Of a stretch of DNA of 64,000 nucleotides, positions 1-64,000 are shown one piece after another (position 1 is the first letter of the stretch; every line of letters begins with the position of its first letter). The stretch lies in contig CAVOVB010000001.1 of NCBI GenBank assembly GCA_963699755.1, positions 640,001-704,000 on the forward strand, read 5' to 3'. Below the pieces are notes generated by a model. The model saw nothing but the letters and a program-made list of their open reading frames with translations, made no database searches and was not told where the DNA came from. This stretch comes from an uncultured delta proteobacterium (GTDB lineage Bacteria; Myxococcota_A; Polyangia; Polyangiales; Houyiibacteriaceae). Position numbers and translations under genes: made by a program.

Positions 1-322
1 CGAAAATCGTGAAACGCGAGCCCAGGCCCAGCTCCTTCGCCTCCTGGCGGACGAATCGCACCCCGAAGCTATGAAAGGTCGACAGCCAGAGCTCATTCGC
101 CGTCTGCGACCCGATCATCTCGCCCAGTCGATCGCGCATCTCGTTGGCGGCTTTGTTGGTGAAAGTCACCGCCAAGATCGCTTCCGCGGGGACTCCGCTC
201 GCTAGCAATCGGGCGATACGAGCGGTGATGACGCGGGTCTTTCCGGAGCCGGCGCCGGCCAGAACCAGTAAGGGCCCTTCGTCGTGCTCCACCGCCGCGC
301 GCTGCTGTGCATTGAGTCGCAA
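1..322 (-). CDS. UvrD/Rep/PcrA superfamily 1 DNA helicase, N-terminal part (runs off window)
   Basis: Own translation (not in ORF track): [31 protein letters not shown]...[18 protein letters not shown]...STFHSF = Q motif, Walker A, motifs Ia/Ib; TTG start at 322. Confidence 0.93.
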
Positions 323-475
323 GGTTGCCCGAGGTAGCCCGGCAGGCGCTCTAGTTCAAGGCAATAGGGCCAATCGTTCTCGCTTGCCATGGTCACGTCA
401 AACAATGGTAGAAATCGTGCGATGCGAGTGCGACGGCGACCGTTTGTCTACCCGGCCGGAGCTCCGAAGTAGATC

Positions 476-940
476 ATGGGTGAGGAAATCGAACGCAAGT
501 TCCTCGTTGCCGGAGACGGTTGGCGCGACGGGGCGGAAGCAACGAGGTATCGGCAGGGCTTTCTCGCGACTGAGCCCGAGCGGACGGTCCGTGTTCGGCT
601 GGCCGGCCCGCGCGGCTCGATCACCATCAAGGGCAAGACCGTCAGCGCACGTAGAGAAGAGTTCGAGTACGAGATCCCAGCGTCCGACGCCCAGCGGATG
701 CTCGACACCTTGTGCAAGAAGCCGCTGATCGAGAAGGTTCGCCATACCCTCCCCGTCGGACGACACGTATGGGAAATCGACGTCTTCGAGGGCGAGAACG
801 CCGGCCTAGTCGTCGCCGAAATCGAGCTTGAGAGCGAAGATGAAGCGTTCGACAAACCGGATTGGCTGGCCGAGGAAGTCACCGACGACCCCCGCTACTT
901 CAACTCCAACTTGGTCGCCAGGCCGTACCGAGCTTGGTAG
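476..940 (+). CDS. CYTH-domain protein (triphosphatase/adenylate cyclase-like)
   Basis: EIERKFLV, TIKG, EFEYEIP, WEIDVF, VAEIEL motifs. Confidence 0.92.
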   Translation: MGEEIERKFLVAGDGWRDGAEATRYRQGFLATEPERTVRVRLAGPRGSITIKGKTVSARREEFEYEIPASDAQRMLDTLCKKPLIEKVRHTLPVGRHVWEIDVFEGENAGLVVAEIELESEDEAFDKPDWLAEEVTDDPRYFNSNLVARPYRAW

Positions 941-1045
941 GTCGCTCCGGCTTCAGAAATCGGGCTCGGGAGCAGGCCCGAATCGCCTTTCGCTGGACAG
1001 GGGGTTAGGGACACCAGGTATCCTGGATGCTAAAATGCGTTTTTC

Positions 1046-1540
1046 GTGACTTCCGATCCCCCAGCCGACCTGCCCGACTGGTCGCGCGAGACGCCGCGCA
1101 GCCTCTGGGATCCGAGCCGCAGACTTCTCCAGACGATCCGGAAGTATCAGGCCTGGGACAAGCGACGAGGTCTAGTCGCGCGCCTGATGATGAAGGTCTG
1201 GGGGCTTCAACACCGATTCTGGTCGGTCGTCACCGCATCCGAGATTCCCCTGGGTTGCAAGATCGCAGGGGGCCTTTTGCTCCCGCACCCAAACGGGATC
1301 GTGATCCACCCGGACAGCCAAATCGGCCCGAACTGCTTGATCTTTCAACAGGTCACCTTGGGCACCCGGGGAGAGACAGGCGCTCCGGTGATCGGGGGTC
1401 GCGTCGACGTTGGTGCCGGCGCACGCCTACTTGGAGACATCGTGATTGGCGACTACAGCAAGGTCGGCGCCAACGCGGTCGTCATTTCATCGTTCCCGGC
1501 GGGCTCGGTGCTCAGCGGCATTCCCGCCCGGCAAATCTGA
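1046..1540 (+). CDS. Serine acetyltransferase-like hexapeptide acyltransferase (short CysE/WcaB type)
   Basis: LPHPNGIVIH...IFQQVTLG...VGAGARLLGDIVIG...VGANAVV...GIPAR left-handed beta-helix. Confidence 0.85.
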   Translation: MTSDPPADLPDWSRETPRSLWDPSRRLLQTIRKYQAWDKRRGLVARLMMKVWGLQHRFWSVVTASEIPLGCKIAGGLLLPHPNGIVIHPDSQIGPNCLIFQQVTLGTRGETGAPVIGGRVDVGAGARLLGDIVIGDYSKVGANAVVISSFPAGSVLSGIPARQI

Positions 1541-1557
1541 TGCGCTAGGCTTCGACC

Positions 1558-2013
1558 ATGCTGCTCCCACCATGCGGTCTCTATCGAACGACCCGACCGA
1601 TCGGAACGGTCGACGCCGGTCGGCTGGTCTATTTCCACAACCACGGAAACCCAGGTCCGGGCCTCTATCTTCCCAAGGAATGGCGCTTCAACCGGGCACA
1701 GTTCGAGGAGAACGGCCAGGTGTTGGGCGACGCAGGTCTGGCCCGGTTTCTACAACCACTTCCCGCCGAAGGTTTCTATCGAGTGGCCGAGTCGTTTTAT
1801 TGCTGTGAAAAGCGGTGCCGGCTCTTCGAGCAGGACGCCTTGCTGCAGCTTGGATACAATGCGGACGCCGAACCCATTCTCTTCGTTCCGGAGCTGGTCG
1901 ATTCGATGTTTGCCATCCCCGCAAAGGGTTGGAAAACGACACCCGAACTGTTCAGCAAGATGCAAGCCCTGCGAGTGCCCGTGACCAAACGGGACACGCT
2001 ACCGCCGCAATAG
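1558..2013 (+). CDS. Hypothetical protein
   Basis: 151-aa ORF, co-oriented between two real genes, protein-like composition. Confidence 0.7.
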   Translation: MLLPPCGLYRTTRPIGTVDAGRLVYFHNHGNPGPGLYLPKEWRFNRAQFEENGQVLGDAGLARFLQPLPAEGFYRVAESFYCCEKRCRLFEQDALLQLGYNADAEPILFVPELVDSMFAIPAKGWKTTPELFSKMQALRVPVTKRDTLPPQ

Positions 2014-2071
2014 CATCTGAAATTGAGCTAGGGGCTGTCGCGAGGTAGCCTTCCTGCGCTAGAGTCCGGGC

Positions 2072-3259
2072 ATGAGCACTATTGGGATTCTAACGGGTGG
2101 CGGCGATGTACCGGGTCTCAACCCGGCCATTCGCGCTGTCACGATTCGCGCACTGAGAGAGGGCCACCGCGTCATCGGCATCCGTCGAGGTTGGGCCGGC
2201 CTAGTGGACATCGTTCCCGACAAAGACGCGGACAACCGCTTGTGCGTTCAGGTTCTGACCGAGGACATCGTCGACAGGGCAGGACGGACCGGCGGCACAT
2301 TCCTGCACAGCTCCAGAACTCGCCCGAGCACCTTGCCCAAAGATCTCGTGCCGCCACATCTTCAAGACAAGTATCAAGACGACGTCAACGACATCACCGA
2401 TGAAGTGCTGAAGAACCTCGACTTCCTCGGCATCGATTGCCTGATTCCGATCGGCGGTGACGATACGCTCAGCTACGGTGCCCACCTGCATCAACGCGGC
2501 GTGCCCGTCGTTGCGATCCCTAAAACCATGGACAACGACGTCCCCGGCACCGACTACTGCATCGGGTTCAGCACCTGCGTCACGCGAACCATCGAGCTGA
2601 CGCACAAGTTGCGCACCTCCGCCGGGTCGCACGAGCGCTTCCTCGTCATCGAGGTCTTCGGTCGATACGCGGGGTATACGGCTCTGTTGCCGAGCATGGC
2701 CGGCGCTGCCAGTCGATGCGTGATACCGGAGTATCCTTTCGACATGGAGCGGCTCACCGAGCTGATGGTCTACGACCGCAACCGAAACCCCAGCAACTAC
2801 TCGGTCGTTCTCGTCTCGGAAGGGGCGACGATCGCCGGCGATTCCGACATGTCGTTCGAGGGCGAAGAAGTGGATATGTTCGGCCACCGAAAGCTCGGCG
2901 GCATCGGCGACCGCGTTGCAAACGGGCTCAAGCAGCTCTCCCCAAAGTACAACGATGGCCGGCGCGTGAACGTAGTGAGCCAGCGGCTAGGATACCTGGT
3001 TCGCTCCGGCAACCCCGATGCGCTCGACTCGATTGCACCGATGGCATTCGGAAACCTCGCCTTGGATTTGGTCACCTCCGGCACTTCAGGTCGGCTGGTC
3101 TCCGTCCACGATGGCCGCTACGGCAGCGTCCCTTTGGAAACCATCGTCGGTGCCAAGAAGGTCGTCGACGTCGAAAAGTACTACGACCCCGGGCGCATGC
3201 GTCCGAAATACAAGTCCTTCGCTGGACTCCCGCTGTTCATCATGACCAGCGACATCTAG
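2072..3259 (+). CDS. pfkA: 6-phosphofructokinase family, PPi-type signature
   Basis: GILTGGGDVPGLN, GGTFLHSSR, GGDDT, PKTMDND, EVFGR, LGYLVR. Confidence 0.93.
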   Translation: MSTIGILTGGGDVPGLNPAIRAVTIRALREGHRVIGIRRGWAGLVDIVPDKDADNRLCVQVLTEDIVDRAGRTGGTFLHSSRTRPSTLPKDLVPPHLQDKYQDDVNDITDEVLKNLDFLGIDCLIPIGGDDTLSYGAHLHQRGVPVVAIPKTMDNDVPGTDYCIGFSTCVTRTIELTHKLRTSAGSHERFLVIEVFGRYAGYTALLPSMAGAASRCVIPEYPFDMERLTELMVYDRNRNPSNYSVVLVSEGATIAGDSDMSFEGEEVDMFGHRKLGGIGDRVANGLKQLSPKYNDGRRVNVVSQRLGYLVRSGNPDALDSIAPMAFGNLALDLVTSGTSGRLVSVHDGRYGSVPLETIVGAKKVVDVEKYYDPGRMRPKYKSFAGLPLFIMTSDI

Positions 3260-3261
3260 AC

Positions 3262-4833
3262 TCATCGGCGGGTCGCGGTCCCATATCCTGGGATGCGAAT
3301 CATCGCGGGCGGCGTTTCCAGCTCCGGCACGTAGACGATGCCACCTGGAAGGTGCGAGACTCTGACCAAGGTCGCGTCGAGCTCCTCGCTCTGACCCGAG
3401 GCGTCGACCCAGTCGACGGTGAGGCTCTCGCCGAGAGGTGGGTCCTCGACCCAGAGCGTGTTGCCAATGGCGAGCTTGCCGTCGATCTCGATGATGACAG
3501 GCCGGAGGGCGAGCGGGGTCTCAGCTCGCTTGAGCGAGGCCGCGGACGGGGCCGTCACCGCGATGAGTCGCTCATAGAGCAAGGCATAGTTGTAGTCACT
3601 GATCCAGACGGGGCCGCAGTAGCCCATCACGTCACGATGTTGAGTATCGACGAGCTGCTGCGCCGCGATGTCGAAACCGAGCACACCAATCCCGCCGTCA
3701 ACATATGGGAAGTCGGGATCTGCGCCTGATGCTCCGCCGCAGGGTGCATGATAAAGTCCTAGGGTGTGCCCGATCTCGTGCACAAAGGTGCCCACTCCAT
3801 CCTCGTAGAGTAGGCCGATGGCAGCGCGGCTGAACGCGTCACCCGCGCCCGGTACAGGACCAAGGCCGGCAACGCAGCCCTGCGAACAGAAGTCGGCCGC
3901 ATCATCGCTCGGGCGAACCGCGCAATAATAATAGGTGTTCGCGCTCGCACCATCGTTGGCACGAAGCGAGAGGCACTCACTGAGAAGATCAGACCAGCCC
4001 TCGCCATCCGCCCCAATCTGGCGATCGAAGTCGAGAGGAGTCTGACGAATCGAGACCTCCAAATCGACGAGCGGAAACATGCCATACATTCGCTCCGTGA
4101 AGCGCGCGACGGTTGCTGCATCGATGTTCGGCGTACGGTTGGAGCCATCCGTTTGATAGACAACGGGCACCAATACGATTCGAAACGGCCCCGGGGGCGC
4201 CTCGGCGCCGAGTGACTGAGTATTCGAAGCGGGATACCGCGACCCGCTGACGGCGCCCGCGTAGCTCTCACAGGGCTCGAGCTCCAGAAGCTCGAGCGAA
4301 AAGGTAGCGTTCTCAGCCAGCTCGCCCCGTGCAATTGGGAAGTTGATCGTGCTAGCGAGATCCCCTGCACTGGACGCGTCGGTAACGCGCTTCTGAACGG
4401 CCTTCGTCGTTCCGCCGAGCGTGAGCCTTGCGACGATCTCGCGCGCCTCCCACCCGGCTTGCGGCTCGACGAAGACACGGAGCACGCCGTCCCGAGAGGC
4501 GACGACGGGCGTCTGTTGGTTGCTCGCGAGCACGCCTTGGTCCGCGACGAGAACCGACACGCCTTGGTTGATAGAGACGTCGCTGATCCGCAGTGACCGC
4601 GCAGGCAGTGGAGCCGCCGTCGCAGGATCGCAGACGGGGGGCGGTGGCACGCTTCCGTCCGGCGTCAAATCTGCGACGGGGTCATCCTCGAGACCAGCAT
4701 CCAGGCCGCTGCGTGGCGGTGCCGGGTCGGCGAGCTCAGACGAGTCTACCTCGCCACCTTCTCCAATCACACCGGTGCATCCCGAGAGCAGCAGAGCGCA
4801 GAACGCTAGCTTCGAACTGATCTCGAGCTGCAT
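3262..4833 (-). CDS. Lipoprotein zinc metallopeptidase (M66-like)
   Basis: Lipobox LLSGC; HEIGHTLGLYH (HExxHxxGxxH) and DVMGYC Met-turn. Confidence 0.8.
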   Translation of the reverse strand: MQLEISSKLAFCALLLSGCTGVIGEGGEVDSSELADPAPPRSGLDAGLEDDPVADLTPDGSVPPPPVCDPATAAPLPARSLRISDVSINQGVSVLVADQGVLASNQQTPVVASRDGVLRVFVEPQAGWEAREIVARLTLGGTTKAVQKRVTDASSAGDLASTINFPIARGELAENATFSLELLELEPCESYAGAVSGSRYPASNTQSLGAEAPPGPFRIVLVPVVYQTDGSNRTPNIDAATVARFTERMYGMFPLVDLEVSIRQTPLDFDRQIGADGEGWSDLLSECLSLRANDGASANTYYYCAVRPSDDAADFCSQGCVAGLGPVPGAGDAFSRAAIGLLYEDGVGTFVHEIGHTLGLYHAPCGGASGADPDFPYVDGGIGVLGFDIAAQQLVDTQHRDVMGYCGPVWISDYNYALLYERLIAVTAPSAASLKRAETPLALRPVIIEIDGKLAIGNTLWVEDPPLGESLTVDWVDASGQSEELDATLVRVSHLPGGIVYVPELETPPAMIRIPGYGTATRR

Positions 4834-4932
4834 CTATCCAAGCTAGAGCGCAGGGGCCCTCGTGGCTGTAATTGTTTGTGACGCGTCGAAAAGACGGTCC
4901 ATTTTTCAGGTGTTTTGGGCTAGATCTGGGGA

Positions 4933-6747
4933 TCAGAGGGCGTCGCAGACTTCCCTCGGGACGCAGCTCCGAGTGCCCAGGCCGATGTCGCAGCATGCCA
5001 AGTCTACGCCGGGGATGGTCAGACAGTCGCCGTCGTCTACGCACGTGCCATCGATCGGACCAATATCGCCGCTGCAGATCGAACCCGTGTCCTCGCTCGC
5101 GCCGGTACAGGCCTCGAGCACCTGCTGCTCCGCAGCGGTGAGCGTGATGGTCTCGTCGTTTGGACATACGATGGTGATGTCGGAGGTTTCGGAGTCCGTC
5201 ACGAACTGGAAGGTCTCGTCGTTCTGGTTGGTGAAGTTCAGGATGACGTCGGTGTCTGCGGAGGCCAGGTCGAGCATGCTCGTGCCACAAACCACCCCGT
5301 CTGCATTGATGAACTGGCTGTTGCCGCCCAAGCTCGTCTCGATCCGCGCGCCATTTTCGTATGTGATGCCGCTGAGACTGAACATGCAGCTGCCCTGTGG
5401 GTTCCAGCACAAGAAGATGTCGCCAAAGCCCTCGGCACAGGTCCCGCTAAAGGTCGAGGCCGTCTGCACGTTGTCACAGGTCACCACGATCCCATCGGGT
5501 AAGACGACCACGCCGCGACGAATCGTGAACGTTCCCACGTCCGTGCAGCGGGTATCGCCGGGCGTTGGGGGTACGTCCGTGTCCTCACTGCCCGACGTCA
5601 CTTCTCGAATCTCGCCGCCTTCGTTATCATGTGAAACCGAGACGGAAACTTGGGAGCTTTTGCGGACCGCCAGATAGAACCGGCCACCCTCGACCGTCGA
5701 AGCGCTCGAGCTGCCAAAATAGTCGAGGCCTTTTGCGTCGACCTCAGCCCCTTCGATGGGATCGCCGTTCTCGTCGACCGCCACGCCGGTGATGCACGTC
5801 GCTTCCGCCGTCTTGTCCGCGTTCCACGCCGACATGTGGCTGATTTCACCAACATACGTGTTGCTCACTGGGTCGAGTGTCGCAGTGCCCTCCTCGACCC
5901 ATTGACCCGTCCCTTCGTCGAGGCTCCACAGCGGAATCGTCGCGGGAAGCTCGCCCGGCTCAATGCCGGCCGGCGCCGGAATGCGAATCTCAAGAGTCTC
6001 CCCAGGGGCCACCTGCAACTCGTCTTCGCCTTGCATGATCGTGACATCGACCATGCCGAAAGACTCGAGCAGTGAGACATCGCCCGTTGAACGCCCCTCG
6101 AAGCTGCCCGTCAACGCTTGCACCTCGTCACTCACGGACGGATCGACCGGCGTAAGGTGCACGTCGACCATCCCCGTCACGGAGGCACCACCGGGACTAC
6201 TCAGGGCACCCGGATCGATCATGACGGTCGCATTGCGCGAACCCGATACCATCCCGCCCGTATCCGCGTTCACAGGCGTCGCCGCCGCTCGTTCTCGAAG
6301 GGTGACGTGCGATGCAGTGGGAGAACCGTCGGCGATCGTAACCTTGCGAACCGTCGGCAGGTACCCGTCTGCCGCGAAGCTGGCTACCGCCGGACCGCTG
6401 CTCGTCTGGATCGCGAACTCACCTTTGCTGTCGGTCGTTGCGGAGACTCCGTTCACTTCGACAGTCACCCCGGCGATCGGACCGGAGGCCCCTTCGATAG
6501 TGCCGAAGAGCCCTGTCTTCAGCGTATTTGTGCTGCTGTCGCCACCCCCATCGCTGTCCTCACCGCAACTTGCGACGGACGCGACCAAGACCAAGGCCAA
6601 GAGGAATAACGATCTGCAAGTCGAGTAGCCTTCATGCCCGTGTTTCTCATACGCTTCCGAAACACGCAAGATTTGGCCGATCGACGACTGTGTTCGAGCG
6701 AGTGCACGACGTTCCCAGGAGCCGGAAGCAAGCAAGGAAGAAACCAC
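4933..6747 (-). CDS. Lipoprotein with carboxypeptidase-regulatory-like beta-sandwich repeats and Cys-rich C-terminus (true start uncertain, probably ~6600-6672)
   Basis: Lipobox VASC; PIAGVTVEV...TTDSKGEF and PIEGAEV repeats; WSLDEGTGQWVEEG. Confidence 0.75.
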   Translation of the reverse strand: MVSSLLASGSWERRALARTQSSIGQILRVSEAYEKHGHEGYSTCRSLFLLALVLVASVASCGEDSDGGGDSSTNTLKTGLFGTIEGASGPIAGVTVEVNGVSATTDSKGEFAIQTSSGPAVASFAADGYLPTVRKVTIADGSPTASHVTLRERAAATPVNADTGGMVSGSRNATVMIDPGALSSPGGASVTGMVDVHLTPVDPSVSDEVQALTGSFEGRSTGDVSLLESFGMVDVTIMQGEDELQVAPGETLEIRIPAPAGIEPGELPATIPLWSLDEGTGQWVEEGTATLDPVSNTYVGEISHMSAWNADKTAEATCITGVAVDENGDPIEGAEVDAKGLDYFGSSSASTVEGGRFYLAVRKSSQVSVSVSHDNEGGEIREVTSGSEDTDVPPTPGDTRCTDVGTFTIRRGVVVLPDGIVVTCDNVQTASTFSGTCAEGFGDIFLCWNPQGSCMFSLSGITYENGARIETSLGGNSQFINADGVVCGTSMLDLASADTDVILNFTNQNDETFQFVTDSETSDITIVCPNDETITLTAAEQQVLEACTGASEDTGSICSGDIGPIDGTCVDDGDCLTIPGVDLACCDIGLGTRSCVPREVCDAL

Positions 6748-6916
6748 CTGTTGTCAGGATGTCGAACGCACGGTCGATCCAGGTGCTCGCCAGCCGCTTC
6801 GCGCAGGACGCGGCGGCGAGAGCTCGGCCGAAAGAAAGCCGATCCGGCCCTTAATCCGTTTCTCCGCTGCCGGCGTAGGCCGAACAGAACCGGCAGTCAG
6901 CCCAGCGGAGAAAAAG

Positions 6917-7468
6917 ATGGACCTCAAGCTCAACACGACCGTTCGCCAAGCCGCTCTCACCGTTTTCGCCGCGTTGATCGTGCTCACGTCCGGCTGCGGA
7001 GACGGCTTCCTCCTCGATGGAACCGGCATTCTCAACGCGGCTCTTTCCAAGCAGCTGAGGGAACGTATGGGCAGTGCCGAGGTCGACGTGCTCGAATACA
7101 CGGTCTGCAAAGTCGAAGGCACCAGGGACTCCACAGCCGGCTGTGAGGGAGTCTCGGGCACCGGAATCGAAGTCTTCGTCGACGGCAAGAGCGTCATCTT
7201 CGACTTCTCCAACGTCGCGAAGAGCGGCAAGATCTCCGAGACGGGCTTCGAAGGCTATGTTCTGTCCATGACCGAGCATTCCCGCGTTCCGCCCATCCTC
7301 GAAGCGGTAGTCGATGCTGCCAAGTCCCGGATCAGCTCCCCAAATATCGACGTTCGATTTGACGATGAGAACGTCGCAGTGAACTTCCAGGGCCTCGACT
7401 ACGATGACAGCACCTTCATCAAGGTCGACCTGGTCTTCGATGACGCTACTTGCACATCCTCTCCCTGA
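6917..7468 (+). CDS. Hypothetical lipoprotein
   Basis: GGAG RBS, signal peptide with LTSGC lipobox. Confidence 0.75.
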   Translation: MDLKLNTTVRQAALTVFAALIVLTSGCGDGFLLDGTGILNAALSKQLRERMGSAEVDVLEYTVCKVEGTRDSTAGCEGVSGTGIEVFVDGKSVIFDFSNVAKSGKISETGFEGYVLSMTEHSRVPPILEAVVDAAKSRISSPNIDVRFDDENVAVNFQGLDYDDSTFIKVDLVFDDATCTSSP

Positions 7469-7475
7469 TGAATCA

Positions 7476-7505
7476 GAAAGCCCGTCTCTCTCGAGACGGG
7501 CTTTC
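7476..7505. terminator. Probable bidirectional intrinsic terminator
   Basis: 13-bp perfect stem GAAAGCCCGTCTC-tctc-GAGACGGGCTTTC between convergent genes. Confidence 0.75.
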
Positions 7506-7555
7506 ATCATTCGGGCGATGGCTGACCCTGCCAGAGAGCAGCCCCTGCAGTTGCA

Positions 7556-7819
7556 TTAGCCGGAATTGCGACGGCGCCGATGCCGCAGACGGATCGGCCC
7601 CCAGTCGTCGGGGTCGTCATCGATTTCCTCGTCGTCGGTCCAGGACCCGTCGACCCGCGGCTCGTCCTCCGAGTCCAGGAGGAGCGGCTCCCAGTCGTTC
7701 AGGCTGTCTTCCGAAGGTTGGCAATTGGGGTCTGCCCAGGGATCTTCCTCGAACCAGTCCATTTCGCTGCGACGTCGGTGAAGCCGACCGCGCCTCGTTC
7801 CCTCGCTTCGCATAGGCAT
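7556..7819 (-). CDS. Small Asp/Trp-rich protein with Arg-rich ends (87 aa)
   Basis: GGAGG RBS 6 nt before ATG 7819; sigma54-type promoter upstream; ends just before terminator. Confidence 0.6.
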   Translation of the reverse strand: MPMRSEGTRRGRLHRRRSEMDWFEEDPWADPNCQPSEDSLNDWEPLLLDSEDEPRVDGSWTDDEEIDDDPDDWGPIRLRHRRRRNSG

Positions 7820-7866
7820 CTGAAACCTCCCTTTCTCCAAGGCTAGTACCGGGTGAAAATCCGGGA

Positions 7867-7881
7867 GCACGTTTCGTGCCA
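7867..7881 (-). promoter_or_regulatory. sigma54 -24/-12 promoter
   Basis: TGGCACGAAACGTGC on minus strand, GG-N10-GC spacing. Confidence 0.65.
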
Positions 7882-7956
7882 CCGACTACCGGCACGTCTC
7901 ATGCCCGTCTTCGGCTCGTCTTTCCGCGAACGCGCTGCTTGCGACTGGTGCCCATA

Positions 7957-8005
7957 GTGCAGAAGCTGCACTGGCAAGCTTCCGGGTTCGATGCAGCTTC
8001 TGCGC
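7957..8005. promoter_or_regulatory. Pair of palindromic activator (UAS-like) sites
   Basis: GTGCAGAAGCTGCAC (7957-7971) and inverted copy ATGCAGCTTCTGCGC (7991-8005) between two divergent sigma54 promoters. Confidence 0.55.
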
Positions 8006-8065
8006 TCTGGTTTCGGGGGCTCCGGGTTCCCCTTTCCGCCGCCAGAACACGGGGGATCGAGGGAC

Positions 8066-8080
8066 GGGCACAGTGCTTGC
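8066..8080 (+). promoter_or_regulatory. sigma54 -24/-12 promoter
   Basis: GGGCACAGTGCTTGC, GG-N10-GC with TTGC. Confidence 0.6.
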
Positions 8081-8094
8081 TTCCGATCGAAGCC

Positions 8095-8337
8095 ATGAAG
8101 AGTGCAATCACCGACGTCATCGCTCCCGAGGTGATCCGAGAAATCCGTCTCGAAATCGAGGTGCTGCTGGAGACAGCTGAGAACATACAGGCGGGCCTCG
8201 AGACCGGGCGATTCGACGAGGTGGCTCGGAACGCAGCAGAGCTGGGTCAGGTCGTGCGCAGGCACGTTCTTCTCGTGAATGGCATCCTCGATGTCCTCAG
8301 CCCCGACGATATTTCAGCCCCCGGAGAAGCTCGATAG
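8095..8337 (+). CDS. Small helical hypothetical protein (80 aa)
   Basis: MKSAITDVIAPEVIREIRLEIEVLLETAENIQAGL...; amphipathic helices; follows the sigma54 site. Confidence 0.6.
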   Translation: MKSAITDVIAPEVIREIRLEIEVLLETAENIQAGLETGRFDEVARNAAELGQVVRRHVLLVNGILDVLSPDDISAPGEAR

Positions 8338-8353
8338 CACCTAGAGCCGATTC

Positions 8354-9748
8354 TCATTTCTCGCGCGCCGACGAGGCGCGCGTGGCGAGCCCCCACTCCT
8401 GGAGCCGGTACTGAATCGTTCGTTTGCTCACACCCAGAATCCTGGCTGCCTTCGTCGGCGACCCCCCGACGGCTTCGAGCGTCCGCATGATGGTGTACCG
8501 TTCGACTTCGGCCAAGGTCACCCCCGGAACCAGCAGGCTCAGCGGCTCGACCTCGCGGTCCGGTGGCTCGATGGCTAGATCTTCGGTGCCGATGAGATCG
8601 CTCTCGCAGAGCACCACCGCCTGCTCGATAGCGTGTTGAAGCTCCCGCACGTTCCCCGGCCAGGGGTAAGCAAGCAGAGCGTCTCGGGCGCGCGGGGTGA
8701 AGCCGCGCACCTGCTTGGCATTCTCGTCTGCGTAGAGGCGGAGGAAATGGTCGGCGAGCAGCGGGATGTCGCTCGGCCGCGCACGAATCGGAGGAACGTC
8801 GAGGACGACCACCTTGAGGCGGAAATAAAGATCTTCTCTGAACTTTCCGTCATCGACCAGCGTTCTGAGGTCCTGGTTGGTCGCGGCGACGACTCTTACG
8901 TTCACCGTGACGGTCTCATTGCCTCCGACGCGCTCGAATTCTCGCTCCTGCAGGAATCGAAGCAGCTTCAGCTGAACCGAGAGTGGCATCTCGCTCAGCT
9001 CGTCGAGAAAGAGTGTGCCACCCTCTGCCTGCTCAAATCGCCCACTCCTGCGTGTGATGGCTCCGGTGAAGGCTCCCCTCTCATGCCCGAAAAGCTCGGA
9101 TTCGAGGACGCTCTCGGCCAGGGCCGCACAGTTCAGTCGAACTAGGGGCCCATCGCTTCTGAGCGAGTGCTCGTGAATTGCCTTTGCGATCAGCTCCTTC
9201 CCTGTCCCCGTTTCGCCTTGAATCAGCACCGTCGAGCGGCTCTGCGCAGCTTGGAGCATGCGATTGAGAAGGCGCTGCATCGTCGGGTGAGCGCCTATGA
9301 TGTGATCCAGACGCGTCGTCGGCAGGGCGACGGCAACCTCGGACCGAGCGTCGATCGCATCCCTGGCGTGGATCGGCTTGTCCATGGAGCGCTCGACGAC
9401 GAGGGCCAACGCGTCCGGTCGGATGGGCCGGGTGAGGCAGCGGTCGGCGCCGTGCTGCATGGCCTTCACGGCGGTGTCCGTCGAACCCGACTCGCCTATC
9501 GCGATGAAGGAGGCTGACGGAAGGATCGCTCTGGCCTGCCGAAGGAATCTGTATCCGTCGATTCCGTCGAGATCGAGCTCGACGAGCACCACATCGGGGA
9601 CTGACCGCTCCAGCAGGTCGAGAGCCTCCGCCGCGTCAGCGGCAGTGTCGACCACGTGACCCATCGCGACAAGCTCGTCCCGCAGCTCCGCTTGAATCTT
9701 CCCGTCGCTTTCTACGACCAGGATACGGCCAGTGTGCTCTCGAGTCAC
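8354..9748 (-). CDS. sigma54-dependent enhancer-binding protein (NtrC-like) with degenerate receiver domain
   Basis: [36 protein letters not shown], Fis-type HTH; GTG start 9748. Confidence 0.93.
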
Positions 9749-9843
9749 GGCGCAAGAATGGCCTGGCCGTGACGCCGCGTCCACGGGTCGCGCAACCGGG
9801 AACTGCTCGCCACGCACCCCGTGCGCCCTGGCAACCTAAACGA

Positions 9844-10455
9844 TCACCCGGAATGCGCCTGAGCGGATGCGCTGCTCGCGCAGAGCTCCCGGACGGAACG
9901 GTACCCTTCACCCCATCTCGCGTAGCGCTCCACCTCGGTCGCCGTCACCGAGTCGACGAGAGACCAGAGCGGCTGTTCGACGAGCTCAACTAGCTCGAGG
10001 GCAGCCTTGATTTGCTCATCCCAAACGTGGCAGAGCTGATTGAGGTCTCCGGCTTGGACGTGACCACGGCAAGGGACCCTGGAGCACAAGAGCTTCATGG
10101 GTTCTGAGAGGTTGAACATGCCGTATTCGTCCGTGATCTGTTCCCCGATTTCGATGTCGCGTATCGCGATTTCGAAGCCGTAGGCCGTGCTCATGGTGTT
10201 GCACTGGCAACAATGGTTCACGTACTTGGCATGGTCCCAGCTCACGATTCGAGTGCCGCGCGAGTCGATATACGAGTAGCGCTCGATAGGTTCACGCAGC
10301 GCGGGATCTTCGAGGCGTGGATCGTCGGGGCGAACCTCGACTTCGAGCGGGTCCCAAACATAGGTGATGGTTCCCTTCGGTAAGCGTGCGGTCGCGAAGA
10401 CGCCGTATCCGAGCTGGGTGTCGATGTGTCGAAGCTCCGTCGATGGATGAATCAT
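9844..10455 (-). CDS. SET-domain protein (lysine methyltransferase-like)
   Basis: GYGVFA, YVNHCCQCN, AIRDIEIGEQITDEY, post-SET C-x4-CRG. Confidence 0.88.
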   Translation of the reverse strand: MIHPSTELRHIDTQLGYGVFATARLPKGTITYVWDPLEVEVRPDDPRLEDPALREPIERYSYIDSRGTRIVSWDHAKYVNHCCQCNTMSTAYGFEIAIRDIEIGEQITDEYGMFNLSEPMKLLCSRVPCRGHVQAGDLNQLCHVWDEQIKAALELVELVEQPLWSLVDSVTATEVERYARWGEGYRSVRELCASSASAQAHSG

Positions 10456-10489
10456 GGCTCTCGTTCAGGTCTGAGTGAGACGAGCGCCA

Positions 10490-10759
10490 TCAGTCGTCCG
10501 CGCTGCGTGTGCGTTTCCGAGGTGAGCAGCTCGCTGTAAGGCGTTGCCCGTCGAGGTCATAGCCGTCGAGCTCCTCCGCGGCACGGAGGGCATCATCCAG
10601 ATCCTCGTAGTCGACAATTGCGCTGCTTCCAGCTGTGCTCTGGTCTTGGTCGAGCAGCATTTCGGCGTCAGAGACCTCGCCGAAGGGTTCGCAAAGATCC
10701 AAGAGGTCATCCTCGTCAAAATGACTTGGAAGCCCCTCGATGTAGAGACGCGCCGTCAT
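10490..10759 (-). CDS. RRM RNA-binding protein
   Basis: RNP2-like LYIEGLP, FGEV, RNP1-like GSSAIVDY, ELDGYDLDGQRL. Confidence 0.8.
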   Translation of the reverse strand: MTARLYIEGLPSHFDEDDLLDLCEPFGEVSDAEMLLDQDQSTAGSSAIVDYEDLDDALRAAEELDGYDLDGQRLTASCSPRKRTRSADD

Positions 10760-10797
10760 GTTCGCCTATCAGTAGAACGTACAGCGAGCACAGAAGT

Positions 10798-10812
10798 GCA
10801 CGATCGGTGCCA
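10798..10812 (-). promoter_or_regulatory. sigma54 -24/-12 promoter of the RRM gene
   Basis: TGGCACCGATCGTGC on minus strand. Confidence 0.65.
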
Positions 10813-10863
10813 AGCCGGACCATGGGCGTGACGCGAGGAAAAGCGTGGCCCGCCGAACTACGA

Positions 10864-10902
10864 GTGCAAGTCTTGCCCTAGTCCATCGTGCAAGAACTGC
10901 AC
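10864..10902. promoter_or_regulatory. Pair of UAS-like palindromes
   Basis: GTGCAAGTCTTGCCC (10864-10878) and GTGCAAGAACTGCAC (10888-10902); same GTGCA-N5-TGCAC pattern as 7957. Confidence 0.55.
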
Positions 10903-10980
10903 TTACCGCTCTTCCTCGCGTTCCTGGGCCCCTGCGCAAGCTCGCGGGCCGACCGGCGTGGCAAGCGAAGAGGCCCCAAA

Positions 10981-11014
10981 GAAAGAAGCCCCGCTTCTTT
11001 CGAAACGGGGCTTC
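10981..11014 (-). terminator. rRNA operon terminator
   Basis: GAAGCCCCG...CGGGGCTTC stem followed by a T-rich tract on the minus strand right after 5S. Confidence 0.8.
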
Positions 11015-11018
11015 ATAA

Positions 11019-11135
<117 letters not shown>

Positions 11136-11270
11136 TCCGTAGAAAGTTTCTCTGTGCCGCTTCTGTGAAGCGGAATCAGAAGCAAGTTCGAGAGTCCGTG
11201 TTGATGGATGTTCTCGAGCTCTTCCTTCCAACCCTGATCTCAAGCCACGCACGAAACGTGTCTTAGAAAG

Positions 11271-14275
<3,005 letters not shown>

Positions 14276-14325
14276 TTTTCCTAAGACGCATTTCGTCTTC
14301 GAGCTCGATAAATGAGCGATCCGCC

Positions 14326-14392
14326 GCTTACCTCCTCGTCGCTCCGCTGCGAGGTACAAGAGTACCTCTCACTTCGCTCCTGCGGGGGCGCT
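14326..14392 (+). repeat. Spacer hairpin element, copy A
   Basis: GCTTACCTCCTCG...GAGGTAC-aaga-GTACCTC-TCACTTCG...CTGCGGGGGCGCT. Confidence 0.8.
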
Positions 14393-14581
14393 GGCGCCTC
14401 GCACATTTCTCTTCACTCGAAGGTGTTGGCAGCGCCGACCGCGAATAGTCGGAATACCAACGCGTGGTCTGTCACGACGGAAAGTCTTGATGACAGACCA
14501 CCTCGTAACTCGAGACCAGGGTTCGAAAGAAGAGCCTGGTCACAGCTACGGCTAGAAAGAGAAAATTTCTACAGATATTCA

Positions 14582-14595
14582 GTTGTCAAAGATGC
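14582..14595 (-). promoter_or_regulatory. boxA-like antitermination element before 23S
   Basis: GCATCTTTGACAAC, similar to boxA TGCTCTTTAACA. Confidence 0.6.
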
Positions 14596-14717
14596 GAGAA
14601 ATCAAGCTAGTCAACTCGATTGCTCGGGTCGATGGCGCGCCTTGTACGCTGCCGACCGAAGAAATCAAGCGTGGGTCCTCACGGAGGTCTTGGCAAGTCC
14701 CGAAGGCCCTCCCCATC

Positions 14718-14793
14718 TGGTGGAGCTGAGGGGGCTCGAACCCCTGACCCCCGGCTTGCAAAGCCGGTGCTCTCCCAACTGAGCTACAACCCC
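14718..14793 (-). tRNA. tRNA-Ala(TGC)
   Basis: GGGGTTGTAGCTCAGTTGGGAGAGC...TTTGCAA...GGTTCGAG...CTCCACCA, 76 nt. Confidence 0.98.
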
Positions 14794-14825
14794 TTGGCTT
14801 TCGCTCCATATCCGGCACCTGGCCG

Positions 14826-14890
14826 GCTTATTGCCATCGTTGCCTCGCTGCGAGGTACCTATGTACCTCTCACTTCGCTCCTCAGGCAAA
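14826..14890 (+). repeat. Spacer hairpin element, copy B
   Basis: GCTTA...CGCTGCGAGGTAC-ctat-GTACCTCTCACTTCGCTCCT; core identical to copy A except the loop. Confidence 0.75.
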
Positions 14891-14971
14891 CGTTCGCCCA
14901 TGCACCGAATCTGAAGCGAAATCCGATTCTTAGAAGTGCATGTCCAGCGCAGGATTTATGCGTCAGGTCCA

Positions 14972-15038
14972 AGCGCCCCCGCAGACCCGGAGTGAGAGCT
15001 ACGAAGGTAGCTCGCGGCGGAGGGTCGAGGAGGTAAGC
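14972..15038 (-). repeat. Spacer hairpin element, copy C (inverted)
   Basis: Reverse complement GCTTACCTCCTCG...GAGCTAC-cttc-GTAGCTC-TCACTCCG...CTGCGGGGGCGCT; colinear with copy A. Confidence 0.8.
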
Positions 15039-15062
15039 CGGAGCTGGCGCAAAAAGACAAGC

Positions 15063-15139
<77 letters not shown>

Positions 15140-15154
15140 GTGTATTCTCGCAAA

Positions 15155-15167
15155 CTGTCAAAGAGAG
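15155..15167 (-). promoter_or_regulatory. boxA-like element in the leader before tRNA-Ile
   Basis: CTCTCTTTGACAG. Confidence 0.6.
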
Positions 15168-15276
15168 TCAGAACTGGTTTCCGCGAACCGTTTTCGAAGC
15201 TCGTCGAGGCCTAAACCTCGATAACTACTTCGTTTTGTTGGTTCCGTCCCCCGTCCTCAGGCTCAAACGGACGGCT

Positions 15277-15305
15277 TCTTTAGCGGCCTTCCCCAAACTG
15301 GTCAA
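15277..15305 (-). promoter_or_regulatory. sigma70-type promoter of the tRNA-23S-5S operon
   Basis: TTGACC-N17-TAAAGA followed by a GC-rich discriminator-like segment. Confidence 0.6.
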
Positions 15306-15478
15306 GGACTTTCAAACAACAAAGTGCGAGAAGCCTGGAAGACTGGTTTTCGTTGCGTTTCGCGCGCGGGCTGTCGCCAACTTGATCCCGGGAATCACCG
15401 AGTTTCCGCACAGCCCGTCCGCATTCGTGGAGTCACTGCCAAGCGTCTAAAATCATGGAGGAAAGGTCTGCTGAGGAT

Positions 15479-16558
15479 CTATTTGGGCGCGGGTAGCGCC
15501 GGAGCTCGAAGGAGGCGTGCGCGATAGTAGGAGAGGCAGCGGCTCATTGCCTCTTCCGGGGTGACGATCGGTTCGTATCCGAAGTCCCGAGTCGCTGCGG
15601 CGCTGCTCGCACTGTGCGAGATCGCGAGCTTTCGAATTTCGTGTGGTGCGAAGAAGGGTGACGGCAAACCGAGACGGAAGTGCAGATACTGCCATAGGCG
15701 CATGAAGCCGAGCACGGGCTTGTACGGGAGGTTGAGCTTGGGGATCTTGTAGCCGAGTCCTTCGATCAGCGGCCGCATGAACTCGAACATCGGCAGCGGG
15801 CGAGTGTCGCCGACGAAATAGGCTTTGCCGCAAACCGGGCTACCGGGGACCAGACGCTTTGCCACGAGAATCTCAGCATGCACGAGGTTGTCGATGTAGA
15901 TGTGGTCGTGCAGCGCGCCCGGAAAGCCGATGGTCGCGACCAGTCGGCCCTTGGTGACCTGCTCGAACATCTCGTCGAGCATCAGGTTCTTGCCAGGACC
16001 GTAGATCCCGTCGGGACGCAAGGAGGTAGTGAGCAGCCCATGTTGGCCATTCGCGGCGAGCACGCGCTTCTCGCCTTCGATCTTGGTCTCGGTGTAGAGG
16101 CAGCTCATGTTCGTCGCGTAGGGCGTGTCCTCGTCCATATCGGTGTTCGCCTCGGAGTTGAAGCAGACATCGATCGAGCTCGTGTGGACGAAGCGGCTGA
16201 CGCCGTGCGCGTGACAGGCGCGGATCAGATTTTCCACGCCACCCACGTTCGCATTGAAAGCCGAGCGTCTGTAGCTTTCGGACACCGCGCTCCCGCCAAG
16301 CAAGGCAAGCAGGGCTGCCGTGTGAAATACGGTATCGATGCCCTCGCAGGCTTCCATCATCCGCTCCGCGTCTTCGATGTCGCCTCGGAAAATTTCGAGC
16401 TTCGGGTGCTCGAGCTCGAGCGGCGTATTCCGGATGACCGCGCGAACAAAGTGGCCCTCGTCGAGGAGCGCTCGAACCAGGTTGCTACCAAGGAAACCTG
16501 CCGCGCCGGTGACGAGACAGGTTCCGAGATGGTCGAGGGGTTCGTTGGAGCGCACCAT
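15479..16558 (-). CDS. 3-beta-hydroxysteroid dehydrogenase/isomerase family extended SDR
   Basis: TGAAGFLG, VFHTAA, HTSS, YTETK, RPDGIYGPG, YIDNL. Confidence 0.88.
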   Translation of the reverse strand: MVRSNEPLDHLGTCLVTGAAGFLGSNLVRALLDEGHFVRAVIRNTPLELEHPKLEIFRGDIEDAERMMEACEGIDTVFHTAALLALLGGSAVSESYRRSAFNANVGGVENLIRACHAHGVSRFVHTSSIDVCFNSEANTDMDEDTPYATNMSCLYTETKIEGEKRVLAANGQHGLLTTSLRPDGIYGPGKNLMLDEMFEQVTKGRLVATIGFPGALHDHIYIDNLVHAEILVAKRLVPGSPVCGKAYFVGDTRPLPMFEFMRPLIEGLGYKIPKLNLPYKPVLGFMRLWQYLHFRLGLPSPFFAPHEIRKLAISHSASSAAATRDFGYEPIVTPEEAMSRCLSYYRARLLRAPALPAPK

Positions 16559-16935
16559 GAGCCGGATTGGAGCACGCCCTTGCCGAGGATCAAATCCGCC
16601 GCCCTTTCCGCGACGGCGACGACCGGCCAGTGGGTATTGCCGGAGGGAATCAGCGGAAAGATCGACGCATCGGCGAGGCGTAGGCCTTCGATGCGGTGTA
16701 CCCGGAGCTCACGGCCCACGACGGCCTCGGGTTCGGTCTTGTAGAGCTTGGCGACCCTCTCGTCGTGCATCAGCTGTGTGAAGCCGATGGGCACCTTGAT
16801 GAGCGGGCTACTGTCGCTTCCTCGCGCTTCCAAGAGGAGGACGCTGAGCTAGGGATCGGCCGAAAGCCGGTTTGCCAGAAGGCAGCCTGCGGAGCCGCCG
16901 ACGACAACAATGTAATCGAAGTCATCGTTGGACAT
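16556..16935 (-). pseudogene. GMC oxidoreductase remnant (in-frame stop plus large internal deletion)
   Basis: [36 protein letters not shown]... joined directly to the C-terminal ELRVHRIEGLRLADASIFPLIPSGNTHWPVVAVAERAADLI; TAG at 16849-16851. Confidence 0.88.
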
Positions 16936-16947
16936 GCTTGACCCTAT

Positions 16948-16965
16948 ATGTAACGTTCGTTATAT
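16948..16965. promoter_or_regulatory. Palindromic TetR-type operator candidate
   Basis: ATGTAACG-TT-CGTTATAT in the short divergent intergenic region. Confidence 0.5.
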
Positions 16966-17000
16966 CGCTGCAACTCTATGACCCCCAGGAGAGAAGCCAG

Positions 17001-17801
17001 ATGTCGGAGCCCCATTTCCTCTACGAGAAGCGCGGACACCTCGCGATTTGTACTTTCAACCGACCGGAGAAAAAGAACGCGCTGAGCATCGAGATGCTGG
17101 TCCGCATGGCGGACGCCTGGGACGAAGCAGACGGGGACGGCGATGTGCGGGCGATCATCCTCACCGGCAGCGGCGGCGTCTTCTGCTCGGGCAGTGACCT
17201 TGGTTCCATGAGGTCGGGCAAGTGGGACGCGGACGACCAATGGCTGATCCGCATGAAGAACGACCCGGACATTCATTGGAAAGCCCTTCTTCGCCACTAC
17301 CTGACGAAGAAGCCTCTGATCGCAGCGGTCGAAGGATACGCGCTGGCCGGTGGCACCGAGATCCTGCAAGGCACCGACATTCGCGTCGCGGGAGAAGGTG
17401 CGGTGTTCGGGGTGACCGAAGTTCAGCTCGGCTTATTCCCGCTGGGAGGTTCGAGCGTGCGCCTTCGACGGCAGATCCCTTACACCATTGCTGCCGAGAT
17501 GTTGCTCGCGGGCCGGCGACTCAGCGCGGAAGAGGCCCTCCACTACGGGCTCATCGGCCACCTCGTGCCCAAGGGGCAAGCGCTCGACAAGGCCCTGGAG
17601 ATAGGCGAAGGGGTCGCGGCCAACGGCCCGGTTGCGGTCCGTGCCGTCAAGCAGTCTCTGATCGAGAACGATGGCATTCCCGCGAAAGAAGCCCTCGCCC
17701 GATCGCTCGAGATCGGACAACCCGTCTTCAAGACGAAAGACGCAATCGAAGGCCCCACGGCATTCATGGAAAAGCGCAAGCCTGTCTTTCAGGGCTCTTG
17801 A
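17001..17801 (+). CDS. echA19: Enoyl-CoA hydratase, EchA19-like
   Basis: KPLIAAVEGYALAGGTEILQGTDIRVAGE...GGSSVRLRRQIPYT...GLIGHLVPKGQAL closely recalls mycobacterial EchA19; AGGAG RBS. Confidence 0.8.
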   Translation: MSEPHFLYEKRGHLAICTFNRPEKKNALSIEMLVRMADAWDEADGDGDVRAIILTGSGGVFCSGSDLGSMRSGKWDADDQWLIRMKNDPDIHWKALLRHYLTKKPLIAAVEGYALAGGTEILQGTDIRVAGEGAVFGVTEVQLGLFPLGGSSVRLRRQIPYTIAAEMLLAGRRLSAEEALHYGLIGHLVPKGQALDKALEIGEGVAANGPVAVRAVKQSLIENDGIPAKEALARSLEIGQPVFKTKDAIEGPTAFMEKRKPVFQGS

Positions 17802-18436
17802 TGGCCCGAGCCGAACCAGCGCAACGCGACGGAAGCACGCGGGAGGTGATCCTCGAGACCGCGGAACGTCTGTTTGCAGAGCGCGGCTTCGCGGCGACGA
17901 GCGTACGTGACATCGTGGGCGAAGCAGGGACCTCGGCGCCGAGCCTCTACCACTTCTTCGGCAGCAAGGAGAACCTGCTCGTCGAGTTGATCGATGACCG
18001 GCATGCTGCCTATTGCGACGAGCTCGAAGCGGAGCTGGCCTTGGCCGAGACCCCGTTCGAAGTCTCTCAGCGCTTCGTGAAGTTCGTGCTCAGCAGCATG
18101 ACGAAGAGGCCAACGACCGCGAAATTCTTGCTGGGAATCATGTTTGGACCTCGGCAGAACATTCCCGAAGACATCGTCGGTGAAACGCTGATGCGATCAC
18201 AGCTCATCGTGCAGGTCCGGCTACGAAAGGTCAGTGAAGGGCTTTCGACGCAGCGCATCGATTTCGCGCGGATGATGCTGCTCGGAATGGTGACGCCTGC
18301 AATCCTGCTCTTTCTCACCTCGGACGTGCAATCGTTTTCCCCGAAGCTGCCGGGCTGCATCGCACATCGGGTCGTCGACATGTTGACGGACGCTCACCCC
18401 ATCTGTGCTTGGCCGAGCGTGGACGTCGATGGCTGA
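17801..18436 (+). CDS. TetR/AcrR family regulator
   Basis: ILETAERLFAERGFAATSVRDIV...SLYHFFGSKENL; TGATG coupling. Confidence 0.92.
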   Translation: MARAEPAQRDGSTREVILETAERLFAERGFAATSVRDIVGEAGTSAPSLYHFFGSKENLLVELIDDRHAAYCDELEAELALAETPFEVSQRFVKFVLSSMTKRPTTAKFLLGIMFGPRQNIPEDIVGETLMRSQLIVQVRLRKVSEGLSTQRIDFARMMLLGMVTPAILLFLTSDVQSFSPKLPGCIAHRVVDMLTDAHPICAWPSVDVDG

Positions 18437-19331
18437 GGCGGTGAGCAACGCGATCACCGCCGAGCCCCTGCGCTTCGAGCTCCCGAACGGCTTGTCGATC
18501 GCTGCCGATGCCTATGGCGATCCAAGCTGTCAGCCGGTTCTCTTCCTGCACGGCGGAGGTCAAACCCGGCATGCCTGGGGCAACAGCGCGGAAGCGGTAG
18601 CGCGGCACGGCTTCTATGCGATCTGCATGGATCACCGCGGCCATGGCGAGAGCAGCTGGGCGGGCCGAGGCGAGTATCGCGTCTTCCACTTCGTCGAGGA
18701 CCTGCAACATGTCATCTCGCAACTAAGCGACAGGCCAATCTTGGTGGGCGCATCCCTCGGCGGCATCGCCTCTCTGCTCGCGGAAACCGAGCAAGAGCAG
18801 TCTGTCGCCAAGGCTCTGATTCTCGTCGACGTGACACCTCGCCTCGAAACCGAAGGCGTCGATCGAATCATCGGCTTCATGAAAGATGGAACCTCCGGCT
18901 TCGAGTCGCTCGAAGAGGTCGCCGAGTCGATCGCGAGGTACCTTCCACACCGAAGGCGGCCGAAAGACCTTTCCGGCCTGGCGAAGAACCTCCGCCTCGG
19001 AGAGGACGGGCGCTACTACTGGCATTGGGATCCGGACATGCTGAAGGCCTGGGAGCCGAATCAATCCAGCGACGAAGACGATCGTGAGCTCAAGGAACGG
19101 CTGCAAGAGGTCCGACGCATCGACATCCCTACCTTGCTGATCCGCGGGCGCCTGAGCGACTTGGTCTCGACAGAAACCGCCGCAGAGTTCCTCGAGATGG
19201 TGCCGCACGCGGAGTACGTCGACTTGGCGGACGCCCATCACATGGTCGCCGGTGACCGAAACGACGCCTTCACCGAAAGCGTGACCGCGTTTCTAGTTCG
19301 GCACTTCGGGTCTGGGAGCGAGCAAGCATGA
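18429..19331 (+). CDS. Alpha/beta hydrolase
   Basis: HGGGQT, DHRGHGES, GASLGG, HMVAGD. Confidence 0.9.
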   Translation: MAEAVSNAITAEPLRFELPNGLSIAADAYGDPSCQPVLFLHGGGQTRHAWGNSAEAVARHGFYAICMDHRGHGESSWAGRGEYRVFHFVEDLQHVISQLSDRPILVGASLGGIASLLAETEQEQSVAKALILVDVTPRLETEGVDRIIGFMKDGTSGFESLEEVAESIARYLPHRRRPKDLSGLAKNLRLGEDGRYYWHWDPDMLKAWEPNQSSDEDDRELKERLQEVRRIDIPTLLIRGRLSDLVSTETAAEFLEMVPHAEYVDLADAHHMVAGDRNDAFTESVTAFLVRHFGSGSEQA

Positions 19332-20182
19332 GCGTTCGAACCGCATTTGTGACTGGAGCAGCAACCGGCATCGGCAAGTCGCTGATCGAAAAGCTCGATC
19401 GCGAGGGCTGGCGTTGCTTCGCAGGCTACAACCGTCAAGCGCCCGACGCCCTTCTCGCAGCCTGCAGCGAGCACACGCGAGCCGTCCCGTGTAACGTGAC
19501 CGACAGCGCGAGCGTGAAGGCAGCCCTCGATGAGATCGGGGAGGCGATCGGCGATGGCCCACTCGACTTGCTGGTCAACAATGCTGCGACCACGGGCGGC
19601 GCCGGAGGCGGCGTGGAAAACGTGGACATCGATCATTTCAAGCACCTCTTCGAGGTCAACTTCTGGGGACCGCTCCGCGTCACCCAAGCCGCCATGCCGT
19701 TGATTCGTCGAAGCAAGCACGGGCGCATCATCAATGTGGGTTCGGCCTCGCAGTACCTCACCATCCCCATGGGCTGTTCGTATCCGGTCACCAAGTCCGC
19801 GCTGAAACGGCTGACACAAGCGCTTCGCATCGAGATGAAACCGTTTGGCGTTCAGGTCACCTGCGTCGAACCCGGCGGGGTGAAGACGCCAATGATGGAC
19901 ATCAGCGAAGAGCAGGAAGCGCAGCTCTGGGCCTCCTTTCCGGAGCACCTGCTTGCGCAGTACAAGGCGCAGTTCAAGTTCCCCGGCGACGCAATCGCGT
20001 CCAGGTTTCCTCTATGGACGGCAGAGAAGTTCGCCGACCGCCTCTACCGCGAGGTGATCGACGCCAAGAAGCTCAAGGTCAACTACGTCATTGGCCCGGG
20101 CGTCTGGCTGCTCCCAGTGATGGAACGCGCCCTCCCGGACTCCCTTCGCGAGAAGATCTTCGAGCGAATGTTCGAGCGCTGA
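19328..20182 (+). CDS. Short-chain dehydrogenase/reductase (17beta-HSD/RDH-like)
   Basis: TGAATGIG, NNA, YPVTK, VEPG. Confidence 0.9.
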   Translation: MSVRTAFVTGAATGIGKSLIEKLDREGWRCFAGYNRQAPDALLAACSEHTRAVPCNVTDSASVKAALDEIGEAIGDGPLDLLVNNAATTGGAGGGVENVDIDHFKHLFEVNFWGPLRVTQAAMPLIRRSKHGRIINVGSASQYLTIPMGCSYPVTKSALKRLTQALRIEMKPFGVQVTCVEPGGVKTPMMDISEEQEAQLWASFPEHLLAQYKAQFKFPGDAIASRFPLWTAEKFADRLYREVIDAKKLKVNYVIGPGVWLLPVMERALPDSLREKIFERMFER

Positions 20183-20392
20183 CCGCCGGGCAAGAGGGGC
20201 CATGGCGACCTCGAGCCTGCCCGCGGCCTTCCGCAGGGGCGACCTAGACCATGGGCCGAGCCGCTCGTTCTCTTCCCAATGGAAGAAGAGCTCCTCGGGA
20301 TTGCACTTTGCAACCATTGTGGATTGGACGCGAAGTGGCGCCGTATCGAAGAAATCGAGGGCAACCGGTTCGAGCTCGTGCACCTTGATCAT
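20183..20392 (-). pseudogene. Probable SRPBCC/START-like gene remnant
   Basis: MIKVHELEPVALDFFDTAP...PEEL joined to FFHWEENER; only ~70 codons fit before the neighbouring SDR. Confidence 0.45.
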
Positions 20393-20499
20393 GAGGCCGG
20401 AAGTATGCGGCAATCCGGGATTCCCGCACATGGCGCTGACCCCGCGCAGACCAGAGCGGGCGGATTGAAACCATACCGGCGCGGTCTATATGAGAGCAC

Positions 20500-21330
20500 A
20501 TGACGAAGAAGAGAGCGCTGGTCACCGGAGCCGGAGGCGGACTTGGTCGCGCAACGGTGGAACGGCTGGTCGCGGGCGGTTGGAAGGTGTTTGCCGCCGA
20601 CATCAGCGAGGAAATGCTGCGGAGCTCGATGCACGATCCCGACGTCGTTCCCGTCGTCATGGATGTGACGAGTCAGGGGAGCATCCAGGGCGCCTACGAC
20701 GCCGTGGCGAGCCAAACCGACCGCCTCGATGGCATCGTCAACTTTGCCGGCGTCATTGGCGTGGGCTCCCTGACCGACATTCCCGAAGAGCGACTCTCGC
20801 GCATCCTCGACATCAACGTGATGGGCACGTATCGGGTCAACAAGACGTTCCTTCCGCTGGTCGAAGCCGCCAAGGGCCGCATCGTGAACCTCAGCTCGGA
20901 GACGGGCTGGCAGAGCGCAGCGCCGTTCAACGGCCCCTATGCGATGAGCAAGCACGCAATCGAGGCCTATTCGACCGCGCTGCGCCGCGAGCTCGCGCTC
21001 CTCGACATCAAGGTCGTCACCATTCAGCCCGGGGCCTTCCGGACCAACATGGTTGCAGGCATCGAAGACGCCTTCACCGCGGCGGAAGCCGAAACGCCGA
21101 GGTTCGCTCGAGTCCTTCGTAAGCTCAAAACGCTGGCCGGCAAAGAGATCGAATCAGCACGCGACCCCGACATCCTAGCTCAGGTCATCGAAACCGCGCT
21201 CACGTCGAAACGACCAAAGCCGATCTACTCGGTGAAGCCAGACCGACTGCGGTCGACGATCGAGAAGCTTCCGCTGCGCGCGGCCGATGGCCTCTATCTC
21301 GCCGTCTTACGTCGGGCGCACAAGGGGTAG
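20500..21330 (+). CDS. Short-chain dehydrogenase/reductase
   Basis: TGAGGGLG, NFAG, YAMSK, IQPG. Confidence 0.9.
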   Translation: MTKKRALVTGAGGGLGRATVERLVAGGWKVFAADISEEMLRSSMHDPDVVPVVMDVTSQGSIQGAYDAVASQTDRLDGIVNFAGVIGVGSLTDIPEERLSRILDINVMGTYRVNKTFLPLVEAAKGRIVNLSSETGWQSAAPFNGPYAMSKHAIEAYSTALRRELALLDIKVVTIQPGAFRTNMVAGIEDAFTAAEAETPRFARVLRKLKTLAGKEIESARDPDILAQVIETALTSKRPKPIYSVKPDRLRSTIEKLPLRAADGLYLAVLRRAHKG

Positions 21331-21335
21331 CTGCG

Positions 21336-21833
21336 ATGACGACCGACATCGTGAAGATCAAGCCCAGGCCCCAAGGGCTCGACAAGCCCTATGTGGGCAA
21401 GATCATCAAGACCATGTCGACCGTGCATCTCGCGCTCTACCGATGGACCGGTGGCCTGCTCGGGTCGAAGTGGCGCGTCGGCAGTGCCTTTCCCTGGGGC
21501 ATTCCGGTGCTCTTGCTGACCACAGTCGGACGCAAGAGCGGTCTGCCGCGGACTTTGCCGCTGCTCTTCATCGAAGAAGGCAAGAAGATCATCGTCGTGG
21601 CTTCGAAAGGCGGGCTTCCCGGCGACCCACTCTGGTACAAGAACCTCGTCGCCAACCCGGAATGTGAAGTTCAGATCAAGCGCCGCAAGATGAAGATGAG
21701 GGCGCGCACGGCGGCTCCGGAGGAGCGTGAAGACCTTTGGCCGAAGCTCGTCGCCCACTACCCCGATTTCGCCAGCTACGCGACCTGGACCAATCGGACC
21801 ATCCCAGTGGTGATTCTCGAGCGGGCTGGCTGA
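21336..21833 (+). CDS. Deazaflavin (F420H2)-dependent nitroreductase family protein (Ddn/FDOR-A)
   Basis: LLTTVGRKSGLPRTLPL, VASKGG, PLWYKNLVANP, RTIPVVIL. Confidence 0.9.
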   Translation: MTTDIVKIKPRPQGLDKPYVGKIIKTMSTVHLALYRWTGGLLGSKWRVGSAFPWGIPVLLLTTVGRKSGLPRTLPLLFIEEGKKIIVVASKGGLPGDPLWYKNLVANPECEVQIKRRKMKMRARTAAPEEREDLWPKLVAHYPDFASYATWTNRTIPVVILERAG

Positions 21834-21835
21834 AT

Positions 21836-22144
21836 TCAATCTTCGCAGACTTTCAGCGTGACTTGCGTCTCGGCTCCGCCAACTAGCTTGGTCTGGCAAC
21901 AGAGCCGCACCTTGTCAGGAGTGTTACCGAAGATTTCGAGCACTTCGAGCTCGAGCTCCTCTGCTATCGAGAGGACCTCGCCGCCCTCGACGACTTCGAC
22001 CCGGCATGTCCCACAGGTGGCCGCGCGGCATGAATATGGAACGTCCGCTGCCGGGTTCGCGTCGGTGATGTCCATGATCGCTTCGCCCGGCGCGGCGTCC
22101 ACCTCGAAACCGGAGGGTTCGAATCGTACTCGAATCGTGCTCAT
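21836..22144 (-). CDS. [2Fe-2S] ferredoxin
   Basis: YSCRAATCGTC...RLCCQ; ATGA-coupled to P450. Confidence 0.88.
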   Translation of the reverse strand: MSTIRVRFEPSGFEVDAAPGEAIMDITDANPAADVPYSCRAATCGTCRVEVVEGGEVLSIAEELELEVLEIFGNTPDKVRLCCQTKLVGGAETQVTLKVCED

Positions 22145-23373
22145 GCTCTGATGTGGATCGGGATCTTCATGAAGCCACGAGTAAATGCCGATTGCCGTCG
22201 CTCGGCGCGGTCCCAGTCGATTTCGAAGTGCTCGCCGATACGTGAGCCCATCTCTTCGAAATAGATGCGAATCATCATTCGCGCGACGTGCGCGCCGATG
22301 CAAAAGTGTGGGCCCTGTGCAAAGGACAGGTGACGGTCGATTTTGCGGTGGATGTCCAGCTCGTCCGCGTTGTCACCCCAGTGACGCGGATCACGGTTGC
22401 CGGAGGCGTACAGGTTGTGGACCTTGCTGCCGGCGGGAATCGTCGTGCCATGGAGCTCGACGTCTTCGGTGGTCGTGCGCGAAAGCCCCTGGACGACCGA
22501 TTCGATCCGGAGCAACTCTTCGATCGCGTTCGGGATGAGCGCGGGATCTGCCAAGAGCTCGCGGTGCTGATCGGGGTAATCGTGCAGAAACTTCATCGAG
22601 TTGCCGATTAGGTTGGTCGTCGTGTCGTTGCCACCGGCGATCATGACGAAGCAGAAGCCCAGGATGTCCCAGTCGGTCAGCGTCTCGCCATCGACTTCGG
22701 CCTGGGTGAGCTTGCTGATCATGTCGTCCGTCGGATGGGCCCGGCGCGCCTGGCACATGGCGCCAAAGTAGGTGACCAGCCCCTGGACCGCCCCAATCGC
22801 CTGCTGAATATCGAGGGCGAAGTCCGCAGAGGCCGAGGTGATGCCGTCGGACCAGGGGTCGAATTTCTCGCGGTCCTCGGGCGGCACGCCGAGGATGTTG
22901 GCAACCACCATCGTCGGCAGCGGAGACGCTATGGCCTCGATCAAATCGACCTCTTCTCCATCGGCCGACTTCTCTTTCATGGCTTCGACGCCGTCGATCA
23001 CGAACTGGCGGACGGTCGGTTCGAGCTCCTTCACGGTGTCGGGCGTGAACGCTTTGGTGATCAAGCGCCGAAGCCTCGTGTGGTCCGGCGGATCCATCAT
23101 GATGAAGGTTGGTGGAATGCCGAGCTGACTTATCTCGTCCTTGGCCGGCGTGAGGCCCTGGGCGGACGAGAAGGTCTGTGGCTTGCGGAGTGCGTGAAAG
23201 ATGTCGTCGTACCGAGACAAGGCGTAGAAATCCATCCGCGCGTTGTAGTGAACCGGATGCTCATCCCGAAGACGCTCGTAGAACGGATAGGGATCGGCGA
23301 TCAGCTCCGGGTTGAACGGATCGTAGATCGGATCGTATTGGATGCATTCTCCCTTTGTCGCCGAGTCATCCAT
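22141..23373 (-). CDS. Cytochrome P450 (CYP130/CYP123-like)
   Basis: TFSSAQGLT, AGGNDTT, EELLR, FAQGPHFCIG heme motif. Confidence 0.93.
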   Translation of the reverse strand: MDDSATKGECIQYDPIYDPFNPELIADPYPFYERLRDEHPVHYNARMDFYALSRYDDIFHALRKPQTFSSAQGLTPAKDEISQLGIPPTFIMMDPPDHTRLRRLITKAFTPDTVKELEPTVRQFVIDGVEAMKEKSADGEEVDLIEAIASPLPTMVVANILGVPPEDREKFDPWSDGITSASADFALDIQQAIGAVQGLVTYFGAMCQARRAHPTDDMISKLTQAEVDGETLTDWDILGFCFVMIAGGNDTTTNLIGNSMKFLHDYPDQHRELLADPALIPNAIEELLRIESVVQGLSRTTTEDVELHGTTIPAGSKVHNLYASGNRDPRHWGDNADELDIHRKIDRHLSFAQGPHFCIGAHVARMMIRIYFEEMGSRIGEHFEIDWDRAERRQSAFTRGFMKIPIHIRA

Positions 23374-23442
23374 CTGGTCACGCTCCTCAAACAGCCTGGC
23401 TGAGTTTGGCTGGGGAAGGATGGGGGCTCAAGGACTGTGGCC

Positions 23443-23482
23443 AAAAGAAACCGGCGCTAGTCGAGGACCAGCGCCGGTTCTT
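23443..23482 (-). terminator. Intrinsic terminator
   Basis: AACCGGCGCT...AGCGCCGGTT stem plus TCTTTT on the minus strand. Confidence 0.7.
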
Positions 23483-23508
23483 CATCTCGCTTGCGTTGTG
23501 CTGAAACG

Positions 23509-23845
23509 TTAGCCAGCACCGCCGGCGCCACCAGCACCGCCAGCACCACCGCCGCAGCTTGCGAACGCCTCGCCGCATTCACTTTGGATGCACTGGTCAC
23601 AGTCATCACCCGGCGTGGGCGGGCCCGCACAGGGGCCAGGCGGGTCTGCCAACCGGAGCCGGCTCGCCGCTTTCGATAGCCGCCAGGTCATCCGTATTGT
23701 CGCAGGCTGGCGGAATCACCTGAGGAGCGCCGCCCGATCCCGCTGAACCGCCTGCCCCGGCAGTGCCGCCATTGTTTTCGTCTTCGCTGCGGCCGAACGA
23801 GGCGACAGCCAAAGAAAGGCCAATCATCATTACTCTACCAACCAT
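23509..23845 (-). pseudogene. Degraded Gly-rich/Cys-rich lipoprotein gene
   Basis: GGGGAGG RBS; lipobox reads FG-R (CGC for TGC); GGxAG linker; C-terminal CDQCIQSEC part lies in another frame. Confidence 0.55.
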
Positions 23846-23991
23846 AATTACCTCCCCTAATTTAGGTATAGAGAACACGTAGCCTCCTTTTGGAGGCCGC
23901 GCGCGCCGAGTGCTTGGTCGGCTGCCTAACCGCACGGAAATGCACCTCTTGTGGTGGAGCGCTCTGTAGCGGCAGCCGCGTAAAGTACGTG

Positions 23992-25287
23992 TCATGTATC
24001 AAGTGAGAAGCGACTCTCGCCCCGAGGGATTCGGGTGCTGATGCGGCGGATGATCTCGGGCCAGTAGGCTGTATCCAGGGCAAAGAAGGGCTTGCCGGAG
24101 TTCATCAGCGCGACGGAGATGTCCCGCTCAGGATCGGCCCAGGCGAGGATATTGCTCAAGCCCAGATGGCCGAACGCCTTGCCCGCGCGGAAGCCGTAGA
24201 GGCCGAGGGGCTCGGTCCCGAGCATGAAGCCCATCGAATAGGACATCGGCAAGAGGATCATCCGGTCGACCTGGCCCGGTGTCTGCGGTTTGACGGCTCT
24301 GCGAACGGTAGCCTCTGAAAAGACGCGCGTGCCATCGAGCTCGCCGCCCGCGACGAGAAGCTCAAAGAAGCGGCCGATGTCGTTCGTCGTGCCAAAGAGG
24401 TTTGCCGACGGAATGATGCCAGTGCGGAAACGGGGATCGTTGGAAAGCTCGACCAGCTCTTCGACTGAGATACCGAGCGACCTCTTGAAGATATCTCTGA
24501 GTGGCCAGATCAATTTGGGCCCGGTGCATGCATCGAGCGCTGCGTCGGCGAGCCGCTCTTCGGGCAACCCATAATTTAAATAGCCGATTCGGAGCGGTTC
24601 CGATATCTCCCGCTGCAAGAACGCGCGAATATCGCGGCCCGTGATGCGCTGTATGAGCTCGGCGAAGATGAAACCGCTGGTGACTGCATGATAAGCGGGC
24701 ACTGTCCCCGGTCGGTAACTAGGTTCGAGCTCGTAAATCATTTCCAAGATTCGCTGCGGGTCTTGCAACATGTTTAGGTCGGCAGCGTCGGTAGGCGCGG
24801 CTGGAATGCCGCCACGATGTGTCAGCAAGTCGCGGATCGTGATCCGCCCTTTTCGTTTCCGCGCGAACTCCGGAATGAACGTGGCCACCGGTTCATCGAC
24901 GTGAAGTAGCTCGCGCTCGGCGAGCAGGTGAATGAGCATCGCTGTCACGGCCTTCGAGCCGGAAAAGAAATTGAAGAGGGTTCTCGTCGTGGCGGGGACG
25001 AGCTCTGCATCTTTGGGATCGTTGGGTGCGTTGCCGCGTGCATGCCCGATGACGCGGTCGAGGACGACCTCACCGCGCCGCCGGATGCAGAGCCCGAGCG
25101 CGGGGTGAAATCCAGTTCGATAGAAGTCGACGACGGCGCTCCAGATCGACTCGATGTCTTCGCGGCGCAGGCCGACCGAGGCCGGATCGACCTCTGCGGA
25201 ACCCCGGGAGGTCACGTCATCGGGAACGAACACGCGAACGCGCCTCGACGACAAACCCCGGATCTTCAAGCCTCTCAGTCGTTCCAT
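23992..25287 (-). CDS. Serine hydrolase, beta-lactamase/EstB-LipE family
   Basis: FSGSK (SxxK), LLTHRGG, YHA, FGHLG. Confidence 0.88.
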   Translation of the reverse strand: MERLRGLKIRGLSSRRVRVFVPDDVTSRGSAEVDPASVGLRREDIESIWSAVVDFYRTGFHPALGLCIRRRGEVVLDRVIGHARGNAPNDPKDAELVPATTRTLFNFFSGSKAVTAMLIHLLAERELLHVDEPVATFIPEFARKRKGRITIRDLLTHRGGIPAAPTDAADLNMLQDPQRILEMIYELEPSYRPGTVPAYHAVTSGFIFAELIQRITGRDIRAFLQREISEPLRIGYLNYGLPEERLADAALDACTGPKLIWPLRDIFKRSLGISVEELVELSNDPRFRTGIIPSANLFGTTNDIGRFFELLVAGGELDGTRVFSEATVRRAVKPQTPGQVDRMILLPMSYSMGFMLGTEPLGLYGFRAGKAFGHLGLSNILAWADPERDISVALMNSGKPFFALDTAYWPEIIRRISTRIPRGESRFSLDT

Positions 25288-25295
25288 CGCGAAAG

Positions 25296-26672
25296 CTAAC
25301 GGAACCGCACTTCTGCCTGCATCCCGCGTTCGCCCGGATGCATCGAGAGCTCGGTGACGAAGTCCGGCTCGAAGCCCTCGCAGAGGTTCGGTTCAACGCG
25401 CTGGACCAGCGTGGCGAGGATCATCCGCATCTCCATCATGGCGAACTGCTTGCCTATACAGACGCGCGGCCCCCCGGCGAACGGAACATAGGCACCGCGG
25501 GGCAGGCGCCGCTCAAACTCACGGGTCCAGCGCTCCGGCCGAAACTCCATTGGGTCGTCGTAGTACTTGCGGTTACGACCCATCGCGATGTGGCTGATGG
25601 TGATGGTCTGGCCCTTCTTGATCTCGTAGCCCTCGATGACCAGGTCCCGCTGCGCTTGGCGGGCGTACGCCCATACCGAGGGCAGCAGCCGAAGGGACTC
25701 CTTCACGACCATCTCGAGGTATGGAAGGTTTGGAAGGTCTTCGACCTCGGTACCCCTGCCATTTAGGACGCGGCGGAGCTCTTCGCGCAGCTTGGCGAGC
25801 TCGTTCCGATTCTTCGCCAAGAGGTACCAGGTCCAGGTCAGCGCATGCGCCGTCGTCTCGTGCCCCGCGAAGATCAAAGTCATCGCCTCGTCGCGAAGCT
25901 GCTTGTCAGACATCCGTCCTTGCTCGTCTTCGACGAACACCATGTGCGAAAAGAGGTCGCCGCGATCCTTCTCGTTGCTCAGGCGCTCCTGATGCGCGTG
26001 CTCGATGATCGCTTCGATCTTCGCGATCGCGCGCTTCTTTCGCCGATTCTCCCTGCTGGGCCACCAGTCGGGCCGCGGGAGCATCTTGTCGGCGTCCGTC
26101 ACCAGGATCTCGCTGATATCAGCCAGGGCGTCCCGAATCGTCGCGGAGTCACCCTCCCCGATGTCGATGTCGAACAAGGTGTCGGCGACCACCTCGAGGG
26201 CAAGCGCGTTGAGCTCGAGGCGCATGTCTCTGCGTTCGCCCTCTTTCCATCGATTGAGCATTCGCTCCGTGAATGCGACCATCGTCGGCGCGTAGGCGTC
26301 CACGCGCTTCTTGTGGAAACCAGGCAGGATGAGCTTGTGCTGTCGCTTCCAGGACTCTCCGTCGTTCGGCACCAGGCCGTTTCCGAGAAACGGCTTCCAC
26401 ATCATCTTGATGTAGTCCGGCTTGTAGAAGTCCGCCCAGTGCGTGACGTTGATCGCGTAGACCACGGCGGGATCGCGCACAAACACGAGGTCACGCAGCA
26501 AGGCGCGAGAGACGAATACGTCACCGTACTCGGCATGGCCGTCGATCAGGAAGCCCGAGCGATCGTGTGCCAGGTCCATCAAGCATCCCCAAAACCAATG
26601 CCCCTTCATCCGGGGGATCGCCCTGCTGGGAACTGAGCTAGGGCTGGCCTGCGCTGCGGCTTCGGCGGTCAC
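25296..26672 (-). CDS. Cytochrome P450
   Basis: AGHETT, ESLR, FRPERW, FAGGPRVCIG. Confidence 0.95.
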   Translation of the reverse strand: MTAEAAAQASPSSVPSRAIPRMKGHWFWGCLMDLAHDRSGFLIDGHAEYGDVFVSRALLRDLVFVRDPAVVYAINVTHWADFYKPDYIKMMWKPFLGNGLVPNDGESWKRQHKLILPGFHKKRVDAYAPTMVAFTERMLNRWKEGERRDMRLELNALALEVVADTLFDIDIGEGDSATIRDALADISEILVTDADKMLPRPDWWPSRENRRKKRAIAKIEAIIEHAHQERLSNEKDRGDLFSHMVFVEDEQGRMSDKQLRDEAMTLIFAGHETTAHALTWTWYLLAKNRNELAKLREELRRVLNGRGTEVEDLPNLPYLEMVVKESLRLLPSVWAYARQAQRDLVIEGYEIKKGQTITISHIAMGRNRKYYDDPMEFRPERWTREFERRLPRGAYVPFAGGPRVCIGKQFAMMEMRMILATLVQRVEPNLCEGFEPDFVTELSMHPGERGMQAEVRFR

Positions 26673-26872
26673 GTAGTTCGTCTCATCCTCGCTTATCTGT
26701 TTGTAAACCTAGGGTGGAGGCGTTCGCAACCAGTTCCTTCGCCACAATTTCGGGCCCGCCCTCGAGAAGCGACGGAAACGGCTATATCAGAGTCGAGCCT
26801 CTGGCTTCCGACGCGGCAGCATTGGGCTGCAACGCCCTTTACGCGGGCATCGGGGCCGACTATACGATTCGT

Positions 26873-27352
26873 ATGAAGAATCTTTCTCTTGGGCTGGTCC
26901 TGCTTTTGAGCGCGGGCTTCGTCGTGATCGGCTGCGGCAGCAGCGATGGCGCAGTGAGCGCTTGCGAAGGCGGTCAGGTCGATTGCGACGGGGTCTGTAT
27001 CGATCCCATCGCGCCGACGCTCGCAGCGATTCAGTCGGAGATTTTCGAGGGCCGCGGCTGCGCCGCGAGCACATGTCACGATGCCGACCAACCAGAAGCG
27101 AGTCTAGACCTGAGCTCCGCGGCAGAGTCTGGAATGAACCTCATCGGCGTCAACTCGGTACAACTCACACAAGTCCTGCGCGTCGACCCAGGCGATAGCA
27201 ACGCATCATACCTGATGAACAAGATCCTAGGCGAAGGCATGGCCCTCGGGACGCTTCGGATGCCGTTTAACATCGGGGGGGACGTGGTCCTATGCGAACC
27301 GGAGATCAGCGCGATTCGTCAGTGGATCGACGACGGCGCGCCCGTGAACTGA
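26873..27352 (+). CDS. Lipoprotein with Cys-rich repeat and cytochrome-c-like domain (atypical CxxxxCH)
   Basis: VIGC lipobox; CEGGQVDCDGVC; CAASTCH...RMP...IRQWIDDGA. Confidence 0.65.
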   Translation: MKNLSLGLVLLLSAGFVVIGCGSSDGAVSACEGGQVDCDGVCIDPIAPTLAAIQSEIFEGRGCAASTCHDADQPEASLDLSSAAESGMNLIGVNSVQLTQVLRVDPGDSNASYLMNKILGEGMALGTLRMPFNIGGDVVLCEPEISAIRQWIDDGAPVN

Positions 27353-27434
27353 CCCGAGCATCGAAACCCGAGGAAACGGGCGCTCGCCTTCCGGAAGGAG
27401 ATGCGCGCGCGCCAAAGCGCGTTATGATCGCGCC

Positions 27435-27824
27435 ATGACCGCCATCGATGAGCTGGGCAAAGCCCGATACGTGAACCTCGAAACCTTCCGAAAGAACGGA
27501 ACGGGCGTGCAAACGCCGGTCTGGGTGGGCCGCGATCGGAACGAGCTGGTGATTTTCACGAACGGCGACTCGTACAAGGTGAAGCGATTGCGGCGAAACC
27601 CGAAGATCCGAATCGCGGCCTGTAATGTCCGCGGCGGGTTGAAAGGTCCTTGGCACGAAGGCACGGCGCGGCTCGTCGAGGACGAAGCGGAGAAACAATC
27701 GGTTCTCCAGGCGCTCCGCAAGAAGTATGGCTGGCAAATGATGTTGGCCGACTGGGGCGGACGGCTCCGCGGCTCGAAGAAGAATTGGGCCTTCATCGCG
27801 GTTCGACTCGACGGCAATGAATAA
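27435..27824 (+). CDS. PPOX-class putative F420-dependent oxidoreductase
   Basis: LETFRKNGTGVQTPVW, KVKRLRRNP, KKYG. Confidence 0.85.
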   Translation: MTAIDELGKARYVNLETFRKNGTGVQTPVWVGRDRNELVIFTNGDSYKVKRLRRNPKIRIAACNVRGGLKGPWHEGTARLVEDEAEKQSVLQALRKKYGWQMMLADWGGRLRGSKKNWAFIAVRLDGNE

Positions 27825-28893
27825 GGTCCTCCCCCCCAAGGTCCGAACCGTCATGCGGCTCCTCCTATTTCTTCTGCTCGCTTCTGGAATTCCTGGGTTT
27901 GCCCTCGCGCAAGACGCGGCCGAGGGAGACGACGTTCGCTCCGCGGACGAGATCCCCGAAGACATGCCCGCGCCGCCGGAGGATGCGCCGCCTGCCGAAG
28001 CGCCGGCCGTCGACGGGACCGATGAACGACCTCCTCATCCCGAGACACCCGAGCCACTCGAAGAACAGCAACCCTCTGCGGATCTCCTTGCGAAGACTTC
28101 GTATCATTGGTTACCCGGGCACTGGATATGGACGGGAGAGCAGTTCGAATGGAAGAGCGGTGAGTGGATCTACAAGGTCAAGGACATGATCTTGGTGCCG
28201 CCGCGCTGGGAATGGGACGGCAAGCAGTGGGTGTTCTACGATGCAGGCTGGGCGAAGCCGGGAACGAAGAAGGCCGTCTACAGCGCGACGTCCGCTCCTG
28301 GAGGTCCCGACGTGGCAGCCAATGCGGAGCAGGCGCCGGCCGCCACGACCCAAGAGCCTGTTCACCAAGTCTCGACGACAACCGTCTACGTCTGGACGGG
28401 CGTGTACGTTCCGCCGCTGATTCTCTTTCCGATTTGGCACCCTTGGTATCACTATCACTGGTATCACAGGTACCCGGCGTATCGGCGGCCGCCCGCGTAC
28501 CGTAGCGCGCGCTATCACTACTCGTACACTCACCGACCTGCATACCGCCCTCCGCCGCAGGCCCGCCCTCCGGGCCATGGCGGCAGGCCGCCGAGCACTG
28601 GGCGACCCCCGAATCAAGGCGGCAGGCCACCGAGCAGCGCTAGGCCACCCAACCAAGGGGGTGGCTCCCGGCCGGAGACCAAGCCAGGCAACCGTCCGTC
28701 GCAGCAACCTGCGACGAGGCCTTCCCAGCAGCCTTCGGCCAGACCAGCGCAGCAGCCCTCGGCCAGGCCAGCTCAGCGGCCTTCGACAAGACCGGCGCAG
28801 CAGCCGAGCACCAGACCCTCAACCCAGCCTTCCAATCGCGGAAGCAGCGGCCGTCGGAGCGGCGGCGGCCGACGAGGTGGCGGCCGCCGCTAA
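27817..28893 (+). CDS. Secreted YXWGXW-repeat protein with Pro/Gln/Arg-rich tail
   Basis: Signal peptide; YHWLPGHWIWTG, PPRWEWDG repeats. Confidence 0.75.
   Translation: MNKVLPPKVRTVMRLLLFLLLASGIPGFALAQDAAEGDDVRSADEIPEDMPAPPEDAPPAEAPAVDGTDERPPHPETPEPLEEQQPSADLLAKTSYHWLPGHWIWTGEQFEWKSGEWIYKVKDMILVPPRWEWDGKQWVFYDAGWAKPGTKKAVYSATSAPGGPDVAANAEQAPAATTQEPVHQVSTTTVYVWTGVYVPPLILFPIWHPWYHYHWYHRYPAYRRPPAYRSARYHYSYTHRPAYRPPPQARPPGHGGRPPSTGRPPNQGGRPPSSARPPNQGGGSRPETKPGNRPSQQPATRPSQQPSARPAQQPSARPAQRPSTRPAQQPSTRPSTQPSNRGSSGRRSGGGRRGGGRR
28693..28840 (+). repeat. Coding 24-bp degenerate tandem repeat (RP[S/A]QQPS[A/T])
   Basis: About six 8-aa units in the translation. Confidence 0.75.
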
Positions 28894-28903
28894 CCGAGCG
28901 CGA

Positions 28904-29659
28904 CTAGTCCCGCCGCCGAACCAGGACGCCGGCGTAGGGCGCCAACCACCATTGGGAGGCTCCGAAGAAGTTGCCCTTGCCGGTGAAGGAGTACTGGAAG
29001 CCGACGTCGATGTAGACGCCGCTTTTTTTAACCTCGAAACCAAGCCCAGCCTTGCCGGTGAACCCCGGAGTGAAGCGGTACACGGAGTACTCGCTGCAGT
29101 ACCAGTAGCCACAGCCAACGGCAGTCTCCGCAAAGTTCCAGAAGTTCATGTCGAAGGAGCCCGTGATATACGGAAGGACGACCTTGAGGTCCGGAACCTG
29201 AAAGCGAACCTCGGGGAGCGAGAGGTAAATGCGGGTTAGCGGGCGGCGTCCGGACAAGATGGTCCCACCGACGTTCACACCATTCAAGTCGATAGGCATC
29301 CATTGCAGACCCACGTCACCACCGATGACGAACCAACCAAAGTCTGCGCCGCCGAAGAAAAAGATGTTGGCGCCGGGACGAACGACGTCGCGGGGCACGT
29401 CGAGGGCGATCGGAACGCCGATCCCAAGCGACCAAGTGAAGCCCACGTCGAGACCTTTCTGCTGATCTGCTTCTTGAAGGGCCGGATACGGGGTCGTGGA
29501 GACCATTTGGTCCGGTGGGGCCGGCGGCGGTGCGGGCGCAGCAGTGGCACCGGTGTAGCCACCTTCCTGTGTTGATGGGTCCCACTGGGCGGATGCAAGC
29601 GTGGCGGGCAGCCAAAGCGCGATCAGAAGCGCCGTCGATCGTAATCCAGTCATCCTCAT
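28904..29659 (-). CDS. Outer-membrane beta-barrel-like protein
   Basis: GGAGG RBS, signal peptide, alternating Gly/aromatic beta-strands. Confidence 0.6.
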   Translation of the reverse strand: MRMTGLRSTALLIALWLPATLASAQWDPSTQEGGYTGATAAPAPPPAPPDQMVSTTPYPALQEADQQKGLDVGFTWSLGIGVPIALDVPRDVVRPGANIFFFGGADFGWFVIGGDVGLQWMPIDLNGVNVGGTILSGRRPLTRIYLSLPEVRFQVPDLKVVLPYITGSFDMNFWNFAETAVGCGYWYCSEYSVYRFTPGFTGKAGLGFEVKKSGVYIDVGFQYSFTGKGNFFGASQWWLAPYAGVLVRRRD

Positions 29660-29811
29660 TTCAACCTCCGCGGTCGACAGGACCCTATAGCGAGAAGCAA
29701 CTATATTCAACGCCCCAAGCCGCCTTGAGCGCCTATGAGACTTCGACTAGGCCTTGCGTTTGCTCGGGGTCGGTCGGCAGGCCCCTCGATCGAGTTCCAA
29801 GGGATTTTATT

Positions 29812-31539
29812 ATGCAAATTGAAGCGCAACGCCGTCAGCTACAGCTGACCGCGACTTTCTTGATCACGGTGACGCTCGGTTCACTCTTGCCGCTGTCAAC
29901 ACTGGGGCAGGACACCCCGTCCGCAGAGCAGAAGGGCGCTTCGGGCCAGATCCAAGAGCTGGTGGCCGACCTGAAGCAACGCGGTGCGGTTCTCAACCAG
30001 CTGCAGCGAAGGGTCGAAGAAGATCCGGATGGGGCCGCCTCGGCGATGCTCGAGAAGGAGATTTCGGACCGTAGGGCTCGATACCGACGGGACGTCGCAA
30101 AGCTCGTGCAGCTCGTCGTCGACGCAGAGGACGCAGGAGCCGAAGCCGCGCAAGGTCGCTCGACTGCGACCGAACTTCTCCAAAGAGACGCGCGCGCGAT
30201 GCGCGAAAAGCTAGAAGAGACCGGGAGGGCGTCCGTCGCGCTGGTCGATGTCGCGGCCAAAGGCACCCTAGACGAAGCGCAAAAGGCGCGCAGCGAGCTC
30301 AGTCGAAGACTTTCGACTTCAAGCCGCTTGATCAAGTACCTGGATACGAACATCGACCAGCAGGAGATGCTCGGTCTCGACGTGAAAGCGGACATCGAAT
30401 ACCTCGTCGCGCATCTCCAGCTCCGCGCTGACATGACCGCCGGAGTGCTGCAGAGCACCAAGGCAGAGATCGACGAGATCGCCGCAGGCGCTGGGGCGGA
30501 CGCGGATGCCGAGGCGCAGAAGCAGCTGGCTTCCCTGAAGAAGCAACGAGACGCGCTCGCCGAAAGCCAACGCGTAAACGTCCAATTAATGGACGAATAC
30601 GGGCTCGAGACCGCCCAGCTCAGGCAGGGGATCATCGTCGCGACGGGGAAGCTCTCGCAGGATATCTTCGACAAGGACGTTGCTTCAGGCCTCGTGGAAT
30701 CATGGTTTGCCAATGCTAGCGATTGGTTTCGGAGCAACGGGGCGTCTCTCGTCTTTCAGGTGCTGGCGTTCGTGTTGGTGCTGTTCGCGTTCTTCATCGC
30801 AGCGCGGATCGGGCGAGGGCTGATGCGGCGCGCCATTGACCGCTCGAACCTCGACGTGTCGAGCTTAGCAAGGGAATTCTTTATCAAGATGACGGGACGA
30901 CTGATCCTGCTCTTCGGGTTCATCATCGCGATTGCGCAGCTCGGGGTCGAAGTCGCCCCCTTGCTCGCCGGCCTTGGCATCGCGGGCTTCATCATCGGCT
31001 TCGCCTTGCAAGACACGCTATCGAACTTCGCATCCGGGATGATGATTCTCGTATACCGTCCGTTTGATGTAGGCGACGTCGTCGAGGCAGGCGGCGTCAC
31101 GGGCAAGGTCAACAAGATGAACCTGGTGTCCACCATGGTACTGACGTTTGACAACCAGCTGCTGGTCGTGCCGAACAAGCAGATCTGGGGAGGCGTCATT
31201 CGCAACGTCACCCATCAAGACACGCGGCGCGTGGACATGACGTTTGGCATCGGATACTCCGATGACGTTCCCAAAGCCGAGAAGGTGCTAGCCGAGATCG
31301 TCGCGAGGCACGACAAAGTGCTGAAGGATCCGGAGCCCGTCATCCGACTGAACGAGCTCGGCGACTCTTCGGTGAACTTCATCGTCCGACCTTGGGCGAA
31401 AACCAGTGACTACTGGGAAGTCTATTGGGACATCACGAGGGCGGTGAAACAACGGTTCGACGAAGAAGGTATTTCGATTCCGTTTCCGCAGCGCGATGTG
31501 CACATCTATCGCGAAGATGGCGACGGCGGTGAGGCCTAG
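29812..31539 (+). CDS. mscS: Mechanosensitive channel, MscS family, with periplasmic coiled-coil
   Basis: GFALQDTLSNFASG, RPFDVGDVV, VPNKQI, GISIPFPQRDV. Confidence 0.9.
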   Translation: MQIEAQRRQLQLTATFLITVTLGSLLPLSTLGQDTPSAEQKGASGQIQELVADLKQRGAVLNQLQRRVEEDPDGAASAMLEKEISDRRARYRRDVAKLVQLVVDAEDAGAEAAQGRSTATELLQRDARAMREKLEETGRASVALVDVAAKGTLDEAQKARSELSRRLSTSSRLIKYLDTNIDQQEMLGLDVKADIEYLVAHLQLRADMTAGVLQSTKAEIDEIAAGAGADADAEAQKQLASLKKQRDALAESQRVNVQLMDEYGLETAQLRQGIIVATGKLSQDIFDKDVASGLVESWFANASDWFRSNGASLVFQVLAFVLVLFAFFIAARIGRGLMRRAIDRSNLDVSSLAREFFIKMTGRLILLFGFIIAIAQLGVEVAPLLAGLGIAGFIIGFALQDTLSNFASGMMILVYRPFDVGDVVEAGGVTGKVNKMNLVSTMVLTFDNQLLVVPNKQIWGGVIRNVTHQDTRRVDMTFGIGYSDDVPKAEKVLAEIVARHDKVLKDPEPVIRLNELGDSSVNFIVRPWAKTSDYWEVYWDITRAVKQRFDEEGISIPFPQRDVHIYREDGDGGEA

Positions 31540-32336
31540 CTCCCTTTGTTCGTCTTCCGGCGCTGGCGTTCGCCGAACCAGAGAAACGGCTTGAGCATTT
31601 TGAGACTGAGCTCCGGGAACGGGCGCATGGCGTGGGCCAGGACGCCGCGCGACTGCGGCACGGTGACCGCGAGCCTGGGCTTGTCGACCAGGTCGAGGAC
31701 GACGCCTGCCACCTCTTCGACCGTCAGAAGCTTTGGTGCGGCGAAGACGAGGCCCGCCTGCTCGTTGCCGCGCTGACTGCTCACCATATCGGTGTCGATT
31801 CCGTCCGGGCAAACCGCGCTCACCTTGATGGGCAACCTGGCGCGCTCGATGTCACCCGCGAGCGAGATCGTGAACCCCAAGACGGCTTGCTTGGTCGCTC
31901 CATAGATGGCCAGACCCGGGACCGGCGTGATCGATGAAAGCGAAGCGATGTTGATCAAATGGCCGCCGCCATCGCGCATGGCCGCGATGGCCGCGCGGGC
32001 CCCCCAAATCATGCCCAGGACGTTGACCTCGGTCATCTGTCGAACGAGCTCGTCGCCGTGATCCCAGGCGTGGCCCGTGTGAAGCACGCCAGCGTTGTTC
32101 ACCCAGAGCGCGGGGGAGCCACGTTCAGCGGCAGCGCGGGCAACCTCGTGATGCGATGAAGGATCTCGGACATCCTGGTGCATCGACCAGGCCCCGCCGC
32201 CGATGGCGTCCGCAGTGGCCCGAGCCGAATCCTCGTCTATGTCTGTCGCCAGGACGGTGAACTGCTTCGCTGCGAGGCCTTTTGCGATCTCTCGGCCGAG
32301 TCCCCTACCGGCTCCTGTCACGACGGCAATCTTCAT
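31536..32336 (-). CDS. Short-chain dehydrogenase/reductase
   Basis: TGAGRGLG, NNAG, YGATK. Confidence 0.9.
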   Translation of the reverse strand: MKIAVVTGAGRGLGREIAKGLAAKQFTVLATDIDEDSARATADAIGGGAWSMHQDVRDPSSHHEVARAAAERGSPALWVNNAGVLHTGHAWDHGDELVRQMTEVNVLGMIWGARAAIAAMRDGGGHLINIASLSSITPVPGLAIYGATKQAVLGFTISLAGDIERARLPIKVSAVCPDGIDTDMVSSQRGNEQAGLVFAAPKLLTVEEVAGVVLDLVDKPRLAVTVPQSRGVLAHAMRPFPELSLKMLKPFLWFGERQRRKTNKGS

Positions 32337-32425
32337 TCCCGGTTCTTGCATGCATCTCGGTGAGAGTTCAAGAGCTGGCGAAAGGCCTGTAGACACCGCA
32401 GACGGGGGGATTTAGCATCGGCGCC

Positions 32426-34528
32426 ATGCTTCCCCGTTTCTCTCACCTTGCCGTGATCGCGTCTGCTGTTCTTTTCACCGTCGGCTGCGGCAACGATGCC
32501 AGCAGCACTGTGGGGTCTGGGGGCTCGGGGGGATCCGCCGGGTCGGCGGGTTCGGGCGGCTCCGCTGGGTCGGCGGGTTCGGGCGGGACTCTGGCCCTCG
32601 GCTGCGATCCCTTGACGCCGAGCTATTGCGGCTTCCCCTACCCCAACGACTACTGGACGGTCGCGGACGCGAGCACCGAAACCGGGCTCCGGCTCGCGCT
32701 CCCGGAGGTCGTCATGCCCGCGACGTTTTACGGGTCTCGATCAAACCCCGATGCGTTCAACGAGATGGATGGTTTCTCGCCTGGGATCGCTGCGATGACC
32801 CACTTCCCCGGCGCGACCGTCGCCGGGCTCGCGACGCCCGAGAGCATTCAAGAATCGCTGAGCGCGGAGTCTCCGACCGTGATCATCAACGCCAAGACGG
32901 GTGAGAGGCTCGCGCACTGGGTCGACCTCGACGAGTACGTCGTGCAGGCGAAGCTTCGCGTGGACGCGAACGAAGACAGGCCTGACTTCACGATCGATCG
33001 CGAGCTCGGGGCGCTCAGGCAAGAGCAAGCGCTGATGCTGCGCCCTGCGATCCGTCCCGAAGATGCGACTCGATACATCGTGGCGATTCGGAACGTCCGG
33101 GATGGAGACGGTGCCCTCGTGGCGCCATCCCCGGGCTTTTTGGCCTTGAGGGACGACGAACCGTCCGGTGATGAGGTCATCGAGTCACGGCGCAGTCACT
33201 TCGAGGAGATTTTCGCGACGCTCGAAGAGGCCGGCATCGCGCGCGACGATCTTCAGATCGCTTGGGACTTCACCACGGCAAGCCGGGAGAACAACACCCG
33301 CGCGATGGTCCAGATCCGCGATGACGCCTTCGCAAAGTACCCAGACGGTGTGCCGTACACGATTGAGCTGAAGAATGAAGAGATCATCGAGGGAATCGCC
33401 TGCCGCCTCGAGATCCGCTTCGAGATGCCTCTCTACATGACAGAGGGCGAAACCGGAGGGCTGCTCAACCTCGGCGACGACGGTCTCCCGGAGCAGAACG
33501 GCACGTATCCGTACTTCGCGGCGATGATCATTCCCGTCGCCGCCCAATCGACGCCCTCGGGCCTCGTTGCGGTCGGGCACGGTCAGCTGGGATCGAAAGA
33601 GGGTGTTCTCGGATACCAAGAGATCATGGCCCAGGCGAACCTCGCGGCCTTCGGGATGGACCACAAGGGGTTCTCGCGGGACGACATCCCCACGGTGGTG
33701 GCAGCCATCCTCGGCGGAGACTTGTCGCTCTTCCGAAAGATCCCCGAGCGAATGCACCAGGGCTTCCTGAACTTCCTGATGGGGATGCGGACCTTGTCCC
33801 GGGAAGCCGATGGCGGTCCATCGACGGCACTGAATCAAGCGCTCGTGAACGACTGCGGCGGCGCGACGATCGACGGCTCGAAGCGCTACTACTTCGGGGG
33901 GAGCCAGGGCGGGATCCTGGGCGCGAGCATCATGGCGCTCAGCACCGACACCGAACGCGGTCTTTTGGCCGTGCCGGGCCAATCGTACAACCTGCTTCTC
34001 AACCGGAGCGTGAACTTCGATGAATACTCTGGGGAGCTGTACAGGAACTACGACTGGAACGCGCTCGACATGCAGATGAACCTCGCGCTCATTCAAGGGC
34101 TCTGGGATCGCGCCGAGCCGACGGGGTACTCCAAGTACATCCGGACCAATCGCTTGCCGGGTACGCCTGCGCACGAGGTGGTGATCCAGGTCTCGAAGGC
34201 CGACCATCAGGTGACGAACCTCGGCGCCCACATCATGGCGCGCACCATCGGCGGGGTCGTCAACCTCGCCCCGTTGATTCGACCGGTCTGGGGCCTCGAC
34301 GTCGTCAGCGGCGAGCACACGGGCTCGGCAATGATCGAAATCGACTTCGGGAACCCGGATCCGCCGCTCACCAACATCCCGCATTGGGCAGACACCATGC
34401 GGGACCCGCACGGACGCGCGACCGAGCTCGAAGCTCTTGGGCCCATTCTCATCGAGTTCTACGAGAACGGAACCATCTCGAACCCGTGCAATGGGCCCTG
34501 CGACCAAGACGACTTGGTCGGCCCTTAG
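32426..34528 (+). CDS. Lipoprotein with alpha/beta hydrolase (lipase-like) domain
   Basis: TVGC lipobox, GSGGSAG linker, DGFSP, GHG, GGSQGG nucleophile elbow. Confidence 0.75.
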   Translation: MLPRFSHLAVIASAVLFTVGCGNDASSTVGSGGSGGSAGSAGSGGSAGSAGSGGTLALGCDPLTPSYCGFPYPNDYWTVADASTETGLRLALPEVVMPATFYGSRSNPDAFNEMDGFSPGIAAMTHFPGATVAGLATPESIQESLSAESPTVIINAKTGERLAHWVDLDEYVVQAKLRVDANEDRPDFTIDRELGALRQEQALMLRPAIRPEDATRYIVAIRNVRDGDGALVAPSPGFLALRDDEPSGDEVIESRRSHFEEIFATLEEAGIARDDLQIAWDFTTASRENNTRAMVQIRDDAFAKYPDGVPYTIELKNEEIIEGIACRLEIRFEMPLYMTEGETGGLLNLGDDGLPEQNGTYPYFAAMIIPVAAQSTPSGLVAVGHGQLGSKEGVLGYQEIMAQANLAAFGMDHKGFSRDDIPTVVAAILGGDLSLFRKIPERMHQGFLNFLMGMRTLSREADGGPSTALNQALVNDCGGATIDGSKRYYFGGSQGGILGASIMALSTDTERGLLAVPGQSYNLLLNRSVNFDEYSGELYRNYDWNALDMQMNLALIQGLWDRAEPTGYSKYIRTNRLPGTPAHEVVIQVSKADHQVTNLGAHIMARTIGGVVNLAPLIRPVWGLDVVSGEHTGSAMIEIDFGNPDPPLTNIPHWADTMRDPHGRATELEALGPILIEFYENGTISNPCNGPCDQDDLVGP

Positions 34529-34533
34529 AGCGC

Positions 34534-35166
34534 CTAAATCCAGCCGAGCACGGCGCCGAAGACGATGAGGCAGGCCACGTCGAACCCGAGGATTGCGCCG
34601 ACGGTCACGGCTTGCCGTTTGACGGACGTCATGTCGTGCACCCAGTAGGCGACGACGAAAAACGGGAAGTAGCCGATTAGAAAGATGAGCCAGGGCGCGG
34701 AGCGGTTCCACCAAGAGTAGTCCCAAGTCAGCGCATTGACGGCGTTGAGCAGATACTCGATGAAGACGGCGAGCGCGCTGAAAAAGATCGCGAAGACCCA
34801 GCGGTTGGGCAGGCCGAGAACCTTGGCCTCCTTGCGGGGAAGCATGACGCTCGTGACGATGCCGAGAATTGCGAACATGAAACAGATCTCGATGTTCAAG
34901 CCGATCAGAATCAAGTACGCCGTCTCGCCCGGCGCAGCCCAGACAGGCGAGTAGCCGCTGAAGTGGAAGACCAGCGCGTTCCAGATCTCGTTGAACCAGT
35001 CCATTCCCCAGAGCGCGAGGCCGGCGAAGACGACGCTGTAGTTCTTTCGCCCGATCTGATCGTGATAGATGTAGAGCACGATCACCAGAAGCGGGATCAC
35101 GTACCACTGAAAGCCGGATGTATCGCGAAGATTGGAGAGCGCCTGCAGCGCGTGATCGGTGGGCAT
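34534..35166 (-). CDS. Hypothetical integral membrane protein
   Basis: About six hydrophobic segments, clean 210-aa ORF. Confidence 0.75.
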   Translation of the reverse strand: MPTDHALQALSNLRDTSGFQWYVIPLLVIVLYIYHDQIGRKNYSVVFAGLALWGMDWFNEIWNALVFHFSGYSPVWAAPGETAYLILIGLNIEICFMFAILGIVTSVMLPRKEAKVLGLPNRWVFAIFFSALAVFIEYLLNAVNALTWDYSWWNRSAPWLIFLIGYFPFFVVAYWVHDMTSVKRQAVTVGAILGFDVACLIVFGAVLGWI

Positions 35167-35319
35167 GAGCGGGGCTTACCATCAGCCGGCGCGCATCAGC
35201 TAGCGCAGAAATTGCGCCTGAAGCCGCTGGCCTGGCTGATCTTTTGAATCTCGGGGAAGTGGCGCTATTCTCGGACTGCGGCGCACGGTGGGTCGAGCGC
35301 CCGTTTCACAGCACGGTCT

Positions 35320-36717
35320 ATGTTGCGGTTTCTCTCGAATCGATGGTCTCTCTTGTGTCTGGTGGTTCTGGTCGCGGGAATCGGCGGTGGGGCCGTCGCG
35401 CTCGGCGAGCGCGCTTCCGATCAGCAGCTGCACGGCACCGAAACCGTCGACGGGAAGCGCCTACTGCGAGCGCCCGGACTCGACGACTGGAACGAACGTC
35501 AGCAAAGCCCGAAGAACAACCCCGGTACGGCCGGGCTCTTTGGCTCCGCCTTTCACTACGACTCGTTCGTCTATGACAAAGCCGAGAGCAGCCCGAAGGT
35601 GGCGGGCATCGTTCGGCGCGGCACCGTCCTCAAGGTGGGCAAGCAAGTCAGCGGCAACGGCTGCAAGGACGGTTCCTGGTACGAGGCGACACCGTTTGGA
35701 TACGTCTGCACTTCGCTCGGCTTCAATGTGAGCGACTCGCCAAGCGGCAATCGATATGGAGTTCCCCCGGCCAAGGTGAGCACTCACCTTCCCTACCAGT
35801 ACTCGCGCGTCATCACGAAGAGGGCGCCGCGCTACTTCCGCATCCCGACGGTAGAGGAAGAAAAGCAAGCCCGACGCGCGATGGAGAAGAAGGGCTCGAC
35901 GCCCGAAGTGGTCTCGACGCTCATGGAGGGGGACTACTTTCTCGCGCTTGCGGAGAAGGAGACTCGCGAAGCTGACGGCGCGGTATTCTACCGTACGGTC
36001 CGCGGCCGTTTCGTGCGCGAAAGCGACGTCGAGCTTCGCAACCCCGATGTGGTTCGCGGCGAAGAGCTCGGCCACGACGGCTGGACCCTGCCCTTGGCCT
36101 TCGTGTACGGCGAGGACCGAGACCTGTTCGACCTGAAGGGCGGGAAGGCAAACGTGACTGGTAAGGCTCAAAAGCACGGACGCTTCGCCGTCACCGAGGA
36201 GCTCAGCGTAGGCGGCGTTCTATACCTTGCCGGAAAGCCTGGCGCGGCGAGGCGCGAGGATCTGCGCGTGGCGCGGCAAGCCAAGCGCCCAGGGGACGTT
36301 CCGGCGAACGGGAAATGGATTCACGTCGACCTGAAAGAGCAAACCCTCGTCGCATACGAGGGCGACAAGCCCGTCTACGCAACGGTCATTTCGAGTGGCA
36401 AAGAGGGCTATGAACCGCCCACCGGACTCTTCGAGGTCCAACAGAAGCACATTTCGACGACGATGAACGCGACCGACCCGATTGACGGCTTCTACGAAGT
36501 CGAAGAGGTTCCCTGGACGCTCTACTATCATGGGGGCTACGCGCTCCACGGCGCGTACTGGCACACCGATTTCGGCAAGGTGCGCAGCCACGGATGCACG
36601 AACATCGCGCCGGTCGACGCGCGCTGGCTCTATTATTGGAGCGAGCCCGAGGTTCCCGCAGCCTGGCACGCCGTACGCTTCCAACCGGAAACGACCTGGG
36701 TCCAGTTCACCAATTGA
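35320..36717 (+). CDS. L,D-transpeptidase (YkuD family)
   Basis: VDLKEQTL, SSGK, ALHGAYWHTDFGKVRSHGCTN. Confidence 0.92.
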   Translation: MLRFLSNRWSLLCLVVLVAGIGGGAVALGERASDQQLHGTETVDGKRLLRAPGLDDWNERQQSPKNNPGTAGLFGSAFHYDSFVYDKAESSPKVAGIVRRGTVLKVGKQVSGNGCKDGSWYEATPFGYVCTSLGFNVSDSPSGNRYGVPPAKVSTHLPYQYSRVITKRAPRYFRIPTVEEEKQARRAMEKKGSTPEVVSTLMEGDYFLALAEKETREADGAVFYRTVRGRFVRESDVELRNPDVVRGEELGHDGWTLPLAFVYGEDRDLFDLKGGKANVTGKAQKHGRFAVTEELSVGGVLYLAGKPGAARREDLRVARQAKRPGDVPANGKWIHVDLKEQTLVAYEGDKPVYATVISSGKEGYEPPTGLFEVQQKHISTTMNATDPIDGFYEVEEVPWTLYYHGGYALHGAYWHTDFGKVRSHGCTNIAPVDARWLYYWSEPEVPAAWHAVRFQPETTWVQFTN

Positions 36718-37447
36718 AGAGACCCCGCGCGAACAGTAGGAGCGCTGCACCGCCCGCCACGACGACGATGGCATTGCGGAGCCGAGGCCCATCGACGCGC
36801 GGAATCAGTTTCTTGCTCGCACGCAGCCCGAGCCCAACTGCTGGTAGCAGCGCGGCTCCGATGACGACCTCGTCCCAACTGACCTTGCCGGCCAGGGCGC
36901 GAACACTGATCGTGATACACAGACCTATTGCAAAGACCAGGCCCAGATTCGCACGAACGGTTGGGCCCGAGTCATTGCGATAGAGCAGCGCGATGGGCGG
37001 CCCGCCAATGGCCGAGACCATCGCCATGGTTCCCGAAGCCACGCCGGCGCTGAACTCACGGACGGCTGTTCTGCGGAAAGTCCCGCGGCTCAGCACGATG
37101 GCGACACCAACGATGACCATCACGGACATCAGGACATCCAGTGCGGCCGCACTGAGCAACTTGAGGAGGGCCACGCCAATCAGCGCGCCCGGCACACGAC
37201 CCGCGAAAATCCAGAGGGTGCTCCTCACCTCGATGGCGTCGCGTTCGCGAAGGACGATGGCGAGGGTCAGCGGGAAAACGACGAGCAGTTGGGGTACCGG
37301 CGCAAATAGAGGATTGAGCAGCGAGAGGACAGGCACGCTGAGCAGCGCGAAGCCGAAGCCAACCGTGCTGTGAAGCGCTGCGGCCAGAAAGCTCACCAGG
37401 AACGCGACGGCAAACTCCGGCGTGGCGATATGTGCTAGGGCTTCCAT
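36707..37447 (-). CDS. TauE/SafE sulfite exporter family
   Basis: STVGFGFALL...AIGGPP duplicated Gly motifs, ~8 TM. Confidence 0.85.
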   Translation of the reverse strand: MEALAHIATPEFAVAFLVSFLAAALHSTVGFGFALLSVPVLSLLNPLFAPVPQLLVVFPLTLAIVLRERDAIEVRSTLWIFAGRVPGALIGVALLKLLSAAALDVLMSVMVIVGVAIVLSRGTFRRTAVREFSAGVASGTMAMVSAIGGPPIALLYRNDSGPTVRANLGLVFAIGLCITISVRALAGKVSWDEVVIGAALLPAVGLGLRASKKLIPRVDGPRLRNAIVVVAGGAALLLFARGLFNW

Positions 37448-37477
37448 CGGCGGTGCTAGGGTAGTCAGGGTCTGATC

Positions 37478-38392
37478 ATGCGGCCAACCAAGACGAGCAG
37501 GACCCGAGACCCTCTGCAGAAGACGGCCAGCCGCGTGCTGGGGGCGGCCAGCAGCGCGCTCGACTTAGCGGTTCGCAATCTGGACAACGCCCGCCGAATC
37601 GCCAAGTTCCTGCGAGGTCGGCTGGACCTGGAGGTGCGAGAAAGCGACGTATTCATCTCGAGCTATCCACGCTCGGGTACGACGCTAACGCAATGGATCG
37701 TGTATCTGTTGGCACACGAGGCGCAGCCCGAACCAACGCATATCACGAAGGTCTCGCCTTGGTTCGAACGCTCGCTGGCTATCGGAGAGCTAAGTGCGTC
37801 GGACCTGGCGAGCTTTCCATCGCCCCGCGTGTTCAAGAGCCACTTGCCGAGAGAATGGCTGCCGGACGGAGCGCGCTACATCTATGTGGAGCGCGAGAGC
37901 TCGGATGTCCTGTTTTCGTATTTTCACTTCTACCGAGACTACCTCGGGTTCGATGGAACACTGGGTGAGTTTCACCAACGCTTCATGGAAGGACGCCTCC
38001 AGTATGGGTCCTGGTTCGACCACGTCGCCGGTTGGCGCAACCGGGCCTCTGATCCCGACGTTTTGATCATTCGCTACGAAGATCTGATCCGGGATCGCAA
38101 GGCATCGATCGAACGCATAGTCGATTTTCTCGATTGGGATCGCGACGAACGCTCCATCGACCGGGCCGTCGCGGAGAGCAGCTTCGATGCGATGAAGCAG
38201 CGCGAGTCGATCTTCGATCACGCGACGGCCCTGCTTCTCGAACGCGGCGTGAGCCCTCAGTCGTTTCTTCGCGCAGGAGAGAGCGGAGGTGGAGTCGACG
38301 CGCTAACGGACGAACAAGCGCGGGATCTCAGGGAGCATAGCTCGTCGGGGCGCCGACTCGCGATTCTCGGGCTGCCCGCTTTTTTGCAGTAG
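37478..38392 (+). CDS. PAPS-dependent sulfotransferase (cytosolic SULT-like)
   Basis: SYPRSGTT (5'-PSB), KSHLP, YGSWFDHV, YEDL, FLRAGESG. Confidence 0.9.
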   Translation: MRPTKTSRTRDPLQKTASRVLGAASSALDLAVRNLDNARRIAKFLRGRLDLEVRESDVFISSYPRSGTTLTQWIVYLLAHEAQPEPTHITKVSPWFERSLAIGELSASDLASFPSPRVFKSHLPREWLPDGARYIYVERESSDVLFSYFHFYRDYLGFDGTLGEFHQRFMEGRLQYGSWFDHVAGWRNRASDPDVLIIRYEDLIRDRKASIERIVDFLDWDRDERSIDRAVAESSFDAMKQRESIFDHATALLLERGVSPQSFLRAGESGGGVDALTDEQARDLREHSSSGRRLAILGLPAFLQ

Positions 38393-39251
38393 CTGGGCGG
38401 GCGGAGGTGTCGACGACGAACTGAAGGAAGCTCTCAGGAGTGCCCGGGTCGTCCCCAGTGAGATGGAGATACGCGCGCGCAAGCTTGCCGATCAGACGGC
38501 GATAGCCTCTGACCGCGGGCGATGCGGCGTCGCTGTAGAGCTTTCGGACTGCGTTTTCTCGGGTCCCGAGGAGGAGGCGATCGGCCGGCTCGCGGCAGAG
38601 GTAAGGACACGCGCGCGGCCGCTGCGGATTCAGGGTCCGTCCGCCAATCGTATACGCAAAGGTCACTTGGTCGCCGAAACGATTGCGGTAGAGTCGATCG
38701 AAATAGGTTTCGTCGTAGGTGCAGGCAGACAAGGCCCAACCGACCTTCAATGCTGCGCCACGGGAACGCATGATTTCGGTCTGCACCAGTTGCTGTGCCA
38801 CGTAACCGTTTTCGATCTCGAGGGCCTCCTGCTTTCGCTCGACCTCGGCGGCCGGTGCCAAGGAAGACGAACGATGGATGTCCACGGGGAAACCAAAGCG
38901 ATCGATCAGTGCCTCGAGCGGCGCCTGTGCAAGCGAAGCAGCGCGATGCACGTCGAGCCTCGGGACGCCGGCGTCGCAAGCGTTGCTATCGGCGATGAGG
39001 ATGGAGCTCTTGGCGAGCCCGAGCTCCCTCCGCACCATCTCTTGCGCGAAGACTAGAATCAGCACGTCGATCGGGAGACCGCAGCTCGCCTCACCGGCAG
39101 CAACCCCGACGCCGAACCAAGTCGATGTCGTCGACTCGAGTGCCTGGGCGGAGATCACAGGCTCGTATTGCCGCCGAGCGAAAAGCTCTTGGCGGTTTGC
39201 TAGCGAAGCTAGACGCTCCCCCGAATAATCTGTCCCTACTTGGCTGCTCAT
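38328..39251 (-). CDS. Hypothetical protein, possible class Ic aminoacyl-tRNA-synthetase-like fold
   Basis: ILIADSNA and YVAQQLVQ...LKVGW resemble TyrRS/TrpRS core elements; no HIGH or KMSKS. Confidence 0.6.
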   Translation of the reverse strand: MSSQVGTDYSGERLASLANRQELFARRQYEPVISAQALESTTSTWFGVGVAAGEASCGLPIDVLILVFAQEMVRRELGLAKSSILIADSNACDAGVPRLDVHRAASLAQAPLEALIDRFGFPVDIHRSSSLAPAAEVERKQEALEIENGYVAQQLVQTEIMRSRGAALKVGWALSACTYDETYFDRLYRNRFGDQVTFAYTIGGRTLNPQRPRACPYLCREPADRLLLGTRENAVRKLYSDAASPAVRGYRRLIGKLARAYLHLTGDDPGTPESFLQFVVDTSARPATAKKRAARESRVGAPTSYAP

Positions 39252-39384
39252 CAGGCGTTTCGCGGTGCGTCCCGAGGAACTACCCTAGCGGACAAGGCCC
39301 AGGCTCGCAAAACCTTTGAAGGCGCGAAACGGCTAGGACACTTGCGCCGATAAGTTGGAATGATCACGCCCTAGCGGCATCCTG

Positions 39385-40767
39385 TTGTATGCTTGGGAGA
39401 ACCGCTTGAGATTCCTCGCCAGTTTTTTAGCCCTCGCTAGCTTCCTCGCGCTCGCCGCTGCCTTGCAGTCGAGCCATGCGCAGGACACACCCTGGAAGCG
39501 GCGCCTTCGCATGGGGGTGGTGCTGAACGAGTCCGCAGACGGTCCGCCGGAAGACAGAAGGGGTTCTCTGACTGCCGACGAGATGCGCCGTCTTGCTCTG
39601 CGTCCACGAGGGAGCGGCCTGGCCGATTTGTCGTACTGGCCGGAGGAGCCCGGCTCGCCGGCAAGTGTGAGGACGAGCGACCTCGCGGCGGCAATGACTC
39701 AGCTCTGCCCAGCATCGGTGAAAGCCAGCGAGCTCGAGCGATACGCCGCCGCCATCGTTCGATACAGCCAGGAGTTCGCCGTCGACCCGTGGCTGCTTGC
39801 CGCACTCGTCTACACGCAAAGCAATTGTGACCACCAGAGCAGCAACAGCTACGGCACAGGCCTCGCGTTGATCAACCAGGGGATGCATGCAGCCAACATC
39901 AGAGATGGGGTCTACCGCTTCGGCGCCTGGACGGACAAAGGCTGGACCCGCAAGGAGCTCGACGTAGGCGCCTTTCCGTTTCGCCGTGAGGCGCTCGCGC
40001 GCCCAGAGCCCAACATCTACTTCGCGGCCGCTTTCCTCCATGTGTTCGGCCAGCAGTGCCCACAGATCGACCGAGCCTTCGACTCTGCGCCTCACCGCCA
40101 CTCGGTCTCGCATTTCATCTGGGGCGATCGCGTCAGCGACGCGGGCCCCGAGGATCGGATTCTCACGGCGCGGCGCCGTCTCCTGAGCAGCCACGCACTA
40201 CTGAATCGCGGGGGCCAGTCGCGCATCGGCATCTCATTCGTGAGCCCGCTCGATGGCTATCCGCGGATCGCGATCAGCGGCCTTGGCGAGCCGCGCGACA
40301 ACGGGCGCCGAACCCATCGCGGCATCGACTTCGCATCCGAGGAGGGCGAGCCCGTTCGCTCCATCGCAGCTGGCGTCGTGACGTTCGCTGGTGTGGACTG
40401 GGAACGCCGCGCGCAGATCCCGCTCGAGCCCTGGGGCGCCGTGCTCGTCCACGGGAGGCACATGGGCCCACGTGGATTGTTCATTGAAGTGGATCACGGC
40501 AACGGCTTGGTGTCGCTCTATGCGCACCTTGCGAGTTACGATATCCATGTCGGCGATCGCGTGGAAGCGGGCCAGCGGCTCGGCGAAGTCGGCCGCACCG
40601 GAATCAAGGATTCCGGCGCCCATCTTCACTTCGGGCTATTCCAGGACGGCCAGGTTCTGGACCCGCTGGATCACTTGGCGGCCTTTGTCTTCCCGCCGAA
40701 TCTCACCAATCGGGGCCACGCGGAGCTCGCAAAGCATCACCGGCCGAAGCGCTACCGACGCCGCTGA
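39385..40767 (+). CDS. Secreted M23 peptidase fused to a lysozyme/SLT-like domain
   Basis: HRGID and YAHL...GAHLHF (M23); VDPWLLAALVYTQS (SLT-like). Confidence 0.85.
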   Translation: MYAWENRLRFLASFLALASFLALAAALQSSHAQDTPWKRRLRMGVVLNESADGPPEDRRGSLTADEMRRLALRPRGSGLADLSYWPEEPGSPASVRTSDLAAAMTQLCPASVKASELERYAAAIVRYSQEFAVDPWLLAALVYTQSNCDHQSSNSYGTGLALINQGMHAANIRDGVYRFGAWTDKGWTRKELDVGAFPFRREALARPEPNIYFAAAFLHVFGQQCPQIDRAFDSAPHRHSVSHFIWGDRVSDAGPEDRILTARRRLLSSHALLNRGGQSRIGISFVSPLDGYPRIAISGLGEPRDNGRRTHRGIDFASEEGEPVRSIAAGVVTFAGVDWERRAQIPLEPWGAVLVHGRHMGPRGLFIEVDHGNGLVSLYAHLASYDIHVGDRVEAGQRLGEVGRTGIKDSGAHLHFGLFQDGQVLDPLDHLAAFVFPPNLTNRGHAELAKHHRPKRYRRR

Positions 40768-40828
40768 GCACTGCTGTGGGGCGAAGCCCCTTGGTCGACG
40801 CAAAGGGTCGAGTTGACGGAGTCGATAA

Positions 40829-41461
40829 CTAGGGACAGGACCGTGGGTCCGGCCACTTTTCGAAGATCAGCTCAATCGCCTGCTGAGCCTTGGTCATCGC
40901 ATCTCCGCCTGATCCGACGACCGACTGTGCGAGGCCGGCAAAAATGAGATCCGGCGTCGCATCGCCAACGGGTGGGAGGCCAATGGGAACCAGTAAGCTG
41001 CCCACGTCATATTCGACGTAGGTCGGAACCCAGTAGGCGCAGGAGTCCCAGTACCAGCCCCAATAGCCCCACCACCAGCCGCCGACGCATTCGTAATAGT
41101 AGCCGCCTTCAGTCTCGCGTGAGACACCGTTTGCCGCCCAGAGGTCAGGCTGGTTTTCGTCGGTCACGTCATCGGGGTCGATGAAGGTCAGACAGACGGG
41201 TTCAGCCTGCATGGCCTCCACGATCAAGTCATTGACCATGTCGTTGAAAGCCTCTTGATCGGCATCGAGGTCCGGGAGGCGGTCGGGCGGGACGATGTCC
41301 GAGGTCACGACGCTAAACTTCTTCGCCTTTTTAAAATCGTCGAGGTTGTCTCGGTTCCATTGAACATCGACCGAGCCTGTCTGGACCACGGTGCTATCGG
41401 CACAGCTCAGAACGAACAACGCCGCAGCAGCAAGAAGAACGAAACGCAAGTGACGAATCAT
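40829..41461 (-). CDS. Lipoprotein, DUF4136-like
   Basis: VLSC lipobox; GGWWWGYWGW...YVEYDVGSL. Confidence 0.65.
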   Translation of the reverse strand: MIRHLRFVLLAAAALFVLSCADSTVVQTGSVDVQWNRDNLDDFKKAKKFSVVTSDIVPPDRLPDLDADQEAFNDMVNDLIVEAMQAEPVCLTFIDPDDVTDENQPDLWAANGVSRETEGGYYYECVGGWWWGYWGWYWDSCAYWVPTYVEYDVGSLLVPIGLPPVGDATPDLIFAGLAQSVVGSGGDAMTKAQQAIELIFEKWPDPRSCP

Positions 41462-41511
41462 GAAGATCTCCTATCGCCGCCGAGATAGCACGGTCCGCCA
41501 GGGCATCAATT

Positions 41512-42792
41512 CTATGGGGCGTCCGTGGCGCTGCCGCTGCGTTCACTCTGCTCGGTTCGAGGGACGAAACCACTCGGGACGCGGGGCGGAGGCGGCACGA
41601 CGCTCTCGGGGGCAATGGTCGTTCGAAGCATTCGCGTGCCCCAGGGTGCGCGCGCGGCCACGAACAGCGAGAGCAGGAGCAAGGCCAGCACGATGCCGGC
41701 AAGCCAGCGGTTAGCCTGCCGCTTCTGGAAGATATCGCCTGCGCCGACTTCCGGCATCGTGCGCGGGGCAATCTCCAGCCCGTACCTCTCCGCCAGCTCT
41801 ACAATCTGCGTCAAGTGGATCCCGGGCACGCCGATCTCGAGAAAAGCACCCAGCACCGACGGAGGCATGTCCTCGATGCCTTTTGGCGGCCGCGTGTTGA
41901 CGCCAGGCACGAACTTGCGCTTCCCGACCTTCGTGCCGACCGACACCGTACCGCCGCCTATGTTGACGTAGGCCTTGATGGGACGGTCGCCTGCGACTTC
42001 GTGGTAGAGGCGAACACGCTCTTGGACGCGATCTTGATCGACCAGACCGTAGTTCTGCGGGACCTGTTCGGCCTCCTCTTCGTCGCTGTCCGATCGCGAG
42101 TCGTCCGACTCGATCTCCGCAAGCACCGGAATCTTGTTCCGCTCGATGGCGCGCTGGAGCATCTGGCGCCCGCGCTTGGTGAGGCCGATGGCATCGTCGC
42201 CCACACCACCGAGCGACGCGGCAACCGATTTGTAAGGGAAGACCTGGTTCTTGCGGAGCGCGGCTTCCATGTCGAGCCACGTGAAGCTGGGATCGTTGGC
42301 ACCATACTGGGAAGCCGCAGTGCTCGAGATGATGATGGGCTCGAGACCGAGCTCGTGAATCGCGGCGTAGACCGCTACATTGATCGCAGGGAAGGAACCG
42401 GAGACGCCGACGGCGACCACGTCGCCGGTCTTGACATGAATCTCCTTCAGCCACTCCACCACCACCGCGGCGAAGTTGGGGTTCACTGTGGTTTGCTTGG
42501 AAACCAGGCTGCCGCTGCCGCTGGTGATCGGCGATAGTGGATCGCCAATCAACCTCGAGCCGGATGGATCGAACTTGGGCTCGAGGCGAAAGCCGCGCTG
42601 TTCAGAAGCGTCGGCGATGACGTCAAACGCGTCTTGCGCCTTGCGGGCGGCGAGCATCTTCTCTGCGTAGTGGGGCTGCTGCTCTTCGGTGGGGAACACC
42701 TCGACCGCCACGAGTCCGACCACAGCCAGCGCCGCAACCAGCGCGCGCTGAACCTGAGAGGCCCCCTCGGGCTTCCAGTACATCCCTCTCAT
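41512..42792 (-). CDS. pgsW: Poly-gamma-glutamate system protein (PgsW-type)
   Basis: SKQTTVNPNFAA, SGSFPA, SQYGAN, YVNIGG; ATGA-coupled to pgsC. Confidence 0.78.
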   Translation of the reverse strand: MRGMYWKPEGASQVQRALVAALAVVGLVAVEVFPTEEQQPHYAEKMLAARKAQDAFDVIADASEQRGFRLEPKFDPSGSRLIGDPLSPITSGSGSLVSKQTTVNPNFAAVVVEWLKEIHVKTGDVVAVGVSGSFPAINVAVYAAIHELGLEPIIISSTAASQYGANDPSFTWLDMEAALRKNQVFPYKSVAASLGGVGDDAIGLTKRGRQMLQRAIERNKIPVLAEIESDDSRSDSDEEEAEQVPQNYGLVDQDRVQERVRLYHEVAGDRPIKAYVNIGGGTVSVGTKVGKRKFVPGVNTRPPKGIEDMPPSVLGAFLEIGVPGIHLTQIVELAERYGLEIAPRTMPEVGAGDIFQKRQANRWLAGIVLALLLLSLFVAARAPWGTRMLRTTIAPESVVPPPPRVPSGFVPRTEQSERSGSATDAP

Positions 42793-43247
42793 AGCGCTAC
42801 CTCTCCAATCGCTACGACCAAGACCATGCGAACGATGATCGCCGCAGTGACGAGGCTGAGCGTCGTCTCGAGGACGCCCTGCCGCTGGTACCAAATCGCG
42901 ATGAGCCCTGGAATGATGAAGCCGATGATCGCGCCTTCGGCGAACGGAGCAGCGGGGGAGTCCAACCACATTCGCATACCGAGGCCCACCAGATAGCCGA
43001 CCAGAATGGTGAGCGCCGTTCGACGTCGGCCGTAGACAATCGCGATCTGCGAAACGCCCTTGAGAAAGCCGAAGGTCAAGAGGGCGGCCAGCAGCGTCAA
43101 CCCGATATCGACCGGCTGGTTCATGTAGAGGGCAATGTAGCCTGGGACGACCATCCCGCCGGCTGCAAGCCCGAAGAGCTCGCCGTAGAGAAGGCTGGCT
43201 GCAAGGCCCAGCCCGATCGAAAGGGTCAACAACTCAATCTCTGGCAT
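42789..43247 (-). CDS. pgsC: Poly-gamma-glutamate biosynthesis protein PgsC/CapC
   Basis: AGGMVVPGYIAL, VYGRRR, IGFIIPGLIA...RQG. Confidence 0.92.
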   Translation of the reverse strand: MPEIELLTLSIGLGLAASLLYGELFGLAAGGMVVPGYIALYMNQPVDIGLTLLAALLTFGFLKGVSQIAIVYGRRRTALTILVGYLVGLGMRMWLDSPAAPFAEGAIIGFIIPGLIAIWYQRQGVLETTLSLVTAAIIVRMVLVVAIGEVAL

Positions 43248-44430
43248 GGTCCATCCCCCGATTGGCGAAATACTCGGCCAACGCCAAGCCCGGCCCCGCA
43301 ATGTTCCCAAGGCCCATCACCAGGGCGGAAGGCTCGGCAAGGCCGAGCAGAATCTCGAAAATGTCGGCCGGATGGGTCCGGTCGACGAAAACCAAACGCG
43401 TCGGATCGAGACCGCTCTTCACCGCGGCTCGGGCGAAAATGTACTGACCGCTGCCAAGCAAGACCACCTCGTCCGCCTGGGTCCATTGGGCGTATGACTC
43501 GGCGAGTTGCTCGGAGCGGTCGGCGCGGTCCGATCGGCAATTGAAGACGGCGATACGCCTGGTGAGCTCGCGATGCCGGCGCAGGGATTGCTCCCAGATG
43601 TAGTGGGTCGAAATCGGGTCGTTGGCCGCGAATCCGTTGACGAAGACGATGTGTCGGCCGAAAAACTCCACCTGGGCTTCGGTCATCGCTCCAGGGTCCG
43701 GCTTGGCTCTCCACATGCCTCGAAGAGCAGTCTCGTTGTCGATCCCGATTTCCTCGCAGACGGCAAGGGCGAGCTCGATGTTGTCCCGGTGCTCCAGATA
43801 GGAGAATGCCGCCACTTCTTCGTCCGTGAGCGGCCGGCTGATCTGCTCGGAGGCGTGAAAGCGTGAACCACGATCGGCGGCAACTTCTTCAAAAAAGGGG
43901 CGATGATGCCGCTCAGCGGTTAGAAAGACGCCGTTGACCGGAACCGTTGCGGCAAGCGCCCGAGCGACGTCGTCCTCGGTGGGGCCCATCACGTCGAGAT
44001 GATCGGGGCGCGCGTTGGTGATGACGCCGTGCGTGGCGCGAACGAGCTTCGACTCGGAAAGCCACTGAAGTTGGGGTTGGAGCGCCATGCACTCCACGAC
44101 GAGCGCATCGGCTCGCTGGGCGGCGGCCATGGTGATCGACTGCTTCTGCTCGATCACGTTGGCGCCGCCGGGACGGTAGACCGGCACTTCGCGGCCGTTT
44201 GGCAAAATGAAGCGGGGCACGGTGCCCGTGGTCTTGGCCACTGTGCGAAAGCCGGCTTCCCGCAGGCCGGCGGCGATGAGCCGGGTCACGCTCGTCTTTC
44301 CGCGCGTGCCGTTCACATGAATGCGAATGGGAATCCGCCGCAGCCGGCTCCGGTGAAGGATGAGCTCGATAATACCCATCGCGATGAGCAGCCCGCAGGC
44401 ACAGAGAAGGATGACAATCTCGTTAGACAC
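43234..44430 (-). CDS. pgsB: Poly-gamma-glutamate synthase PgsB/CapB
   Basis: RIHVNGTRGKTSVTRLI, AKTTG, NVIEQ, ECMALQP, ITNARPDHLDVMGP, FAANDP. Confidence 0.95.
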   Translation of the reverse strand: MSNEIVILLCACGLLIAMGIIELILHRSRLRRIPIRIHVNGTRGKTSVTRLIAAGLREAGFRTVAKTTGTVPRFILPNGREVPVYRPGGANVIEQKQSITMAAAQRADALVVECMALQPQLQWLSESKLVRATHGVITNARPDHLDVMGPTEDDVARALAATVPVNGVFLTAERHHRPFFEEVAADRGSRFHASEQISRPLTDEEVAAFSYLEHRDNIELALAVCEEIGIDNETALRGMWRAKPDPGAMTEAQVEFFGRHIVFVNGFAANDPISTHYIWEQSLRRHRELTRRIAVFNCRSDRADRSEQLAESYAQWTQADEVVLLGSGQYIFARAAVKSGLDPTRLVFVDRTHPADIFEILLGLAEPSALVMGLGNIAGPGLALAEYFANRGMDHARD

Positions 44431-44583
44431 TCGACTCGCCCCCGGGATAGATAGATCGGAAGCCCCCTGACGCCTGCCTCTTATCAGGTGCCGCTGCTGC
44501 GGCAAACCCGCTGCGCTGCGGCCTCCAAGGGTGTCGCGGCTGCGCCGGCCTCTCTTGCGAACTTGGTCACCGTGGCCCCTCCA

Positions 44584-44669
44584 TACCCCTAAAGGATGAA
44601 TAAAAATGTAATGAACTGTCGTGATCCCTAGACACCTACACCCTTAGGGATCCATACAGACCCTAAGGG
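44584..44669. promoter_or_regulatory. Repeated CCCT(T/A)AGGG boxes in a divergent promoter region
   Basis: TACCCCTAAAGG at 44584; inverted pair CCCTTAGGG (44641) / CCCTAAGGG (44661); AT-rich stretch between. Confidence 0.45.
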
Positions 44670-44677
44670 GTGAAATA

Positions 44678-46459
44678 GTGAAACGAGGGGTTTGCTTGGG
44701 CCTAGTGGGCCTTCTACTGCTTGGATGCGAGGGCGTGATTGGGGGAGCCGATGGCGGGCCACGTCTGGGGGACGACGGCCCGTCCAACGATCCCGGCTCA
44801 TCGTTCGGATACGCGAGTCAGGCCTCGCTGCTCCGGCTGACCAAGGCTCAGCACCAGCGAACGATGGCGGACCTCCTCGGTCACTTCCTCGGTGAAGATG
44901 CCGGCGCCGTGCTCGACGCAATCGAGCCGGCGTACGGCATCATCCCCGACGACCCATCGGAGATCGACATCGGCGGCCTGGTCGGCTCCACGTTCAGCCG
45001 CATGTCCCAGAACGTGGGCGAGCTTCACGTCCGCGGCTACTTCGACGTCGCACAGATCGCGGCCAATGCGATCGTGCAAGACGACCTGCGGCGCGGCAGA
45101 ATGTTCGGCAGCTGCGTCGACGCTGCGAGCGACGACCACTCCTCGTGCATCCTGCCCTTCATCGACTCGTTTGGCCTCTGGGCGATGCGCCGCCCGCTAA
45201 CCGATGAGGAGCGCGACTTCTTTCACCACGCGATCTTCGCGAACGACAGGCAGAATTACGAAGCGACGCCGCAGGCCCTTGCTGACCTGCTCGTCGCCTT
45301 CCTAATCTCCCCCAATTTCGTCTATCGGGTGGAAACGGGTGGTGAGGAAATCGACGAGGGCCTCTACGAGCTCGACGGGTTCGGGCTTGCCTCTCGGCTT
45401 TCGTACCATTTCTGGGGATCGATGCCCGATGAAGAGCTCTTCGCTGCAGCGGAGGATGGCTCTCTAATGACCGAAAGCGGTTACAACGCCCAAGTCGAGC
45501 GCATCTATTCCGACGCGCGCACGCGTGTGACCTTCCAGTCCTTCTTTGACGAATGGCTCGAGCTCTATAAATCTGGCGATCCCTTTGGCGGCGTGTCCTC
45601 TGGGAATGCGCAGAAGATGGCCTTCATCGAAGGGGTCAACGTCTCGCCGCAGCTTCGGGACAACATGATCGCCGAGGCGCTCGAGATGACGGAGTACTAT
45701 CGTCAGCACGGCACCTTCGAAGACCTCTTCACCAGCACGGGATCGTTCGCGCGAACAGCAGATCTTGCCGCGATCTACGAGGTTCCGACCTGGAGCGGCC
45801 AAGGGCCGCCAATCGAGTTCCCGACGCCTGAGCGCAGGGGAGTGCTCGGCCGGGCGGCGCTACTCGCAGCAGCAACGGTGCAAACCCACCCGATCCTCCG
45901 AGGGGTTCGCATTCGTGAGAACTTCTTGTGCGATGCGCTCGGGACGCCGCCTGCGAACGTCAACCGAGACATCGAGGAAGTCGACGCGCTAGTCGGCGCG
46001 ACCACACGGGAAAAGGTCGAGTTCCTGACCAGCCCCGGCGGCTGCGCGGGTTGTCACCAGTACATCAATGGGCTCGGCTTTCCGCTCGAAGCCTTTGACG
46101 CACTGGGCCGGCACCGAAGCGCTGAGATGGTCATCGATACCGAAGGCGGCGTGGAAATGTTTCCGATTGATGTTGCGGCCACACCGTTTATCGACGGGCT
46201 CGGTGACGACCGCACGGTGACTGGGCCGGCCGAACTCGTCGATCAGCTCATGGAGGGCGGCCAGCTTCAAGACTGCTTCGCGCAGCACTACGTTCGCTTC
46301 GCGCTGGGGCTCACCGCTGACCCGGACTTCGGAGGCGACCCCGAGACGATCGAAGCCCTGGGCGACGAGTTGCGCTCAGGAGCCCTTTTGAGCGACGCGC
46401 TCAAGCTGATCGCATTCATGCCGGCGTTCAAGCAACGCCTGAGAGGAGACGAGTCCTAA
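44678..46459 (+). CDS. DUF1592/DUF1588/DUF1595-type lipoprotein with one heme-c motif
   Basis: LLGC lipobox; [41 protein letters not shown]. Confidence 0.85.
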
Positions 46460-48294
46460 TGCCGGTCCGCCAACTGGGTCGCCGCCACTTTCTACTGGGC
46501 ACCGGCGGTGCCGTTCTTTCGATTCCCTTTCTTCAGTCCCTTCAGCCGCGGACCGCGCGAGCCCAGGCGCCAGATCAGAAATTCTTCGTCGCGTACATGA
46601 CTGGTCATGGAGGCGTCTGGCCGGAGCACATGTACCCGGCGAGCAATGTCCTCACCAACAGCCATGCGCTCTACGCCGATCACACGATGCGCTACGGGCC
46701 TCTCTCCGCATCGTCGTCCGGCGGTCAGGTCTCGCTCTCGCCCGTCTTGACCGGTCCGGCTGCTTCGATGCCGCAGAGCCTGGTCAACAAGATGATGGTG
46801 ATCCGAGGGCTCGATGTGCCGACGTACATCGGCCACTCTACGGCCGCCACGCTTGGAAACTACGAGCGAAGGGACCAAGGGCCCGACAGTCCGAGTTTGT
46901 ACGTGCCCACGATCGATCAAATCCTCGCGGCATGGAGCGGATTCTACGGCGGGGGCGATCCGTACATGCTGAAGTCGATGCATGTGGGGGCGGCATTCTC
47001 ATGGGTACAGCGTTCGGCCGGAATTCAGGCGATGGATCCGGCAACCAGCCCCGCTGTCCTGTTCAGCCTAGTGCTCTCTACGGTTCCACCGTATCAGCCT
47101 TCGCCGACGCCTTCACCGACACCTTCGCCGACGCCTTCGCCTTCGCCGACGCCTTCGCCGACGCCTTCACCGACACCTTCGCCGACGCCTTCGCCGACGC
47201 CGACGCCTTCCCCTTCGCCGACGCCTTCGCCGACGCCGACGCCTTCCCCTTCGCCGACGCCTTCGCCGACGCCTTCGCCGACGCCTTCGCCTTCGCCGAC
47301 GCCCAGTCCGATCCCGATGCCGGGGCAGCCCGGGGAGAGCCGAACGCACGTGCTCAATCGTGTGGTGGAGCACTTCAATCAGCTGACCACGGGAGCGTTC
47401 GGAGACGCGCGTCGGCTCAGCGCTGGCGACAAGGCCCGTCTGAACGACCACATGGATATGGTCTCCGACCTAGCCCGCCGCTTCGACACCGCTGATGCGG
47501 TTGCAACGAAGGCCGGGGGAGTCGGAGCCGCCTGCAATCCGCAGTCTGGCAACACCGGGAACACCGACACCAAGGACGACATGTACTCGCCGGTCTACAC
47601 CGACCTGAAAGCCTGGCACGAAGACTACAACGCGGTCTTTGCAGCGGCGATCTCCTGCGGAGCCAGCCGGATCGCTACAGTTCGCATCGAGAACACCTTC
47701 CATCAGAGCTCGCAGTACACGATCGACTGGGAGCAATGGCACGAGCCCGTCGCGCATCGCGCGGCTACGCCGCGAGCCAACTGGAGCGGTGGTACCCATC
47801 CGCAGGACATTCTCATCACTGCGAAGAACAACTTCTATCGCGACGCGTACCTGGATCTACTCGAGCGCTTGGACGCAATCGATGCGGGTGACGGAACCTC
47901 GCTGCTCGACAAGGGCCTGGTCATGTGGTCCCAGGAGTCTGGCCCCGTCACGCACGAAATGGACTCGACTCCGGTCATCACCGCGGGCAGCGTCGACGGC
48001 TACTTCAATACCGGAAACTACTTCGACCTCCGCAACGTGAACGCCCCTCAGTACTGGGACGACGGCAGCGGCAACACCGCGCTCCACGCGCAGCGACGCC
48101 CGGGGATCATGTACAACCAATGGCTGTCGAACATCTTGCAGTCGATGGGCATGAGCCCGAGCGAATTCCAACGAAGCCACCAGTACGGATGGGCGGGCTA
48201 CGGTCACGCCAAGATCGATCGCCCCGAACAGCACCCATCACGGCTGATCAGCGACGCGAACAAGAAGATTCCAAAGGTCACTTCGGGGACCTGA
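46459..48294 (+). CDS. DUF1552-type Tat-exported protein with internal Pro/Ser/Thr repeat
   Basis: RRHFL Tat motif, [27 protein letters not shown]-coupled to the DUF1592 gene. Confidence 0.82.
47098..47310 (+). repeat. Coding tandem repeat (CCTTCGCCGACG)n encoding (PSPT)n
   Basis: About 210 bp of near-perfect 6/12-bp units. Confidence 0.95.
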
Positions 48295-48300
48295 GCGGTC

Positions 48301-49962
48301 TCACTGCCCTTCGACGATCCTGATCTTCATCAAGTCACTCGATAGGGCGGGCGCGTGGATGGTCAGCTCCGAATCGCTACGCGTCCAACTGCCGTGAACA
48401 TCCTCGCCGATGTAGACCCGGTACGCCCGGTCTGGGTCGAGGTTACGCACGACCAGGTCGGTGGGGCGGGTGGTGACCTGGGCGCCATTGACCGTGACGT
48501 AGAGAATGGGATCGTCCCAGATGGCCTGATTCACGAAGGCATCGGGGTTGGAAACATGTGAGACGAATGGCTGCGCGTAGAAGTCAGGGCCACGTGGGTC
48601 TTCCACGACTGACCGGAAATTGTTTTCCGCCGTCGTCGCCTCTGCCCAGAGGGTGAAGCCGTTGGGAAACACCATGAACAGAGGCCACTCGGATTGATTC
48701 AGAAAGCCGTACTGGTTTCCTACCCAGAATCGCTCGCCCGCGACCGCATCGAATCCTTTCCGGAGCAGCGCGTAGCTGTCCGCATCGCCCATCTCCCGAG
48801 TCAGAACCGCCGCGTAGCCGGTGCCGATCATGTCGATCAGGGACAGATTCTGAAATTGCCCATGTCGGTTGGGTCCAAAGCTCACGATTCCGGTCCCGGG
48901 TTCGACGATCTCGATCGCCTCGCTGATGAAAGTGGGATAGTGCTCCTCGACGACCTCCGGGGCGAAGCCGTGCATGAAGTGGTGTGCCCAGGATGAATAC
49001 GCCCCGGGTAGCACCGTATCGAACTCGGGCACGGCCTCATAGGGCTTGTATCGGTTGTAGTAGTACCTTGTCTCGGGATCGAGCATGTTCGCGCCGTGCC
49101 ACTCGACGAACCGCGCGTTGGCCTCGGACGCATCCAGCTCGATCGACTTGGGCAGGATGGCGAAGGCGAGCTGTGCGACTGTGTTGCAGCAGGTGAAGAC
49201 CCAGGGGGTCTCGCAGCTGACCGAATAGAAGTTATCTCCGTTGCTGTCTCGGTTGCTCAAGCTCTGCTGATAGATGTCGCGTGACAAGTCGCGCAGGTTG
49301 GTCGTCCAGGTCTGGGAGCCGTCCGCGGTCCTGAGCTCGACATCATTATCGATGTACTTCCCGTCGCCGGCGTGCCGCTCATAGAAGCCCATCAACAACT
49401 GAAGATGGCCCGTGTACATGATGTTGTAGGGGTGGATGGGGTTGGCTCCGCCCCAGCTGAAACCGAGCTCATCGCCGCGCATCCAATAATCCCAGACGAC
49501 CGGGTTCAGAAGCTTCTGGATCATCCCATCCATCGTTTCGAGGTAGCGTTCTCGATAAGCAGGCGTCTGTTCGGCGAGCATCGAAACGCCATACCCCGTG
49601 AAAGCAATCGTGTATCGGTGCATGTTCACCGCACCGCCTGGCGCCCCCTCTCCTGCGGCCAAGCCAAACGGTACCTCTGGTCCCCAGTCGGCGGCGTTGA
49701 GGTCGTCCGGCGGAGTGATGGAGATCGAACGGATGTAATTGAACATCCCGAGCTTCTCGTTGCTCACGAAGGGAAGCTCGTCGAAGTCCGCAATCGAACC
49801 GGACTCGCTGAAGTCGTCCAGTCGGTCGATTCCCCCGGCGCCGCCAACACCGCCGGCACCGCCAATGACATCGGCCGGGCTGGCGCTTCCGCTTCCACAA
49901 GCGGTCACGAAGGCCAAGCCTAGGAGGCAAGCGATGGTGAACCCTCTGCTCGGAAATCTCAT
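48301..49962 (-). CDS. Linalool dehydratase/isomerase-like lipoprotein
   Basis: RYTIAFTGYG, NIMYTGHLQLL, SCETPWVFTCCN match the LinD pattern (NIMYxGHL; CEPxxxFxxCN); VTAC lipobox; AGGAG RBS. Confidence 0.78.
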   Translation of the reverse strand: MRFPSRGFTIACLLGLAFVTACGSGSASPADVIGGAGGVGGAGGIDRLDDFSESGSIADFDELPFVSNEKLGMFNYIRSISITPPDDLNAADWGPEVPFGLAAGEGAPGGAVNMHRYTIAFTGYGVSMLAEQTPAYRERYLETMDGMIQKLLNPVVWDYWMRGDELGFSWGGANPIHPYNIMYTGHLQLLMGFYERHAGDGKYIDNDVELRTADGSQTWTTNLRDLSRDIYQQSLSNRDSNGDNFYSVSCETPWVFTCCNTVAQLAFAILPKSIELDASEANARFVEWHGANMLDPETRYYYNRYKPYEAVPEFDTVLPGAYSSWAHHFMHGFAPEVVEEHYPTFISEAIEIVEPGTGIVSFGPNRHGQFQNLSLIDMIGTGYAAVLTREMGDADSYALLRKGFDAVAGERFWVGNQYGFLNQSEWPLFMVFPNGFTLWAEATTAENNFRSVVEDPRGPDFYAQPFVSHVSNPDAFVNQAIWDDPILYVTVNGAQVTTRPTDLVVRNLDPDRAYRVYIGEDVHGSWTRSDSELTIHAPALSSDLMKIRIVEGQ

Positions 49963-50020
49963 GAAACCTCTCCTGAAGAAGTCGCGTCTCGCAAAGAAGC
50001 GGTATGGTAAAGGCGAGCCG

Positions 50021-50629
50021 ATGTCAACGCTCGTGAGGCCTAGTTTCCCCAAGACCCGCCTGATCGCGTGGGAGGTCTTCGCGATCTGCTCGGTGACCAT
50101 CATCTTGTGTGCGTGCTCGAAGAAGAGCGCCGAGCAAGTGCCGATCATCGCGCAGCTCCCTGCGCCTTCGCTCGTCGACCAGGATCGGCAGGTCTTCGAG
50201 CGCGAAGCGATGGAGGGGAAACTCTGGGTGACCTCCTTCGTGTTCACCCATTGTCGCGCGACCTGCCCGCGACTGATGGCGCAGATGAAGAAGCTACAAG
50301 GACGCGTTTCCAACGTTCCAAGCGCCCAGCTTCTTTCGGTGAGCGTCGATCCGCAAAACGATACACCCGAGGTGATCAAGGCTTACATGCGGAGGAACGG
50401 ATTCGATGAATCCAACTGGCGCTTCGTGACCGGCGACGAAGATGCGGTTCAGGATTTCGTAGTCGGCGGCTTCAAGGTCGGCTACGGTCAGACCCGATGG
50501 TCGACCGAGCTGACACACTCGAATTCCTTGGCACTCGTGGATGACCTCGGCCGGATCCGAGGCTACTACCGCTCGGATGACGAGGGCCTCGCCGAGCTCG
50601 AGCGTGACCTGCGGGCGATTGCGCCCTAG
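50021..50629 (+). CDS. SCO1/SenC copper chaperone
   Basis: FTHCRATCP (CxxxC), VDPQNDTP, THS. Confidence 0.9.
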   Translation: MSTLVRPSFPKTRLIAWEVFAICSVTIILCACSKKSAEQVPIIAQLPAPSLVDQDRQVFEREAMEGKLWVTSFVFTHCRATCPRLMAQMKKLQGRVSNVPSAQLLSVSVDPQNDTPEVIKAYMRRNGFDESNWRFVTGDEDAVQDFVVGGFKVGYGQTRWSTELTHSNSLALVDDLGRIRGYYRSDDEGLAELERDLRAIAP

Positions 50630-50703
50630 CAGCGGCAGGGATAGGAGCACGAGCTCTTGAGGTGCAGCGACGAAGTCATGAATGCACCCATCGGCCAAGC
50701 GGC

Positions 50704-51565
50704 ATGAGCGAGGCACGTGAAAATGGGGTCGGGCGACCGCATCGGCTCTTCGGAGTGAAGATGATGAACCTGATCGGTCGTGCGGCCAATGCCCTGGGCA
50801 TGCATCCGATCGCGCTCGACGAAGAAGAGTTGATCGATCGAGCGATCAAGAAAGCGCGGAGCTCGGATTTCGGCGGGGACGAGTTCCGGGAGGGACTTCG
50901 GCGCTTCCTGGCCAGCGCCGCGAGCCAAGCCGAGCTCACCCTACTGGGCCGTCTCATGGTCCAGCGGTACGTGACCGACAACCTCGTCAATCGCTTGAAG
51001 CTGGTCGACTGGCGCAAGAAGCATAGGGCAGTCGGGTGGCGTTCGGGGTGGGCGTTGGGTGCTGAAGTCTCCGGCGCACCTGCACTTGATCGACACGCTC
51101 CTGGATGTGTTTCCCGACGCGCGGATCGTGCATACGCATCGGGACCCGATCAAGGTCTGCGCATCAGTCGCGAGCTTGACTGCCACACTTCGAGGCGCTT
51201 CGACCGACAGGATCGATCTGCACGAGGTCGGCCGCCAGCAGGTCGACTGGTGGGCCAAGCTGATCGACCAATCCCTACGGCAACGAAAGCGCCTCGCGCA
51301 CAAGAGCGAGCAATTCTTCGACGTAACGATGAGCGAAACGGTGTCGGACCCGCTAGACGTGGTGCGCCGAATATACGCGCACTTCGGCTACCCACTCAGC
51401 CACGAAGTACAAGCCCAGATGCTCGCGTTCATGAAGGACAACAGCCGCAACAAGCACGGCTCACACACCTACGCTGCCGAGGACTTTGGAATCGACCCCG
51501 TGCGCGACCGGGCACCGTTCCAAGACTACATTGACTATTTTGGCCTTGCCGAGCCTAGCCGCTGA
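50704..51565 (+). pseudogene. Sulfotransferase (Sulfotransfer_3 type), internally deleted and frameshifted
   Basis: N-terminal domain ends at DWRKKH (~51024); another frame resumes RWVLKSPAHL...HTHRDP; the PRSGTT PAPS motif region is missing. Confidence 0.8.
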
Positions 51566-51572
51566 CCGATCT

Positions 51573-52592
51573 TCAGACCGCCCCGATGGATTCGAGATGC
51601 TGACATGTGCGCTCGATGCCTTCCTCCACCGAGACGGCGGGGTCGTAGCCGAGCTCGCGGCGTGCCTTCTCGATGCTGAAGTAGTGGTGGGTGCACATGT
51701 AGCGGATCGCAAAACGCGTGAGGCCGTCTTCTGCGTTGAGGGTGCCGCCCTTGAGGGTGTCGATGCCCTCTTTGACCGCCGCAATTGCGTAGACGAGCGA
51801 CCTGGGAGCCGTGTACTTCACGGGGGGGAAGCCGAGGCGCGCGGCGACTTTGCGGATGAAGTCCCAGAATGGCATCGGTTCGCCATTGGTGATGAAGTAG
51901 GCCTGGCCGGCGGCAACGCTGTTCAAACCTTCCTTGGCGAGCGCTTGGTCGGCGAGGAGGACCGCGTCCGTCATGTTGGTCACGTAGGTGTAATCGGAAA
52001 GCCAAACACCACGCCCGATTTGAACCTGTAGCTGCCCGTTGCGACCTTTTGCAAGCAGCGTGGGCATGAAGCGGTTGTCCCCCGGACCGAAGACGACGTG
52101 CGGACGAAGGGCACAGGTCGCCATACCGCCCCTGCCGTTCTCGGCGAGCACCAGCTTCTCCGCCTCGATCTTGCTGTCCGCGTATGGGGCCTGGGAAACC
52201 GACGAGTACGGAAGACTCTCGTCGCCGTTTTCGATGTCCTTGCCCTCGTAGACCACGCTCCCGGAGCTGATGTAGATGAAACGTGGGACGCCATTGAGCC
52301 GCGCTCCTTCGAGCATGTTCTTGGTGCCGCCCAGGTTCACCGACCAAACGATGTCCTTCTTATTCTGCTTGGTGTGGACGATCGAAGCATTGTGAATGAC
52401 GCTGTCGACGCCACGGCAGGCCTCGATGACGGCAGCCTTGTCGGTGATGTCGACGCGCCTGTGCTCCACGCCCTCGACCGAGCATTCCGGCGCCAAATCG
52501 AGGACGATGACCTGATCACCCCGATCCCTGAGTGCGCGCGCAATCGCCGCGCCCAGGAAGCCACAGCCGCCCGTTACCAAACTGACAGTCAT
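51573..52592 (-). CDS. NSDHL/ERG26-like 3beta-hydroxysteroid dehydrogenase/decarboxylase
   Basis: TGGCGFLG, HNAS, SSGSVVYEGKDIENGDE, YADSK, RPHVVFGPGD, AGQAYFITNGEP...FWDF. Confidence 0.85.
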   Translation of the reverse strand: MTVSLVTGGCGFLGAAIARALRDRGDQVIVLDLAPECSVEGVEHRRVDITDKAAVIEACRGVDSVIHNASIVHTKQNKKDIVWSVNLGGTKNMLEGARLNGVPRFIYISSGSVVYEGKDIENGDESLPYSSVSQAPYADSKIEAEKLVLAENGRGGMATCALRPHVVFGPGDNRFMPTLLAKGRNGQLQVQIGRGVWLSDYTYVTNMTDAVLLADQALAKEGLNSVAAGQAYFITNGEPMPFWDFIRKVAARLGFPPVKYTAPRSLVYAIAAVKEGIDTLKGGTLNAEDGLTRFAIRYMCTHHYFSIEKARRELGYDPAVSVEEGIERTCQHLESIGAV

Positions 52593-52595
52593 GAC

Positions 52596-53282
52596 TTACT
52601 CCACCGTGCCGAAGATGATGTCGGGCAAGGGCGTGATCGAAGCGTAGTTGCCCGAAAGCATGCTGTGATGATGGCGGTCGTGGACCGCTGCGAGCTTGCC
52701 AAGGGTCTTGAACGGGAATCGAGGGCAGTCGATACCCGCATGATTGAGGATGTTGAGCGCGGTGTAAATGGTGAACAAGACAGCGAACGTGATGACGTGC
52801 ACGCCTCCGACGAACGCAAGCGAGCTGAAGAACAAGCTGAGGCCGAGAAAGGTTTCGACGGGATGCAACAAGAGGCTGTCGATCTGCCTCGGATTTCTCG
52901 CCGCGTGGTGAACAGAATGAACACCACGTAGGATCTTCCATTCATGGAATGGGTAGCGGTGCATGAAGTAGTACCCGAAGTCGTAGATCAGAATCACGGT
53001 CACTCCCTCGAGCAAGAATCGCCAAAGCGGCATGGCACGGTCGTGGTAGAGGTGCTCTCCCAATCCGAACATCACCGAAAAGATGAGGGTGATCGAAACG
53101 ACCATGTTGAGTCGAACCCTCCAACGGAGCTCGCTCTCGCTCTTCGAGCGATGGGGGTCGTCGCTGATCAGGTACTTCTGCGCTTCAGGGCTGCGGTAGG
53201 CCTTGTTGAGAACGACCTGTGCGATCCCCGCCGAGGCGTAACTGGCGAGGATGGCTATCAATGCTTTCATTTCCACCGTCAT
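52596..53282 (-). CDS. Sterol desaturase/fatty-acid hydroxylase family di-iron enzyme (ERG25/ERG3 superfamily)
   Basis: His boxes HRYPFH, HSVHH, HP, NHAG, HDRHH; NYASITPLPD. Confidence 0.88.
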   Translation of the reverse strand: MTVEMKALIAILASYASAGIAQVVLNKAYRSPEAQKYLISDDPHRSKSESELRWRVRLNMVVSITLIFSVMFGLGEHLYHDRAMPLWRFLLEGVTVILIYDFGYYFMHRYPFHEWKILRGVHSVHHAARNPRQIDSLLLHPVETFLGLSLFFSSLAFVGGVHVITFAVLFTIYTALNILNHAGIDCPRFPFKTLGKLAAVHDRHHHSMLSGNYASITPLPDIIFGTVE

Positions 53283-53290
53283 CTCATCAC

Positions 53291-54454
53291 CTAGGGCACC
53301 AATCTGAGAACGAGCGTACCAGCAATCATGAAGGCGAAAACGGCAACGGCCGCCAGCCTCGACCAGGTCTTGCTGTAGGAGGATTTGACGCCTGAGGCGG
53401 CCCGGAAAGACGTCGATTCGCTGTCGAGCTCCAGAGGTTCGGCGCTCGCGGGAAAGCTTTGGCAGAGGAGCGCGACGCCCCGTGCGACGTCCCTTTCGGA
53501 GAGCGCGTCGTGCGTGCGCATGTAGACCTTGCCGGTGTTCACATGGGCCATGCAGGAGCCGCAGTACCCCGACTCGCAGGAATGGGGCGGATTCAGGCCC
53601 GCCGCTTGCGCACACTGCAAGAGGGTCTTGCCTTTCTCGTATGGAACGGTTCGAGATCGGCCGTTCATCCATAGGCTGAAGCCAGCGGGGGCCGCGAGAG
53701 ACTCGACGTGGATCGCATCCGCTTCGACCCGAGCGGGATCGGCGGGAGAGACGAAGCGCTCGATGTAGACGAGCTCCTCGTGCACCCCTGCCTCTTCGAG
53801 CGTCTCCCGGATGAGCTCCATGAAAGGCTCGGGGCCACAGATGTAACACTCGGCGACGTCGCTGTGATGGAGGAGCCCTCGCACGTCCGCTGGCTCCACA
53901 CAACCGCTCTCCGAATCGAAATGGTATCGAATGTGTAGGCGCTCGGTATGCTCTGCTGCGAGCTGCGCGAGCTCAGCGCCGTAGATGACCGAGTGCAGGT
54001 CTCGGTTGGCGTAGAGCAAAGTGATGCAGCGCTTGGTCGTCGCGAGGGCGCTCTTCAGAAGTGAAATGATCGGAGTGATTCCGCTTCCGCCGGCGAATAG
54101 GAAGAGCGGGGAGCTCGATCGAGTTTCTGGATCCAGAACGAAGCGGCCCTCGGGGATGCTTGCACGGATCGAGTCACCGACCTTCAGATTGTCGTTGAGC
54201 CAGTTGGAGATTCGACCTCCTTCTACCCTTTTTACGGCAATTTTGAGAGGTTCATCGAGGTCGGGGCAGCTCGACAAGGAATAGCAGCGCGTGACTTTGA
54301 AGTCGTCCCAAGGGAGCTCGACGGTGAGGTGCTGGCCTGATCGATACCGGTAGGCATCTCGCAGGCTCATCGGCACTCGGAGCTCGAACGAGCTGGAGTC
54401 GGCCGTCTCGCGAATGACGGCGCTGACTTCGAGCTCGTGAAACTCGACGCTCAT
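53291..54454 (-). CDS. FAD/NAD(P)H/[2Fe-2S] reductase, KshB-like, with C-terminal TM helix
   Basis: RCYSLSS, AGGSGITP, LLYANRD, ICGPEPFM, CESGYCGSC...LCQ, then LAAVAVFAFMIAGTLVL. Confidence 0.88.
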   Translation of the reverse strand: MSVEFHELEVSAVIRETADSSSFELRVPMSLRDAYRYRSGQHLTVELPWDDFKVTRCYSLSSCPDLDEPLKIAVKRVEGGRISNWLNDNLKVGDSIRASIPEGRFVLDPETRSSSPLFLFAGGSGITPIISLLKSALATTKRCITLLYANRDLHSVIYGAELAQLAAEHTERLHIRYHFDSESGCVEPADVRGLLHHSDVAECYICGPEPFMELIRETLEEAGVHEELVYIERFVSPADPARVEADAIHVESLAAPAGFSLWMNGRSRTVPYEKGKTLLQCAQAAGLNPPHSCESGYCGSCMAHVNTGKVYMRTHDALSERDVARGVALLCQSFPASAEPLELDSESTSFRAASGVKSSYSKTWSRLAAVAVFAFMIAGTLVLRLVP

Positions 54455-55134
54455 GGCTCTTCTTCCAAACCAGCCCTCTCGAGAGCTGCGGCCAGATGCT
54501 CTGGTTTGCAGTAGCTCCTGAGCAGATGCCTGAGCGCCGCATCGGCTAGGCGACTAGAGTCTTCCTTGCATCCTCGATCCATCCACATCGCCAACCGTGC
54601 TTGCTGCGCCGCGATCATCATCCTTGCCATGAGCTCCGGATCGTCATCGACGAGATACCCGTCTTCGATGCAGCTCCGGAAGAGGCTCGCGACGAGATCC
54701 AAACCGACCCCGAGTGCCTCGACCTGTTCGGGGCTGCGTAGCAGCTCGATCGTCGACCAGGCGGTGACTTCCTTGAGTTGCATCTTGGTGAAGTCGAGGT
54801 GCTCCATGAAGAAGGACAGCTGCGTTCGAGTTCCGGCGATGAGGATGTCGAGCGAAGACATCTCTTTTTGAAGAACGTCTTGTGTGCGGAGCATGACCTC
54901 GCCCAAGCGCCGGCGGTGCACGGCGCGGTAGATCTCCCACTTGGAAGGGAGCACGCTGTAGAGCGTGGTCAGCGAGACCCCTGCCTCGGCGGCGATCCGC
55001 TGCACTTTGGTGGCCTCGTAGCCCTCCTGGCCAAACACCCGTTCCGCGGCGTCGAGGACGGCCTCGCGATAGAGCTCGCGCTTCCTATCCTTCAGGGATT
55101 CTTGGGCTTTTGCGGCTGCGGCGCTCGTTGACAC
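54451..55134 (-). CDS. TetR/AcrR family regulator
   Basis: VLDAAERVFGQEGYEATKVQRIAAEAGVSLTTLY; ATGA-coupled to the reductase. Confidence 0.9.
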   Translation of the reverse strand: MSTSAAAAKAQESLKDRKRELYREAVLDAAERVFGQEGYEATKVQRIAAEAGVSLTTLYSVLPSKWEIYRAVHRRRLGEVMLRTQDVLQKEMSSLDILIAGTRTQLSFFMEHLDFTKMQLKEVTAWSTIELLRSPEQVEALGVGLDLVASLFRSCIEDGYLVDDDPELMARMMIAAQQARLAMWMDRGCKEDSSRLADAALRHLLRSYCKPEHLAAALERAGLEEEP

Positions 55135-55140
55135 GGTTGG

Positions 55141-55185
55141 GTCGGAATGATAAGGGCGAAAATCAGAATGTCAATTCCGATTTCG
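55141..55185. promoter_or_regulatory. Palindromic operator candidate between TetR and ALDH
   Basis: AAATCAGAAT-gtca-ATTCCGATTT inverted repeat over the ALDH start, plus an extra TCGGAAT half-site at 55142. Confidence 0.55.
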
Positions 55186-56760
55186 GCGGAGACCGAATCT
55201 GCACCTTCCGCGCCGGCTAGCCAGATCCCATGTGTCGACCCGGCGACGCGAGAGCGACTTGGAGCGATTCCCGTCGACTCTCCTGAGGACGTCGCTGCCG
55301 CCGTGGCGCGTGCCAAGGTCGCGCAGAAAGCTTGGCGTAGGACTTCGTTCGAACAGCGACGCGAGCTTCTGCGGCGGCTGCTCGCATTCACGGTCGATCA
55401 GAAGGACGAGATCTGTCTCGCGGTGCAGCGCGACTCCGGTAAGACCCGAGAAAACGCGCTGATGGGGGAGATCTGGCCAACCTGCGAGAAGTTTCGCTGG
55501 ATGATCAAGAATGGCGAGAAGTATCTTCGCCCCGAACGCGTCTCGTCTGGCTTGCTGCTCCATAAGACGGCGCGCCTCGAGTATCACCCGCTCGGTGTCA
55601 TCGCCGCAATCATTCCCTGGAACTATCCGTTCCAGAACATCGTCAACCCGGTGATCCCGGCTCTGATGTCGGGAAATGCAATCGTCCTCAAGCCATCGGA
55701 GTGGGTGGCCTGGTCGAGCGACAAGTTCGTCCAGGCGCTTCAAAAGGTCGTCGAAGAAGCGGGACACAATCCGGATCTGATTCAGGCGGTGCAAGGGTAC
55801 GGACCCACCGGCGCAGCACTCGCTCGCTCTGCGGTCGATTCGATCCTGTTCATCGGCTCGGTTCGCAACGGGCGTCGCGTCATCGAAGCCAGCGCGGAGC
55901 GGGTTGTCCCGGTCGTCATGGAGCTCGGCGGCAAGGACGCTTTCATCGTCTGCGATGATGCGGATCTCGAACAGGCAGTCCATGCCTCGCTCGCTGGTTG
56001 CTACATCAATTGCGGACAGAACTGCGTCGCTTCGGAGCGAATTTTGGTCTACGAGGACATCTACGACGCCTTCGAAAAGCGAGCCGCAGAGCTGGTTCGA
56101 GAGTTTCGACAGGGCAGCAGCCGTGAGGGCGTTGTCGATGTCGGCGCGATCGTCACGCCCCTACAGCTCGACGTGATCGAGATGGCGGTCGATGGGGCGA
56201 TCGCCGAGGGTGCTCGGGTCATCACCGGGGGCAAACGCGTGCTGAGCGACAAGGGTGATTACTTCGAGCCGACCATCTTGGCAGACGTGACGCCAGAGAT
56301 GGACATCGCACAGGAAGAGGTCTTTGGCCCGGTGATGCTCTTGATGCGCGTACGAGATGATGCGCATGCGGTCGAGGTCGCAAATGGGGTGGCGTACGGC
56401 CTCTCGTCGTCGGTTTTTTCCAAGAACCGCTCGCGGGCTCGCAAGATCGCCTCGGAGCTCGAAGCCGGCATGAGCGCGATCAACGAGTTCGGCGGAATCA
56501 CGTACATGGCGCAAGGACTCACCTTCGGTGGCGTGAAGGCTTCGGGATACGGTCGAATGAACGGTCGTGAAGGCTTGCGTTCGATGTGCAACATCAAGGC
56601 GGTCGTCGATGATCGCTTGCCGATCAACAAAGCCAACCGGGTTTTCCCGGTCGCTGAGAAGGACTATGGCGTTTTCAGTGCTGTGATCGAGCTGATCTAT
56701 GGCAAGAGCCTCGCGCAGCGATGGCGTGGCTTGCTGAAGCTGTTGGGCCGAAAGCGCTGA
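55168..56760 (+). CDS. Aldehyde dehydrogenase
   Basis: PWNYP, KPSE, FIGS, ELGGKD, GQNC, EEVFGP. Confidence 0.95.
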   Translation: MSIPISAETESAPSAPASQIPCVDPATRERLGAIPVDSPEDVAAAVARAKVAQKAWRRTSFEQRRELLRRLLAFTVDQKDEICLAVQRDSGKTRENALMGEIWPTCEKFRWMIKNGEKYLRPERVSSGLLLHKTARLEYHPLGVIAAIIPWNYPFQNIVNPVIPALMSGNAIVLKPSEWVAWSSDKFVQALQKVVEEAGHNPDLIQAVQGYGPTGAALARSAVDSILFIGSVRNGRRVIEASAERVVPVVMELGGKDAFIVCDDADLEQAVHASLAGCYINCGQNCVASERILVYEDIYDAFEKRAAELVREFRQGSSREGVVDVGAIVTPLQLDVIEMAVDGAIAEGARVITGGKRVLSDKGDYFEPTILADVTPEMDIAQEEVFGPVMLLMRVRDDAHAVEVANGVAYGLSSSVFSKNRSRARKIASELEAGMSAINEFGGITYMAQGLTFGGVKASGYGRMNGREGLRSMCNIKAVVDDRLPINKANRVFPVAEKDYGVFSAVIELIYGKSLAQRWRGLLKLLGRKR

Positions 56761-58340
56761 TGGACCAGTTCGACTACATCGTGGTTGGGGGCGGATCAGC
56801 AGGCTGCATCGCAGCCGCTGAGCTCGCGGGTGATCCTCGGTATCGCGTGCTCCTACTGGAGGGCGGACCCAGGGCCGAGGAGCACCCCGAAACCCTGGTC
56901 GCGGACGGCTACAAAGAGGCATTCGTCAACGATGCCGTGATGGGAGAGCGGTTTTCGGTTCCGCAGGCCCACGCCGGCAAGCGGCGAATCTTCGCTGGTA
57001 CCGGGACCGTGATGGGCGGCAGTGGTTCTGTGAACGCCATGGTCTACACGCGTGGCTCGCGCGAGGACTACGCAGAGTGGCCTGAGGGCTGGCACTGGGA
57101 CGACAATCTCGCTGATTTCCGCGCGATCGAGGAGACGCTTCGACCACATCGACGCCCTGCGACCGCCTGGACCGAAGCCTGCATCGCTTCGGCGGAACAG
57201 CACGGCTTCACCCGGAAAGAAGACCTCAACGACGGCAACATGAGCAACGTCATCGGCTACGAGTGGATGTCCTACGAGGGCGAGAACCGTCGAAGCTCCT
57301 ACGTGGCGTTCATCAAGGACGCCGGCGCACGTCCGAATCTCACCGTCGTCACGGGCGCCCTCGCCCATCGGGTCGTGTTCACGGGCGAGAAGCTGGCCCG
57401 TGCGGTCGAGTTCGAACATGCGGGTGCGCTCCAGCGGGCGGAGGCGAGCAAAGAGATCGTACTTTGCGCCGGCGCACTGGAGACCCCGAAGCTGCTCATG
57501 CTCTCGGGCGTGGGTCGGAGCGAACACCTGCGGACCTTCGACATCCCCCTGGTTGCCAATAGGCCAGCAGTCGGAGACGGGCTTCACGATCACCCGAACG
57601 TGCCCGTCTTCTTCCAGGCCGAGAAGGGCATCGACTGCTTCTATCCGCAGCTCTACAGCTTTTTCCGTACCAACCACGCGAGCGACCTTCCGGCCTCGCA
57701 GAGCGACACTTGCTATGTGTACTGGCCGGCTCCTTCGGCGATGCAGCAGATGATGGAGCGCATGCTGCCGCCGATGGCGGTCCCGCATGGGCTCTACGGC
57801 CCGCGATCGCGACAAATGGTGCGCGGCATGGTGGGCACCGCGTTCAAGCTCGGCGCTGTACGACGTTTCACCGACCGGATGTTCGGGATCATCTTGATCC
57901 TCGGGAAGCCAAAGAGCCGCGGCACGCTGCGTTTGCAGTCGACCGACGTGCGCCGCCAGGCGCTCATCGATCCGGCCTATTACTCGGACCCGGAGGACAT
58001 GGAGACGATGGTCAGAGGCGTTCGGATTGCCAAAGCGATAGGTGCTTCGGGCGGGCTCGCGGAATGGGGGGCCAAGGAGCTCATGCCTGGCAAGCGGGTC
58101 CAGAGCGATGAGGCCATCGCCAACTACGTCCGAAAGAACACGATTACGACCTATCACGTCGCCGGAAGCTGCAGCATGGGTGTCACCGAAGCGCACGCGG
58201 TCGACCCTCAGCTCCGCCTGCGAGGCGTCACGGGTCTGCGAATTGCGGATGCTTCAGTGATCCCTTGGACGCCGGTTTCCGCGCTCAACGCCCCGAGCAT
58301 GCTGATCGGCTATCGCGCCGCGAAGCTCATCCGGAGCTGA
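56760..58340 (+). CDS. GMC family oxidoreductase
   Basis: VGGGSAG, GGSGSVNAM, TPKLLMLSGVG, YHVAGSC, ADASVIP; TGATG coupling. Confidence 0.93.
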   Translation: MDQFDYIVVGGGSAGCIAAAELAGDPRYRVLLLEGGPRAEEHPETLVADGYKEAFVNDAVMGERFSVPQAHAGKRRIFAGTGTVMGGSGSVNAMVYTRGSREDYAEWPEGWHWDDNLADFRAIEETLRPHRRPATAWTEACIASAEQHGFTRKEDLNDGNMSNVIGYEWMSYEGENRRSSYVAFIKDAGARPNLTVVTGALAHRVVFTGEKLARAVEFEHAGALQRAEASKEIVLCAGALETPKLLMLSGVGRSEHLRTFDIPLVANRPAVGDGLHDHPNVPVFFQAEKGIDCFYPQLYSFFRTNHASDLPASQSDTCYVYWPAPSAMQQMMERMLPPMAVPHGLYGPRSRQMVRGMVGTAFKLGAVRRFTDRMFGIILILGKPKSRGTLRLQSTDVRRQALIDPAYYSDPEDMETMVRGVRIAKAIGASGGLAEWGAKELMPGKRVQSDEAIANYVRKNTITTYHVAGSCSMGVTEAHAVDPQLRLRGVTGLRIADASVIPWTPVSALNAPSMLIGYRAAKLIRS

Positions 58341-58433
58341 TCCGCGCCTGGATGAATCCGCGCACAGGGACTCGCGTCGGATGTTCAAACAAATCGATTG
58401 CAGTAGCAACGCGCCTTCCCCATAGGAAGATCC

Positions 58434-59453
58434 ATGACCAAAGCCAAGCACCTCTTCATCGCCGTCCTAGCCCTGGGCGCCTTCATGCTGCCAGGGACTG
58501 TTTCCCTACCCCAGGCGAACGCTGCCTCCTCGACGATCATTCGCTTTGCATCTCTCGCACCCCCCGGCTCGGCGTTCATGAAGTTGATGAAGGCTTGGAA
58601 CCGGAGCCTGAAGACCGAAACCGAAAACCGAGTCGAGCTTCGCTTCTACTCGGGCGGGAGCCAAGGCGACGAGCGCGACTTCATCCGCAAGGTGCGCGCG
58701 GGGCAGATGGACGCGGCCGGAGTCACGACCACGGGCCTTGGAATGGTCGCGCGTCCGGTTCTGGTTCTGACCGCACCCGGAATGATCACCGAATACGCGC
58801 AGCTCGAACGCGCGCGCGAGCAGCTGGGCGAGCGATTCTCCAAGTTGTTCAGGGAAAATGGGTTTGTCATGCTGGCTTGGGGAGAGGCCGGTAAGAACCG
58901 CATTTTTTCCATGGAAAAGTTTGCGAAACCCGATGACTTGAAGCGGCTCCGACCCTGGGCATGGAAAGACGACCCGGTTTTCGCCGGCTATGTCAGCACC
59001 ATCGGCGCGAATCCGGTGCGCATGGGCGTGCCCGAAGTCTACGGAGGTTTGCAGACGCGAATGCTCGACACCGTGCCCGCCTCGGCGCTCGCTGCTGTCG
59101 CGCTCCAGTGGTACACGCGCCTCAACTACATGGCGAAGGAGAACTTCGGCATCATCATCGGCGGCTCGGTCATCAAGCAGGAGAAGTTTGATCTGCTGAG
59201 TGAGCATGATCAGAAAGTGCTGATGGACACCAGCGAGCGCGCCGCACGAGCCGGCGACGTGATGGCACGCCGGGACGACGAGCGGGCCTATGCTTCACTG
59301 ATCAAGCGCGGCATGGTCGAAGTGGACACCGCTGCCTACCAGGCCGAATGGGACGCCGTCGCCAAGAAGACGCGCGAAAGCCTGACCGGTCGGGTCTACA
59401 GCAAGAGCCTCCTCGAAGCCGTCGAGAAGGTCGTAGCGGGCGAGCCTAACTAG
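58434..59453 (+). CDS. dctP: TRAP transporter solute-binding protein DctP
   Basis: Signal peptide; FASLAPPGS, GDERD, EVYGGLQT, LQWY. Confidence 0.85.
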   Translation: MTKAKHLFIAVLALGAFMLPGTVSLPQANAASSTIIRFASLAPPGSAFMKLMKAWNRSLKTETENRVELRFYSGGSQGDERDFIRKVRAGQMDAAGVTTTGLGMVARPVLVLTAPGMITEYAQLERAREQLGERFSKLFRENGFVMLAWGEAGKNRIFSMEKFAKPDDLKRLRPWAWKDDPVFAGYVSTIGANPVRMGVPEVYGGLQTRMLDTVPASALAAVALQWYTRLNYMAKENFGIIIGGSVIKQEKFDLLSEHDQKVLMDTSERAARAGDVMARRDDERAYASLIKRGMVEVDTAAYQAEWDAVAKKTRESLTGRVYSKSLLEAVEKVVAGEPN

Positions 59454-60286
59454 CCCAATTCGTCACGGAGAAACCGAAGCGAGAGCTCATTGAAGAGCTT
59501 CGGGTATTCGACCATGACCCAATGGCCGCAGCGGGAAATCAGCATCGTGCGTGAGTTCGCACAGCGGCTCGCGATTTTGGCCGCACCGCTCGAAGGACAG
59601 AACTTGTCATTGGCGCCCCAGAAGCAGAGCACCGGACACTGAATCTCGGAGAGCCTGTCTTCCTGGTTCGCAACGTGGATGCGGGCAATGTTGTCCCGGT
59701 GTTGCGTCATCGCGATCTGAAATCGCTCTTCGATCACCTCGTCGGTGATCTTCGATTCGTCATGAAGCTGCAGCGTGAAAACCTTGCGCATGGTTTCCTT
59801 GCTGATGCCCTCTTTGAAGAGGACGCGAATCATCGCTTTGATCCCCTCCATCTCCATGTAAGTCTCTCGCGCTTCGAGGCCGCCCGGCGCCATCAAGACG
59901 AGCTTCTCGACCAGCTCCGGATAGTTGAGCGCCATCGTGATGGCGATCGCTCCGCCCTGTGAGTTGCCGATGACGGCGGCGCGCTCGACAGCGAGGGAGT
60001 CGAGGAGGCCCTTGTACTGGGCGGCGACGTCGTCGAGGCTGAACACCCCGTCTTCAGGCTTGGTCGAATAGCCGTAGCCCATCGTGTCGGGCACGATTGT
60101 TCGGTAGCCCTGCTCGGCGAGGAAGGGGTAGTTCCCCTTGAAGTTACTCCAACCGCTGGCGCCTGGACCGCTGCCGTGGACGAACAAGACGACGCCACGT
60201 TCCCCGCTGCCGGCCTCGTGGTAGTGCATCGTGATGCCCTTACCGGTGTCGGCGTATCTTCCCTCGGGAACTGCTTCTACGACCAT
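59450..60286 (-). CDS. hsaD: Meta-cleavage product hydrolase, TesD/HsaD-like
   Basis: HGSGPGASGWSNF, GNSQGG, LMAPGG, FWGANDKFCPSSGA, CGHWVMVE. Confidence 0.85.
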   Translation of the reverse strand: MVVEAVPEGRYADTGKGITMHYHEAGSGERGVVLFVHGSGPGASGWSNFKGNYPFLAEQGYRTIVPDTMGYGYSTKPEDGVFSLDDVAAQYKGLLDSLAVERAAVIGNSQGGAIAITMALNYPELVEKLVLMAPGGLEARETYMEMEGIKAMIRVLFKEGISKETMRKVFTLQLHDESKITDEVIEERFQIAMTQHRDNIARIHVANQEDRLSEIQCPVLCFWGANDKFCPSSGAAKIASRCANSRTMLISRCGHWVMVEYPKLFNELSLRFLRDELG

Positions 60287-60302
60287 GCTTCGGACCTCGG
60301 AA

Positions 60303-60316
60303 TAGAACGTGTTCTA
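60303..60316. promoter_or_regulatory. KstR-type operator
   Basis: TAGAACGTGTTCTA fits TnnAACnnGTTnnA with perfectly palindromic arms; 16 nt upstream of the hsaD-like start. Confidence 0.65.
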
Positions 60317-60350
60317 GCGCAGGGACCGGGAGCGGTCCAATCACGGCGCC

Positions 60351-61271
60351 TCAGTCCTTTTTGCCCTTCGCTTCTTTGGCGCGCCGGTAGGCCTTGGTGA
60401 GGAGCTGCGGAGGATGATGCCCCCACTCGCTGACCTTGTCGTGGGTCATGCTCTTCCAACCCTCTCCGATTTCGATGGCCCCAGCGCCGAACTCGAAGTG
60501 AAAACCGGAGGGCGTGTACCCGTAGAACGAAAACATCTTGTCGTTGGGGTGCCGCCCCAGGGTTTGGTGAACCATCCCGCCGGAGAAGAGGAAGCGATCG
60601 TAACACCTGCCGACTTCATCCAGCGTCTTGGACTGCACCATGAAGTGGTGAATGCGCTTGAGCTGCCCGCCACCGAATGCAAGCGAGTGATGCCGCGCGT
60701 TGGCGTGCATGAAGGTGACGTTGATCTCGTGCCCAAAGTACTCACAACGAATGTAGTCGCTGAGCTCGAGCCCGAAGATGCTCGCATAGAACTGTTCCTG
60801 CTTCGCGTCGTCTTTGGAGACGACGACGACGTGTCCAAAACCCTGTTCGTCCGCGACGAAACCCGAAGCGACGACTTCGGAGAGGAACGGCTCGTCGGCC
60901 ATCCTGGGACCGTAGAAGATCTCGATCGGGTTCCCAGCCGGATCACTTGCTCGAACGAGCGCCTGAACGTTTCGCCTAGCGGCGTCGTCCTGGCTAGCCT
61001 CGACGACCTCGTGTCCGGCACGTTTGAGGCTTTGGACGATCTCTTCGAGCGCCGCGGGGCCTTCGACCTCCCAGCCGACCGCCGCCAGGTCGTCCGCCGG
61101 CCCCTTCTCGATGAAGAAGCGCTGCTGATAGCCATCCATGCGTAGAGAAAAACCGCTATCACCGCGCCGATCGACCAGCTGGAGACCAAGAATCTTGGTT
61201 CCGAAATTCTCCCACGCCGCGAGGTCGCTGACCTCGAAGACCAAGTATCCCGCTTGCTTTACCGCAGCCAT
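60351..61271 (-). CDS. hsaC: Extradiol ring-cleavage dioxygenase, TesB/HsaC/BphC family
   Basis: LRMD, DPAGNPIE, GFGHVV, NARHHSLA, IHHFM, LGRHPNDKMFSFY.TPSGF..EFG. Confidence 0.85.
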   Translation of the reverse strand: MAAVKQAGYLVFEVSDLAAWENFGTKILGLQLVDRRGDSGFSLRMDGYQQRFFIEKGPADDLAAVGWEVEGPAALEEIVQSLKRAGHEVVEASQDDAARRNVQALVRASDPAGNPIEIFYGPRMADEPFLSEVVASGFVADEQGFGHVVVVSKDDAKQEQFYASIFGLELSDYIRCEYFGHEINVTFMHANARHHSLAFGGGQLKRIHHFMVQSKTLDEVGRCYDRFLFSGGMVHQTLGRHPNDKMFSFYGYTPSGFHFEFGAGAIEIGEGWKSMTHDKVSEWGHHPPQLLTKAYRRAKEAKGKKD

Positions 61272-61324
61272 TTGCCTTGCCTCCGGCCGCATCATAGTAC
61301 GGAGGCCGCATCTGGCTACGGAGA

Positions 61325-62032
61325 ATGTTGATGAAATCCACCGCAACGGCGAGAGGGCCCACGGTCCCGACTGCAGCAGTCATCGCAACCGTCGTCGTCG
61401 TCGGCACGCTGTTCCACACCTGGCTGCACCAGCGCGAGCACGGCATCTACAACATTACGCAGATCGGCTTGGCGTTCTTCCTGGTGATCAACATGATGAT
61501 CGCGTGGTGGGAGATCGCGTTGTTCGTCTGCCAAGATCAGATTCACGCCGAGTACGAGGCCACCAAGGAACCTTACCGCGGACGCGAGCTGCAACGAATC
61601 GGAGAGATCTTCGCGCGCCGCATCCCGCTGTTGCGCGTTTTCTCCTTCAGCGAGTGGACGACGATTTGGTCGGGCTATTCGCTCTTCGACCCGGGGTACT
61701 CCGACCGACGCTCGTTCGGCTACAACATCGACGTAGGCAACGGCTTCACGACCCTGATTCCGGCAACCCTATTCGCATTCGGCATGACCTTCGAGCTGAT
61801 GCCAGCGCGCTGGCTCGGCATCATCGGCGTGGTCATGTTCTGGCAGATGTTCTACGGAACCTCGGTTTACTTTTTCCAGTTCTTCAACAACGGCCGCCAC
61901 GAAGGCCACTCGCTCAGGGACCTCCTGCTCTTCGTCGGCATCACCAACCTGATGTGGCTCGTATTTCCGATCTGGGGGCTCTGGACGAGCATCCAGCTGA
62001 TTCTGAGCGGCTCCTACGGCCTCTTTCTCTAG
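61325..62032 (+). CDS. Integral membrane protein, possible EBP/EXPERA-like
   Basis: Five TM segments; W..Y...DP.Y and terminal NLMWLVFP pattern. Confidence 0.6.
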   Translation: MLMKSTATARGPTVPTAAVIATVVVVGTLFHTWLHQREHGIYNITQIGLAFFLVINMMIAWWEIALFVCQDQIHAEYEATKEPYRGRELQRIGEIFARRIPLLRVFSFSEWTTIWSGYSLFDPGYSDRRSFGYNIDVGNGFTTLIPATLFAFGMTFELMPARWLGIIGVVMFWQMFYGTSVYFFQFFNNGRHEGHSLRDLLLFVGITNLMWLVFPIWGLWTSIQLILSGSYGLFL

Positions 62033-63408
62033 ATCGCGCGCCGGTCTCTCGATTTCAGCATCATTTTCTGCATCTGCTTGAAGTCGGCAACGGCATCCTG
62101 CTCGTCGGTCGAAAACGGATAGTCGGCGCCGATCGAATGGGCAACGACCAGCCCGGACATGAAGGACAAGTCGTGTCCGCCCTCTGGAGTCGTGAACGTA
62201 CCGCAGTAGTAGAGCCCGTCCTTCCCCTGAAGGTGTCGCATCATCGACATGATGATGAGGTTCCCCAGCGAGACGCTGTGGGTGGGATGGGGCAGCTCGA
62301 TCCGTTTCTGAGCTCGCTCGATCGGCCGCTTCGCGTTGAAGGTGACCAGCATCGGCACACCCTGGTCCTTGGTGCTCGGGTTCTGGGCCGAGATGACGAA
62401 AGTGCACTCGAGCTCGCCCGCTTCATCGATTTGCGAATAGGTGTTGTACCCGGAGAGGATCTTGTCGCGATGTTCCCCGGGGAAGATGCTCGTGTCGGAG
62501 TGAACGATGAAGCTGGAGAACGTCGGATCGACGTCGTCTACGTACTCAGCCCTGCTGAAGAGGAGCCTCTGAAGCCAGCTGGGAGATTCGAGCGCGTCGA
62601 GCACCGAGGTCGCATCACAGGCGAAGACCACCTCATCGGCTTCGTAGCTCCGCCCTCTTGCATCAGCGAGGATGTACCGACCGTTTCTCCGTTTCACGCT
62701 CGTGATTTCGTGGTCGCAGTGCACCCGATCCGAAAATCGCGCCGTCATGCGGTCGAAAACCTGCCGGGGCGCGCCTTGCCAGGTTCCCATCTGCGTAGGC
62801 TCTTCGAGAGGTACGATGCTTTCGAGCAAGGGCAGGATCACCGCGGGAACCCCGCGCATCGAAGTCGTGATGAAGCTCGCGCAGTGGATCGGAACGAAGA
62901 TCGTGTCCCAGAAGTCGCGCGAGATCCCAAAGAGCCGGGCCATCCAGTAGAGCGGGATGAAGTTGAGCGGGTTGAAATACGAGAAGTGGTAGAGAGAGTC
63001 GTGTTTGTTTCTTGGCAGGAAGAAATCGTTCACCTTGCTGACGAAGGCGACGAGCCGCTTCCACCGGCGAAACTCGGGCGCGAATCGCTGCTGGAGCGCG
63101 GTTTGCCCGTCCTGGCAGAAGTGCCCCTCGGGGGTCTGCACGAAGTATGAGATGGGCAAGGTTTCGATTCCGACGCCTAGCTGCTGCAGGAGCAGCTCGT
63201 AGTTGTGGTAGTACATCTGCGGCCAGGCGACGACGAGGAGGGGCGAGTCCGCATGGCCTCGATCGGTGCGCCAGCGAAAGGTCTTCGCGTTGCCGCCGAG
63301 CGCAGGGCCCTTCTCGAAGATGTCTACCTCGTAGCCCGAGCGGCTGAGCGACCAGGCCGCGCCAACCCCGGCGATACCCCCTCCAACGACCGCTATCTGC
63401 TTGGTCAT
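62029..63408 (-). CDS. FAD-dependent oxidoreductase (amine-oxidase/COG2907-like)
   Basis: IAVVGGGIAG, FEKGPALGGNA, LQGKDGLYYCG...GGHDLSFMSG. Confidence 0.85.
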   Translation of the reverse strand: MTKQIAVVGGGIAGVGAAWSLSRSGYEVDIFEKGPALGGNAKTFRWRTDRGHADSPLLVVAWPQMYYHNYELLLQQLGVGIETLPISYFVQTPEGHFCQDGQTALQQRFAPEFRRWKRLVAFVSKVNDFFLPRNKHDSLYHFSYFNPLNFIPLYWMARLFGISRDFWDTIFVPIHCASFITTSMRGVPAVILPLLESIVPLEEPTQMGTWQGAPRQVFDRMTARFSDRVHCDHEITSVKRRNGRYILADARGRSYEADEVVFACDATSVLDALESPSWLQRLLFSRAEYVDDVDPTFSSFIVHSDTSIFPGEHRDKILSGYNTYSQIDEAGELECTFVISAQNPSTKDQGVPMLVTFNAKRPIERAQKRIELPHPTHSVSLGNLIIMSMMRHLQGKDGLYYCGTFTTPEGGHDLSFMSGLVVAHSIGADYPFSTDEQDAVADFKQMQKMMLKSRDRRAI

Positions 63409-63431
63409 ACGGCTCTCCCCAATCTCCTTCG

Positions 63432-64000
63432 CTACGCCCGCTTTGGTACCAAATCGACGATCGGCCCGTGGCGCAAAGTGTGACAGAGGCCTTTGTAGAT
63501 GCCGAGCGATTCGTAGACCGCCGCGGTCATCATCACCGTCCGGGTCTGCCCGATGATCGTGAATGGGAAGCCGCTGTGCAGAAAGGCAAACGAAAGCCGG
63601 TGCTCGGGGTTCGCCCAACCCCCAGCTCCACCTAACCCGAAATGTCCGAAGGCCGCCGGGACGTCCATCAGGAAAGCGTCGGTTCGGTGATAGCCGAGCT
63701 TCCAATGAAGGGGATAGATCGTGACCCTGTCGGCGCGCCTAGTTTGGACCTCGGACGCTTTTCGAACGACTTCTTCGGAGACCAGCCGGACGCCGTCGAG
63801 CTGGCCGCCCATCGAAAGCGGCGCGTACAACTTGGCGAGCGAACGCGCGGTCGCGACGCCGTTCATCGCAGGCAAGCAGGCCTTCCAAAACGCCGGATGC
63901 GAAAAGAGCTCCTTGGCATTTCGCGGAGTAATTCCGCGGCGACAGAGATCGCGCATCTGATTGGAGCGGACCCAGAAGGGCACGCGGTAGTCGATCCTGA
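63432..64000 (-). CDS. Serine hydrolase (beta-lactamase/EstB family), C-terminal part
   Basis: PAMNGVATARSLAKLY, AFGHFGLGGAGGWANPE; start lies outside the window. Confidence 0.85.
   Translation of the reverse strand, partial: RIDYRVPFWVRSNQMRDLCRRGITPRNAKELFSHPAFWKACLPAMNGVATARSLAKLYAPLSMGGQLDGVRLVSEEVVRKASEVQTRRADRVTIYPLHWKLGYHRTDAFLMDVPAAFGHFGLGGAGGWANPEHRLSFAFLHSGFPFTIIGQTRTVMMTAAVYESLGIYKGLCHTLRHGPIVDLVPKRA

Follow-up and report, generated by a model that had tools for sequence, protein, structure and literature searches.

A conserved six-gene unit of SG8-38-type myxobacteria predicted to remove C-4 methyl groups from scavenged sterols

Analysis of a stretch of 64,000 nucleotides (the window) from the genome of an SG8-38-like myxobacterium reveals two divergent gene runs, and all six genes lie where the original prediction of a coupled operon facing an ALDH-GMC pair had put them. 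On the minus strand, the first gene of the operon encodes a TetR-family regulator of 227 residues (54451..55134, PF00440), followed by an FAD/NAD/2Fe-2S reductase of the PaaE/KshB type with a C-terminal hydrophobic anchor (53291..54454, 387 residues), a membrane di-iron hydroxylase (52596..53282, 228 residues, PF04116 with 87 bits) and an NSDHL/ERG26-like extended SDR (51573..52592, 339 residues, PF01073 with 212 bits). The last three are predicted to act as electron donor of the hydroxylase, methyl oxidase and 3β-dehydrogenase/C-4 decarboxylase, respectively. On the plus strand, an aldehyde dehydrogenase (ALDH; 55168..56760, 530 residues, PF00171 with 436 bits), predicted to oxidize a 4-formyl group to the acid, overlaps by 1 bp a GMC flavoprotein oxidoreductase (56760..58340, 526 residues, PF00732 and PF05199), the predicted alcohol oxidation step. 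The minus-strand genes are as closely spaced, with a 4-bp overlap between tetR and the reductase and gaps of 8 bp between reductase and hydroxylase and 3 bp between hydroxylase and SDR; 33 bp separate the start codons of tetR and ALDH.

An imperfect palindrome, TCRGAAT-N4-ATTCYGA (55163-55180), with a half-site at 55142-55148, is the predicted TetR operator. The inverted repeat proposed at the outset is real, but it lies across the ALDH start codon, not inside the 33-bp gap, and overlaps the tetR promoter (TTGACA-16-TATCAT, minus strand, 55174-55147) at its -35 box. The pattern has a single exact match in the whole 5.35-Mb genome and occurs in 25 of 27 same-genus genomes vs. 2 of 33 other genomes of the family, and a reversed control pattern gave no hit across all 61 genomes; its occurrence is therefore beyond chance. 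Of 15 loci where ALDH has been relocated, 9 carry a second operator copy at its start. That ALDH and GMC share the operator with the tetR operon is thus supported, and we infer that the unit may be inducible. A search of the source genome for further operator-controlled genes found none, the exact site being accompanied by five one-mismatch sites, four of them intragenic. The regulator is not KstR, the KstR model giving 25 bits vs. a cut-off of 280.

The hydroxylase has every His-box di-iron motif of the FA-hydroxylase superfamily, residues H108, H113, H122, H125, H126, H181, H201, H204 and H205 being invariant over 60 rows. Its model (pLDDT 95) has the Scs7p hydroxylase as best fold match (E 0.011), which confirms the superfamily and nothing finer; a PDB sequence search returned no relative, and the best NCBIfam hit is OlsE with 25 bits. 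The eukaryotic SMO profile gives 69 bits vs. 205 for a paralogue at C1:607605, which places inside the eukaryotic SMO clade, whereas the hydroxylase of the unit falls outside; topology tests reject both its nesting in core SMO (p-AU 3e-5) and its position as exclusive sister of SMO (p 0.017). Profile score, tree placement and topology tests together rule out orthology with ERG25/SMO. Grouping with ERG3-like rows is unrejected (p 0.067), in trees built without verified ERG3, CH25H, SUR2 and CER1 references, and a branch with 98/85 support sets the hydroxylase family, SMO and a small bacterial group apart from the ERG3-like rows. The protein belongs to a distinct bacterial subfamily of about 225 residues and, as it lies outside the SMO clade, its substrate is deduced from context alone. 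Three plasmid records match it at 29-37% identity, the partner genes being absent from the two regions read.

The reductase and hydroxylase appear to be partners, since they are fused in one genome (G145) into a protein of 641 residues, beside GMC, ALDH, TetR and SDR genes. None of 1842 candidates proved to be a longer fused form of the hydroxylase, but this screen missed the protein of G145 and was thus insensitive. The C-terminal anchor of the reductase recurs in every orthologue among those listed, whereas the KshB-like paralogue at C1:194828 lacks it. For the SDR, the best PDB hit is human NSDHL (6JKG, 130 bits), and the predicted NSDHL/ERG26 likeness holds as a resemblance but is not unique to this protein, two paralogues scoring higher against NSDHL (141 and 143 bits). 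Its motifs comprise an NAD-type Asp (D32), absent from OleD and SdmB rows, Y137xxxK141 and C300xxH303. The latter has the spacing of Cys312/Arg315 of Erg26p (PMC4633953), as mapped by offset and not by alignment, and its His is also found in OleD and two paralogues; according to the same paper, the carboxylate-binding Arg315 is His in the human enzyme. Unit-type SDRs form a clade of their own (18 rows, SH-aLRT 99), and JGI annotates three of five named cluster members as sterol-4alpha-carboxylate 3-dehydrogenase. Identity with OleD (250 bits vs. a cut-off of 580, separate clade) and with SdmB (82 bits vs. 600, outside the SdmB clade) was rejected. The best NCBIfam hit of the ALDH is succinic semialdehyde dehydrogenase PRK09407 (412 bits, below cut-off); by annotation, length and adjacency, it is probably a member of the 'ERG27-analog' family (yeast P38694 and relatives). 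GMC is the most dispensable part, missing from five loci (L065, L069, L132, L134, L141).

About 1.1 kb past GMC, beyond a DctP gene, the minus strand carries the hsaD/hsaC-like pair that had been noted at about 1 kb: an HsaD/BphD-like meta-cleavage product hydrolase (59450..60286; NF045632, 187 bits vs. a cut-off of 400) and an HsaC/BphC-like extradiol dioxygenase (60351..61271; TIGR03213, 299 bits, below cut-off; NF045631, 222 bits vs. 450), the sole such match in the genome. A conserved membrane protein of 233 residues follows on the plus strand (61331..62032), with no match in Pfam or PDB; the idea of an EBP-type isomerase, based on motifs, was unconfirmed, the structural model (pLDDT 53) matching unrelated helical proteins with a Z of 7.7 at best. 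An FAD-dependent oxidoreductase (62029..63408, minus strand) is the last gene of a same-strand run headed by CYP51 (PDB CYP51, 472 bits) and cycloeucalenol isomerase (CPI1), at genome positions C1:704704-706856, 12-14 kb from the hydroxylase. It is thus true that the window holds no sterol synthesis gene, but these two start at most 1.5 kb beyond its end. In same-genus genomes with both genes on one contig, CYP51 lies within about 20 kb of the hydroxylase in 13 of 15 and CPI1, which is restricted to one genus, within 20 kb in 17 of 18. In a second lineage (L173, L174), the hydroxylase divergently adjoins CYP51.

The source genome (G000), a bin with 9% contamination, was searched for markers of sterol synthesis and breakdown. 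OSC, squalene synthase, squalene epoxidase and SdmA were not found; HMGR, CYP51, CPI1 and two ERG4/ERG24-family reductases are present. Breakdown markers comprise nine KshA-like, two HsaA-like and one KstD-like genes; relative to the curated cut-offs, KshA_C scores above, HsaA (415 vs. 450) and KstD (592 vs. 789) below. A P450 has as best PDB hits the steroid C26 monooxygenases CYP125 (246 bits) and CYP142 (218-224 bits), and six further 3β-HSD-family genes score above 170 bits.

The six genes stay linked in relatives, in shuffled order: beside the hydroxylase in 56 loci, many incomplete, we counted SDR in 50, reductase in 47, TetR in 46, ALDH in 42 and GMC in 38. Hydroxylase, TetR and SDR also remain together, rearranged, in G291 and in three other families (L132, L134, L141). 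Of 301 genomes, 23 encode an SDR orthologue (identity 50% or higher), and all 23 also have the hydroxylase family; conversely, 22 of 45 hydroxylase-family genomes lack a close SDR, and distant metagenome copies of the hydroxylase are mostly solitary (9 of 51 loci, many of them short, have an adjacent SDR). Atlas searches recovered family-level clusters only. Among 60 genomes of the host family, 34 carry a close hydroxylase orthologue (at least 55% identity) and 26 do not. HsaA is present in 33 of 34 carriers vs. none of the 26 non-carriers, a comparison that spans five genera and whose genomes are not independent; OSC is present in 14 of 34 vs. 22 of 26 and canonical SdmA in none of 34 vs. 18 of 26, an SdmA-like Rieske protein at 34-39% identity occurring in 10 carriers. 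It is thus supported that close hydroxylase orthologues follow HsaA and not OSC, and, as OSC is also found in carriers, the unit extends beyond sterol non-producers. One genome (G240) has OSC, SdmA, an SDR orthologue (66%) and a distant hydroxylase, unclustered, and no HsaA. The unit was absent from all 20 OSC neighbourhoods examined, which contained no ERG25/26 references either.

Taken together, these data make it modestly probable that the unit performs regulated C-4 demethylation of scavenged sterols and feeds steroid breakdown. Of the original proposal of C-4 methyl removal for catabolism, the conserved unit, its partners, the operator, the breakdown markers and the HsaA link speak in favour; orthology with ERG25 and the uniqueness of the SDR are not supported. 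Electrons from NAD(P)H would reach the membrane hydroxylase through the anchored reductase, which would replace cytochrome b5, and the hydroxylase would hydroxylate a C-4 methyl. GMC and ALDH would then convert CH2OH to CHO and COOH, and the NSDHL-like SDR would oxidize the 3β-OH with NAD+, after which the β-keto acid would lose CO2. The 3-ketosteroid product could pass to KstD and KshA, making a ketoreductase unnecessary. Cycloeucalenol isomerase would open the cyclopropane ring and CYP51 remove the C-14 methyl, the substrates being cycloartenol-type sterols of plants or algae. The other C-4 methyl may be left to the ERG25-like paralogue, which is encoded at a separate site; in plants, C-4 methyl work is divided between SMO1 and SMO2.

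An unlikely alternative is oxidation elsewhere on the sterol, either of a side-chain methyl to the acid in place of CYP125/CYP142 or as ring desaturation or hydroxylation, the SDR being an ordinary 3β-HSD for breakdown. The hydroxylase is not an SMO orthologue and its ERG3-like grouping is unrejected, a hydroxylase with alcohol and aldehyde dehydrogenases would suit any methyl-to-acid route, and the unit tracks HsaA; on the other hand, the genome already has the CYP125/CYP142-like P450 and the six other 3β-HSD-family genes, an ALDH in the regulon would be superfluous for a desaturase, and the SDR belongs to a distinct clade linked with the hydroxylase. Still less likely, in our estimate, is a C-4 demethylase serving the maturation of membrane sterols, biosynthetic in OSC carriers and remodelling imported sterols elsewhere. 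The published reading (PMC8237579) is biosynthetic, and consistent with it are the OSC-bearing carriers, the lack of canonical SdmA in every carrier, the HMGR, CYP51, CPI1 and reductase genes retained in the source genome, and the gene combination of G240. Against it stand the absence of the unit from the OSC neighbourhoods, the association of close orthologues with HsaA and not OSC, the adjoining hsaC/hsaD-like genes and the lack of an evident 3-ketoreductase in the unit, unless the ALDH-family protein acts as one. A non-sterol substrate (methyl-branched lipid, diterpenoid or aromatic methyl, by analogy with the XylMA and CymA upper pathways), with sterol genes nearby by history, is improbable: the best NCBIfam hits are non-sterol (OleD for the SDR, OlsE, and BphC for the dioxygenase) and many distant hydroxylases have no sterol neighbours, but OleD proper is a different protein, with ole-type genes beside it and a clade of its own, CYP51 adjoins the hydroxylase in a second lineage and the unit matches the HsaA distribution.

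Extending C-4 demethylation for breakdown, we propose tentatively that SG8-38-type myxobacteria use a plant-style post-cycloartenol pathway, comprising two di-iron C-4 methyl oxidases, the cyclopropane isomerase and CYP51, as entry to steroid breakdown, that the unit, with its fused or anchored reductase, might be the first self-contained catabolic C-4 demethylase, and that the 'ERG27 analogue' might be its aldehyde dehydrogenase and not a ketoreductase. Such an analogue was proposed by Desmond and Gribaldo in 2009 (PMC2817430). In the supplement to their 2021 paper (PMC8237579), Hoshino and Gaucher place SG8_38 proteins of 223-224 residues in the ERG25 in-group and list, under consecutive accessions, proteins of 338-339 residues as 'Bacterial ERG26 homolog 1', with proteins of 511-525 residues in a later tree; ERG25, ERG26 and 'ERG27-analog' genes are mostly adjacent there, and the trio is read, from phylogenomics only, as biosynthetic, the ALDH-family protein as 3-ketoreductase. 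Organism, lengths and adjacency agree, accessions being unmatched to sequences, so this trio probably represents the orthologues of the unit, already listed as biosynthetic. Catabolism is unmentioned in that supplement, and the reductase, the fusion, the TetR operator, GMC and the link to breakdown are absent from its cluster account. Literature searches on SG8-38 and steroids, catabolic C-4 demethylation, bacterial CPI1 and Myxococcota steroid breakdown, with most subscription journals outside their scope, found no experimental study of the unit and no genes assigned to the entry of 4-methyl or 4,4-dimethyl sterols into the 9,10-seco pathway. The unit is a complete clonable candidate including its electron donor and suits the lanosterol-producing E. 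coli system already available. Two conclusions from phylogenomics are reopened by it: the biosynthetic role of the myxobacterial ERG25-27 cluster, which matters for the proposal that eukaryotic sterol synthesis came from myxobacteria, and reduction of the 3-ketone by the ALDH-family 'ERG27 analogue'; if sediment bacteria strip C-4 methyls off algal or plant sterols, this would also bear on 4-methylsterane biomarkers.

Comparing the unit with known systems, it shares with the eukaryotic C-4 demethylase (ERG25/SMO, ERG26/NSDHL, ERG27) a His-box membrane di-iron enzyme and an NSDHL-type SDR with the NAD-type Asp, YxxxK and, judging by spacing, a His where the carboxylate would bind, whereas its hydroxylase lies outside the SMO clade without the HSGY(D)xP motif, it has its own anchored or fused 2Fe-2S flavin reductase, ALDH and GMC on the operator and no ERG27, and its genome lacks OSC. 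With SdmA/SdmB/SdmC (PMC10202945) it has in common the proposed net reaction and the phylum; SdmA, however, is a Rieske enzyme, the SDR of the unit falls outside the SdmB clade and the two systems have a near-complementary distribution in the host family. Finally, the mycobacterial CYP51/8,14-Bsr system, proposed to remodel host sterols (PMC13277303), likewise represents a sterol demethylation enzyme retained in sterol degraders, with C-14 and P450 chemistry there and C-4 here.

The six genes of the original prediction lie at the coordinates claimed for them (window 51573-58340) and are tightly packed, with tetR and the genes for a PaaE/KshB-type reductase, a PF04116 di-iron hydroxylase and an NSDHL-like SDR on the minus strand, and those for an ALDH and a GMC oxidoreductase on the plus strand; the start codons of the divergent tetR and ALDH arms are 33 bp apart, as had been proposed. 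They form a real and probably regulated unit. At 56 loci containing the hydroxylase, many of them cut short, the SDR was found in 50 cases, the reductase in 47, TetR in 46, the ALDH in 42 and the GMC oxidoreductase in 38. Synteny in relatives, for which a test was originally suggested, is seen at these loci, and subsets of the genes recur in other lineages in other orders: ALDH-SDR-reductase-hydroxylase (L065), TetR|ALDH-reductase-hydroxylase (L069), hydroxylase|TetR-SDR (L132, L134, L141) and ALDH-GMC...TetR-SDR-hydroxylase (L192). In one genome, G145, reductase and hydroxylase are fused into a single 641-aa protein adjoining the other four genes; the free reductase carries a hydrophobic helix at its C-terminal end, which the KshB-like paralogue lacks. 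A survey of 301 genomes of the phylum, with seven candidates scored per genome, recovered an SDR orthologue sharing 50% identity or more in 23, all of which also carry the hydroxylase family, and the latter in 45, of which 22 are without such an SDR. Among distant metagenome loci the SDR adjoins the hydroxylase in 9 of 51. A sister subclade of the hydroxylase (L135-L143 of family f29, and the Haliea locus P0283) has thiolase-like, OB-fold and P450 neighbours and no SDR, and possibly serves another steroid step.

The tetR gene has a near-consensus promoter (TTGACA-16-TATCAT, 11/12 match), whose -35 box is overlapped by an imperfect palindrome (55163-55180), the predicted TetR operator, kept in the 44 aligned rows. 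This palindrome is the sole exact site in a scan of the host genome and is present in 25 of the 27 genomes of the same genus. At 15 loci genes are inserted between tetR and ALDH, and 9 of these loci have a second copy where ALDH starts; G170 also has a second copy, 10 kb away. Since this copy often travels with the displaced ALDH, the ALDH and GMC genes are likely, as judged from the sequence, to belong to the regulon of the tetR operon. In many relatives (L021, L040, L058 and others) a recurrent three-gene insert, encoding a sulfotransferase, an SDR and a 407-aa protein, lies between tetR and ALDH.

The NSDHL/ERG26-like character of the SDR holds insofar as its closest solved structure is human NSDHL (130 bits); it is not unique in this respect, four paralogues in the host scoring 117-143 bits. 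Its clade is separate from OleD and SdmB, and 17 of 18 rows have a C-x-x-H near the C-terminus, with the same spacing as Cys312 and the carboxylate-binding Arg315 (His in human) described for Erg26p (PMC4633953); the His alone is not diagnostic. The hydroxylase, which belongs to a bacterial subfamily of about 225 aa, has the full His-box set and a modelled fold that a fold search assigns to the Scs7p type. Membership in the ERG25/SMO clade was not upheld: against a profile of 120 SMO-type proteins it scores 69 bits versus 205 bits for a lone paralogue of the ERG25/SMO clade (C1:607605-608387; L088:9605-10384). In a 72-row tree the SMO clade (99/98) does not include its subfamily (98/90), which a 98/85 branch places on the SMO side, opposite ERG3-like rows. 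Topology tests on 34 rows rejected both nesting within core SMO and an exclusive sister relationship to SMO, and did not reject grouping with the ERG3-like rows; the rows of these trees were picked among matches to the query and comprise no verified ERG3, CH25H or SUR2. Next to these placements stands the rather unlikely alternative that the unit performs some other sterol oxidation.

The host bin (5.35 Mb, completeness 100%, contamination 9%), in which the window spans C1:640001-704000, was searched, as originally suggested, for osc and kshA/kstD. A genome profile search found no OSC, tblastn with the OSC, squalene synthase and squalene epoxidase of one same-genus genome gave no match, and SdmA was not found; HMGR and two ERG4/ERG24-family genes are retained. 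Nine KshA_C Rieske genes, a CYP125/CYP142-like P450, two HsaA-like genes and one KstD-like gene are encoded, the HsaA-, KstD-, HsaC- and HsaD-type matches all scoring under curated cut-offs; one hsaA-like gene adjoins acetaldehyde dehydrogenase and aldolase genes. With this gene content, any sterol enzyme of the host would therefore use external sterols. Maturation of membrane sterols is an unlikely role for the unit. Elsewhere in the bin, KshB-like, 181-aa unknown and KshA-like genes are grouped (C1:194828-197390) close to an ERG4/ERG24-family gene (204037-205506), and at L091 (C1:1386822-1388879) an ERG3-like hydroxylase is divergent from a KshA_C Rieske gene, a pair that could act in sterol desaturation. 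Near-duplicate blocks with a KshA-like pair, 3beta-HSD, FAD oxidoreductase and GMC occur on C1 (1.82-1.86 Mb) and C7 (140-180 kb), and C3 and C9 share identical genes; both could stem from the contamination.

Just beyond the window end lie genes for a CYP51 (best PDB matches CYP51, 472 bits), a divergent ferredoxin and CPI1, whose orthologues JGI names cycloeucalenol cycloisomerase. The 27 same-genus genomes contain the hydroxylase in 27, CPI1 in 26, CYP51 in 26 and OSC in 11; where a contig is shared with the hydroxylase, CPI1 is at most 20 kb away in 17/18 and CYP51 about 20 kb or closer in 13/15. In a second lineage (L173 and L174) a CYP51 with a fused C-terminal ferredoxin-like segment is divergent from the hydroxylase, and none of 20 OSC neighbourhoods contained the hydroxylase family. 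Across 60 genomes of the family, several incomplete, a close hydroxylase orthologue (at least 55% identity, a threshold lying in the empty interval from 46% to 58%) occurs in 34. HsaA-like genes are present in 33/34 carriers versus 0/26 non-carriers, OSC in 14/34 versus 22/26, and canonical SdmA (at least 65% identity to that of G220) in 0/34 versus 18/26, with a weaker SdmA-like Rieske in 10 carriers; as the carriers represent five genera, this pattern reflects a handful of events and is not a statistical test. The ERG25-like paralogue is found in 23/34 carriers and 0/26 non-carriers. The likeliest reading, somewhat more probable than not, is that the unit would convert a C-4 methyl into CO2, leaving a 3-ketosteroid that would pass to KstD and KshA; its substrates would be sterols of the cycloartenol or lanosterol type, on which CPI1 and CYP51 would act as well. 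A non-sterol substrate is very improbable.

Several further genes flank the unit. A sulfotransferase-family gene (50662-51565) is apparently disrupted, with a deletion and two separate frames; in G260 an intact 422-aa gene occupies this position, and about ten paralogues exist in the host. A linalool dehydratase/isomerase-like lipoprotein (48301-50148; PF18566, 128 bits) adjoins the unit and was not found in the 56 related loci. A DctP-type binding protein (58434-59453) has no adjoining transporter genes, and the host encodes at least 13 paralogues of it. A protein with a long Pro-Ser/Thr repeat (46459-48294) is paired with a neighbour (44678-46459) that we take to be PSCyt-type, and three genes (41512-44430), which many relatives also keep downstream of the unit, presumably resemble the poly-gamma-glutamate synthesis genes capB/capC/pgsW.

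The kind of unit described here is already known computationally, its function being a prediction from sequence. Hoshino and Gaucher (PMC8237579) give SG8_38 proteins, considered biosynthetic, as ERG25, 'Bacterial ERG26 homolog 1' and an ERG27-analog; judged by length and adjacency these are probably genes of the unit, the branching of the supplementary trees being uncertain in the machine-read PDF text. Desmond and Gribaldo (PMC2817430) put forward as ketoreductase a protein annotated succinate-semialdehyde dehydrogenase, and Wei et al. (PMC4919349) list myxobacterial ERG25/26 homologues without assays. C-4 demethylation by SdmABC was shown in E. salina by Lee et al. (PMC10202945), CYP51 and its reductase are present in sterol degraders (PMC13277303), and the available text of a steroid-breakdown review (PMC6678751) has no match for 'demethyl'. 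What goes beyond this earlier work is the predicted electron donor, with its fused form, together with the common putative operator, the CYP51/CPI1 island and the tie to breakdown rather than synthesis. By analogy with plant SMO1 and SMO2, which work at separate points (PMC2817430), the hydroxylase of the unit and the ERG25-like paralogue could divide the C-4 work between them.
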